A stretch of 56,406 nt of DNA, the filler included, from Jimgerdemannia flammicorona (taxonomy: Eukaryota), in the NCBI GenBank assembly GCA_003990765.1. It is 3 parts of 3 records of this genome, joined end to end, with 100 filler letters (N's around TTAATTAATTAA, not from the genome) between each part and the next. Parts side by side here need not be neighbours in the genome. Positions count along the whole stretch, not along the records: positions 37,681 to 56,406 come from RBNJ01002124.1; 2 more parts are not named here. One strand, 5' to 3'. Numbering within the stretch: position 1 is the stretch's first letter; the number at the start of each line of letters is the position of its first letter. Of this stretch, positions 1-56,406 are shown piece after piece. The notes under the pieces were generated by a model. That model was not told where the DNA came from and ran no database searches. It worked only from the letters and a program-made list of their open reading frames with translations. The position numbers and the translations under genes were made by a program.

Positions 1-1529
1 AAAAAAAAAAAAAAAAAAAAAAAGAGTATAGAATTCTATATATCTCTAAAAATTTAACAAGAATAAATTAGTAAAGAAAATTTTAAAAAAAGAAAGACAA
101 ATGTGGAGGATTTCAGAAAAAAAACTCTAAGAAGCTTACTTTTTACCAATATTGCAATATATTCAATTTCTGTCCAAACTCTTCCTCTCTGCTTTTTATG
201 CTCCCTTTTTCTACTATCTAGTATTTGATATAATTCTTACAAATCTCATTAATATAGTAATGAAGTTTATTACTATAGAGATTTCTTATCACTATTATAA
301 TAATCTCTCTATATTCATTAATAATATAGTTCTCTTCATTGTTGAATACTTCAGTAGGTCAATGGGCTCCTTGATCAAGAATGATTGGCTCCAATTTGAA
401 TATAGACTCCCAAGCCTTAATAGTAATATTAGTATTACTTATGCTAAATAACTTACCCTTGAACTTCTCTATTTAATCAGATGCTAGACATAGTTAAACT
501 TGGATAACTTTGAATTCTCCTCTGCAGTAAAACTGAGTCTTGATCTGAATAGTGGGCTAAGTTAAGTATATGAATGAATTACATATAAGTATTATATAGA
601 AATTTTTAAGAGAGAATATATAAAAATGAAGTTAAATGAAATATAGAGTGAGTATTTAAAAAAGAGTATAAAAATGAGTTACATGCAGATGAGTTATACA
701 AGATTACTCATGAAGACTTACTTTTAATTCTTTTGAAATCTCTACCATATGATATATTGACTCAAAAGCTCAACTACCAAAGATATGTCTTATAACATTC
801 TCCAGCCTTTCTTTATCTTGATTATATATTATAAATAAAGTCAGCAGATTTCACTATAGAGCTATAGGCTCTAAGAAAAAAAGAAATAGTATAAAATAAA
901 CTTAGTTATGCTGTGAAAATTTAAATATAGATAAAAAGGCAATATATATTTACTATTAGCTACTCTAAAAAGGCTATTATATATATAGCTATAAGGTCTA
1001 TAAATTCTAAGATCTGAAGGATCACTGTGAGTTATTGTTAGAATTCTTTCTCATTTTCATCATCATCATTACCATCATTATTACTATTACTATCACTATT
1101 GCTACTATTACTTTAGCTCTTGATGAGCAGTTTATATACTGCCTATATGAGAAAGAATTTAATATTATTAGCAGAGAGTACTTTTCTATCTTGAATATTC
1201 TCTCTTTTGATAATTATTAGATAAAAAAATAAGTAGACTAATGTACAATTAAGAGCTGCTATTTATTTGTTTATAATATAGTAGGAGAAATAAAAAGAAG
1301 TATTGAGGAAAAACAAAGAAAAAAAGAATAAAGAAAGAGTAATATTATTAAAGATTTTAGAGAATAAAGAAAGGGTAATATTACTAAAGATTTTGAGTAA
1401 TCTAGATTAATTCAGATCAATCTAGATTAGATCATGGGACCAATCCAAGTTGATTTAAATATATCATATAACAAATCTGAATCAAATCTCATCTAGATAA
1501 ATTATATCTATTCAGAAGACTATTTTCAT

Positions 1530-2523
1530 GATTTCTAATATCTCTAGCTATATCTAGAGTATACTTGTTTTGATATAGCATCTTTTTCTTTTTGTTATCA
1601 TCAATAAGGAGTTATCTTGATGTATTATGAGTTATATAGAGAGTCAGCCAATCTTGGATATCAAGTGTCAGTATAGGTTACCTATAGGTCCTCAGTATCT
1701 ATAGTAGAGCCCTCTGAGCTTTGGTGAGCTTTTGGGAAGTATGGTTCTGGTATAGGTGACTATTTCTTAAGTAGAGTCAAGATAAGAGAAAAGATAACTA
1801 TTATAGATAGATAGAAGAGTGATTACAGTAGACTAGTCAGATGTCAGACTAGTGATAATTATCAGAACTAAAGTAGATACTATATCAGTGGAGTCTTCTG
1901 ATTAGTGTGAGATAGTTAGGTAGTAGATATTACTCTTAGTTACTCTTAGCATACAGCAGTATTACTTGAGGGTTATTAGAGAGTCTGAGGCTACTTAGAT
2001 CAGATATCTTAGCTATACTTAACTAGAACTAAGAGTTAATATAGCAATATGATCAAGATTTATAGACTTGAGTAATAGGATATTAGGAGTCTTCTCTTAT
2101 CTCATATATAAGTTTTTTACTTATCTTATCAGAGAGAATCAGATCTTATCTACTGTTCTGTATTTCTTGAGGGATTTTTTCTTTATCTATTACTATATTT
2201 GGAGTAGTAGAAGCTATTTTATTCAGCTCAGATATGGTCTTATATATATGTTGGAGTTTTGGATATATGCTTTCAATTATTGATATATAGTTGCTTATTC
2301 TCTAATAATAGGAAAAGTATAATATATAGAATGAGATATAGGCTAATATAAGCTCTATTATATCTGATATAGTTAGACTACTAGACAATAACTAACTTAG
2401 ATTAATAAGAGTATAGTACTTAGAAGAGGGGGGGGAGGGGAGAGAGTTTTGGTCTTTATAGTCTAGGTTTTCTTTTAATAAAAATCTATAAGACATAAAG
2501 TCTATCAAAAAAAAAAAAAAAAA
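1530..2523 (+). mobile_element. 5'-truncated, heavily mutated copy of the ~1.2-kb poly(A)-tailed non-autonomous retroposon
   Basis: Aligns by eye to 2651-3845 and 55238-56406 (gctatatctagagtatacttgttttg vs gctgcatctggggtgtacccattttg). Ends with aataaaa followed by poly(A) at 2507-2523. Confidence 0.8.
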
Positions 2524-2650
2524 TCTAATTCTCTTAATAATCATATTTTCTATAGCTTATCTCTTACTTCTATAGTCATGTGTAGATAAATTTAGATGAT
2601 GTTATCTATTTATATAGAAGTTCATTATAATAAAGAATAAATTATATGAT

Positions 2651-3845
2651 TTCTTTCTCTACTATCTTACCAGTTACAAGATTTGGTAGGTAATCTTCTG
2701 AGTCTCCTTTCTCCTATTATTACCCCCTCTATCTCAGATCGATTTGCTGTATCTGCAGGAGCATAGTGAGAGGAGGGCAATGGTGATAAGTTGTCTCTTT
2801 ATCAGTATCCAATCAGTATCTTCTTCACTTTTTTGCAGATTCTGCTACCTTCAGCTATATCTGGAGTATATCCATTTTGGTATGGCACCTTCTTCCTTTT
2901 GCTGCTACCAATAAGATGTTGTCTTAGAACATCATAGGTTACATAGAGAGTCAGCTAACCTTGAGTATCAAGTACCTAGTATAGGTTACCTACAGGTCCT
3001 CAGTACTTGTGGTAGGGCCCTCTAACTTTGGCAAGCTTCCTAATGAGTATAGTTCTGGTATAGGTGACTGTTTTTCAGATGTTATTGGGATAGGAGGAGA
3101 GATAGCTGTCACAGATAAGAGGAAGGGCAATTATGGTAAACCAGTAGGATATCAGGTTGGAGGTGATCATTGGGGCTGGAGCAGATGCTGTTTTAGTAGG
3201 GTCTTTTGATTGATATAGAGTGGTTAGGTAGTAGGTATTACTCTCAGCTTCTTTTGGCAATATATGGAATTGAGCTCTGATCATTGGGGGGAATTGGAGA
3301 GCTCAAGGCTACCTATTTCAGGCATTTTAGCTATACTCAACTAGAATTGAGAGCTAATATGGCAATATGATCAAGGTCTATAGACTTGAGTAGTGAGATA
3401 TTTGGGGTCTTCTCCTATCTTATATATAAGTTCTCTACTCATCTCATCTGGGAGAATCAGATCCTATCCACTATAATATACTTTGATGAGAGTTTTTTCT
3501 TTTGTCTATCATTCTCTTTGAGGTGGCAGGAGCTATTCTATTTGGCTTAAGCATAGCTTTATACATATATTGGGGTCTTAGGTGTACACTTTCAGTTATT
3601 GGCATATGACTGAGTTCTCCCTGGTAGTAGAGAGAGCATAGTATACAGAATGTGGTGTGGGCCACTATAGGCCCTATTGCATCTGGCATAGTTGAGCTAC
3701 TGAATAATAGCAAGCCTAGATTAATGAGGAGACAGTGCTTGATGAGTAGTAAGAGAGAGTTTTGGCCTATATAGTCTAGATTCCCTTCCAATAAAAATCC
3801 ACAGAAATCTGAGTCTGTAAAACAAAAAAATAATAAAAATAAATA
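2651..3845 (+). mobile_element. Full-length copy of the ~1.2-kb poly(A)-tailed retroposon
   Basis: Same 5' start (ttctctctactatcttaccagttacaag) and 3' end (ggcctatatagtctag...aataaaaatcc...A-rich tail) as the other copies. Possible TSD aataaattata on both sides. Confidence 0.85.
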
Positions 3846-3974
3846 AATTATAAAGTCTATATTTAATTTTTGAAACATTTTTTCTCTTTTATATTTTGAC
3901 ATTTTCATACAATTTCCACTTTACTTTTTTAGTGTAGAATTATTTATTTAATTATTCATATGATGAAGATCAGA

Positions 3975-4525
3975 TAATACAGAGATATTATCATACAATA
4001 TAAGGATATCAGATAGTAGAAGAGATAGAGAGATATTATACAATAGAGAGGATAGAGGAATGTTATACAATAGAGGAATATTATATATCATATAATAGAG
4101 GAGATAGTGAGATATTGTGTGATAGAGGAGATGAAGGAATATTGTATAATAGAGGGGATAGAGAGATATCATATAATAGAGAAATATCATACAATAGAGA
4201 GATATTATATAATAGAGAAACATCATATGATAGAGGGATATTATGTATATAATAGAGGAGACATTGTATGATAGAGAAATGTTATATGATAGAGAGAATA
4301 GAGATATATTGTATAATTGAGGGATATTATATAATATAGAGAATGGAGAGATATTATATGATAGAGAGACATTATATGATAAAGAAGATAAAGGGATATT
4401 ATGTAATAAAGGAGATAAAGAGATGTTGTATAATAGAGGAGATAGAGAGATATTGTATAATTGAGGGATATTATACAATAGAGAGATATTATATAATAGA
4501 AAGATATTATATAATAGAGAAATGT
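3975..4525. repeat. Degenerate minisatellite (agagatattatataatag-like, 18/27-bp units)
   Basis: Directly visible tandem units. These explain the low-complexity ORFs 3948..4478 and 4343..4615. Confidence 0.85.
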
Positions 4526-4699
4526 CAGTTGGGATATCAGATATTAAGTGATAAAGAGATATCAGATGTGAGATATCAGATATTAATACATAGAACAGAT
4601 TGTGATACTAAGTGAATAATAGACTATACAGAATAAGATTGATATAAAAAAATCATCAAACTCTCACCATATTTAATTATATACCAAAGTGAGCCAAAT

Positions 4700-4940
4700 A
4701 TAATCTGGTATCTCTTACAAATATTTGAACTATCTAGTATATAGTATATATTTGTCTGAACTGTCCAATATCTTTTACAAATATAACATATCTCTTAGCT
4801 CTATCTGTCTAATATCTTTTGTGAATATAATATACTCCTTGGCTCTGAACTATCTAGTATCTTTTATGAATATAGTATACACTTCTCAGCTCTTAACTGT
4901 CCAGTGTTTTTTATAAATATAATATATCTCTCAGCTCAAA
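4700..4940. repeat. Degenerate tandem repeat (ctgaactatctagtatctttt...aatataatata-like)
   Basis: Several imperfect consecutive copies are visible. Confidence 0.6.
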
Positions 4941-6775
4941 CAAATAATAACTATGTCCTGGATAGCTACAATAAGTATAAATATGATAAAATGTATATGA
5001 ATTATATAGATAATCAGGAATACTAGTTGAGATTACTCCATTCTTCATATGATTAAAAAATTAGCAAACTTCAAGAGATAGAGAATATAAAATATATATT
5101 GATAATAGTTCTTAAATTATAACATCTGGAGATAAATAGGACAGTACATCAGAGAGTGGAACTAAGGCAGCAGACTCAGATACTAAAAGGTTGTTCAATG
5201 TGAAATAGTTCAGAAGAGATTTTAAATGAACAATCTTTATTTGCTGAGATTTGAGAATATATAATATATAGTTGTTATCTTTTTAGTAGTAATTGAGTAT
5301 ACTTAATATATAGTTAAATTTATTCTGGTAACTATTGAGTATATTTGATATACTATTATACTCTTTTTGGTAGCAGATGATCATCTATTATATAATATTT
5401 AGATTGATATTTCAGATATTGAAATCTAATTCAGGACTCTGTTCATAGTAAGTCTTTGAACTTAGTAGTGCTAATTGTTTACCTTTAAATAATTTACCTG
5501 AAGATATCTATGTAAAATAGAAGGATAATAAGAATAGAATAATATTATAAAACTAAAAAAACTAATAGTAGAGCTAACATATCTTTAATATAAAAATGTA
5601 TAAGTATTGAGAGTATTGATATAAAGAGTATTATATAGATCAAAAGTATTATATATATAGATCAGATATTGACATGCATCAATCTGCAGCCAATTATAAT
5701 TTATAAATTATTAACTATGCTTATCATATATAGTGAGTATAGGAAAATCCATAAAGAGTTTTCATTCACATATATGATACTTTTTTATAAATAATACATA
5801 TTTGTCAATTAGACTAAATTAGACCATATTTGACATGTTGGCTGTTTTTACTTATAACTTAGCAAAATTATATCTGATTTTAGCATACTTAGACTTATTA
5901 GAAAGCTACTATTTAGGGCTTTCTAAAGAGCTTAAGTATATTAAAATTGAATGTAATTTCACCAGGATATGAGTGAAAACATCAAATCTCAGATAACTAA
6001 TAAAGTGATATAGGGAATTTATTAATAATAATATTGTTTGCAAAATAGTTCAAATTATAAAGAATAATATTTTTTTTCTTATATGTAAATTCTCTATATT
6101 ATCTTGCCCTCACTGCATATTTCCACCTCATCTTTCACCTTACCTTACTGTATATTCCCATCTCACCTCACTGCATATTCCTACCTTATCTTACTGCTTG
6201 ACTATAACCTTTATTGGCCTTTGATACCAGTCACTAAGATCAATTAAAAAGCAGGTAAATTTTCCTATTTTCTAAATATGTATATAATTATATTATATAT
6301 AAGATTAAAATGTATAAACTATAGTAATAGTCTATTAATTATCTAGTAAATTATTTTATTATTTTATTTATCTATTTTATTTATTAATTAACTATCTGAT
6401 TTATCTTATCTATTTTGTCTATTTTATTTATCTTATCTATTATATCTATTCTAATCCATCTAATTTAACTTATTTAACTTATTTATCTCATTTATATATC
6501 TAAACTATCTTATCTATTTTATATATCATATATGTATAAGAGTTTTTCAAATATTAGTTATCTATATTAATAAGTTTTTTATTTTATATATTATATAATC
6601 TTTTTTTTTAAATACTATATATTAATTTATATATATTTTTATATAGATATTTTATAAACATATAAATAATATTATCTTATTTATATTTTTTAGTAATATT
6701 ATGTAAATTCTTTAAATAATTATAAGATTTTTTGTTATAATATTTTAATTTTTATAATTTTTGAAGATATATTTT

Positions 6776-6838
<63 letters not shown>

Positions 6839-7393
6839 GTTTGAGCAAGTTTATCTATTGTATAAGATATAATAAAGCAGATATATATATTTAATAAAGT
6901 TATTGAGATAATATAATATTCAGTTCTATATCAGATTTAGTAATAATAAATTCTATATTAATTTCAGTAATATTAGATTTAGTAATAAGTTTTATATTAA
7001 TTTTAGTAATATTAAATTTAATAATAGATCTAATATTTAAAGTAGATTGATTAAATATCTCTTAGATATATAGTAATATAGCTAAATTTGACTATAAATT
7101 TTTGAAATTTCATAAGTCTGAAAATTATATATAATAACTTTTAAAAAATATTTTAACTATTGATTTTTTTATACTTTTTTTTACCTTTGGTAAAAAAAAA
7201 AAAAAAAATTAAATAAATTGAGTTATATTTTAACAGAAAATGTAAAATTGAAAAAATCAGATTTTTTAATAAAAAATCACTGCTAAAAAGACATTCCTAT
7301 ATACTATCTAAGGGATACTATTTAAAAAATAAATAAAATTATTAAATTAATAATATAGTAAGTTATATATATACTATAAACTATAAACTACTA

Positions 7394-7395
<2 letters not shown>

Positions 7396-7423
<28 letters not shown>
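7396..7423. repeat. (TTA)n microsatellite, followed by ctataag-type repeats
   Basis: ttattattatt... run. Confidence 0.85.
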
Positions 7424-7424
<1 letters not shown>

Positions 7425-7829
7425 TATACTAGCTATAACTATAAGCTGTAAGCTATTATAAGCTACTATAAGCTACTATTAGTTACTATGAATTACTATA
7501 TTCAGCTAATATATCATTTATATCATTATTAGAGTCTACATTCTCCTCATCAGTAGAAATATATAGATATAAGTTTTTGAAAGTTCTCAATTAAAAATGT
7601 TAATTCTGGATAAGATTCAGAAAAGATAGAAGCTAAAAAAATCTTATAATATATTGATAGTGTTTTTGAATATAGTATACAGTACAATATAAGTCGACAT
7701 ACTTATAACTAACTCAAGATGCAGTCATTAGGAAAATTAACCAAGTACACCATAAAGCATGAACAGGTAACTAACTCAGTGTAGTGATAAACATCAACTT
7801 TGATTTCGAAAACAGTCCAGGGACCTTTT

Positions 7830-8670
7830 GATTGAATCTCCAGCACCATATTATGCGGTAGGTACACTGCGCCTGCTACTTGTGATGATATGGAATGAGG
7901 GTCGGGCCTAAAAACACCAATTGATCGTCCGGGAGGCCAGTTAATTCGGCCGCCGCGTGATGACCAGGATTTGGGCTTTGGCCAGCTTTACTCACGACGC
8001 GTCTGCCCACTTCCCAATTACAGACGGTAATTTCAGCGCGTCGGTGGACTTGGGATCTGGAATCTGGATTTTGGAGATGGCTCAAGACTATCCGAAATCC
8101 AAATTTGTAGGGGTGGACGCCGCAGCGGTATATCCTTCACGGGCGGATCTGCGCGTTCGACTACGTGTACCAGCGGTTCGTGCTGCCGGTGTTCACGCCA
8201 CAGGACTATCGGACCGCCGTCGCGGAGTACACGTGTGTGCTCAGGCTCGGTGGGTGGCTCGAGATGTTTGAGATGGCGCTTAAAACGGTGGAAAGACCGC
8301 CGCCGGACATGAACTTTTTCAAAGCAAGTGCGTATAAGGCTGTTATTTGTGACAGGATCAATGTTTTACTCTGGTTAGCACCATTTCGATAGCGCTTACG
8401 TCTGGGAGCTGGGTACCCTGCTCCCGTCCAATGACTTGGTGGACGTGGAGCAGGACTACATCTCACTCCGCTCGGGTGGGGTGAGCGAGCTATACGGCAG
8501 TGTCCGTACTTGTCGTGGCTGGCATTCGCGCCTGTGGTGCTGCCGCTGATGGAGGAATGAATACGGTTGACGAGTATGCACGACGTGAGCGGAACCTATT
8601 CGATCAGTTTAAATGTTATAAAAGCTGGCAATAAGGTCACATATGGTCGGGAGGAGGCCGCCGGGGATTA
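7830..8670 (+). pseudogene. Class I SAM-dependent methyltransferase (LaeA-like / Methyltransf_23/25 type), pseudogene
   Basis: Pieces LNLQHHIMR|gtaggt, DGNFSA, DLGSGIWILEMAQDYPKSKFVGVDA, FDYVYQRF..TPQDY..VLRLGGWLEMFE and DYIS.PLGWG lie in different frames. Segments normally found between GNFSAP and motif I, and before FDYV, appear deleted. Confidence 0.75.
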
Positions 8671-9928
8671 TGGGGCGGAGACAAAGGGGTGGTTGACATT
8701 TTAGGAGGTTTGTGGTTTCCGTTAGTAAATACGTATGTTGGACATATATGTATTGGCTTTCGCTGTATTATTCCGCATTTTTGATACTAGCATGCAAATT
8801 TTATTAAAAGTTTTCCTTTCACCGAAAAATTTCGTTTGGTATTGGTTTGTCGGTGCAGGTTAAAAAAAAAAAAAAAAAAAAAACATACGGGAACGGTGCT
8901 ATCTTGTGTGAGTTGTTTGTGCAGAACACTCTGATCATTACTCCTGTTTAATAGCTTATTCATCAGTAATTTGGTTAACTAATATAACTATCAGTTACTA
9001 CATCAATAATATATTTGACATTGATAATATATCTTTTATTCTGTATAAATGCCCAATTGAATCTCGCTGTTCGAACGTTCGGGTGAGGCCTGCGTCTGTT
9101 CATCTGTTATAATATTAGCACGTGTTCGTGAAATTGTTTCTGGAGCTGGAGGCGAAGTAGACAAGGACATCCGGGCGACGGTAATCGTGGCAAATGGGCT
9201 GGAGATTGAGTACCACGGCATCGACATGCTGTAAACGAACGAACTGAATGATTTGGGAGTGGAAACGCACGTCTGCCGTTTATTTACCGAATTACCACTG
9301 TCCATATCTGCTATGGAATGTACCATCCCGACCAACGCCCCGGCGGCGCAAACAACAGTAACCGAATGACGTTGTAAACAGATAGAATATAGAATATTAT
9401 AATTACTATCGCTTGTGAACACCTTCACCGGTTCGTGTGTGGCTACGATAAGACCCGACAGATTTTCTCACTGACGAGCAAGCTTAATGCAAAAAATCTA
9501 TTGACATGTCTGGAGCCGAGACACAAAACTAGTAACAACCACTTACCGACCCAAAGGTCGAGAAGCGAGTTAGGGAAATGAGAAGTGGCGAAAGTGTTCT
9601 GGAAGTCGTACTGCAAGGTTATTTATTTAGTCGCAGAATTTAGGTGTGACTTCAACACCGACGGACATGAACCCCTGAGTAAGGTATTCATACTTACACT
9701 TTAGCAAACGTAAAAGCAATTTCTTGTTCAGTTGCCTACCTCTTTTAGTTGTCACAAGTATGGGCGTAGCGCAACTTGATTCCAACACTCTCTCAGATCG
9801 ACAATCGTCTATACACGCCTGCATCGCCATTATCGCGTCTATCAGACAACCCTAGAACCAAACCCCACGATACATCCACATCATTCTGGCATAAACACCA
9901 CTTACACCCAAATCCCACCCGGCCCACC

Positions 9929-10713
9929 TCACGCCTTGCCCTTCGATTTCTCAGCCTTCGCTTTCTCAAGCTTCAATTTCTCAACCTCGGCCGCCAACCT
10001 ATCTATCTCCTTCGTCACTTCGGCGTTGAGTCCTTCCTTGTCCAGCCCTCTGGCCCTCATGACCTTCTCCTCCTCTTTGGCCCACCGCGCCTTGACTTTC
10101 TCGTTAATAACACCGCCTTTACCCCTGACCTCATTCGCCCCACTCTCCTTCTTCGTCTCATTCTCCTTCTTCGCCTCACTCTCCTTCCTCGCCTCCGTCC
10201 GCTCCCTCACCAGCCGCCGCACCACGCTCTCGAACCGCAGGTCGTGGGGGCCGTCCACGTACTCGATCACCGCCATCTGCGCGCAGTCACCTTTGCGAGG
10301 ACCTAGGGGCATTATGCGCGTGTAACCGCCAGAGCGCGAGGCGAAACGCGCCGCGAGGGGGCCGAAGAGCTTGGGGATGGTGATTTTTGGGTCCTGTTGG
10401 AATTGGAGGAAGTGGGTTGAAAGCTGTTCGGACGTGCGGCGGGGAGGGGTCGGAACAGCTTTTATAAAAGTGTTATCAAATAAATATCATTCACACGCAC
10501 CCTCAAATAGGCCAGCGCCTGCCTCCTCGCGTGCTCGTCGCCCTGCTTGCCTAGGGTAATCATCCTATCCGCCATCCTGCGCAGGTCCTTCGCCTTGGGT
10601 AGTGTTGTCGTTATACTCTCGTGTTGGATCAAGGATGAAGTGAGGTTGCGAAACATTGCTTTCCTGTGTGCAGAGGTGCGGTTGAAGCGGCGCAGGTGCT
10701 TGCCATGGTGCAT
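9929..10713 (-). CDS. MRPL8: Mitochondrial ribosomal protein bL17m (yeast Mrpl8 orthologue); 2 exons (10713-10501, 10393-9929), ~225 aa
   Basis: L17 signature [53 protein letters not shown] and [35 protein letters not shown]. The GT..CAG intron keeps the frame. Confidence 0.93.
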
Positions 10714-10898
10714 GGTTCCTTCTTTTTTGGGGGTTGAGGTTGAGGAGGAGGAGGAGGAGGAGGAGGAGGGTAAAATGGACAAAATGGACTGCTGGTGTTT
10801 TGTTCCTGATTTATTGCACGTGATCGCCGCTTGCATAAGTCTCGTCTCTCGGCATCCTTCTTCCCTCCAGCCTCGCCACACACCACTACAAAGACAAA
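10714..10898. promoter_or_regulatory. Candidate bidirectional promoter (185 bp between divergent ATGs) with a (GAG)9 run and a CACGTG box
   Basis: Head-to-head MRPL8/TLG2 start codons. (gag)n at 10742-10768; cacgtg at 10817-10822. Confidence 0.6.
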
Positions 10899-12833
10899 AT
10901 GGCCACCCGAAGCCGCACCCTCCTCTTCCTTCAGTACCGCAACACCTATGCCCGTTCGCACTCGCGCTCCGCCATAGCCTCCTCCGCCGCCTCCGCCGAG
11001 ACCGAGCGCGCCGGCCTGATGGAGAGCTCAGATCACGTCATTGAGCTATCAGTGCTACCGCCAAAATGGTAGGAAGGTGGATGTGCGAAAAGGAAGGGTG
11101 GGTGAGAAGGAAGGAGGAGAATGCATAAAAAGGGTTCTGTGGCATCTTCGGATCACATTTCGTTCACTATCACACACGGTTTTTCCATGCAGGGTAGACA
11201 TTGTGGACGAGTTTGACGAGAACGTCGAGAAAATCAAGGAAAACAGTATGTGCCTCCCAATTCAATTCCAACTGGTTCCTTTAAATCTTTACCCTCGAAC
11301 GTCGTCGTCGTTGGCCCTCTTGTTTTTATGTGCGGGTTGCCCAATTTTCGCCTTATTCACATCTCCCCATTCCAGTCACAAAGCTCGACGCGATGCACCG
11401 CAAGCACCTTCTCCCCGGCTTCGACGACCAGACCTCGGACGAGCAGGCGATCGAACGCCTGACAGACGACATCACGCATGTACGTACACCATGCCTAGTC
11501 GGGACATTTCACGTGTCGATCTCTCATCGTTTGTTAACACTCCAACCTCTCGCTTTGCGCCAGCAATTCCACGAGGCTCAACGCAAGGTGCAACGGATCA
11601 ATAACGAGAGCCGTGGTAATGCGTCGAGGCAGGAGCTGCTGATGAGCCGAAACATTCAGACCAGTCTGGCCACCAAGCTACAAGAGGTGTCGTCTGGGTT
11701 TAGGAAGGGACAGGCGCAATACCTGCAGAGTGGGTGTCGGAGGTGGGGTTGGGAGAACTGGAGGAATGGGGGGTGGGGGGGAAGAGGGGGTAGAGGAGTG
11801 GGAGGAAAGGGGACTAGGAGGTGGGGGGAAAGGGAGATGGAAGGGAGTGGGGATGGGGGGGAAAGGGAGGTGGAAGGGAGTGAGGAAAGGGAGGTGGAAG
11901 GGAGTGGGGATGGGGGGGAAAAGGGAGCGGAGGGTTGATGAGCGGAGGCGGTGGTAAAGGAAGGGTAGGGTGAAAGGTTGTCTCGGGTACATAGTGGTGG
12001 ATATAACAATCCGGTAGGATACTAGGGGGGAATTCTTCCGGAAAGTGCGTCCGCAATCTAATGCTCTCTTTCCATGGCCCAAACTCATCCGCAGAGCTGA
12101 GAGGCCGCGAAAACCGCAAATCCGACATTTTAGGCCTAGACACGAGCGTCGCAGACCTCCTCGTCGACGACGATGACGTAAATATGGTATGCTGTCCCAT
12201 CAAACCGTTTTCGCGTTGCCGCCGTCTCATTCCTAACCCCCTTCAAATTAAATAAAATAACCACACCCTTCCACTTTCACCTAACAGGGTTTCACAGAGT
12301 CGCAGATGGCGCAGCTAGAGTCAAACGAGGCGGCGGTTTCGCAGCGGGAGAGAGAAGTGAATGAAATCGCGCGGTCCATCTCGGCGCTGGCGGAGATCTT
12401 CAAAGAACTGCAGACACTCGTGATTGATCAGGGGACGTTATTGGATAGGATCGATTATAATATCGAGTCCATGTCCTACAATGTCAGGGAGGCGGCGAAG
12501 GAGTTGGATCAGGTGGGATGGCGTTGGGAAGAAAGGGGAGGATGAGGTTATGTGTGTGAGGGGGGAATACGGAAGCATTGAGGAGGTCGTTGGTGGGGGG
12601 GGGGGTGGAGGATCTTGTGCCCTTGTGCCGCTGTTGAGGTTGTTGGTTTACGACAAGTCGCCATCATGCCCAAGTGTCTTTACACCGTCATCTTACCTAT
12701 TTAATTTCTTCTTTTATTCTTACACGCGCAGGCAGAGACATACCAAAAGAACACGCGCAGCCGGCAGTGCATCTTCCTGCTCATCCTACTCATCTTCGGG
12801 CTGTTCATAATCCTCATCTTCAAGCCCCGGTGA
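10899..12833 (+). CDS. TLG2: Qa t-SNARE Tlg2/syntaxin-16; 7 exons (10899-11068, 11193-11245, 11376-11479, 11564-11729, 12095-12186, 12288-12512, 12732-12833)
   Basis: N-peptide [38 protein letters not shown] motif [41 protein letters not shown] and C-terminal [20 protein letters not shown]. All introns are GT-AG and in frame. Confidence 0.93.
11760..11935. repeat. Purine/G-rich tandem repeat inside TLG2 intron 4
   Basis: Repeated gaaagggag(a/g)tggaagggagtg(gggatggggggg) units. Confidence 0.75.
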
Positions 12834-13068
12834 TATATTCTGCGGGGTTGGGTGACTGGACTGGAAGAACTAGCGGGAGGGATATTTAGGTTACAGGAAT
12901 GGAAATGTTGTAGATAGATATTATACGTTCGAATTATTAGTTTCTCCACAACGGACACTGCTCGTGTAAGTACAATAATATAAGAGCGACTTTACCCACG
13001 TGACTGCTCTCTGACTCCGTGACTTGCATAGTTCCACCATCTTCTCCATCTTCACAACCGCCACTGCA

Positions 13069-14700
13069 ATGCAAAAGTGGAAACCCTTCCTCTCACTCTC
13101 GCGACTCCACCTCCACCCCGTCCTCGTGCGCCGCCACCTCTTAACCAGTGCCGCAGCAAGTTTCGCCGAGAGGGACCCACTACATGAGGGGGATCACTTC
13201 GCGCGCGTGCCTGACCGTGGGGTGCTTGAACTCGAGGGGCCAGATACAGTCAAGTTCTTGCAGGGACTGATCACGAACCATATGCCCAGGCTTGAAAACG
13301 GTGGGGAAGGGTTTTATGCTGGATTTTTGACACCACAGGTTGGTGAAGTTGGAGTTTCGTGCGTGGAAGAGAAGAGGTTAGGTGGGCCATGAGGGGTTTG
13401 GGAACCTCTCGCTCACCTCTCTCACTGCCTCATCTCCCCAGGGCCGCCTCCTGTATGATGTCTTTATTCACCCCCTAAACCTGGCTCCGAACTATTTCCC
13501 GCACCCAGTCTATCTGCTCGACTGCGCACAAGCCTCTCTCCCTTCCCTGCACGCACACCTTCGCCGTTACCTCCTCCGTTCCAAGGTTAAGCTACGCGAC
13601 GCCACCGACCGCTATGCGTTGTGGTCCGTGTGGGGCCCGCGCGCTCGCGACGTGTGGGAAGCGCCGCATCCCGAACCCGGGATTGTACCGAGAGGTGGCA
13701 TGGTGTTGAAGGTTAATAGGTGTGCAGAGGTCGGGTGTAGGGATCCTAGGTGGGAGGGGATGGGGCTGAGGGTTGTAGTTGAGAGGGAGGGAAAGCGTAG
13801 GTGGTTTTTTTTCCATTTGAATCTATTTGGATATATACATTGGATTTGACGGATATGTAGGTGTCACGTCAGTGTTGCTGAATTCCTTTTCATCTCATCT
13901 CATCCAACCCCCTTCCCACCCCAAGTCAATCTCCCCCCAACGTTCACCGAGCTTCCCGCGGAGGAGTACACGCTGCGGCGCATCTTGCACGGCATTCCCG
14001 AGGGCGTCGATGACTTGTGGCCAGGACAGGCGCTGCCACTTGAATCCAACTTCGACTACATGGGCGGAGGTGGGTTAGCTGGGTGAACGCACGTCTGCGG
14101 TAAGGGTGTGCGATGCGATGGAATATTGACGATAATCGCTTCACCAACTTGCCCCTTTCCCTCCGGCTCGCTTGTCATTCCCGGTGGAAGTTGACTTCCG
14201 CAAAGGCTGCTACGTCGGGCAGGAGCTCACGATCCGCACCTACCACACGGGCGTTGTCCGCAAGCGCATTGTGCCCGTCGCGCTTTACCGCGAGAGCGAG
14301 AGGTACTCGTACCCATTCCCTCATTTCTCACAATTTCTACCCATGTGCGCTGTCTCTTTACCAACTCCCACATTCACAACACTCCTACAGTCCCCCGACG
14401 ACCCTGACAGTCATCCGCAACCCCAAGACCCCCCCACTCTCGATCCCGCCCCCACAATCCGACATCCGCTCGCTCGCCCTCCCCCTGACAGCGCGGCCGG
14501 TTGGCCGTCTCTGCTCGAGTGTGCACAACATGGCACTAGCGCTCATGCGGCTCGATCACGTGTATCCGGAGGGGAAGGGCGTGCCAGAAGAAATGGTGGT
14601 CGAGGGGGCTGAGGGGGTTAGAGTCGGAGCCAGGCCTTTTTTGCCAGAATGGTGGCCGTGCGAGAAGGAGGGCGAAGGGAAGGATGGGGAAGGGGTGTAA
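13069..14700 (+). CDS. IBA57: Iba57/Caf17 (YgfZ/GcvT-like folate-binding mitochondrial Fe-S maturation factor); 5 exons (13069-13338, 13442-13796, 13926-14069, 14191-14302, 14391-14700)
   Basis: Mitochondrial-like presequence, [78 protein letters not shown] (KGCYxGQE signature), P.WWP. Confidence 0.93.
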
Positions 14701-15028
14701 GATGGGTGGTGGTGGTGTTGGAAATAATAGGATAGATGGGCGACGAGCGCTCAACAAGTATCTCATAAAGGACGTTTCGAAGATATCGTATATGCATATT
14801 ACGTGTGGTATATGAGTCCTCCAAGGAAGAAGGAAAAATGATCGTTCGTCGGTCTAGATTGGATCGTACGGTGGAATATGTATGTGATACAGAATGAGCC
14901 AGTTATGAATGACTCAAGATAATACACGGAAGCTCTCCCGTCTCACAAATGTTTCATCACAAAAGCGATATCCCAATCGCGACCCACCAATCCTCTCTCC
15001 AAATATCCAACTCCCAATCCAAATCCTC

Positions 15029-16409
15029 CTACTTCGCGCCATCCGTCTTCGTCTCGATAGTCAAGATCTTAAGACTCCCCGTAACAGTCTGTACCTTTTC
15101 TTCCTCGCTCAGAACGCCAGCAATTGTAGTCCCAACCTGCCTCTCGTCGCGTTCGTCGTCTGTCTCCCTCAGCTTATTGAGGCGGGCCTCCTCGACTTCA
15201 TGCAGCATCTGGTGGAATGACCGCTCCGCCATCGGCGAGAGCCCGAGGCCCGAATTCCGCCGGTGCTCGAACTTGCGCCAGTTCTCGCGTTGGATCTTCT
15301 CCTCCTCCCGGATCAGCAGGGGCTCGAAGTAGTTGGCCATCTGCACATCCTTCTGGTGAAGCCCGCATTTCTCGTAGAAAGGCACGTTGTGGAGCGTGCA
15401 GTTTAGGATTACTTTGTAGCAGCCGATAGCGCGGGCCGTGTATTGGAGTTGGTCGATTAGGCTGAGGAATGAGCAGAGTATGATGGTTAGGAGGCTATGA
15501 TCCGACATTAATGGCTACAATGACTGGGACAAATGCAGGTTTGATGATTACCGTTGGCCGAACTTTTTGCCCCGTTGTGAGTCATCCACAACGATGTCCT
15601 CGATGTGGCCAATCTGATTGATAGTGTGGATGTGGACGCAATGGAGAGATAAATGTCAGGCGAAACAACATATGAAATAGGAACCAAATAGTTCATTCCA
15701 TAGTTTCCAGTCCCATCAAGCTCTCAAATTTGCCAATATTCATTTTAGACCTTCGTTTCTTCATCTCTCTCGAACTCCCCCCCCCCTCCCTTCCCCAAAC
15801 CCACGAACCAATCAAGATCGAAGCGAGATCTACCTTGCCGCATTCGTGCAGGAACTTGTACTCGACTACCAGTGTTCCCACGGCAACAGTCCGGTCCGTC
15901 GACTCCTCGTGGATGACAGTGATGAAGTAGGTCTTGAGGTTGCGCATATGCTCGAAGCGTTCTGGAGAAGAGTGGGGGATAACGGCGTGAGATCGTGACC
16001 GTGAAATCCTCGCTTTCGCATTGCGGCTCCACGCTCCACAGAGTCCGATATGTGCAAAGGAGAAACGGAGATCACACACCGATGAATTGATCCTTGGACA
16101 CTTCACCGACGACAGAGAGCTGCGAGAGAAGTTTGAGGACACCTTTTGGGGAATGATGAGACGGGATGAGCAGATGGACTCGAACAGATCAACGCGAATT
16201 TCGCGGTCAAATAAGGGGCCGAACTCAGCTTCCCCATCCTCTATGTGCATCCCCGCCTTCATCCAAGCCCCCCTTATCGCCTCTCATCACTCACAATACT
16301 TACCTCGGTCGTAGTCATCAATCGCCAGAGGCCTGATCCTGTACCCTTTGGGTAGCTGTGCCTGAACGTTGGCGGAAATGAGCAAGTCGGCAAAGAGGTT
16401 GACGGTCAT
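15029..16409 (-). CDS. GNA1: Glucosamine-6-phosphate N-acetyltransferase (GNAT) with long C-terminal extension; 5 exons (16409-16304, 16142-16080, 15961-15834, 15613-15552, 15461-15029)
   Basis: LPKGYRIRPLAIDDYDRGVLKLLSQLSVVG, GTLVVEYKFLHECGKIGHIEDIVVDDSQRGKKFG, GCYKVILNC..NVPFYEKCG. Spliced frames are consistent. Confidence 0.92.
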
Positions 16410-17116
16410 GAGGTGGCGAGTGATTGGATGTTTGTGCGAAGTAGTGTGCAGAAGAGGGAATACGTTTTGACAAAGGGGGCGATGCGGGCTCTTCTGGGTT
16501 TATATGACAAGGGGCAACAAAAGCACAGTCACGCCTTCTATTCACGGCACCAGCCGCTATGTTGCCAGATAAGGCCTACCCGGGACACAGGGGCCCCTGC
16601 ACGTCGTCCAACAGTGGCACCACGCGTCGGCCATGCGATCCAAAGCAGGGACTGGCTTGCCTGCTTCGATACTCCTCTGGCGGGCGGAGTTGGGTTGCTA
16701 ATTAGGTTGCTATGGAAAAAGCGAGATGTGTTTATGAGATAATGTCGTGTGTACCACTTCGTGACGAGCAGGATCAGGTGGCCACTCCGTCGCTCCTGCT
16801 GGGATAGACACATTGGCCAGGCGGCTAACAAAGGGTTTGTACAAAAAGACCCTTGTTAAGGGAAACCCTGACCCAGACTATATTCGGATCATCTACTTGG
16901 CCATTTATTCGTAACTATGAAATGGTTACTATGTTTTGCATAACTGATATCATATCTACATAATTACAAATGCAGCGACTCCTGCTTTGGAAACTGTGCG
17001 CCAAACAAACGCCATTAGGAAACTCAGCCAATCACGGACAACTTTTGTTGGTGCCTCCTTTCTTCCCTTGAACCGTAACGCCTCCTGCAAACGAACAATA
17101 TATCCACAGACGCACC

Positions 17117-18046
17117 ATGTTCTCCCAAGCTATGAAGATGTCCCGCAGCAGGTGGATCCAGCTGCTCATATTCCTCGCCCTCCTCTCCGCAATTTTTCTC
17201 TCCCTCCCGCAGTCCACCTCCCCCCACCCCTGGAATAATCTCACTGGCGACCTTGTCGTCGACAACCTAGACGATTCCGACCCGTCCCCGGCGGTCCAGA
17301 AACACGCCTCCAACACCCCTCCGAACCCCTTAGACCGCACGCTAGGCTTCGGCCGTATCTACGTGATCAACATTGCCTCGCGCACAGACCGCCGCCAGGT
17401 CATGACCGCCATCGCCAAGTACCTCAACCTCGACTTCAGCTTCATCTCCGCGACACTAACGAACGACCCCGTAGTGCGCACACTACATAATCGTACAGGT
17501 CTCAAGCGCGTGGTGCTGGCGTGCTACCGGTCGCACATGTCCGTGTACGAAGATGTGGTGGCCAAGAACCTGACCTCGGCTCTCGTGCTCGAGGACGATA
17601 TCGACGTCGAGGCCGATCTCACTTCGCGCGTCGCCGCCCTGCTTCCATATCTTCCGGTCAGCTGGGAAATGCTCTATCTGGGCAACTGCAACCCGGGCAA
17701 TCCGCAAGAGTCCGACGGCGAACCGCTGCCCGGGAACCCGATCCTCAGGAAGTCTAAACTGCCCTACTGTACCCATTCGTACGCCGTCAGCGCCAAGGGT
17801 GCCGTGAAGTTACTCGGGTTGCTAGCCGAGCCGACTATTGCGGTTGATGTGCAGATCGCGAGGAATATTAGGGATGGGAAGATTGAGGCCTTTAGTGTTG
17901 TGCCTGTGATGACAACGCAGAGCAGGGATAGCCCGAGCGATATATCTAAGAATTGGAAGGAAATGCACGCCGACCTGCTCGAGGATTCGGTGCTGGCAAG
18001 GCTGAAGAAGGAGGGACTGTTGGAGAAGGGAAAGACTGAGGAGTGA
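17117..18046 (+). CDS. Glycosyltransferase family 25, type II membrane protein, intronless, 309 aa
   Basis: N-terminal TM/signal anchor. GT25 motifs IYVINIASRTDRR, ACYRSH, LVLEDD, WEMLYLG, CTHSYAVSAKGAVKLL, VD. Confidence 0.88.
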   Translation: MFSQAMKMSRSRWIQLLIFLALLSAIFLSLPQSTSPHPWNNLTGDLVVDNLDDSDPSPAVQKHASNTPPNPLDRTLGFGRIYVINIASRTDRRQVMTAIAKYLNLDFSFISATLTNDPVVRTLHNRTGLKRVVLACYRSHMSVYEDVVAKNLTSALVLEDDIDVEADLTSRVAALLPYLPVSWEMLYLGNCNPGNPQESDGEPLPGNPILRKSKLPYCTHSYAVSAKGAVKLLGLLAEPTIAVDVQIARNIRDGKIEAFSVVPVMTTQSRDSPSDISKNWKEMHADLLEDSVLARLKKEGLLEKGKTEE

Positions 18047-18740
18047 GAGGTAAAGAGGAAGTGTGGTGGGTAGGTGTAGTTGACATTGACATAGATACCT
18101 ATGTAATATACCTTTAATGGACACTGTGATTATCCCCAACATAGCAACAGGATCATTTTGTAATTCTCTGGAACCCGTAGTAATCGGATGGCTGTGAAGT
18201 TTTCGAACGATTGTGTACTGTCAGATGGTGCAGAAATTTAACTTGTCTGGTTGTTGTATACCAAATACTGTGGGAATAATGATTATCAGGCGGCATCAAG
18301 ATGGAGCCACTACCCGACGGCGTCGAACAATAGGATTGTTCTCGCGGGTGGAGAAAGGTACTACGGTAGGGAATCAATAGTGTGAATCCATTGACTAAGA
18401 TAACATGCAGCTTGAAATCATTTCCTTTTGAATGAGGTCGAGGCAATTAAAAAAAGTGACTTGGAAACATTATAACTTCCCCCATTATTATGTGTTGCTA
18501 AATTTATGGCTTGGCCGACTGCAGAGAATTACGACGTCACTAGGGAATGTCGAATGATACAAGATGGTATTTCAAAACGGGGCAAGGACAGTGGCTCGTC
18601 CTTGAGGGTTGTTGAGTGTGTCAAGCTTTCCGTCAAGGGATGAGCCGACGACGTGGTGCCGAAAGGAGGTAAGTATTTGGTGTTAGGTTGGCCCTTTGTT
18701 CTTGCCCCTCCCTTTAGTCTTACGTTTTTTTTTTTTAAAA

Positions 18741-18840
18741 NNNNNNNNNNNNNNNNNNNNNNNNNNNNNNNNNNNNNNNNNNNNTTAATTAATTAANNNN
18801 NNNNNNNNNNNNNNNNNNNNNNNNNNNNNNNNNNNNNNNN
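18741..18840. other. Artificial contig spacer N44-TTAATTAATTAA-N44
   Basis: Six-frame-stop linker between N runs, exactly 100 bp. Confidence 0.97.
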
Positions 18841-19252
18841 TTTTTTCGCTCAAAATTGATTTCCACTGCTTCCAACAAACCCAACAATTTCGAAGGATGT
18901 GTAAGAAACACGATGACAAAGCGAAAGAAAATGTAAAAATAAATGCCGAGTTTTTAAAATAGCCAATAATTAACTCAAAAAAAATTCTGTCCATCCAAAA
19001 TTTTAGTATGGGCCGTCTTCAGCGCTTAAAAGATCAGCATCCGACGCCCCTGATTCTGGATTGAAAATTTTATTGCATTAACATTCAATCACTATTTCAT
19101 CAGCAATACTACTACTTAGATAAATATACAGTAGATATTATAGCTTAGAGTTAAAATATAAAAATAAATAGTATTGCTAAAATGTTAACCAATTAGTCTG
19201 TAATCTGATGTAGACAAATTTGGTTGCAAAAACAAATAAAATAATACATATA

Positions 19253-22200
19253 TGTTGTGAATATGGAGTGGATACTGGAGAAGAGAGTGTTGTTTATTAT
19301 TCTAGATAGCACATATTTATGTATTGGAATCAGTGATGTAATCAAGAATAATATACATATATAAGCCACATATAAGCTACAAATTATCAAGATATAATAA
19401 TTTCAATACTTCTGCTCAATAAGATAATATACAAGAATACAATATAAGCAGAAATGTAAGAATGTAATGAAACTAAGAAAATTACTATAAAATGACTACA
19501 AATATACTAAAGAAACTATAGTGAAAATAAAGAATATAAACAGGTCCTAATATATAGTAAAAAAAAACTCAAATGTAGAAAAAAAGAAGAGGAAGAAGAA
19601 GAACTAGTAAATAATAATACAATGTAGAAAGATATAATATTTTTTTTTCTGCTTCTTTTGCATTATGAAATAATCTGTAATTATATATTACTAGTATATA
19701 TGTATATAATTTATTATTTTATTATAAAGTATCTATAAGACCTATTTCTTCTATATATATATCAAACTTTGTCTTTGAAAGGGTTTTTATAAGTAAATCT
19801 ACTATCATTTATTCTATGGAGAGGTATTTTAGATATATAGTCTTGTTTTTTATATATTATTTTATATAATAATACTATGTGTTAATATGCTTTATTCTGA
19901 TATAATATACTAGATTTTTTACTATAGCTATAGTTAATTAATTATTCTGATAAATAAGTATAGAGTGCTCTTAATCAAAGCTGAGCTTCTTTAATAGCTG
20001 ATATAGCCAAATGGCTTTCTTTGTTATTATTGACAATACTTGATACTCTACTTATATAGATAATATTGCTATTGAGCTCTGCTTACATAATTGTCAAGAT
20101 ATAATCTCTATATTTAACTGAAAGAAATATCTAATTATAGATTGATAGTTATCTAAGTCTCTGGTCTAATTAGTATTATATGTATACTGAATAGTTATAT
20201 ACTATTATTCTTATTATTATTCTGACTCAATCTACCTAGAGTGAGTATATAGTATACTATTCCTTGAGATATCTAAATATATACTTAACTACTGACTAAT
20301 ATATTTTATTATAGTATGATAAATACTATACTATCTTATTTATAATATATGAGATATCAGATCTTATTTCTAGTATAAGATACATAAGAGACCCAACTAC
20401 TTACTAATAGAGAATATTTATATAGATTTGTTTTTATCATTATTAGTCTTGAGTTTTCTTAATTTTATAGATATATCTATAAGAGTGCTGATGGGCTTAT
20501 ATTTATTCATGCTAAATTATTCTAAGATGATTTAAATATAAGCTGACTATAAGATATATATAGTATATATGATTCTATTATATATAATAGTTATTTTAAG
20601 TAAAAAAAATATATTACTTATATATATCTGTCATCTATAATTCTTGATATAGAGCTTCTTTAACTTTACTAAGTCTGTTTTTTATTATAATGATAATTAT
20701 ATCATCTATTCAAATAACCATAAAAGCTACTCTACCATCAGTATAATATTAAATATATATATATGTATTATCTGCTTTATAGTATATATGTATAAAGCTA
20801 TTATTAAGGAGATATTTATTAATTTTTTAGTTTTACAGATAGACTGCTTACTTGATATTATATAGTTATTTATATAGTTTATATACTGGCTCATTTTGAC
20901 TGTCATCTACTTTATATCCTTATAGTTAGTAAATATATAATTTTATATCTATATTACTATTGAGAAAAATTATCTTTATATCTATTTAATAGATCTTCAG
21001 ATTATATATAATACTGATTATAAGAAGTATTCTAAGTAAAGTAAGCTTAAATATGGGAAAAAATATCTCATCATTGTCTATGCCATAATTCTCTAAATAA
21101 CTCTTAGTAATGAAATAAGCTCTAAATTACTCTATATTTTTATTATTCTTATATTTGATCATATAGACCCAAAGTGATCTGATAGCTTATTAATTAGCTT
21201 AAAGAGGTATTAAGTCCTATATATTATTCTTGATAAGTGAATTATATTCCTTATCTATGGCTTACTTCTATCTCTTATTATTAGAGAAGATTATCACTTC
21301 ATTATATATATTTAGCTTACTGGAAATTATTATATATATATATTTATATACTTTAGTATAGCTTATATAGTCTCTATATTATTACTTAGAGCTTATTAGT
21401 ATATCCCAATAACTTTCTAAATTAGAATGAGTCTTGTTTCTGAACTTATACTTTGGCTTTTCCTTACTCTTAATAGATCTCTCATTATTGTTAGAGGTCT
21501 TACTATTCTTAATCTTCATTATTCTTGACTCAGATATATATAGTAGTTGAAAATAATTTTGCTTTATTGCTGAAGAGATTGGTACTAGTTACTATATTTA
21601 TACTGACTAGAATATAAAGAGAGTGATGAATATATCTATATAAAATTTCTAAACCTTTCTTTAAATTATAAATTATACAAGATTATTATATATTACTTAT
21701 ATATACATAGCTACTCTATAATGTTATATATCTTAGAGAGATCTCTTATATATAAGGGTCAGAACCTTATCTTTGTTACTGATATACTCTGCTGACATAC
21801 TTAAGAAATTTACATAATTCACCAGATCATCAATATGCTCAGTGTATTCATAAATACTCTTCTTAGACTTTATTTATAAATTGAATAGCTAAAATTTGAG
21901 ATAGAATCAATTTGATAAAAATGTTTTTATATGATGATTATATAAAATCTCTCATATATTATAAGCTATTATAGTATATTATAAGCTTTGTTTACTGGTT
22001 CAATAATATAAAAGTGATCTCTAATAATACTTAATAGTTATTTATAGTATTATAACCTTGAATCTATACTTATGATTTTATATACTTCTCTAATCTATAC
22101 TTATCCAGGAGATTGCTTATATAAATATCCAAATTATGTAATTATTATCATTAAAGACTAGAATAGACCTCTTGATTATATTATACTCACTATAAGAACT

Positions 22201-22490
22201 ATGACTATCATCATATATATATTGAGAGTACTCATACCTACTGTGACTATATTTGATATCTTGATATAGTGCATGTTTTTAGAGAATTATATTAAAGCCA
22301 CTTATATAGAACTAGCAGAACTTATAATCTTTATTGTAAATATAGAGTAGATATTAGAGAAAAGAGCATTGTTTATTATTCCAGATAGTGCATATTTATA
22401 TATTGGAATCAGTGATATAATTAAGAATGACATAGTTATATAAGCTACATATAAGCTACAAATTATTGAGATGTAATAATTTTATCAATA
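19253..22490 (+). mobile_element. Degenerate, internally deleted LTR retrotransposon; LTRs 19253-19408 and 22332-22490
   Basis: Two ~156-bp direct repeats starting TGTTGTGA/TATTGTAA and ending caata (mutated CAACA). Flanks atata/atatg fit a 5-bp TSD. Faint pol-like remnants inside (ADGL, GKKYLII); the strand call is tentative. Confidence 0.75.
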
Positions 22491-22669
22491 ATATGAAAAA
22501 ATTGATTTAAAATTTTCCAAAAAATAATTTTGTATATAAATTTTAAAAAATTTAGAAATAGTTTTTTGTAAGCATAATGCAGACTAACAGTTAAACAATA
22601 CTAAGTAGGTAACAAAGGCACTTCATTTTGATAAACTTATAACTAATAGTCCATCTAAAATCTCTTCAT

Positions 22670-24189
22670 TCAGCCTTGATGATCTTTTATCTGATACTTG
22701 CATCCTATATATAAGGTCACGGCAGGGTACACCTTGTCAGGTAGATTGGTCCAGGCTATCCCCTGATTGAATCCGTTGATCGAAAGGGCACAGGTATTGT
22801 CATTTAGGTTTAAATGAAGGGTTAAGACATCACCATTTTTAATCCGTTTTCCATAACCCTGAGATTTTCCTTGAACATAGGTATGGCTGTTAGAGCTGGA
22901 TTGGAAAGTCCACGAATACGGCCGGGTTGCCATGAAAGTATCAAAATGGGCGAATTCCTCTCCAACGAGCCCAACTTCACAGACGCCGATGCCGGAATAC
23001 GTTCCAATGGATTCAACGACAATATCCCATTCACATAGATTGTTTTGAACCTTCGTCCCAGGGACCGAAAGGCGTGCTGTCTGCTGCGATTTTCCTGAAT
23101 ACTCCACAACCTTGCCATCTTCCGAAATGACCACTTGAGAACCGACCTTCAATTGATCCCAATGGAGATCGGTACTGTGATGTGCCTTTCCGCGATATGC
23201 AGACGGATGACCCGTAGGGCATATGGTGTTCTTGCAGGCATGATGGCAAAATGCCAGGTAGTGTGGAGAGGTCTCCGCAAATGCGTCGACTGCCTCCACG
23301 AGGCTCTTGAGTCGATGTGGGCAGATGAGCATGAGGTCAAAGTAACTCATCATTTTGAGCAGCAAGGCGCGCGACGTACCATCTCCCAGCTGGATCATGC
23401 CGTCGCACCCCTCAACCATATCGTTGACATCATGCAGAACAGCACGGCGGTCCGAAGCCGACGGCGCATTCTCGTGGCGTGCCCAGACCCAGTCGATGAT
23501 ACATAACAACAGGTTGTGCTCGGGCGTGGAAAGGGCCGTTGCTTCAGTGAGGAGCCACATGAGGGACTCTTCGGAGAGGTCAGTCAGATCGCCAATAGCG
23601 AGCTTGTGAGCGCGGAAAGGGTTGAGGAGCACATCATAGAGGTCTTTGTTGGTTTCGCTCCATGGTATGGCGGCAACCGCTTCGTTGAGCAGCGACGAGG
23701 CGATACCTAAATCAGCGAGATCGTGCCCACGCTCTAGCACCATCTTCATGAGCTTGGGGAGAAGGAGAAAGCTTGCTGCACGGTATATTCCTACTGCAGT
23801 GGAAATGTTGGCGGTCGTGTCGATAGTTTCGGTGTGTATGAAGCCGAGAATGATGTTGAGCACCACGGAGGTGATGTCGTTGAGGACGACACGATGAGAC
23901 GAACTCTCTTGCATATTTCCGTAAAGCATCGCCTTGAAGACTGGGCACCTTTTAAGAGACCATTATGGAATTAAGTGTGTGAAAAATTTTGTGAAAAACG
24001 ATGGACATAATTAGACTGTGAAGAGTATCGAAACCAGACAAACCTTGAAGCTAGTATGGCACGGCATGCGCCTAGCTCGACACCATCAGCGCAGACGATA
24101 GTCACATCGTGGTAGGTTGGGTCCTTCCAGATGGAGGCAATATCATCCTTGAGACTAAAACCGCTATCAGATTGCTCGACCATGTTCAT
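22670..24189 (-). CDS. BTB/POZ(-BACK-like)-SPRY/B30.2 domain protein; 2 exons (24189 or 24183-24044, 23948-22670)
   Basis: BTB: YHDVTIVCADGVELGACRAILASRCPVFKAMLYGNMQES...ILGFIHT...IYRAASFLLLPKL. SPRY: EWDIVVE..VGLV..GYGKRIKNGDVLTLHLNLNDNTCALSING..GIAWTNLPDKVYPAVTL. Confidence 0.88.
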
Positions 24190-27100
24190 AAAAGCAAGAG
24201 AAATAAAGGATTTCCGTTTGAGATTGCTAAGGTGCAATTTTAGCGGCGCTGTTTTTGCGTATATCTAAATTGTGGCGCAGTCTCAAAATGTCAAAGTTGA
24301 AGGTAATTAATTACGTGTTGTGGATCGGTAGGGTAGGGATAGCACGTTAGCAACTAGGCAATCCATTCTTAACATATATGCAATTCTTTACATTCACGCA
24401 ACTTCAAGTTCTGCGCTCAATCCGTCAATTCACGGTTTTCTGCACCCATCCGCCTCCCGTCTTGTACACTTCCAGTAGGGTTCTTCGAACTGACCGATAC
24501 AACGCATTCGAGACAAGCATTCCTCATGCATGCATTCGCCCAATAATAATTACACATATATGTTATCGAGTAGTGAGGCGGTGATTTATTGTTCGCGACA
24601 GATACAGCAAGGTTGTGAGATCAATGTTTAATGCATGCAATACGATTCTACGAAATAGGAAATCTATTTCGTATATTTCGCTGCCCCTCTGTCCGCATTC
24701 AAGAGAGAGCGATGACAATGTCAGCGGGGTCGGCGAGGTCGCCGAACTTATTATGTAAATTGCATACATGAACAATGTTGTTTATTTTTTACCGTACTTG
24801 TCCCTTCGCGCCATAATATAATATATTACAGTGAAAATTAAAACGATGAATGTGCGGGTTTATAGATATGACTCTGCTGGTTGTTGAAAATTGAATTAAT
24901 AAGCAAGAAATAGCATTTTCGAGGCTTCCCTCGCCACTCATTACGCCCGTAATTAAGGACTTCAATGGCCAAACACATTGACTTAAAAATATAGTGTTGG
25001 CCGGGCATAATTTGCGCTAGACAATAACCCGTGCGAATAGTGATCGTTACACTAGTTGGTGAAAGTACATAGGAGATACACAACGACTAAAAACGTTTCG
25101 GTAATTGAGAAAAATGACATGCACTTCATGTTAATAAGGAAGGATGCAGTAATTTGTCAGAGAAAGTCGGATTTTTTGTAATGCTTCTGCTAATAAATTC
25201 CTGTCGAGCCTGAAAATGACCTGTCGAAAGGACTCCTTGACTACACCCTTCTTGCCAATCCCCTCACTCTAGTCTGATAAGCCTTTATTATCTTAACGAA
25301 CAATCCCGTTCATACTGCCTTTTTATTAAAACTATATCCCACGTAAGAACGTCACGTAATTATACAATGTACATGGTGTTCTAAGGTTTCCGATTCCTCG
25401 CGCTATTGATAAATTGGACGCGGCAACCAAACACGTGCCTATGCATATTGTAATTGAGCCTAGCACAAATTCCTGCCCCTTCCTCAAACAAAAAATCCTT
25501 AAACTCACCAAGATTGGTATTATAACATCAATAGTTGAGATCTATCCTTATCTGAAAATTAATATATAATATTACTACATAAAAATAAAGTACTACTAGT
25601 ATTTTATAGTTTATATATTGTGTAGCATATATTATTCAAGATAAGTATTATTGTAAGTTATATTTAGCAGTATATAGCTAGAAAACATAACAATTATTTA
25701 TATAAATATATACTACACCATTTGTTAATAGAATAAAATAGTATCAAATAGTATATTATAAAATATAATATTTTATTAAGTATTATTGAGTATTTATATT
25801 ATATATTCTGAAATATATATTATAATATAATGGCTCAATAGAGGCAAATTACAAGATAGAGCAGCTTTACAAGTTGGCTTGAGCACTCAGTTACTTTGTC
25901 AAAAAGTAACAAAATATTCTATTTCTAAAAGTGTGAGTTCTCTAGTTTGTATAATATAGATAATTTTAGTAACTTTTTAAATAATATAGATTCTAAGTAA
26001 TATAGCAAATTTAGTAAATTTCTTTAATTTGGCAGCTAAGCTCTTTCCTTGAACTTCAGTAGCAAATCTTCAGACTTTATCTAGTAAGTGGACCAAAATA
26101 TGATAGACTTCTCTTCAGGTTTAATTTGATAAGCAGATTAAAATTAGTAGACTTCTTTATATTAGAAAGTAGACTAGAGTAGAAAAAGAATAAAGCTTAC
26201 AATTTTTTGAAAGTAGCTCATTGGCTGAAATATCTCCTAAGTATTGTAATTCTTTCTAGATTAAGTAACTTTTAGTAGGTATTTCTTCTAAATATATCAA
26301 ATAATTAGCTTTTGTTATTTTTTTTTTTGACTTTTAAACTAAGGTTTATTTACTCAAATCTCTGGAGTATTCTATATAAGTGTGGTTGCTATCTGGTTAC
26401 TAGCTGAGTAATTATAGAGTATACAGTAAAGCTAATTTAAAGAAGATATAATAAATTATTTTTTTTGAAAAACAGATATTCCCTTAAGAGAGAAAGTATT
26501 CTCTCTGAGAATAATTATTCTCTTAGAAGATAGCTTATTCTAATTTGATATATTTAGTTATTTATATAAATTATAGTATATATAAGTAACTATATATAGA
26601 GTAATTATACTCTATATTCTATATATATAATCTAACTATACTATAGTATTTACTCATTATATTAGTCTCTACTAAAAGATAGTCTGTTTCAGACTATTTT
26701 TTAATCATCATTCTAATATCTATATATATTCTTTATATCTATACTTATATTATTATCTTCTTTTATATATAGATTACTCTATTTTAAAGCCTTTTCTTTT
26801 TTTTCAAAGAATAGAATTTCAATATTACTGATGATACTTTGGTAAGTAAACAGATTCATCCTTTATATACTATTTAGAGAAAACTGAGTCTGCATCAGTA
26901 CTATATTATTTTACTTATAGATTATATAGAGTCTATCAGTAGTAGTGATATATTTTTATAATAAACCAGTAGTATGTATTTCTGATAAATATCTGCTCTG
27001 AGACTGAAAGATCTTATAATTATTTATAAATAATATAATAAGTCTATAGTAGTAGATCTGTAATAATCTGAACTATAGTGAGATTCTCTTAGTATATATA

Positions 27101-30100
27101 TCTAAATCTATTGAAGATAGCTTTTATTAATTTTATAAAACTGAGATAGAGAGATAGATAGAGCCTAAAAGGAGCTGAGAATAAGGATCTAGAGATACTG
27201 ATCAATTCTCTAGATTATTGTAATAGATATATCTTAAGTCAGTTGATAAATATATATTGAGATTCTTAGAATATATATATCTATCTATATTTCTTATATA
27301 GATACTTATTCCCCTAATATTATATATATATAAGGTAAGATCCTTTCCATTTTAGTTCTAGCTTAATAGTGAAATTGATTCTCTAATTTTAATCTTTTAA
27401 TCTTTTTACTTTTAGTTATAGAACTTCTTTTATCTTTTCTAGATCTTAATTATCTGGTCTTATATTTGGTTTTATAATTATTCTACTTTATTCAGAAATT
27501 CTGATTTTCTTGATAAATATTTTATTTTAATAGTTTTTATTTAGTAGAGACTATAGAGGTATTTCAAATTTCTATAAGATCTCAAATAAGTAGAGATCTT
27601 AATAGAATTAACTTAAGTAAGTTTATTTTTGATAGTCTGATTTATTCATTCTATTATTTTATTTATCTAAGAGTAGTAGAATATAGTTCTTTTTAGATAA
27701 ATTCTATAGATTTATATATAAGTTATAACTAACTTATTAATAAACTCTATTCTATAGTCTGAGATAAGTTCTTTTAGAGATCTATATTAGAGCAGTGATC
27801 TTTCTCAGCTACTGCTCAGATTATATAACAAATTCTCAATACTTTCAATATAGTTTTCTAAAGAAATATACTGGCAACATATTATTAACTCAAAATTTTG
27901 AGAAGTGTGCTGAATAGAAGAGCTCTAGTACATTTAACTAGTAGTATATAGAGAGTGGACCCAGTATAGGAGAGAGCTCTATGGGCCCTTATGAGGGTAG
28001 AGAAAGGACTAGAGATAGAGAAAAGTTGAGAGGAGAGAAGCTGAGAATAGAGAGGATGAGCTTTGCCAATAAGATTAAGATGGGGGAGATATCTCTAGAG
28101 CTGAATAGATGGCTGTAAGAAGGGAAGAAGAAGGCATTAGCTGTGGGGTCTAAAGGAGTTGCTCTGAGAGGTCAGAGTAGTAGAGCTTAGAGAGTAGTAG
28201 CTGGAGAGAAGAGAGAGACTACTAATGAGAGTATAATAGCTAATTTGGAAAAAAAAAATTCAAATATAACAGCTGATAGAAAAGCTGAGCTAAGAGATAG
28301 TATATAGCTCAGATATCTAGTAAACAATATAATAGATCTAGTAGTAATACTATTACTTAAGAAATTAATTTCAGAATTTATAGTCATATTATACTTCTAG
28401 AATCTGACAATTATGACAAAATTAATTCTGGGACTACTGACTCATTAGGTAAAGAAGCTCATATCAGTGAAGTTTCTATAAGAGCTGAAGAGAGTGAAAG
28501 TGGGTTTTGAGAAGAAGGAGCTCATACTAGAGATACTAGAGAAGAGGAGATATTTGAGATAGGACTTTAGGTGATCTAACTAGTAGTGACTAATATTTCT
28601 ATAGTGAGAAGAGAGGAGATAAGAAAGCTGATTATAGATATAGTAAAAGAGTATAAAGATATAGTAGATATCAGCTTCTGGATATAAGAAGGAATAGAGT
28701 TCAGAACTAGTAATATAGATATATATCAGAGTGAGACTTATTAGAAGAGAGAATATAGAGAAGATACAAAACTGATCAGTATATTGAAGTGAAGCTCTGT
28801 TAAGTATAAGATATTGAGAGTAAAGGAGATCCTAGTAGAGGAGGAGAATTTGCTAGAGACTCTAGAGGATCTAGGAAAGCTAGTAGAGTAGTACTAAGTA
28901 GCTTAAAAAGAGTATAAGACTAGTATAGTAGTGAAAAGTATTAATGGCAAAAGGGTGTAACTGGACTGAGCTATGTGAGAGAAGGCTCAGGAGAGGCAGA
29001 GGTAGAAGAATATCTTAGTAGACCTAAATGGGGGGCTAAAGATTACTGTAGGTCCTAGGAATATAGGAACAATAGTCAGTATCTAGACTAGAGAGAAGAT
29101 GAAGCCAGAGAATGATTGTCTGGTAGAGATGGCAGCCTAGAAGAGGAGTACTATTATTGAAAGAGACTAGATAGAGGTGGTAGCATCTATTATATATGAG
29201 ATCCTAAATATAGTTCTGGAGCTTGAGTTATAAAATATACTTAAGAAGAACTGAGATGAGTCAATAGGAATAAGTACAGTAGAGGGGCTGCAGTTAGAAG
29301 AGCAGATAGTAGATCTTAAAAAGAAGAGAGTTAGCAGTAAATAGTAGCTCTAGAAGATATTAACTAATATAGTAGTTAATGAGTTGGGGGAGATCAACTT
29401 CAGAGTAATCAGTTAGATATACTAGAGGACTATTATGAGAGATGAAGAGGTAGTATATAGTATATCTGTAGAGGTTAAGGAAGAGTTTGGTAAAATAGCA
29501 GATAGTGTGTAAGAAATATCAGATATCAATAGAGAAGTAGGATGGAGTGGATCATCTGAAGGTACTGGTGGCTCTAAATGTTCAGCAGGAGGTACTGATA
29601 ACTCTAGATACTTAGTAAGAGATAGTAGATAAACTGGAGGTAGAGAGAAACTTAAATATAGCTGAAGATAAAGTGAGTATAGATCTATAAAGCAGTTGGT
29701 TTTCTCATATATATTATTTTCTTATAAACAGTATATATAACCAGAATATTCTCTTTGAATATCAATAGGTTTAGGAGAGTAGTAAGAAGAAGAAATATAT
29801 TTTTTTTGACTAAAAGAGCTGAAAGCAGATCTGTTTCTACTATAGAACATGGGGGAAGATGGAGACTTAGATATATAGAATTGGTCTCTGAAATAGAGAG
29901 GAGTGGCAGTATAGTAGAGCAAGGTGGGCTTGCTTATTCATTAAGTAAAAGAAGATATTGAGGGTCAGACATTGGGGAGAGAGACTGGTATAAAGAACTT
30001 AGAGAAGGTAGGAATGAGATCTGATTCTACTACTATCTTGCAGAAAGGAGGACTTATATGGATTTGATTACTAGACTGTAAAAGTCAGATGAGCTAATTA

Positions 30101-30659
30101 TAGTAGAAGTCAACTATCTGGGAAGAGACTTCAATATTGTTTATAATGAAAGAGTAGATAGGACAAATAGTGAAAAAGGACTATCAGAGAGGAGTAGTGG
30201 CCTGAATAGCTAAGAGGAAATCAAATGACTTAGCTTTCTAGTAGATGTAAACAGATAGGAATAGAGAGATTATCAGATATTTATATATTAGATAGTGTTA
30301 CATAGTGGTCGCTGAGTCCTTCAAATACACCAGATTCTCTTCAAGGTATATCTCTTAGACTAACTCAAGTTTGTTATAAGCAAGTTCTTATTAGAGTGCC
30401 TTCCCAAGGTCTTATAGTCCTCAAACTTCTTATCTTTAACTGTCTTATTATCTCTTAGATTTCTTGCAAGAAAGTGTATGTATTGCACTGAGTTAAACTG
30501 ACTTTATTTCAGAGGAAATAAGAGGGGTATTTATACAAAATATAATTCAATGGTTGCTAAGATATAAAGCTAAATATAGATTCCAATAACTAAAATAAAA
30601 TGCCAGAACAGAAAAAACTGCTAAGTTCCAGAGTCAGTACTGATGGTTATATAGGTTCA

Positions 30660-30790
30660 GGATGCTGGTATAATTCAGTATTATATCAGAATACTGGTGC
30701 TAGTATTATTCAATATTACATCAAAATGCCAGTGCTAGCATTATTCGGTGTTACATCAAAATGCTAGTATTGGTATTATTCAGTGTAACC
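30660..30790. repeat. ~35-bp tandem repeat (about 3.5 copies) between the ORF stop and TATA box of LTR C
   Basis: gtgctagcattattcggtgttacatcaaaatgcca-like units. Confidence 0.8.
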
Positions 30791-30797
30791 AAGGGAC

Positions 30798-31613
30798 TTA
30801 GAGCAGAATGTTCAAGACCATAGAGGCTTCATCATCAGAGGTCAGGATGTCTTTGAAGGAGATGAGGTCCATGAATTCATCATCATCATCATATAGGTTG
30901 TGCATTTCGCATATGTCACACAGGATGACATCATTGCTAATGACATCATCACGTTTGGTGGTGGGGAAATCAGGGGCTCTCTAATCTATGAGGTTCTCTT
31001 CTACAAAATAGGGGATAAATGTGGGGTCTTGAAGAGGTATAACCTGGATGCTTGGACCTTAGAATACTGAGATCAATCCTTGTAGGAATTGGTCTGAATT
31101 GTCCTGAAGGATAGGATGCCAGAAGTCTTCTACTTCATCACTATTGAGAGTGATAGTGGACTGGGCTTCTGTAGCTACTCTGGCTTCTAGTGCATTGATA
31201 CAGTGAGATGACAGGTCTCTGAAGTCTGAGACTCTAACATACTCCAAGTTAGGGATCAACCATAGTGTATATCTGAAGATCTGATGAATCTTCTTAGCTG
31301 TCCTTGCCTTGCATATATCCATAGAAGTGGTGTCTTGTAGCTCTTGAAGACTGGCCTGTGGAAACTCCTGGCAGAGGAGGTTTCCTATTTTGTACTCTTG
31401 CTATATTTGGAGGAATTCAGTAGCAATGGTGATCCTTGTTTCCATTTCACGGTGGTAGAGGATATAGTGATAAGGGTCACTAATACTCAGGTTGACACTA
31501 GAAGTCCTTTTTGAGTGGATCCTCATGGCTCTTCTGATGTCTTGGAACATCCTTTCTTCAACTGAGATGCCTTGGTGGTTCCTTGACCTTGAGGTTTGGC
31601 AGGTGGCAGGCAT
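30798..31613 (-). pseudogene. LTR-encoded unknown protein (family C), 272 codons, single frame with 3 internal stops
   Basis: MPATCQTSRSRN..MFQDIRRAM..D.YHYI..I*QEYKIGNLL..AKKIHQIFRYTLWLIPNLEYV..DLSS..LEARVA, then an acidic tail. Stops (TAG/TAA) are explicable by C>T/G>A. Confidence 0.75.
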
Positions 31614-33360
31614 TTCATTTATAGTAAGTCTTTGAGCTATTTTGGGATTAGTGGAGCTTACTGGTTGCTACTACTGTGGTTTCTTGATCTTTTTTTTATA
31701 TTCTCCAAGATACTATACTGTGGTCACAATGACTCACAGTTGGTCATCATTGCTCATCTTATATGCTATATAATCTTCTTGTACTCTGATCTGATGGCTT
31801 GTAAGGAAAGACTGTCTTCCATACTGATGTTATCATTCTGGGATCACCATTATAGTAGATAGACTTAATTTGTGAATTGACTGGGTCCTGACTGCTGAGT
31901 GCTGGAGGGGTAATATCTAAAAATTAAATAGTACCTCTGGTTAGATCATTGAGACCTCCTGAGATATGAGAAATTTGGAGAGAGTGGTGAGAAATCTGAG
32001 TATTAATATCTAAATTATGTACAAACTATTGTAGCAGAGTTTAGAAGAAGAGAAGAGACTGATGGAGTTTCATCAAGGCTTCTTTAGGTAAGAAGAGTAT
32101 ATTAGCACTAGAATGAGATATTGGATAAAGAGGGGGAGATGGTAGTAAGGATTTTGAGTATCTTGGACCAGCTGAGTAAGAGGTGAGAGTCACTATAGAG
32201 TGAGAAGGAGAGAGGTGAGAATTCACAGTCAATTGAGTACAATCTGGAGGATTGATATCTAACTCTAGTAGAGGAGCTGGCTGAGTTGGAAGATTGGGTT
32301 CAGAGAGAGAAGATTATTAAGATCTTAGTAAGAGTTAGTCTTGAGATAGCCCACAGAGAGGATGAACTACCCTGAGACTTCTGGAAATAAATAGCAGAAG
32401 TTGAGGTAGTCCTGGAAGAGCTCTGGCTGAGGTATAATGAGGTCATTATCTCTAAAGAGTGGTTAAAAGACCAATGCTTAGAGCTAGTGACTCTGCTATT
32501 TAATGATAAGAAGCAAAGAGAGAAGTAAAAGAACTGGTGATCAATTATATTACTAGACATAGATCAAAAGCTAGTCATAAAGATCATTGTAGTATAGCTG
32601 CAAGATATGATCCAGAGAGTGCTAAGTGAGGAACAATAGAGCTTTATTGGAGACCAGCTGATTCAGAATATGACTATCTGGATCTATAGTATTATTAAAG
32701 AGACCAGAGTAGTAGAGATGAATTAATGGCTAGTTTTTTATAACTAAGAGAAGATATACATACAACCAGGTATAGAGAGTATACCGAAATGTATTAGCAT
32801 TCCTCTGAACTTTTGATAGTTCTTAGTTAGTCTGTTAGAGGGGAGTAGGATGACTATCTTAATTAATGGATACTGGGGGATATCTTTCCCTTTGGGGAGA
32901 GGTGTGTTGCAGAGTTATTCATTGTAACCTATTCTCTATACCCTCTCTTTAGAACTCTTGCTGGACTGAATTAGAAGGTGAAAGCCTTTACAGATAATAT
33001 GGTAGTTAGGCTGAGCTCTGTAGAGAATATGACTATACTGAAGAAAGTAGTAGAGTAGTATTACAAGTACTCTAAAACCAAACTCAACTAGTATTAATAT
33101 GAGACCTTAGTGCTCATGGTGGAGTAAAGGAGAGAATGTGATTAGAACAATTGTTCTAATAGGAGAGACAGTTCAATATCTGGAAATTTTCTATATAACT
33201 CATTATTGCCCAGGGCTTAGTAGAAGTAGAAGCTAATAGAGTAGAGAAATACTCTTCTGGGCTGGAGAGGCCACAATATTTTATTGGTAGAAAGGATTAT
33301 AATACTAAATATATACTGATTGCTAAAGCTATAGTATCTGAGATGTTATCTTGACTTCTC

Positions 33361-36300
33361 TTTTTTTTTTTTTCACTTTATTATTTATTACAATCTATTA
33401 AATATAATTATATTCCCCCCTTCTACTATCCAATCCCCCTAAGAGACCCACTCCTCACACCCTCATACTTGAATACTACCTTGTCTCTCACTACTTCAAC
33501 TCTCCCCTCACTCTGCCAATAAATTTTCTCCACCAATTGATACTGCCAACCCCCCAGCAGATCCCATTCCAGCCACTAACCTGTCAAGACATCCTCCATC
33601 AACCATTCTTACCTCAACAGCTACTTCCCTAAGTCTAAATATTTTTCTTCCTCAAAGACAAACAATCAGTAATCTGCTAGCCCTACTTATATAGCCAATA
33701 TCTAATCCAAAGTAAGTCACTTCTTCCCAATCCCCTCTACCAATCTATCCTTCAGATCCTTCCATTAACCCCTCTCATCATCCCTCATTCACACAATATC
33801 TAATCTATTCTCAACTACTAATCAAACATCACCAAGTATCTTGCACTCTTCTAGCCAATGTTCTGACATCTATACAAACCCCCCTTCCTGCCCTACATTA
33901 TAGCACTTCTCACAGTCAAAGCTCCCCCCCTCCACAAGGTGGCCTGAGTAAAAGTTGAGTATGATATTCCTTTGTAGCATATGCCATCAGACCACTTAGT
34001 ACTTAGGTAGTAACTATTACCTCATCTCCATACTCTAGGCCCAGACTTTATTCTAGTTCTACTCTTCTCCAATATCTGCTACCTATTAACTATCAGGCTA
34101 TACATCCTGTCCCAACTCCCTTTGGTACTCAACCTCATTACCAATATTGAAGTCTAAGAGAGAGGTACCTCATAGCAATACTCTGTTCCATCTTCACATC
34201 ACCAGGCCCTAAGACCTCTCTCCTTCATCTCTCTGCCAGCAAATTCCAATATAGTGAGTCCCATCAACTACTCCCCACCAGAAGTTCTTATACCACATAT
34301 GCCCACTATTTTGAAGTTCAACTAAGAATAGTAGATCTCTGGTAGAGCCTCTTGGTAAGTATCTCATCTCTCAGACCTTCTTTATTAGAGGAATCTAGCT
34401 ACTACCCCTCAGTTCCACCACTCTCTTCAGCTACTATACTCTCAAACAATACAGCCTCTTTGGGATGTCAACCAGCCCAAGACCTCTTCTAGTCACCAGT
34501 AATAACAAGATTTCCCATCTAGTCTGACTCCTCTGCCCAGCCCAGATTGAATGTTTAGCTATCTTCAATAGCCTCTTCACTCCCCAGGCCAGAAAATCCA
34601 GATGATATATTAGATACCATAACTTAGACAGCTAGTAGATATTCAAAATTGTAATACACCCTACCAAAGATATATGGTGGCCTCCCCAACTCTACAGGGC
34701 CTCCCCCCAGATAGCCACTCACTACTCTCACCAAGGTCTCAACAAGACAGAGCCATATACTGAAAGATAGATGTCCAAGTACCTTACAGCCTCTTCAGTA
34801 GAGACAATTGTTCCAATGATATCCCCTCCTACTAGGTTATTGCCTAATACTATTGTTTCATACTTATACTAGTTAAGTTTAGTCCCAGAGTGTATCTCAT
34901 ACTACTCCACTATTTCTTAGAGCTCTGCAACATCTGTAATCAATCTCAGACCAACCATTATATCATCTACAAAGGCTTCAATTTTCCACACAATACTAAA
35001 TACTGAGAGCCCCACTATTTTCTACTAGATCCTATCCATCAATAGCTCCAAGGACAGAGTATACAGAATAGAAGACAGTGAGTCCCCCTGGGGAACACCT
35101 CTACACAGAGAGAATGCTACTCTGTTATATCTATTATATATAAGTACTGCTCTACTCTCTTCTAGCAGGCTGATCATTAACTCTTGGAACTACTGAGAGA
35201 TACCAATCTTATCCAGTATCTTTACTAGCCAGATCTGCCAAACATAGTCATATACTTTCTCTTAATCCAAGAAGACCAATCTCCCATCTAGTCCACAAGC
35301 TTGAGTCTCTTCAATATTACCATATACCCAGACCATGCCATCTCTAATTAGCCAGCCCTCTATAAAACTTCACTGCTCCTCTCCTAAGACTTGCTGGGCC
35401 ACCTTCCATAGCCTTGCCACCACTACCTTAGTGACCAACTTTCTGTTCATATCTAGTAGCATAATCAGCTACCAGTTCTTTCAGTCCTCCCTCCTGCTCT
35501 TATTCTTAAAAAGCAGTACCACCAGCCCTAGATCCTGCTCACCCACCCATCTTTCCAATTGCAATATCAGGTCACAAAGTGCCATCAACTCTCCCAGTAC
35601 TCCAGAGACTTTCACCATCTTCTGCCAAAAGTCCCAGGGCAAACCATCCTCTTCCAGTACTATATCTGGCAACCACCTCTAGCTTTGCCCACATTACCCT
35701 CCAGTTCTCTACTCCCTTTAGAGTCAAAAGCTCTGCCCAATCTTCCAGAAGTCCAACCAATCTAGATAGCCCAGGTTACCCTTCTCCTCCTCTGCCTTCC
35801 TGCTACCTTACTAACTATACTTCAGTAAACCTTAGCAGCCTTTTTCAATTATATCTTATTGGACACCAACTAACATACACTCCTATATCTAACTCTCCAA
35901 CCTCTGCCAAATATCCTCTGCTCACCTATCTCACAATATCTTCTCAGCTAACAAAGAGTAATTGAGATACCAATGTTCTAGCCAATTCTTACTCCCCCCA
36001 AAGTAACCCTGCTCCAACAGCCCTCAGTGATCAGACTATGGACTCCACTCAGTATTCAGTAACTTTCAAACATCCAAACCCCAGCAGTCTGCCATCAGTA
36101 TTCAGTCAATCTTTATCTCCAGACCATTTGTTCAGTGTGTGTAAACTCTCCTATCTCTCCAGAACCTCCTGCCAGTATCCATCAGTGAGCTCAGTCTCTC
36201 TACTTCCTCCTACAACTCCAGACCCCTACTTCTGCCCTCAGCCCTCTGCCCTCTATCCATTCTATCTACCAGCACATCTTGTATCATATTAAAGTCCTCT

Positions 36301-37488
36301 CCATGAATATCCACTCTTGTCTCTGCAAGGGTCCCACTCTTCTAGAGTCTCTTTACCTAATCTACTCTCTCACTGTAGATAGTAGAGCAGTAGTAGGACC
36401 TCACCGTAACTGGCTCCCAGCCTGGTTGAATTTATTCTCCCCAGATCAGCCTGTCTTCCCAGCTTCTTATATCTCATATCTCCCCTCTGTCTCTTCAGAC
36501 CAAGATCTCTACCTTACCCTTCCAAACTACTATATCTCTCCATTTTATCATTCATTGTAGTTTATCCAAGTCATCTTCATATCTAACATTCTGTAAAAGA
36601 AAGAGATCAGCCTCTAAGCTCTTCAGTCAAGTTAAAATGTTTTAACACCTAACTGAATCCCACAGCCCATTTACATTTAAAGAAAAAATGTTGGTTATAC
36701 TATTCATAAGGAATAATGTTAAGATTTATATATATCCTCTACAACTCTACATTCATCTCATCCTGAGCTAAGTCCAAGTTATATTCTATAGCCACCTCCT
36801 CCTCTTCCACTCTCTTTGCCTCCAATCTAACCAGAAGTTCAGCTAGTTCTCCAACTTTCTTTTCCTCAAAGTCCTCATGATACTCTAGGCAGATCTCCTA
36901 CCAGAGCTGTAATCTATGATGCTCCACCCACCAGAGGACAGTCCACTCACCAGCAGCAACTGCCAGCTCTGCCTCCATCACCTTATCAATATCATACTCT
37001 TTCTTCTCTAAGAAAACTGTAAGCATCTCTACCTTCAGAGCCTCCACCACTCTGTCACTATATATGATCTATACTCAATAATCATCACTCATCACCCTCA
37101 GGTCCACTTCTCCCAACTCCTCAGCCACCAAGTTGTTCATCATCCTGCACATCTATTGTAGGTTTCCCACTTCCTTCTCACTCAGAGTCATCAGTCTCCC
37201 TTTTTCCAGTATTGAAGTATCTGCCCCTGCACTCACTATCTCATCCTACTCCTCCTCCAGAACATCTACTAGTTTATTCTTACTAACTACCACCACTTAT
37301 CCCACTTTTGCCATCTCAGGAACTCTAAAGTACACTTGCTGGGCACCATGCATTGGTACATCCTCTACCACCCAGCTCCTTATTGCTGGACTCTGCCTGA
37401 TAAGGAGAGAAAGAGTGTCATCCCAGACTTCAAACATACCATCCTCATATAAGTCCTTGCTTAGCACCTTCCTGGTCTCCTCCAGATC

Positions 37489-37492
<4 letters not shown>
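33361..37492 (-). mobile_element. Degenerate L1/Tx1-like LINE in the opposite orientation, with poly(A) tail at 33361-33373
   Basis: Minus-strand remnants DGLPWDFW, LLFKNK..*KNW*LIMLLDMNRKL, GVPQGDSLSSILYTLSLE, EAFVDDIMVG and a C-terminal zinc-finger remnant (CEKC...EHWLEEC). AATAAA precedes the poly(A). Confidence 0.85.
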
Positions 37493-37580
<88 letters not shown>

Positions 37581-37680
37581 NNNNNNNNNNNNNNNNNNNN
37601 NNNNNNNNNNNNNNNNNNNNNNNNTTAATTAATTAANNNNNNNNNNNNNNNNNNNNNNNNNNNNNNNNNNNNNNNNNNNN
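37581..37680. other. Artificial contig spacer N44-TTAATTAATTAA-N44
   Basis: Identical to 18741-18840. Confidence 0.97.
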
Positions 37681-37758
<78 letters not shown>

Positions 37759-39839
37759 ACCGACTCTCTGGAAAAATAGCAAAACTGAAAGCAAGCTTAT
37801 TCTCCCCATACCACTGGTGGAAAACGAGGTATAGATATTTAAGAAGATTCCTTAGAGGAAATTCTCCAGCAGTGAATAATATCAGAATTACTTCTGGCAT
37901 ATGGCATCAAATATATGACCCTTTAATGTATAAATCTAATATGTTAGGCAACTGTACTATGAGCATACCACTTTCTGAGAAAAATAGACCTTACCGAACT
38001 TTTGATCTCCCAAATGGTATAACAATACTAGAACAAAATTAGAAGGCCCCTGATGAGGATGTTGAAAGCTAAGAAGGGGAGAGTTATAAGTGCACAATCT
38101 CCAAGTTACTGAAATCACATATCACCTACTGAACAAGCCACTGAAATCACACACAACCTCTAAACAAATCTGAAAATCACCTGCATGATTATGAAGCTGA
38201 GTCAAACCAAAGTCACAGTGTACAAAGCTAAGTCAATATGAAGTCATGGAATATAAGATTTACACAAACAGAATCTTACCAATTAGGACTAAATACATAT
38301 ATACTGAGCACTGAGATATGTTGAAACAGAAAACCAAAACAAACAACAAACCACAACTTCTGAACATACACAAACATGACCACTGAGATCTACAACTACA
38401 TCTATACTGATATTTGAAATATTATTATCAACTGAGCCACACTCCCTCTGCTCCTCATGAATATCTATAGCCTAACACCCCTCTACTTCGTGGAAGCCTG
38501 ATGGAATACCCTGAACATGCTTAGCAAGACCTACTGAATTAGACAAATCTCAAGCTACTACCAGATTGGCCACCTCCTAGAAGATATGGTTGAACATTAC
38601 CATAATACAGACATCATCCAGATGTCCCAACACCAGAAACTTATCACCCACAAACACCAAGAACTCTTTTATGAGTACAGCACCTTTATTCCCCATCTCC
38701 AAGTTACTATCAGTGAAATGGTTACTACTCTGTCCTATGGCCAAATCGATGATATGATACAAGAACTCAATCACAAGTACCTCAAATATGTTCAAACCAC
38801 AGACAGAACCTTCCCACACCCTGATGACCACATTCTGCAAATGCCCCAAATCAGATATGCCATAAAGGATGTCTATGATATAATCCGATTTGATGAAGAC
38901 AAAGCAGAAGACAATGATCCCTCTGATACTAACATGACCTCAAGCCAAAGATCTCTGCCAACTCTAATCATACTGCCAACCTTGCCAATGAACCTATAAT
39001 AGTTCATAACTATCTATGAGACCTATTGGAACAATGACCACTAGTATGAATACCAACCCATATTTATCTCTGATTACTTCAACTACAATGAAGAAACTAG
39101 AGAACACAACCTGTACCTTCAGACAACTCTCGAGATGGAACCAATAACTCCACCACCTGAATATGAGTGACATGAACTATAGTTACCAGTTTACTACAAC
39201 TCTGTGACTCATAGTGTCATAATCTATAGAAGGTACACAGACAGTGAATCTAATAAAAGCGAAGATGATGTATCCCTTCTTCATCTACCAACATCTTATC
39301 CAGCATATGAGACAGATGATGCTATCCTGTAGGATAGTGATGAAGTCCCAATGTATTACTATCTCAGTGAATAAGGAGAGTTAATCTATGAACAACTCTT
39401 CCTAGATAACTACAGTGCAACCAATCTATAAACCTTAGTAAATTTTAGTAAACTTTAAAATAATAAACAAATTCAAAAAATTAAAAATTAAAAAACTAGC
39501 TCTATTATATGATTCTTTGATTAATTTACTATAATGTAACAGAGCCAGAATTTTTATTTAATTTTTTTTTATATTTTTTTATAATTTTTAAAAATAATTT
39601 TTTTTATTATGTTAAGCCAAAATTTGGCCGCAGTCACATGTTTCTTAGAAAGGAAATCACTATATAAATTTTATAATACTATATAAATTTTATAATAAGA
39701 GATATTTTATTATTGTACAATTATTATTTATTTCTATTAATTTATTTATATTATATATTTTTATATTAGATATAATTACCTTCATTATTTATTTTTCAAA
39801 ACTTATTATTAATTTATTTATATTTATTTATTTTATATT

Positions 39840-41915
39840 TTTATATTAGAAATTCTTTGATGAGAATGATATTTTTTTACTACAACTTCTGCTTTTTTCC
39901 CTATTAATCCTTTATGGTATGCATCCATATATTTAAAAGATTTTCTAGCATATTTATGAATAGTTGTTAATTTAATACTATCTAAAGCTTGAGGAACAGT
40001 TTTATTTAAACTATTCCAAGTATAATCACAATGTTCTCTTGTAAATAATTTTGCAGCTCCCTAATATATTTCAATATAATTAAGTTCACAATGAAATTTA
40101 GGATAAAAAATAATCTTATGGCCAGCTTCAGTAATAATTTTTTCAAGCATACATTTTTGATTAAGAAAATCAGACTGTAATTCTAAAATTCTTTGTATAC
40201 AACAATTATTTTTTAAATGTTTTTCTTCATCTTTAATACATTTTTGACAAATTTTAAGTAAATCATCTTTTTATAATCCTCTTTTTTGTAAAATTATCTT
40301 CATTCCTTTTGGTTGACCTCTTTTTTCTTCTTCAAAATAATTATCTTCAAAATTCATAAATTGTATTTGACTATTTTCTAAAATTGTATTTTTTAATTTT
40401 TTTTTTGTTTTTCTCCCCAATTTAAATTCATTTTTTAACATTTAAAACATCTTCTGCAAATGCTTGATATCCTGTTGAATTATCAAAAGCAAAAATTGCA
40501 ATACAACCAGGATATGTAACTTCAAAAATAGGAATTGCCTTATTTTTTACTTGTTTAACAATATCTTCAGCAGTCTACCAACCATCTTCTTTAACTCCTG
40601 GTATAATAGTTTCTCTTGTCATTTTAGATATATTAGGATATAATAATTGTTGTTCTTCATTTAAATATAAAGATTTAATTGTTTTAGTTAAAAATTCACT
40701 TATCATTAGTACACATCCTTTTCCTTTTTTTCTTAAAGATATTTCATCTTGAGGATGCCAAATTAATTTTGTACTATCATTTGAATAAAAAATAGATTCA
40801 TCATGAGTAACAAAAACATGATATTTTTCATCAATCTCAAGATTAGAAAAAAAAAGTTTTTCAATATCATCTTCATCAAATGTTATTAAAATTTTTTCAT
40901 AAATATTCATTTGATTTAAAAATATTATTCTATCTTTTAAAACATCCTCTCTTTCATAGCCATCATAATAAATTCCTTTTTTAACTTCACTTAAAACCCA
41001 TCCTAATTTTTCTAACCAATTTTGAGCTATATGTTCATGAATAATTTTTGAAATTCCACATGAAGGTAAAATATTTTCATTGATATATTTTTTTAGTAAT
41101 AATGGTGTAATATTAAATTTATGTTCTCTAAGATATTGTAAAACTTTAAGATAAATATCTTCATAAGTTAATAAACTTTTAGTTTTTATATGTTTACCTT
41201 GTTTTGATAAAGAAAGTTGTTGAGTTTTAAACCATTCTTTTGACCAACTTATAATATGGCATGCACTCTAAGCTTTCCATCCTAAACTAATAGTAATAGT
41301 CATACTTGCTTTAGTGATATTATAACCAATTTGTCTAAGTCTTAAATATTGAACAAGAGCCATTAATTTTATTTTTAATTGATTATTAATATTTAGCTCT
41401 ATTAATTTTTCTTTGATATTTTTAATCTCAACTTGATAATTAATATCTTTATCAGATAAATATTCAATATCAATTTCTTCAGTTTCATTTTTATTTTCAT
41501 TATTATTTTCAACTTCATTATTAATATTATTAGTATTTATATAATTAAAAAAATCTGTAATTTTAGCAGAACTTATAGCTATTTCTTTATTTTGTTGTTT
41601 ATGTCTTATTAAAGTACATTCTAAATTATCTCTATATATTGCAATTAATGAACCTGTAATTTTTTGACCTTCATTAAGAATATTTAATAAATTTTTCCAT
41701 TGTTGTTGATTAAAAGTCAAATCTTCTTCTATTTTTTCTTCACTTTCACTGTCTTCTGTTTCAATATAATAAGGTTCACTATCATTTTGTATTTCAATAT
41801 AATAAGATTCATTATCATTTGTAATTTCTTCTTCAATATAAGATGAATATATATTTGCTTTTTTGATAGTACAAGCTTTTTTTAATTGAGCTGCTCTTTT
41901 GTTTGGTGGTGGTAT
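39840..41915 (-). pseudogene. DDE transposase with a few stops and a frameshift; start codon apparently mutated ATG>ATA
   Basis: FVTHDESIFYSND, RKKGKG, FAFDNS, PKGMK..L..RGL, GHKIIFYPKFHCELNYIE.Y*G.AK, SHQRI. The PxxxxELNxIE motif is characteristic of IS630/Tc1 DDE domains. Confidence 0.85.
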
Positions 41916-41949
41916 TTTTTTTTTTTTTTTTTTTTTCAATTAATTGAAA

Positions 41950-42985
41950 CAGATGGATGGATGGATAGATAAAACGATACAGACAAAATGATGATGGTTG
42001 AGGCAGATGGATGAAATGATGACAAAATGATGATGATTGAGGCAGATAGATAAAATGACAATAATTGAGGCAGAGGTGGACAGAATAATTGAGGCAGATG
42101 AAATGATACAGATAAAACAATGATAATTGAGGTAGATGGACAAAATAACAACAATTGAGGCAGATAGATGAAATGATGACAATTGAGGCAGATGGATGAA
42201 ATAATGACAAAATGATGATGATTGAGGCAGATGGACAAAATGATAATGATTGAGACAGAGGTAGACAGAATGATTGAGATGGATGGAATGATGTGGACAA
42301 AATGATGATGATTGAGGCAGATGGACAAATGATGATGATTGAGACAGATGGACAAAATGATGACAATTGAGGCAGATGGAACAATGTGGACAAAACAATA
42401 ATGATTGAGACAGATAGACGATAACAATTGAGGCAGATGGATGAAATGATGACAATTGAGGTAGATGGAATGATGTAGACAAAATGATGACAGTTGAGGC
42501 AGATGGATGAAATGATGACAAAATGACAATGATTGAGGTAGATGGACAAAATGATGATGATTGAGATAGAGGTAGACAGAATGATTGAGGTGGATAGAAT
42601 GACATAGACAAAACAATGATGATTGAGACAAATGGACAAAACAATAATGATTGAAGCAGATGGATGAAACAATAACAATTGAGGCAGATGGACGAAATGA
42701 TGACAAAACGATGCCAATTGAGATAGATGGACAAAATGATGATGATTGAGACAGATAGATAAAAGACAATGATTGAGGCAGATAGATGAAATGATGACAA
42801 TTGAGGCAGATAGAACAATGTAGACAAAATAATGATGATTGAGGCAGATGGACAAAATGATGACGATTAAGGCAGAGATAGACAGAATAATTGAGGTAGA
42901 TGGAATGATGTAAACAAAATGATGATGATTGAGGCAGATGGATGAAATGATAACAATTGAGGCAGATGGAATGATGATTGAGGCC
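41950..42985. repeat. ~1-kb minisatellite (attgaggcagatgga(c/t)aaaatgatgatg-like units) inside the DNA transposon, upstream of the transposase
   Basis: Dozens of visible imperfect units. Source of the three overlapping low-complexity minus-strand ORFs. Confidence 0.92.
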
Positions 42986-43222
42986 AACAATTAAAATGAC
43001 AATGAGAATAATTGAAATAGCAATTGAAATGAGAGTTTTCCAAAGAATATCTCAAATGAGATAATTAAAAAAAAAAAAACCAGTTAGCTTCCCCTTTAGG
43101 ATTTTTAACTCAGTTGTAATAACTTGAGAACCATCAACTTCAGCTTCAAAATATAAGTTCTGGTATGATAAACCTTTCCTCCAAGAAATATGAAGACTAT
43201 ATAAACCCAAACCCAGTTAAAG

Positions 43223-43261
<39 letters not shown>

Positions 43262-44440
43262 CAGCAGAGTTTCTTACAGTCTTGCAGTACAAATAGTAGT
43301 TTATTATTAATAGTACTCAAAGAGGTTGACTTCAGATTAAGGTTCTAGCCTAATATATATACATGTATATATCTAGTCAACTTTTGGTATTATAACAGAT
43401 AATAGAGACAGACCAATTATATACTTAGGGAGAGGCAGAAGACTTGTAATGATTTTGACATAGTTGAGATGTTTTTTTTTGACACACATGATCACATGAC
43501 CATTGATCACATGTTGCCAGAAGGTCAGAAATTGGCTGCAGTTACAATGATTTGATCACGTGAGATTGGTCACACTGTACTTCATCAGAGATAATGTCAT
43601 CAATAGTGATGTTATCGAAGACTATCCAGACAGCATCTAAATCTATAGATAGCTTAGCAGTCATAGTATAGTTAGATTAGCCTTGTACAATGTGACTGTG
43701 AACTGACTCAGCAGTCAGACGATCTCTTGATATATTAGATCACACTTGTACTATATAACTACATTCTGACTCAGCAAAGCACTAAGTGCTATATCCATAT
43801 TCAGCATAGCCCAGATAGCCTCTCACTAGTATAAATACCCCCTCTCCCAGACCTCAGAATCTCAGACTTAAACAGACTCAAACACACAAGAACATTTCTG
43901 AATACTTCTCCACAATATCTCTTCATACAACTACTCCTAGTATAGCAATATCATAAATAACAAATAAATCTATTTAATAACCCACAAACCACTCTTAAGT
44001 AAATCCACTCTCCATTAGGTCCCACTCCTAACCCTGTTATGAAATTTCCTAATTGGGTATTGTCTGCAGCGATATGCCAATTTAACTAAGCTGGTCTTAG
44101 TTTCTTGAACTTTCTGAAATATGGAAAATCCTGAATATCTAGAACTAGTCCAAAAAAAGACTTTGAGTTGAGATGTCAATCTGATCTTGAAATCAATAAG
44201 CGTAGAGGATGTACTCCATATGAAATTGATCTTGACCTTAAGAAAATAGTCTTTCAGAATATCCAGAACTTCCAGAAAACCCTTCCAGAACTACATAATA
44301 GTTACTCTAAAAAGCAACCCTCTTACACAGTTCCTGCCAATAAGCTGATATATTTTGTTTGAAGTTTCTTTTAGTTTTATTGTTTATTATATATAACTTT
44401 GAGAATTCAATGAGAATATTGATTCTTAAGGAGGAGGAGA

Positions 44441-46047
44441 TGTAATATTTTAGCATAGTTTACTTCTTTTCTTTATCTTTCTTCAATATTCTACAACCTT
44501 CCGGTACTTTCCAAATACTTAGAAATCCTCTCTTGGTACTGAGTATCCACTAGTACTTATTTAGCTAGTCACTGAATGTCCTGGAAACTTATAGAACTTT
44601 ATTTGTCATCATTTGTCATCTTTACTGAGAACTTTTCTCTTAGTATTTTCCTTTGATTTCTCAGATCCTTCTGGATCCTTCTTTCAGATCTTATATAAAT
44701 ATCCCCTTTATTCTTATAAATAAAGCTCAGAATATTTTCTCCCAGAAATCTTTCAAGAATACTTTTTTTTTTTTTTTTTTTTTTTTTTTAATGGACTCAA
44801 TGTCCTGCAGATTTTTATTGGAAGAGAACCTAGACTATATAGGCCAAAACCCTCTCCCACCACCCATCAAGTACTGCTCCCTCATTAACCTAGGCTAGCT
44901 ATTATCCAGCAGCTCGACCATGTTAGGCACAGCAGGGCCTATGGTGGCCCACACCTCATTCTGCATACCATACTCTTCCTACTACCAGGGAAAACCCAAC
45001 CATACACCAACAACCAAAAGCATATACCTGAGAACCTAATGTATATACAAGATCACACTCAAGCTGAATAGAAAAGCCTCTGCTACTCCAAAGAGAATGA
45101 CAGATAAAGAAAAACTCTCATCAAAGCACAATATGGTGGATAGGGCCTGATTCTCCCAGTCAAGATGAGTAAAGGACTTATACATAAGATGGAAGGAGAC
45201 CCCCAATACCCCACTACTCAAGCTTGTAGGCCTCAATCATACTCCCAGTTCTAGTTGAGTGCAGCCAAGATGTCTGAAATAGGTAGCCTCAGGCCCCTGA
45301 CCCCCTCTGATGACCAGGGTCTAATCCGCCAACCCGCCAAAAGAAGCCAAGAGTGACACCTACCACCTAACCACACCACACTAATCAAAAGGCCCCATCA
45401 AAGCAGTACCTGCCCTAGCCCCAATGACTGCCCCTAGCCTGGCATCCTACTGGTTCACTGTTATCACCCTTCCTCCTATCTGTGACAGCCATCTCTCCTC
45501 CCATCCCAACAACACCTGAAAAGCAGTCACCTATGTTAGAACTGCACTCGCCGGGAAGCTTGCCAAAGTCAGAGGGCCCCACCATAGGCACTGAGGACCT
45601 GTAGGTAACCTATACTAAGCACTTGATGCCCAAGGTCAGCCAACTTTCTATGTAGTCCAAGACACACCAAGATACCACCTTGTTGGTGATGGCAAAAGGA
45701 AGAAGGCACTGCACCAAAATGGATGCACTCCAGATGCAGCCAAAGGCACTAAAAACTGTGAAAAAGTAGAGAAGACACCGATCTGACACCAATAAAGAGA
45801 CAACTCATCACTATTGTCCTCCTCCCACTATACCCATGCAGGTACAGCAAACCAACCCAAGGTAGAGGAGATAATAATAGGAGAAAGAGGACTTGGAAGA
45901 TTGCCTACTAAACCTTGTAACTGGTAAGGTAGCAGAGAAAGAAGTTATCTGCTCCTTCAAGAATACTTGAATTCTTAAGTATCTCTTTGAGCTACTTAGA
46001 ACCACCAGAACTAGTCACTTCCTCATTTAGAAACTAGAACTGTTACA
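44441..46047 (+). mobile_element. Short LTR (~0.42 kb net, family D) preceded by a PPT and interrupted by a retroposon
   Basis: AAGGAGGAGGAGA then TGTAATATTTTAG ... CTAGAACTGTTACA (imperfect terminal inverted repeat). Confidence 0.65.
44764..45952 (-). mobile_element. Full-length ~1.2-kb retroposon copy
   Basis: Poly(T) at the left end; ~15-bp TSD TCTTTCAAGAATACT (44749-44763) / TCCTTCAAGAATACT (45953-45967). Confidence 0.9.
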
Positions 46048-46311
46048 ATAATGCACTATCTCCTCAGTTGAATAGCTTCTCAAATAAGTAGTTTTTTTAA
46101 TTCTTTCTTAACTACTTTTATTTCAAGAGATGATATATAATATATATATTTCTTAGATAGTATAGCTTCTGAAGTAAGTTTAATTTCATAGTTTACTTCT
46201 TATATAGATAGTGGTAGATCAGATAGCTTATCTGGAAAAAACATTCTTAAATTTAACTAATAGCAACTTGATACTTTTATTGATTAATAGTCTTTTATCT
46301 TACTTCTTAAG

Positions 46312-48343
46312 TGTAAGAGGGTTGCTTTTTTAGAGTAACTGTTACATAGTTCTGGAAGGGTTTTCTGGAAGTTCTGGATATTCTGGAAGACTGTTTTCTT
46401 ATAATCAAGATCAATTTCATATAGAGTGTGTCCTCTATACTTATTGATTTCAAGATTGGGTTGACATCTCAACCAAAGTCCTTTTTCAGACTAGTTCTGG
46501 ATGTTCAGGAGTTTCCATATTTCAGAAAGTTAAGAAACTAAGACCAGCTTAGTTGAATTGGCATATCACTGCAGACAATACCCAATTAGGAAATTTTGTG
46601 ATAGGGTTAGGAGTGAGACCTAATGAGAAGCAGATTTACTTAAGAGTAGTTTGTGAGTTATTAAATAGGTTTATTCACTATTTATGATATTGCTATACTA
46701 GGAGTAGTTGTATAAAGGGATATTGTGGGGAAGTACTCAGAAGTTGTATTTGAATTGTCCAGGTCCTAGATTCTGAGGTCTGAGGGAGGGGGTATTTATA
46801 CTAGTGAGGGGCTATCTGGACTATGCTAAATATAGATGTAGCACTAAGTGCCTTGCTGAGTTAGAATGCAGTCATATAGTACAAGAGTGATCTGATATAT
46901 AAAGAGATCGTCTGACTGCTGAGTTAGTTCACAGTTACATCATAAGGCTAATCTAACTATACTATAACTGCTAAGCAATTTATAGGTTTAGATACTATCT
47001 GGGTAGTCTTCGATGACATCACCATCGATTGTATCATCTCTGATAAAGTAGTCATCTAGGAAGAGTGGTTCACAGATTACTTCTCCTTGTTTGCTGAGGT
47101 AATAATATATTGAGACTTCATCACTATCCTATAGGATCATATCATCTGCCTCATATACTAGATAAGGTGTTAGTGGGTAGAGGAGTAGTGCATTACCTTC
47201 GCTTTCATTGGATTTGCTATCTGCATATCTTTTATAGGTTACAGTACTATGAGTCATGAGATTGTAGTAAGCTGGCGGCTGTAGTTCATGTCATTCATAC
47301 TCAGGTAGTAGAGTGGTTGGTTCGATCTCGAGGGTTGTCTGAAGATACAGGTTGTGTTCTCTGGTCTCTTCATTATAGTTGAAGTAATCAGGAGTAAACA
47401 CAGGTTGGTATTCATATCAATAGTCATTGTCCCAATAAGTCTCATATACTGTTATGAATTGTTATAAGTTCATCAGCAAGGTTGGTGGTGTGATCAGGGT
47501 TGGCAGAGATTCTTGGCTTGAGGTTATGTCAGCATCAGAGGGATCATTGTCTTCTACTTCATCTTTATCAAAGTGGATTATATCATAGATATCCTTCATA
47601 GCATATCTGACTTGAGACATTTGTAGAATATGGTCATTCAGGTGTGGGAAGATTCTATCTGTAGTTTCAACATACTTAAGGTACTTATGGTTGAGTTTTT
47701 ATATCATATCATCGATTTGGCCATAGGATAGGGTGGCAATCATTTCAGTAGTAGTAACTTAGAGGCAGAGAATAACAGTGCTATACTCATAGAAAAGTTC
47801 TCGATATTTATGGGTGATGAGCTTCTGGTGTTGAGACATCTGGGTAATGTCTGTATCATGGTGGTGTTCGACCATGTCTTCTAGGAGGCAGCCAATCTGA
47901 TAGTAGCTTGAGATTTGTCTGATTCGGTGGGCCTCGTTAAGCATGTTCAGGGCATTCCATCGGGCTTCCACGAAGTAGAGGGGTGCTAGGCTATGGATAT
48001 TTATGAGGGGCAGAGGGGGTGTGGCTCGGTTGATAATGGTATTCTAAATGTCAGCATAAATGCGGTTATAGATCTCAGTGGTCATGTTCATGTATGTTCA
48101 GAAGTTGTGGTTGTTATTTGTTTTAGTTCTCTGTTTTGATATGTCTCGGGGCTTGGTATATATGCATTTGGTCCTGATTGATAAGATTCTATTTGTGTAA
48201 ATCTTGTGTTCCATGACTTCATATTGACTCAGCTTTGTATGCTGTGACTTTGGTTTGACTCAGCTTCATGATCAAGCAAGTGATTTCCAGATTTGTTTGG
48301 AGGTCACATGTGATTTCAGTGGCTTGGAGGTTGTGTGCTTACA
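46312..48343 (-). mobile_element. Solo LTR, family A (2032 bp), carrying a U3 ORF
   Basis: Perfect TGTAAG...CTTACA termini and exact 5-bp TSD TTAAG (46307-46311 / 48344-48348). TATAAATACCCC on the minus strand at ~46800-46789. Confidence 0.92.
46988..48085 (-). pseudogene. LTR-encoded unknown protein (family A), 366 codons, uninterrupted copy with deamination-type stops
   Basis: MTTEIYNRIYADI*NTII..ARWNALNMLNEAHRIRQISSYYQIGCLL..YRELFYEY..ATLSYGQIDDMI...IEDYPDSI*. The 1098-nt span is a multiple of 3 and is colinear with the plus-strand copy. Confidence 0.78.
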
Positions 48344-49957
48344 TTAAGTTAGATAATAGTAATAAAAGTATATATTACTTTCTTAAGTACTTTCTTATAT
48401 TGTATTATAAATAAGATTATAATATAAGTCTTATTTATAGGCTTATCTATCTTGATAGTGATATTGATTTCATCTTATATTAAAATAACTTTATTTTTTA
48501 TACTAATTAATATTTAGGTTATATTTTATAAGTTAGAGTTTTCCTAAGATTAGGTCATAATCTTCTAGGAGTACAACCTCAAATTAACTCATTCTCAATA
48601 TTTCTAAATCTTGATAGATAGTTTAGCTACAATTAATTAAGAGAATATAGTATATCATCTACTATAACCACTCTATCATTCTTAAGTATAGACTTAGTGA
48701 GAATCTTGAGATTTTTAATAAAGTTCTAATTAATAAAGTTATTAGCTACTCTACTATTAATAAGTACTTAGACTTTATTTCCTTTAATTAGATCTTTAAA
48801 GATAAGTATAACTTAAGCTCAGTTCTTCAATAGACTTACTGCTTAGTCTATACTTCTAAAGTTTTTCTGATCTCACTTAATTATAGATAGTTCTTGAACT
48901 TCTATAACCTTAGGCTGACTTATTTCTTCTAAAATCATTTGTATTACTTGATCTACTTCTTTAATAGTATAATCTTAGTTCTTTTGATTAATAAGTAAGA
49001 CTTAAACTTATCTATAATAATCTAAATCAATAATATCAATACTAATATTTAAGTAATAGTTGATGCTGAGTTCTGATCTAGCTGTAATTCTTATATAATG
49101 ATCTTCTGAATATTGAATTACAATTTTAGTAAATACTAGAACTCTTCTTCTGATAGAAATAATAACTTATTTAACTGAGTATAGATTAAGTTTAATGGTT
49201 TCTTCTAATTGATATTAAGAGATCTGAGCTCTCAGATATAGCTTTTTGATCTTTAGTTCTAGTTAACTAGATAAGATTGATAAATATATCTTTAGACAAT
49301 ATGGTAACTAATCTGACTAGTTCACTTATCTTCTTAGAATATTTGATTACAATATGTCTATCTGATAGTAGAAGAAATATACTTCTGACTTCTTCAGATA
49401 TTTCTTCTCTTCTGAGATAAGCTTGGTATTCTTCTTATTTATAGAATTCAGATCTATTGAAGCTGGTCTCACTATCTTGAACTAGTTCTTAGAGTAGTTT
49501 TCAAAATCATTCTTTTTATAGTATTTTAGTTCAAAGTAATATTTAGCCATAGATAATGATATTAAATCTAATAAAGGGTAATCCAAGTGACTATAAAAAA
49601 AAAAAAAAAAAAAAATGATATTAAATCTATTAGCTATCTTTATAGTTTTTTTAAAAGAACTTAGTTCTTCTAACTCAATCTTGACTTATATATTTTCTTT
49701 TAAATCTTAGATATAGCAGTCTATCTTCTTATCTTCTATAATATTAGATATTGTGACATACGCAATTGATAATGGAGTACTGGTGACTGCTAAGATCAGA
49801 TGATATAATGGTATGACAATCGAATAGACAGCCTGACCCACTAAGTGATTACCCCAAAAGGAGCAATGATAATCCGAGCCAAAAGGAAGACTACATTATT
49901 TAAAGAACCATACTCCACCTCAAGAATCAGCACCAAAGAACAAGTACCTACCACATA

Positions 49958-50884
49958 ATGCCTCCTATCTGCCGCCCCAACCAGACCTCCTGCTGCTCTT
50001 CCCTCTTGCCTGGCCCAAAGACTCTAATCCTTGAAGCTATCAAGAAGGCTATTTGGCGCCCAAACACCTCTGAACATCTGAACTTCTACACCAAGGACCT
50101 TGGACACTTCATCAATTATCAGTACATAATGATCCAATAGCTTAAAGATACCACTGAACAAATGACCCTCTGGCATGATTACGAAATTGGACACCGCCTT
50201 CGTAATGAAACCCAAGAAGATGACCAGGAAGACCTCATTGCCGAAATGTTAACCACCAGCCAGCTAATCAAAAGAGCCCTCTGTGTCCACCAAATCTTCC
50301 ACCATATTCTCTGGGCTATAGTATACTTACAAGAAGTGACTGCTGGAAGTCTTGCCTGTCTCTCAACTGAAGATGCAGACTGGATAGAATCAGAAGTAGC
50401 CAACTCTATTGGTAGTAACTGAGTTGCTGTAGGAAGCCAACAAACTGAGCCCACTCAACCAGGCTTTCACACCACTCCACTCTGAGACAACCATCAAGGT
50501 TACCTAATGAGTCTCATGGAAATCTTCGAAGGACCACCTATTACCATTGCAATACCTGTTGGAGCAACCCCAACTACTCACCACCCTGTCAGCTATAATT
50601 CACACCTCATCATTTGGGAACCAAATTAAGAAGTCTCAGAAGTCCCTACCAATACAGAAACTGAAGGATCTGAGGAAGAAGAAGAGGAGGAACAAAGAAT
50701 CTACCAATCTTCTGTCTGCCTTCAAGCAGTCCAAGGGTTGGAGAATGTCATCGAAGATGATTGGCCACAATTCTACCCCCTCACCTCCTGGCCGGCGCTC
50801 CCATCCTTTGAAGAATGAAATGAAGAAGTCACAACCCAGCAAGATGATTGGTTCACTGACGAAGGGTACTTTACAATTCAGTGA
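49958..50884 (+). pseudogene. LTR-encoded unknown protein (family B), 309 codons, single frame with 5 internal stops
   Basis: MPPICRPNQ..LEAIKKAI..LNFYTKDLGHFINY..LWHDYEIGHRL..ALCVHQIFHHILWAIVYLQEV..CLS..IESEVA, then an acidic tail (SEEEEEEQ, DDW). Stops are TAG/TGA/TAA, consistent with CAG/CGA/CAA deamination. Confidence 0.78.
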
Positions 50885-51130
50885 TCCAATGTCTGTTTCC
50901 TCAGTCCGGTCAGCCAATGTTTATCAGCAAGTCAGTAACATTCGTTTCCAGTGATATCATCTCCAACAACTGAATCTGGCACTGGCACTTGTCTTATCCC
51001 AATTCAGTGATCCAACATCTGTTTCCTCAGTCCGATCAGCCAACGTTTGTCAGCAAGTCAGTAACATCTGTTTTTAGTGATACCACCCACAACATCCATA
51101 TCTAGCACTAGCACTCATCTTATCCCAATT
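50874..51130. repeat. 126-bp tandem duplication between the ORF stop and TATA box of LTR B
   Basis: caattcagtgatccaa... recurs at 50874 and 51000. Confidence 0.88.
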
Positions 51131-52436
51131 TGACACAAACAATTGTTGCACCCATATTCAGCAATTAAACCACCACAATGTAGTATACCTTAGCCCCCCC
51201 CCATAGCTAGCAAATTTGTATAAATAACCCTATATCTTAGAGTGAATAAACCTCAGTCAGTTTGTTTTTAAAGTAAAAAGGATTACAGAGAAACCTCACT
51301 GCCTCCAAGAGACTGGATAAATTCTGAGAACAAGATAACTAGAGCAATGATTGCTCAAGGTTTGAGTTAAAGAATTTTCTCTTGCCACAGAAAATGTTCA
51401 AGATTTGCTGCTAAGGAAAGCCACACAAAAAGCCATTCAGTTCAGTTTAAGACCTGCCACTAAAGGAAAGCCATACAAAAAACTGCCAACCACCACCAAG
51501 ATCCCACCAGCCCAACCGTTGTGCATTTGACCTGACTGCTGTACATTTGGAGCCAACTGCCATTCGAGGTTTAAGACCGTGTATTCGAGACCCGCCATTC
51601 AAGTGTTAAGACCCCAGCCAAGGAACCCAAGGATACTTAGCTTAGGAAAGCCAGCACCGTCGTCATTCACCTAACAAGCCAGACAGATGAGTTCCCCTTT
51701 ACCCACTGTGCCACGAACTGTATATGTTCAAGAAGTAATTCGCCACTAGGAAAATTCATCAACCACTAAACAACCGAGTCTCCACCATATGGATCAGATG
51801 AACCGATCACGTGACCATCGACCTGCAACTATCACAAATGCACTCAGTCATATACTACGTGCTCCACCAAGTAGCACATTGAGCCGTGCTTGAAGCAGCT
51901 AGAGATACAAACCGCATGCCACAATATATAACTCTAAAAGAATTAATAGAAATTATATATTATAACTTTATATAGACTTGAGTTACTTGATATTTGCTAG
52001 CCTGTCTCTGGCTAGTTTGATAGTATTAACAAGCTTGAACTACTTGTAGAGATTTTTCTTAAATATTGCCCAATCTTTAACTTTTGTTTCTTAATAGATG
52101 GAATTAGTCATAATATAATTATATATATTATTAGATAGCTATATTCTCTCAGAAAAGAGTAGTAGTAAATTAAATTTATATGTCTTCTTTTATTTTTATA
52201 AGCTTGTAGTATATATTAGTCTAATTAAAAGATTCAGACATCAGTAGACAGTTTTTCTTAATAGCTATTAAAGATATCTGACTTGAGTAACTTAAAGCTG
52301 ATAGAAGTAATTATACAATAAGCTACTATAGTTATACTTTTTACTTTCTATTATTCTAACTATACTTATATATTTTAGATCTAATATATCATAGTAGTAA
52401 TTCTATATTTCTTCTAGATTAATCTAAGTCTCTATA

Positions 52437-52439
<3 letters not shown>

Positions 52440-52529
<90 letters not shown>

Positions 52530-53692
52530 GACTTAAAGTTCTGTGGATTTTTATTAGAAGAGAACCTAGACTATATAGGCCAAAACCCCCTCTCCCCACC
52601 ATTCATCAAGCACTGCTCTCTCATTTAATCTAGGCTAGCTATTGTCCAATAGCTCAATTATATCAGATATAGCAGGGCCTAATGTGACCTATATCTCATT
52701 CTACATACTATGCTCTTCCTACTACTAGAGGAAACTTGACCATATGTCAATGACTGAAAGCATATATACAAGATCATACCCAAGCTAAATAAAATAGCCT
52801 CTACTACCCCAAGTAGAAATAATAGACAAAGAAAAAACCCTCCTCAAGATATAGAATAGTAGATAGAGCCTGGTTCTTCTAAGTGAGATGAGTAGAGAAC
52901 TTATACATAAGGTAAGAGGAGACCCCTAATATTCTACTACTCAAGTCTACAGATCTTAATTATGTTACTATATCAGCTCCTAGTTCCAGTTAAGTATAGC
53001 TAAAATATCTGACCTAGATAGCCTCAGACCCTCTAGCCATCCCTAATGACTGGAGCCCAACCTCATGAATTGCCAAAAGTAGCTGAGAGTAATATCTACT
53101 ATCTAACTACCCTGTACCAATCAAAAGACCCCACTAAAGTAGTATCTACTTTAGCCCTGATGACTGTCTCTAGTCTGGTATTCTACTAGTCTATCTGTTA
53201 TCACTCTTTCTCTTATCTGTGATGGCTATCTCCTCTCTCATTCTAACACTATCTGGAAAACAGTTATCTATACTAGAACTATACTTACTAGGAAGCTCAC
53301 TAAAGCTAGAGGGTCCTACTATAGATACTGAGGATCTGTAAGTAACCTATACTAAGCACTTAATGCCCAAGGTTAGCTGACTCTCTTTATAATCCATAAT
53401 ATACCAAGATAATATCTTATTAGTAATGGTAAAAGAAAGAAGATACTGTATCAAAATAAGTATACCCTAGATATACATAGCTGGAGGTATCAAAAACTAT
53501 AAAAAAGTAAAAAAGATACTGATTAGATACTGATAAAGAGGTAACTCATCACTATTGTCTCCCTCTCACTATCCTGTAATAGATATAACAAACTAACCTG
53601 AGATAGAGAGAGTATTAGTCATAGAAAGTAGACTTAGAAGATTGCCTACCAAATCTTATAACTGATAAGGTAGTAGAGAAAGAGGTGTATTG
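52440..53692 (-). mobile_element. Full-length retroposon copy with a long poly(A) tail
   Basis: Poly(T) 52440-52525; 17-bp TSD TCTAAGTCTCTATATCT (52423-52439) / TCTAAGTTTCTATATCT (53693-53709). Confidence 0.9.
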
Positions 53693-55237
53693 TCTAAGTT
53701 TCTATATCTATATCTTCTATTATAGAGAGATCTAAGTAGTTAACTAGTTCTTTAGTATTTATTTTGGATTTATATAACTAATTGTGACTAGTTGTGACTA
53801 GTTTTTAAATTTATATAAGATTTTTTAATAAGATAAGATTTATCATTACTATTAAATATATATAATAGTTCTAGTTTTTTTAAGAAGAAGTAACTAAATT
53901 TAAAAGTTTTTAATAGGTTTAAAGTAGCTCAAAGAGATAATTATAGATATAATATTTCAAAAAGTTATATAACTAGCTAAGATTAGATACTTAGTGCTAA
54001 GAAAAGATAAGAATATTTTAGTAAAGTCTTAATATTAAGAGAGAATTTCTAAATATTTAAAAGATATATATTGGAATATTGTGAAATATTTAAAAAAAGA
54101 TAAGAAAAAACTAGAGAAAAGATATAAAAATATATTATAATTAAGATATAACTAAAAAATTGTTATATAGTATCTGAATCTGATTTCTGATATAGTATAG
54201 CAGTATAGTTAGTAGTTATCTAATCTTATATAAGTTATAAAAAATCTTATAATTCTAAAAAATCTTATAGTTGTAAGACAAAAAGAAGTTATATACTTAA
54301 CTATCTCTATAGTTAGTAAACTTATATAAATATCTCTAGTATTTAAAGTGAATAAATCTTAGATTAAAATAGTTTAAAAATAAAGAGACAAGAGAACTAA
54401 TAAGTTTATAAATATATAGATATACTTTGAACTTATCCACTTCTATATATCTGAGAACTTAGAAGAGTTAAAGAAAATTAAGTTTTTAAGATAAAAAAAT
54501 CTATTATACTTCTTAAACTATATATCTACTATATTATAACTTAGTATTCATTGGCTGGTAATTTAAGATAAATCTCTCATTTTTAAACTAAATAATAAAT
54601 AACTGCTACCATCTAAATAATCACTCAAATTGAATTAAAACATCTAAATAAGATAGATATAAGACCATCAGTATTTTATAAATATATATCTGATAAATCA
54701 GTTATCATCTTTCTGAATAATTTTGAGCAATATACTACTATAAGAACTCTGTCCATAGTTCAGCAAGTAGCTCTTATGCTCTTCAGTCTATAAGATCTAG
54801 TAAGAGCTGTATTTTTGATAGAAAATTATACAGAACAAGATAATACTACATAGTGCTCTGAACTAGTCAATTTAATCCAGATTAGATTCAGATTAATTTG
54901 GATTGAATCTCATCTGGATTAACTCAGATGAAAAATAAGCTGATCTAGATTGATTTAAATCAAACATTGTTTTGATTTTCAAAATTAGACAATTAAATGT
55001 TTACATCAATAACTTGATGTATAATTATCCAATTTTGATAATTATGATGTCATTTTAAAGCCCTTAATAAGGCCTTTCTAATGATATCAAGAATATTGAA
55101 ATTGGATCATATATTGCTAAGTTATCAAGAAAAACATCCAACTTGCCAATTTTGGAAATTATTCAACTTGCTGATTTTGGAAATTTCTTTAAAAAGATCA
55201 TTTAATGTTCTTAGTATCATTAGAAAGGCCTTATCAT

Positions 55238-56406
55238 CCCTTTCTCCACTACCTTACTGGTCACAAGGTTTGGTAGGCAATCTTCCAAGTCCCCTTTCCC
55301 CTATTATTACCCCCTCTACCTCAGGTTGGTTTACTGTGCCTGCAGAGGCATGGTGGGAGGAGGGTAATGGTGATGAGTTGTCTCTTTATCGGTGTTGAAT
55401 CAGTGCTTCCTCTACTTTTTCACAGATTCTGGTGCCTTCAGCTGCATCTGGGGTGTACCCATTTTGGTGCGGCACCTTCTTCCTTTTGCCATCGCCAACA
55501 AGGAGTTGTCTCAGTATATCTTGGGCTATGTAGGGAGTTGGCCAACCTTGGGCGTCAAGTGCTCAGTATAGGTTATCTACAGGTCCTCGGTACCTGTGGT
55601 GGGGCCCTCTGGCTTTGGTGAGCTTCCTGGCGAGTGTGGTTCTGGCATAGGTGACTGTTTTTCAGGTATTGTCAGGATGGGAGAGGAGATGGCCATCACA
55701 GATAGGAGAAAGGACAATAATGGTGAACCAATAGAGTGCCAGGCTGGGGGCGGTCATCGGGGCTGGGGCAGGTACTGCTTCAGTGGGGCCTTTTGATTGG
55801 TGCAGTGCAGTTAGGTAGTAGGTGTCACTATCAGCTTCTTTTGGTGGTTAGCGGGGTTAGGCCCCAGTTGTTAGAGGGAGTTGGGAGGCCCAAGGCTACC
55901 CATTTCAGGTATCTTGGCTACACTCAACTGGAACCAGGAGCTGATATGGCAATGTGATCAAGGCTTACAGACTTGAGTAGTGGGGTATTGAGGGTTTTCT
56001 CTCACCTCACGTGTAAGTCCTTTACTCATCTCGACTGGGAGAACCAGGCCCTACCCACCATGTTGTGCTTTGATGAGGGTTTTTTCTTTGCCTGTCATTC
56101 TCTTTAGGGTGGCAGAGGCTATTCTATTCAGCTCAGACATGGCCTTGTACATACATTGGGTTCTCAAGCATACGCTTTCAGTCATTGGCATATGGTTGGG
56201 TTTCCCCTGGTAGTAGGGAGAGCATGGTGTGCAGAATGAGGTACAGGCCTATATCGGCCCTGCTGCACCTGACATGGTCGAGCTGCTGGACAATAGCTAG
56301 CCTAGGTTAATGGGGTGGCAGTGCTTGGTGGGTGGTGGGGGAGGGTTTTGGCCTATATAGTCTAGGTTCCCTTCTAATAAAAATCCGCGGGACATGAGTC
56401 CATTAA
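55238..56406 (+). mobile_element. Least-mutated retroposon copy; the contig ends at the start of its poly(A)
   Basis: Same 5' start (ctttctccactaccttactggtcacaagg) and 3' end (aataaaaatccgcgggacatgagtccattaa). Retains more GC and CpG than the other copies. Confidence 0.9.

Follow-up and report, generated by a model that had tools for sequence, protein, structure and literature searches.

One-way C-to-T decay of repeats, at CpG and beyond, around a Ty1/copia relic of Jimgerdemannia flammicorona

Results

The copia relic

The window is the whole stretch of DNA analysed, 56,406 nucleotides with filler included, from the Jimgerdemannia flammicorona assembly GCA_003990765.1. The interval 19253-22490 consists of an internally deleted Ty1/copia relic on the minus strand. 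It presents the following features:

19248..19252, no strand: left target-site duplication ATATA, adjoining the repeat externally
19253..19408, minus strand: 3' LTR (left copy, 156 bp), a direct repeat with plus-strand termini TGTTG...CAATA
19409..19419, minus strand: likely polypurine tract preceding the 3' LTR, a purine-rich minus-strand run whose role is suggested by its position
19780..20145, minus strand: decayed region 3' of the reverse transcriptase (RT), in another frame, found by tblastn of copia relatives; putative RNase H
20605..21282, minus strand: decayed copia RT (RVT_2, Pfam PF07727, E 4e-23), to which copia relatives align
22310..22331, minus strand: likely decayed primer-binding site after the 5' LTR, placed by position only
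22332..22490, minus strand: 5' LTR (right copy, 159 bp), whose plus strand begins with TATTG against TGTTG in the left copy
22491..22495, no strand: right target-site duplication ATATG

We take 19780..20145 to be RNase H from the gene order, and 22310..22331 to correspond to a primer-binding site from the layout, that we assume for copia elements. Both the LTR and target-site structure and the RVT_2 domain place the element in the Ty1/copia class. The two target-site copies agree at four of five positions. Their sole mismatch, G/A in a TpG context, lies just beyond the repeat ends. Under the TG...CA rule, one LTR terminus is intact and the other three read TA, presumably after C>T changes.

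The RT region has 18 in-frame stops in 226 codons. Alignments of copia relatives span from about 19700 to about 21500 (tblastn), and among the 25 commonest spans none reaches beyond about 21500. Upstream of the RT, the three minus frames gave no Pfam match for gag, protease or integrase. Since these domains were not detected and only about 830 bp lie upstream of the RT, the relic is internally deleted. It conserves no CpG, where 40 were expected.

The host and its genes

A gene island served both as the control and for placing the host:

7700..18700, no strand: genes for L17, a SNARE (TLG2-like), an IBA57-like protein and glycosyltransferase family 25 (GT25); CpG observed/expected (o/e) 0.94

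A further gene of the island presumably is GNA1, a putative name that comes from the initial reading of the sequence alone. Protein matches identify the host, an early-diverging and root-associated fungus, as J. flammicorona or something very closely related to it, within Endogonales (Mucoromycota). For the IBA57-like exon, 80% of the query aligns at 100% identity with a J. flammicorona protein. Of eight tblastn segments of this protein, five are 95-100% identical to the window. The remaining ones, at 60-86%, probably cross introns. The best named matches of the GT25 gene are from Endogone and Umbelopsis, at 45-46%. The Mucoromycota host supposed in the earlier note is thus borne out by exons at 95-100% identity. 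It follows that the repeat decay described below is not ordinary ascomycete RIP, and the ascomycete origin that the note had named as a refutation does not apply to a member of the Endogonales.

Two genes of the island deserve a remark. The GT25 gene (17117-18046, plus strand) has a single exon and few close relatives, the named ones being mainly from Endogone, Umbelopsis and Racocetra. The public gene model P0012 (10899-14083, plus strand) fuses the SNARE (TLG2-like) and IBA57-like genes into 678 aa. It is likely mis-predicted, because the Umbelopsis IBA57 homologues have only 385-387 aa.

Confinement to repeats

Composition served as the control, with repeats and unique DNA compared within the window. 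The CpG o/e is 0.00-0.21 in the repeat blocks, against 0.77-1.29 in unique intergenic stretches and 0.94 in the gene island. Genes therefore keep their CpG, as had been noted earlier. The CT/(CA+CC) index is 2.0 in the element and 1.2-2.5 in five other repeat blocks; two blocks have 0.91 and 0.55. In unique intergenic stretches it is 0.66-0.83.

The depletion extends a short way past the element:

19046..22720, no strand: CpG-free domain (3,675 bp) that continues past the LTRs for about 207 and 230 bp

No CpG occurs in either flank, where 3.0 and 3.1 would be expected (P about 0.05 for each flank). The C>T change stays within repeats and a halo of some 200 bp around them.

An intact BTB/POZ-SPRY gene (22670-24264, minus strand) ends within the CpG-free halo; its stop is 180 bp away from the 5' LTR. 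Looking for duplicates of this gene as a test of a homology trigger, we found no close paralogue. The search gave five matches, all distant (39-45%) and unnamed.

Comparison of the two LTRs

All mutation counts were drawn from this one window. Its self-BLAST aligns the LTRs as a 149-bp direct repeat (19255-19403 / 22334-22482, 85.2% identity, ungapped, E 1e-42). They differ at 23 of 151 ungapped columns, by 21 transitions and two adjacent transversions (transition excess P=0.007 against a 2:1 ratio). This agrees with the earlier claim that the LTRs differ almost solely by transitions, and the six examples quoted for it were all found.

Context was counted at sites with a conserved 3' neighbour. 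At CpA/TpG, 13 of 21 sites differ, so that the many TG>TA and CA>TA changes described before are real. At CpT/ApG, 2 of 14 differ (CpA versus CpT, P=0.007), and at CpC, 0 of 1. With this single CpC site, the LTR pair is unable to reveal CpC targeting. Three further sites are CA/TG pairs, former CpG, which had likewise been recognized.

Mutation spectrum in the other repeats

The other repeats used in the comparison are listed here:

1523..2530, plus strand: family A, copy A1, the most decayed (GC 0.30), from self-comparison
2640..3855, plus strand: family A, copy A2, from self-comparison
44790..45950, minus strand: family A, copy A3, from self-comparison
52526..53690, minus strand: family A, copy A4, from self-comparison
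55225..56406, plus strand: family A, copy A5, the least decayed (GC 0.51, 16 CpG left)
38134..39413, plus strand, with inverted partner 47048-48326: repeat pair B, 196 transitions and 16 transversions
43578..44328, plus strand, with inverted partner 46311-47050: repeat pair C, 79 transitions and 8 transversions

Family A is a GC-rich repeat of 1.2 kb in five copies, which ends at long A/T homopolymers. One frame of copy A5 and the six frames of pair B gave no Pfam match. The transition/transversion ratio is 4.5-12 in dispersed pairs and 2.6-7 in tandem pairs.

In these repeats, the C-to-T changes are one-way, affect both strands and follow the order CpG >> CpA = CpC >> CpT. We estimated the rates in family A by a star-tree likelihood fit to 404 columns of the five copies. 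Relative to CpA, the rate is 0.87 at CpC (95% CI 0.66-1.15), 0.12 at CpT (95% CI 0.08-0.17) and 0.04 for T>C (95% CI 0.015-0.06), with intervals somewhat too narrow because the copies do not form a perfect star. The CpG rate, taken from the two least decayed copies, is about 6-9 times that of CpA. Between copies, the load varies about 15-fold (0.09 to 1.37). We also counted the family A sites where two or more copies have C. Of these, 10/96 CpA, 7/52 CpC and 70/98 CpT sites are intact in all five copies.

For a pooled spectrum, we retained five independent pairs of 21. Fourteen overlapped the same families, and two were short tandem pairs. The pooled pairs differ at 204/616 CpA, 90/336 CpC and 51/483 CpT sites. 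In the two short tandem pairs left out, the values are CpA 4/23, CpC 3/9, CpT 0/13 and CpA 13/15, CpC 1/5, CpT 7/30. The earlier note saw one pattern throughout the repeats. Every repeat block is indeed affected. The pattern is not specific to CpA, for CpG is hardest hit, CpC is close to CpA and CpT is spared.

Three simpler models were rejected by simulation. Decay at CpG only gave CpA/CpC/CpT values of 0.035/0.036/0.036, and CpG plus a uniform C>T process gave 0.30/0.30/0.29; the observed values are 0.38/0.34/0.08. CpG plus CpA only fails at CpC. The full account by successive CpG decay (CG>TG>TA), which the note had set as a refutation of its claim, thus fails, with 0.035 simulated against 0.38 observed at CpA. 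The second step cannot rescue it, because TG>TA, read from the opposite strand, is itself CpA>TpA. The best-fitting simulated model predicts 1-2 intact CpC sites of about 35, where 7/52 were observed; it therefore captures site heterogeneity or shared history incompletely.

A codon-level test in the copia ORF gives the same direction. The relatives have 103 conserved residues; the element retains 55 of them and departs from 48. For 37 of the changed residues, C>T/G>A changes alone suffice (2000 shuffles gave a mean of 7.2 and a maximum of 16), and for one the reverse direction does. The positions Trp 2, Met 3, His 1 and Gln 1 are CpA by construction, with no CpG at the changed base, and 10 of 16 changed; the source residues of this tally are inferred from relatives 24-50% identical. 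CpG decay fails to account for the C>T changes that the repeats carry outside CpG.

Strand pattern

At non-CpG sites, we found no same-strand runs in any of the five family A copies (P 0.17-0.996). In pairs B and C, strand counts track base content. The CpG sites of family A show a strand skew that varies by copy, with CA:TG of 36:12, 26:9, 22:35, 26:21 and 15:14, a heterogeneity that 0 of 300 symmetric simulations matched; the skew was spotted post hoc, in one family with shared history. The CpG strand ratio is near even elsewhere (pair B 10:7, pair C 5:3, LTRs 2:1). Copy A1 also has C>T above G>A (68/102 versus 121/241, P=0.006).

The copies of family A share changes (odds ratios 1.4-4.5), so the CpG skew may be inherited. 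We regard it as a lead for burst-like CpG loss, which it fits better than slow decay.

Discussion

Known systems

According to PMC9963178, RID-1 occurs in Pezizomycotina only, and Endogonales have DIM-2-like homologues. Three of the 83 C-5 methylase rows in its Dataset S1 belong to J. flammicorona. All are DIM2, and none is RID1, DNMT1 or DNMT5. Endogone has DNMT1 plus two DIM2. The DIM-2 labels come from reciprocal BLAST at 24-29% identity. As the published J. flammicorona assembly is 70% BUSCO-complete (PMC12543289), the absent RID and DNMT1 rows are weak evidence.

The one-way change of C:G to T:A, confined to repeats and on both strands, is as in canonical RIP. The repeats also resemble those of Neurospora crassa and other Pezizomycotina (RID and DIM-2 pathways) in their AT-rich dead elements, spill into flanks and unequal copy loads. 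However, CpA is not the preferred target (CpG 6-9 : CpA 1 : CpC 0.87 : CpT 0.12), RID is not listed, and non-CpG strand runs are absent. Besides, the J. flammicorona genome stays at 73% repeats with many near-identical copies. Given the missing CpA preference and the absence of a RID row, we call the process RIP-like in outcome and do not file it as RIP. Of the interpretation in the earlier note, the part upheld is a non-CpG C>T change limited to repeats and beyond CpG decay. A CpA-biased RIP is not supported.

In Zymoseptoria, Dim2-dependent mitotic C>T occurs in repeats, as CA>TA with CpG spared (PMC8016269). As there, the change is repeat-confined, includes CpA and is accompanied by a listed DIM-2-type enzyme, in a system where the sexual cycle is not needed. 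Nevertheless, more than 98% of C>T falls at CpA in Zymoseptoria, while here CpG is fastest, CpC equals CpA, and a CpA-only spectrum with CpG spared is not what we found. Zymoseptoria also has RID, for which J. flammicorona has no row.

The TpCpG hypermutation of Pucciniomycotina and the CpG decay of other Basidiomycota (PMC3318451) share CpG as the main transposon target. Non-CpG change is not raised there, whereas here CpA and CpC are 7-8 times CpT. Within Mucoromycota, Phycomyces blakesleeanus has DIM2 plus DNMT1, with both CG and CHH methylation on its transposons (PMC11258239). In our window, the mutational scar alone is seen. Further related literature includes PMC7862722, PMC7928374 and PMC11451569.

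A k-mer screen of 1,239 genomes assigns RIP-like signatures only to ascomycetes (PMC12543289). It scores J. flammicorona as 'no_rip', with 23 k-mers enriched in non-coding DNA and none (0) enriched in repeats; TATA is four-fold enriched in non-coding DNA. This screen weighs repeats against all non-coding DNA, and would have little power where the non-coding DNA is mostly repeat. Its supplement holds 37,472 J. flammicorona repeat pairs of at least 1 kb at 95-100% identity. Together with the 73% repeats, these near-identical pairs fit a slow process.

Explanations for the decay

As the probable cause, we favour DIM-2-type methylation of the repeats, independent of RID, with later deamination of the methylated cytosines. 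The link to the enzyme is suggested by the methyltransferase rows. DIM-2-like methyltransferases would mark repeat chromatin without RID, and an unassembled DNMT1 would perhaps contribute CpG methylation. Marked cytosines would become thymine over time, by spontaneous or enzyme-assisted deamination. The order of methylation contexts might mirror the mutation order, CpG >> CpA = CpC >> CpT. The process seems gradual and guided by chromatin, rather than triggered by homology pairing, and a short spread of the marking could account for the flanks.

Some observations speak against this explanation. The contexts of Zymoseptoria Dim2 (CpA, not CpG) and Neurospora DIM-2 (CpT) differ from ours, where CpT is spared. 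To our knowledge, no characterised DIM-2 shows the order CpG >> CpA = CpC >> CpT. This is the weak point both of the DIM-2 explanation and of the homology-triggered one considered below. The per-copy CpG skew of family A and the C>T excess of copy A1 also count against this explanation. The preference of Neurospora DIM-2 for methylating CpT is described in PMC13297926 and PMC8016269.

A further reading, possible but held tentatively, is an enzyme-driven and RID-independent repeat mutator of Endogonales. It would have expanded DIM-2-like paralogues, its own code (CpG > CpA = CpC, CpT spared) and strand-coordinated CpG bursts. If it were true, repeat mutagenesis would predate Dikarya with RID as a later add-on, and k-mer screens would miss such mutators in repeat-saturated genomes.

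The main rival, which we consider rather unlikely, is homology-based recognition of duplicated DNA, with bursts of mutation that would probably fall near the sexual stage and depend on a RID-independent DIM-2 pathway or another enzyme. Such a pathway exists in Neurospora (10.1101/344036). The very high transition excess with few transversions, the skewed CpG loss of family A, and the flank halo with an altered target-site duplication are consistent with it. Yet non-CpG sites have no strand runs, although many rounds would blur them. The CpG skew is absent in pairs B and C and in the LTRs, may be inherited in family A, and many near-identical repeats persist genome-wide (PMC12543289).

Decay of methylated CpG plus a genome-wide AT-biased mutation, with genes protected by selection only, is improbable and largely refuted. 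CpG is the fastest context, and CG methylation of Mucoromycota transposons is known (PMC11258239). But the CpG-only and CpG-plus-uniform simulations fail, and unique intergenic DNA has neither a CpT excess nor a collapse of GC. The title of Clutterbuck 2017 reportedly names CG loss in transposons of 'some lower fungi', which would suit the same explanation.

AID/APOBEC-like cytidine deaminases read the 5' base. One of these, editing transposon cDNA or silenced DNA, could produce one-way C>T in several contexts. We judge it very improbable. Both strands are affected in proportion to base content, the LTR divergence post-dates insertion, and here the 3' base sets the rate, with TpC not favoured (TCA 0.26 against ACA 0.49 and GCA 0.48).

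Finally, an N gap (18741-18840) separates the gene island from the element, but ordinary RIP in repeats from an ascomycete contaminant or a mis-join is hardly credible, with a spectrum that is not CpA-specific, an element that sits with its target-site duplication between CpG-rich unique flanks, and the same signature in every repeat block of the window.

Direct comparison of copies thus reveals that repeats have decayed strongly by C>T outside CpG in a species scored as 'no_rip' (PMC12543289). If the link to DIM-2 holds, this arm of repeat mutagenesis would be older than Dikarya. Whether RID or DIM-2 came first would then be testable in Endogonales and Glomeromycota, by methylome and comparative work. 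This study contributes rates with intervals, the codon-level copia test, the per-copy CpG skew and the species-level methyltransferase rows. Our literature search found no report of this spectrum in Endogonales; Clutterbuck 2017 and Chang et al. 2019, outside that search, may bear on novelty.

Other observations in the window

No tRNA was found in the window. A CpG-free tandem array with units of 9/18/27 nt lies at 3950-4570. At 33000-36000 (minus strand), a decayed LINE-type ORF (RVT_1, E 3.7e-16) has 68 stops in 1000 codons and none (0) of the four CGN codons. A degenerate tandem array at 41949-43005 has o/e values of 0.15 for CpG, 1.79 for CpA and 0.39 for TpA. Its copies differ at CpA 35/128, CpC 8/32 and CpT 9/54, the same pattern of CpA = CpC > CpT.

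Follow-up and report, generated by a model that had tools for sequence, protein, structure and literature searches.

A conserved protein gene within the putative U3 region of three LTR-like families in Jimgerdemannia flammicorona

Introduction

Accessory genes set "complex" retroviruses apart from simple ones. The sag gene of MMTV (the "LTR ORF") is a sense ORF within U3 and is hence carried by both LTRs and by solo LTRs; its product, Sag, is a superantigen and type II membrane protein in this vertebrate retrovirus. In spumaviruses (foamy viruses), the 3′-terminal accessory ORF of Tas/Bel1, with Bet, runs into U3. Tas joins a DNA-binding part to an acidic activation domain at its C-terminus, targets its own LTR and has a promoter distinct from the main one in the LTR. 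Fungal LTR retrotransposons are, to our knowledge, treated as gag-pol-only elements with short and non-coding LTRs, and the fungal extra gene brtn is reportedly antisense. ORF0 of rice Retrosat2/RIRE is an extra gene of unknown function that evolves faster than pol (PMC3485330), and brtn of the Botrytis element Boty is a fungal extra gene of an LTR retrotransposon (PMC4227169; bioRxiv 10.1101/2021.04.13.439636), placed in the internal gag-pol region (PMC4227169). The plant aORF review PMC7264820 contains no occurrence of "in the LTR", "within the LTR" or "inside the LTR". The crapaud LTRs of Podospora measure 339-443 bp, with a U3 of under 200 bp, and have no reported coding capacity; upstream of the TATA box, U3 has diversified into subfamilies that cannot be aligned, the 3′ half being conserved, and RIP converts the terminal TG to TA (PMC10787394).

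Here, a 56,406-nt stretch of DNA from J. flammicorona (GCA_003990765.1), referred to as the window, was analysed, and a previously undescribed protein gene was found inside three LTR-like families, an arrangement seen until now chiefly in complex retroviruses. The ORF resembles MMTV sag in lying in sense within U3, but shares no sequence or domain-design similarity with it. The likeness to spumavirus Tas is confined to position and design, namely an LTR-linked accessory ORF with a proposed DNA-binding and acidic-tail design, whereas the host is fungal, the whole ORF sits within the LTR, and searches detected neither sequence nor fold similarity. Pfam, PDB profile and structure searches detected no similarity of the window ORFs to the retroviral U3 accessory proteins Sag, Nef and Tas. 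Like ORF0 and brtn, the gene would be a lineage-specific extra gene on an LTR retrotransposon; the two differ from it in lying outside the LTR, ORF0 in the stretch from the 5′ LTR to gag-pol and brtn in the internal region. As in crapaud, the LTR families are unalignable and two units have a RIP-type TA start, but the LTRs here are far longer and their U3 carries a gene.

Results

Four LTR-like units belonging to three families were delimited in the window. Family A is present as A2 (46312..48343, minus strand), a putative solo LTR with TGTAAG...CTTACA termini, and as A1 (38085..44327, plus strand), a probable 3′ LTR that is 83-87% identical to A2 and is split by a 4.2-kb DNA transposon (39414-43577). 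Family B is a solo LTR-like unit (49752..51923, plus strand) with the imperfect inverted ends TGTGACATACG...CGCATGCCACA, and family C a putative solo LTR (30296..31857, minus strand) with TA...CA ends. The units are 1.5-2.2 kb in size, the ORF taking up most of U3. Window self-BLASTN revealed no nucleotide similarity between families A, B and C, A1-A2 being the sole similar pair; all four units nevertheless follow one order of TG or TA end, sense ORF, spacer, GTATAAATAMCCC, AATAAA and CA end. The coordinates and common layout proposed in an earlier sequence-only reading hold. Its description of TG...CA ends and target site duplications (TSDs) stands in full for A2, where the TG...CA termini form a short inverted repeat, as in B, and the TSD is CTTAA/CTTAA. 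C has an exact TSD (CTATC/CTATC), which makes two of the four units with exact 5-bp TSDs, but it starts with TA, as does A1, a G-to-A change that is RIP-like. The B TSD is ambiguous (GATAT vs AT​ATA in AT-rich flanks), and A1 has none (AGAGT vs CAGTT at its two flanks). Elsewhere in the window, an RVT_1 match belongs to a neighbouring element that is LINE-like by eye, and a weak RVT_2 match to a copia remnant.

The 13-mer GTATAAATAMCCC has four matches in the window, one per unit, each in the sense of the ORF, and occurs nowhere else (0.30 expected; 0 of 100 shuffles reached 4). These promoter cores read GTATAAATACCCC in A2 (46789..46801, minus strand), A1 (43829..43841, plus strand) and C (30524..30536, minus strand), and GTATAAATAACCC in B (51218..51230, plus strand). 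Downstream, AATAAA lies at a spacing of 26-27 nt in B (51245..51250, plus strand) and C (30503..30508, minus strand) and of about 125 nt in A, where the candidate poly(A) signal of A2 (46670..46675, minus strand) aligns with A1. Judged from their positions, the same-sense TATA and AATAAA motifs would mark out U3, R and U5 in all four units. Between ORF and TATA, the tandem repeats expected in the B and C spacers were confirmed as two copies of 126 nt in B (50874..51130, plus strand) and 3.5 copies of 35 nt in C (30663..30784, minus strand); the B repeat is single-copy in one contig of run X1, and no shared spacer motif passed the shuffle test. A second TATA-like box lies 60-95 nt upstream of each ATG and reads TATAAAAG in the unmutated L001, while the ORF-proximal boxes of A, B and C sit in RIPed, AT-rich DNA, a setting in which motifs of this kind turn up often.

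The sequence-only reading had given ORFs of 272-366 codons; the lengths hold (271, 308 and 367 codons), but none of the four window ORFs is open, each carrying 3-11 in-frame stops. The A2 ORF (46991..48091, minus strand; 367 codons, 7 stops) is 57% identical to the intact C-terminal homologue P0012 (tblastn, 1e-85), and its codon 16, TAG, is TGG in 299 of 307 depth units of run X1. The A1 ORF consists of a first part (38376..39413, plus strand; 11 stops when read on to 39428) and, after the insertion, the last 20 codons (43578..43637, plus strand), located by tblastn of P0012 residues 228-247. The B ORF (49958..50881, plus strand; 308 codons) is 68% identical to the intact 325-aa P0009 (E 2.6e-136), and its five stops align to Q, R, R/Q, Q and R of intact homologues. 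The C ORF (30801..31613, minus strand; 271 codons) is 65% identical to the intact 271-aa P0006 over 100% of the latter (E 1.5e-105), its three stops aligning to W, Q and W.

Intact ORFs of 271, 325, 342, 291 and 286 aa were found on environmental contigs; the lineages, five or more in number, show 18-57% identity. The conserved columns cluster in the core, and leucine-rich C-terminal motifs such as LNFLL are kept. Since intact ORFs in such strongly diverged lineages require purifying selection, the proposal of a conserved, selected gene is borne out by these 271-342-aa versions, among which lineages share no more than 25-45% identity, and the comparisons support a genuine conserved protein gene, placed 5′ of the TATA box within the LTR-like units and in their sense. 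An exhaustive profile search of 1.84 billion representatives, run in one length class, returned only 11 matches, all environmental sequences, which makes for a tiny family; the expanded Glomeromycota family suggested earlier is not supported. The distant member P0021 does resemble the motif suggested for Glomeromycota proteins. Pfam assigned no family to the four window ORFs and gave scattered matches for 17 members (E at least 0.024), and a PDB sequence profile search returned no match at E up to 10.

The claim that the ORFs of the three families are alike was upheld directly for B and C, which are clearly homologous by sequence comparison (29% identity over 182 aa, BLASTP E 1e-12; hhalign 8e-20), and for A at the profile level but not pairwise. 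Subfamilies B, C, D and X matched one another with hhalign P of 1e-16 to 1e-23. For family A, BLASTP against B or C was not significant (E 3 and 0.33), nor was HMMER alone (i-E 0.8 and 16), and hhalign assigned a probability of only 44-69%; on these values, the A ORF might be unrelated to those of B and C and the layout have arisen independently. We hold this to be somewhat unlikely. In the six-frame HMMER search of the window, the two A copies were the only matches besides B and C. With hhalign, A reached E 2.3e-4 and, against the combined profile, P 4.3e-5 over 128 colinear columns, and its colinear alignments with the combined, D, X and C profiles all occupied one set of N-terminal positions, whereas all five reversed controls gave short scattered matches (P at least 0.069). 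Supportively, the 13-nt promoter core and the layout are common to A, B and C. The A ORF is therefore a probable distant member of the family.

The core domain was modelled as six helices (pLDDT 89.4, pTM 0.81), and the C-terminal tail is predicted to be disordered, with a net charge of -10 to -35 in eight of nine members tabulated, in line with the helical domain plus acidic tail proposed earlier. The N-termini of C, B, L001 and P0030 are arginine-rich, their first 40 residues carrying a net charge of +4 to +8. Neither VIA-align nor Foldseek gave a confident structural match for the core fold. ParB/KorB/SopB/VirB helix-turn-helix (HTH) entries made up 7 of the best 50 VIA-align rows for the core model at values below the tool's stated noise (Z 2.9-4.3, rmsd 4.1-4.8 Å), covering model residues 32-118 with 73-80 aligned residues. 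The full-length model gave Z 3.0-3.5 against ParB-type HTH, below the stated noise level, and the Foldseek check that had been proposed listed VirB, Spo0J and ParB at E of at least 2.5, likewise below that tool's stated noise level. Because all ParB-type scores fall under the stated noise level, the resemblance of the model to a ParB-type HTH is a lead, not a fold assignment. A real LTR accessory gene could also act on RNA (Rev/Rem/CERV-like export or packaging) or against silencing or RIP, as the arginine-rich N-termini, the conserved leucine-rich C-terminal motifs and the core fold without a confident match would allow; such a role is unlikely in our judgement, as acidic tails rich in bulky hydrophobics are more typical of activation domains, and we know of no fungal LTR element that needs an export factor.

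Direct unit pairs around a primer-binding site (PBS), gag-pol and a polypurine tract (PPT) were found neither in the window nor in four additional scans of collections. Since no full-length element was recovered, the LTR identity of the units rests on the termini, the 5-bp TSDs, the promoter/poly(A) layout and the polypurine tract of A1. This tract, AGAAGGGGAGAG (38072..38083, plus strand; 12 nt), lies one base 5′ of the A1 start and is seen in a single copy only, purine 12-mers with at least 5 G occupying 0.13-0.27% of positions (0.27% on the plus strand). The A1 start is 327 nt from the contig join, and a 94-codon frame (37758..38039, plus strand) is open from the join to 45 nt before A1. 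It is possibly the end of the element's internal region, but it has no Pfam or Atlas match and no pol domain, which leaves that identity unproven. The lack of a TSD is expected where A1 is a 3′ LTR. That the units are not LTRs, but complete single-gene mobile elements of this size using a retroviral-type integrase in trans, would accord with the absence of flanking gag-pol at all four copies in the window, with the two units that have their own TSDs, with an ORF having its own TATA-like box and downstream AATAAA, and with the homologue contigs, 18 of the 21 listed being 619-1625 nt long with whole or near-whole ORFs (the others include contigs of 19.4 and 4.8 kb). We regard this as quite improbable: TG..CA ends, a 5-bp TSD and the TATA-AATAAA layout are exactly the traits of solo LTRs, A1 has a polypurine tract before it and no TSD, no route is known by which a unit lacking PBS and PPT could replicate, and short contigs are expected of high-copy repeats, 2887 fragmentary contigs having been placed here.

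A1 and A2 differ by 205 transitions and 22 transversions. At C/T sites with an invariant neighbour, 51 of 90 are followed by A (CpA-to-TpA), and 29 of 53 G/A sites are preceded by T; this transition excess and CpA-to-TpA bias are a RIP signature. Each of the eight B and C stops derives from a W, Q or R codon by one C:G-to-T:A change. In run X1, family A is covered at a depth of 214-2361, whereas the flank separating A2 from B has 0-2.5, and family A mostly has G or C at sites with A or T in the window. The substitution pattern indicates that all four window copies were killed by RIP. The host DNA shows RIP plus GC-rich genes, features that taken by themselves would suggest a Pezizomycotina-type ascomycete more than Glomeromycota. 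It is very improbable that the ORF is a host gene fragment caught once by an LTR, useless to the element and decaying, for although all four window copies are pseudogenes, their stops are RIP-type instead of random, neutral decay would not permit the intact ORFs of the diverged lineages, and the 11 profile matches include no longer or host-like paralogue in the one length class searched.

Discussion

We consider it fairly probable, on sequence grounds, that the units are LTRs of one old fungal LTR retrotransposon lineage with an element-borne accessory gene, here killed by RIP. A2, B and C would be solo LTRs and A1 probably a 3′ LTR; the LTRs would have diverged past nucleotide alignment while keeping a common design in which a protein gene filling most of U3 is followed by repeats resembling enhancers, by a conserved TATA core and then by the poly(A) signal and U5, and purifying selection would have kept the accessory gene in active copies.

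By analogy with spumavirus Tas, it is possible, though we put it forward tentatively, that the protein enters the nucleus, binds nucleic acid and activates its own LTR. Nuclear entry would proceed through the arginine-rich N-terminus, nucleic acid would be bound through the helical core, and transcription of the protein's own LTR would be activated through the acidic, hydrophobic tail. The protein might be translated from 3′ sequences of the element RNA or, alternatively, be produced from its own TATA-like box upstream of the ATG together with the AATAAA of the LTR. If the ORF is expressed from its own TATA-like box, every LTR, solo LTRs included, is a self-contained gene. The full picture, that of "complex" fungal LTR retrotransposons in which each LTR is a self-contained gene for a new-fold DNA-binding transactivator of the adjacent LTR promoter, is speculative and on balance unlikely. 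If the transactivator reading is true, transposition and solo-LTR formation scatter a regulator gene and its target sites genome-wide, and RIP may be a host counter-measure.

Such ORFs are likely annotated as hypothetical host genes or repeat-masked in fungal genomes and soil metagenomes. The U3 gene would account for the LTR length of 1.5-2.2 kb, and an orphan protein family would gain, through the U3 setting, a role open to testing. A conserved U3 gene across unalignable LTR families would show that regulatory or accessory proteins also evolved in fungal retroelements.

The ORFs of the LTR-like units are mutated relatives of genes intact elsewhere

The sequence-only reading had claimed a conserved ORF inside U3 of three LTR-like families, A (copies A1 at 38085-44327, plus strand, and A2 at 46312-48343, minus strand), B (49752-51923, plus strand) and C (30296-31857, minus strand). 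A sense ORF was indeed found in every unit, of 271 codons in C, 308 in B, 367 in A2 and 351 in A1 (read through to 39428, ahead of an insertion), but none is open: they carry 3, 5, 7 and 11 in-frame stops, respectively. With stops read as X, no frameshift was found within the read-through spans of the four ORFs, which, judged by their sequence, are pseudogenes.

Intact homologues were found among environmental proteins. Those of C are P0006 (271 aa, 65% identity over the full length), P0005, P0007 and P0008, those of B are P0009 (325 aa, 68%), P0010 and P0011, and that of A is P0012 (247 aa, 57%), which spans the C-terminal two thirds and stops at the same end residue as A2. In B and C, each of the eight stops falls opposite W, Q or R of these homologues and is one C:G-to-T:A step away (TGG to TAG, CAG/CAA to TAG/TAA, CGA to TGA). 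A1 and A2 differ by 205 transitions and 22 transversions; the following base is A at 51 of the 90 C/T sites where it is invariant, and the preceding base is T at 29 of the 53 G/A sites where it is invariant. This substitution pattern is the signature of RIP, the C:G-to-T:A mutation of fungal repeats, and would suggest that the host is an ascomycete.

The window was also compared with X1, a public DNA run labelled soil metagenome that matches 0.09 of the stretch's words; no RNA run was among the holders listed. Contigs of X1 were placed at a likeness of at least 85%, 2887 of them on 46312-51923. Summed depth, which pools all organisms of X1 and gives no copy number, was 214-2361 over LTR A versus 0-2.5 over the 1.3 kb between A2 and B, and within B it was 54-172 in the ORF bins, 364 in the TATA bin and <6 in the repeats and U5. 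Relative to the window, X1 has A>G at 69 and T>C at 45 places, and G>A at 37 and C>T at 31; X1 thus mostly carries G/C where the window has A/T, as would follow if mutation has affected the copies in the window. Among the 40 of 202 difference rows listed, position 48045 is C in 299 of 307 X1 depth units, so that codon 16 of A2, TAG in the window, reads TGG there.

The three families share one promoter layout

The motif GTATAAATAMCCC has four matches in 56 kb, and still four when one mismatch is allowed, namely one per unit, in the ORF sense and always downstream of the ORF; the chance expectation is 0.30, and none of 100 shuffles reached four. AATAAA follows the TATA start at an offset of 26-27 nt in B and C and ~125 nt in A. 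Tandem repeats occupy the spacer between ORF and TATA in B (two 126-nt units) and in C (3.5 units of 35 nt), and none was found there in A. Motif positions match the order U3 (ORF, repeats, TATA), R and U5 of the sequence-only reading, with repeats restricted to B and C. One X1 contig carries a single copy of the 126-nt repeat of B. Only one spacer motif, TAGCA, recurs in all of A2, B and C (two or more times in each), and it was rejected, as 23% of shuffles equalled it.

A TATA-like box lies 60-95 nt upstream of the ATG of every ORF. At L001, an unmutated homologue locus on a metagenome contig that is not AT-enriched, this ORF-proximal box reads TATAAAAG. A leader motif close to CTTACCACA was also observed 10-15 nt before the ATG in B (49930-49957), C (31614-31640, minus strand) and L001 (348-375); its counterpart in family A is ACAACCACA, and in L001 AG immediately precedes the ATG. 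The motif may mark a conserved 5′ leader or, alternatively, serve as a branch-point/acceptor pair in the splicing of a subgenomic RNA.

Termini and target-site duplications of the LTR-like units

Self-BLASTN of the window showed A1 (38134-39413 and 43578-44328) to be an inverted copy of A2 (46311-48326), with 83-87% identity, and found that A resembles neither B nor C and that B is not like C, in agreement with the earlier view that the families lack nucleotide similarity. TG...CA ends with a target-site duplication had been claimed for all units, which held in part. In ORF sense, A2 runs TGTAAG...CTTACA with CTTAA duplicated on both sides, and C runs TA...CA with CTATC on both sides; B runs TGTGACATACG...CGCATGCCACA between GATAT and ATATA, with no clear duplication, and A1 runs TATAAG...CTTACA between AGAGT and CAGTT, with none. 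A1 and C start with TA, the form into which RIP converts TG, as noted for crapaud LTRs too (PMC10787394). Taken together, the termini, the 5-bp duplications and the order of promoter and poly(A) signals are hallmarks of solo LTRs.

A1 lies 327 nt from a join at the N run. A polypurine run, AGAAGGGGAGAG, stands one base upstream of its start; purine 12-mers with at least five G make up only 0.27% (plus strand) and 0.13% (minus strand) of window positions. A frame of 94 codons extends without a stop between the join and a point 45 nt ahead of A1; this frame matched no Pfam family and gave nothing informative in the Protein Atlas. These features would fit A1 being a 3′ LTR, preceded by its polypurine tract and by the end of an internal ORF, with an assembly break within a repeat as the cause of the truncation.

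Homology between the families and selection on the ORF

B and C proteins are homologous (E 1e-12, 29% identity over 182 residues). A profile of the B and C alignment, run exhaustively against 1.84 billion representatives, matched only 11 proteins with E at or below 0.001, including a further subfamily, D (P0013, P0014), and the distant members X (P0017, P0019, P0020, P0021); B, C, D and X align mutually by hhalign at P 1e-16 to 1e-23. Family A did not match B or C significantly by BLASTP (E 3 and 0.33) or HMMER (i-E 0.8 for A1, 16 for A2), A1 and A2 being the sole HMMER matches in the six-frame window apart from B and C. By hhalign, its N-terminal domain aligned colinearly with the B/C/D/X profiles: P was 2.3e-4 (probability 44%, 121 columns) against a 17-sequence profile of B, C, D and distant members, 4.3e-5 (69%, 128 columns) against a 23-sequence profile, 0.0086 (128 columns) against D alone, 0.0023 (111 columns) against X alone and 0.052 (61 columns) against C alone. 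Against B alone, P was 0.013, over the acidic tails only. In five controls with reversed sequence, P was 0.069-0.6 and the 16-33 aligned columns were scattered. The homology claimed for all three families therefore stands for B and C, and A is probably a divergent member, as judged by profile-profile comparison.

Scanning metagenome contigs returned one related locus, L001 (1535 nt), while viral contigs and genome contigs yielded none; the longest homologue-bearing contigs are 19,434 nt (with P0025) and 4,848 nt (with P0014). Intact frames occur in P0006 (271 aa), P0009 (325 aa), P0027 (331 aa), P0014 (342 aa), L001 (291 aa, nt 376-1251) and P0021 and P0032 (286 aa each), in lineages 18-57% identical to one another, with conserved columns mainly in the core (the W..YEIG..L, A..IHQ.F.H.P and L[ST] motifs) and variable tails. 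Neutral sequence would not stay open at such divergence, which argues for selection.

A predicted helical core followed by an acidic tail

No Pfam family was found for the four window ORFs, and 17 members of the family gave only scattered matches (E ≥0.024). Profile search of PDB sequences returned no match at E up to 10, and the Protein Atlas nothing informative for P0006. The AlphaFold2 model of P0006 (17 sequences) had a mean pLDDT of 73, exceeding 88 at residues ~50-160 and falling below 50 at 221-271. A core model (L001 residues 40-175, 21 sequences) reached pLDDT 89.4 and pTM 0.81, with one 37-residue helix followed by five short helices. Charge is polarised: C, B, L001 and P0030 have a net +4 to +8 over the first 40 residues, and from residue 161 to the end the net charge is -11 to -35 in eight of the nine tabulated proteins, P0021 being the exception at -2, with -21 for L001, the last 80 residues holding 18-28% D+E and 18-35% F/W/Y/L/I/M. 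The helical domain and acidic tail proposed from sequence are thus borne out, as a predicted core and an acidic C-terminal part.

Foldseek against the PDB gave no match for the P0006 and core models at E up to 0.001, and VIA-align against 48,161 chains gave best Z scores of 3.9 and 4.4 for the two models. ParB-type HTH domains account for seven of the 50 best core rows (two of SopB, VirB, P1 ParB, two of KorB, and Spo0J), covering residues 32-118 in all, with Z 2.9-4.3, below the tools' stated noise level; VirB, Spo0J and ParB reappear in the Foldseek list, likewise below noise. A ParB-type HTH resemblance of the modelled core is a lead only.

Setting of the units in the window

Across the window, GC-rich gene islands (~50-57% GC; 8-18 kb and 23-24 kb) interleave with AT-rich repeat blocks. 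At 37493-37757, an exact palindromic spacer (T88, N45, TTAATTAATTAA, N45, A77, the N run being 37581-37680) most likely arose when two assembled pieces were artificially joined; left and right sequence need not be contiguous, and context across it is untrustworthy.

A DNA transposon of 4.2 kb (39414-43577) interrupts the ORF of A1 between 39413 and 43578. Its ends are inverted (CAGTGYRACCAATCT) and TA is duplicated, and by eye it looks Tc1/mariner-like; no Pfam match was found in it at E up to 0.01. Despite a GC content of ~22%, frames of 230 and 223 codons remain open on the minus strand, so that it appears natively AT-rich rather than RIP-degraded. A 1-kb minisatellite of 28-nt units lies inside it at 41964-42976.

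A domain search of 150 stop-to-stop ORFs and of shorter read-throughs found no gag, integrase or RNase H anywhere in the window. It returned an RVT_1 match (E 1.1e-15, ~34775-35480, minus strand; LINE-type motif by eye), a weak DUF5963 match, and a weak RVT_2 match (E 0.0075) inside the AT-rich stretch 19255-22482, which has direct repeats of 149 bp (85% identity) at its two ends, starting at 19255 and 22334, and is probably a RIP-degraded copia-type remnant. A more degraded look-alike of the RVT_1 stretch, by eye and with no Pfam match, lies at ~32300-32950 (plus strand); the two are in facing orientation, and just upstream of the plus-strand one stands LTR C, flanked by its own duplication. 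Between A2 and B, a 52-codon frame (49011-49166, minus strand) weakly matches dUTPase (E 0.0025, below the Pfam cut-off), with an X1 depth of only ~2 at 88% likeness.

A 1.0-1.2-kb repeat family, 68-82% identical, has five copies (1523-2523, 2645-3851, 44759-45945, 52498-53686 and 55232-56406), a sixth match, 2840-3836, overlapping the second. At least two copies adjoin long T runs (44763-44789, ~52440-52530), which would read as poly(A) tails in the opposite orientation and suggest 3′ pieces of a non-LTR retroposon. The family has no similarity to the LTR ORF family.

Discussion

The observation made from sequence was largely correct, far beyond chance. In retroviruses, MMTV sag is a sense ORF in U3, and nef and the foamy-virus bel genes overlap U3. 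Among LTR retrotransposons, the brtn ORF of Boty is reportedly antisense, according to the title of Zhao et al. from 2011.

The extra ORFs described for LTR retrotransposons are internal, whereas those of families A, B and C lie inside the LTR-like units. ORF0 of Retrosat2/RIRE is upstream of gag-pol (PMC3485330), and brtn, a further described extra ORF (bioRxiv 10.1101/2021.04.13.439636), is grouped with the internal gag-pol region (PMC4227169); by term search, a review of plant aORFs has no use of 'in the LTR', 'within the LTR' or 'inside the LTR' (PMC7264820). The fungal crapaud elements are described as diversifying in U3, but their LTRs are 339-443 bp and non-coding (PMC10787394), in contrast to the gene-bearing units here. 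Open-access full texts yielded no fungal or plant LTR retrotransposon described as carrying a sense gene within its LTR.

A basic N-terminus, a helical core resembling nucleic-acid-binding domains and an acidic, hydrophobic tail would, on the models, amount to the design of a transcription activator. Spumavirus Tas, whose gene likewise extends into U3, is the nearest working analogy. If the ORF has no promoter of its own, its message would be either the 3′ part of the element RNA or a spliced version. For families B and C, transcripts started in the 5′ LTR would probably lack AATAAA, given how near it lies to the main TATA, and polyadenylation may thereby be restricted to the 3′ LTR. With the ORF-proximal TATA-like box as promoter, each LTR would be a complete gene using its own AATAAA. 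A selected accessory gene carried in U3 is the best-supported explanation of this family, and we favour it with moderate confidence.
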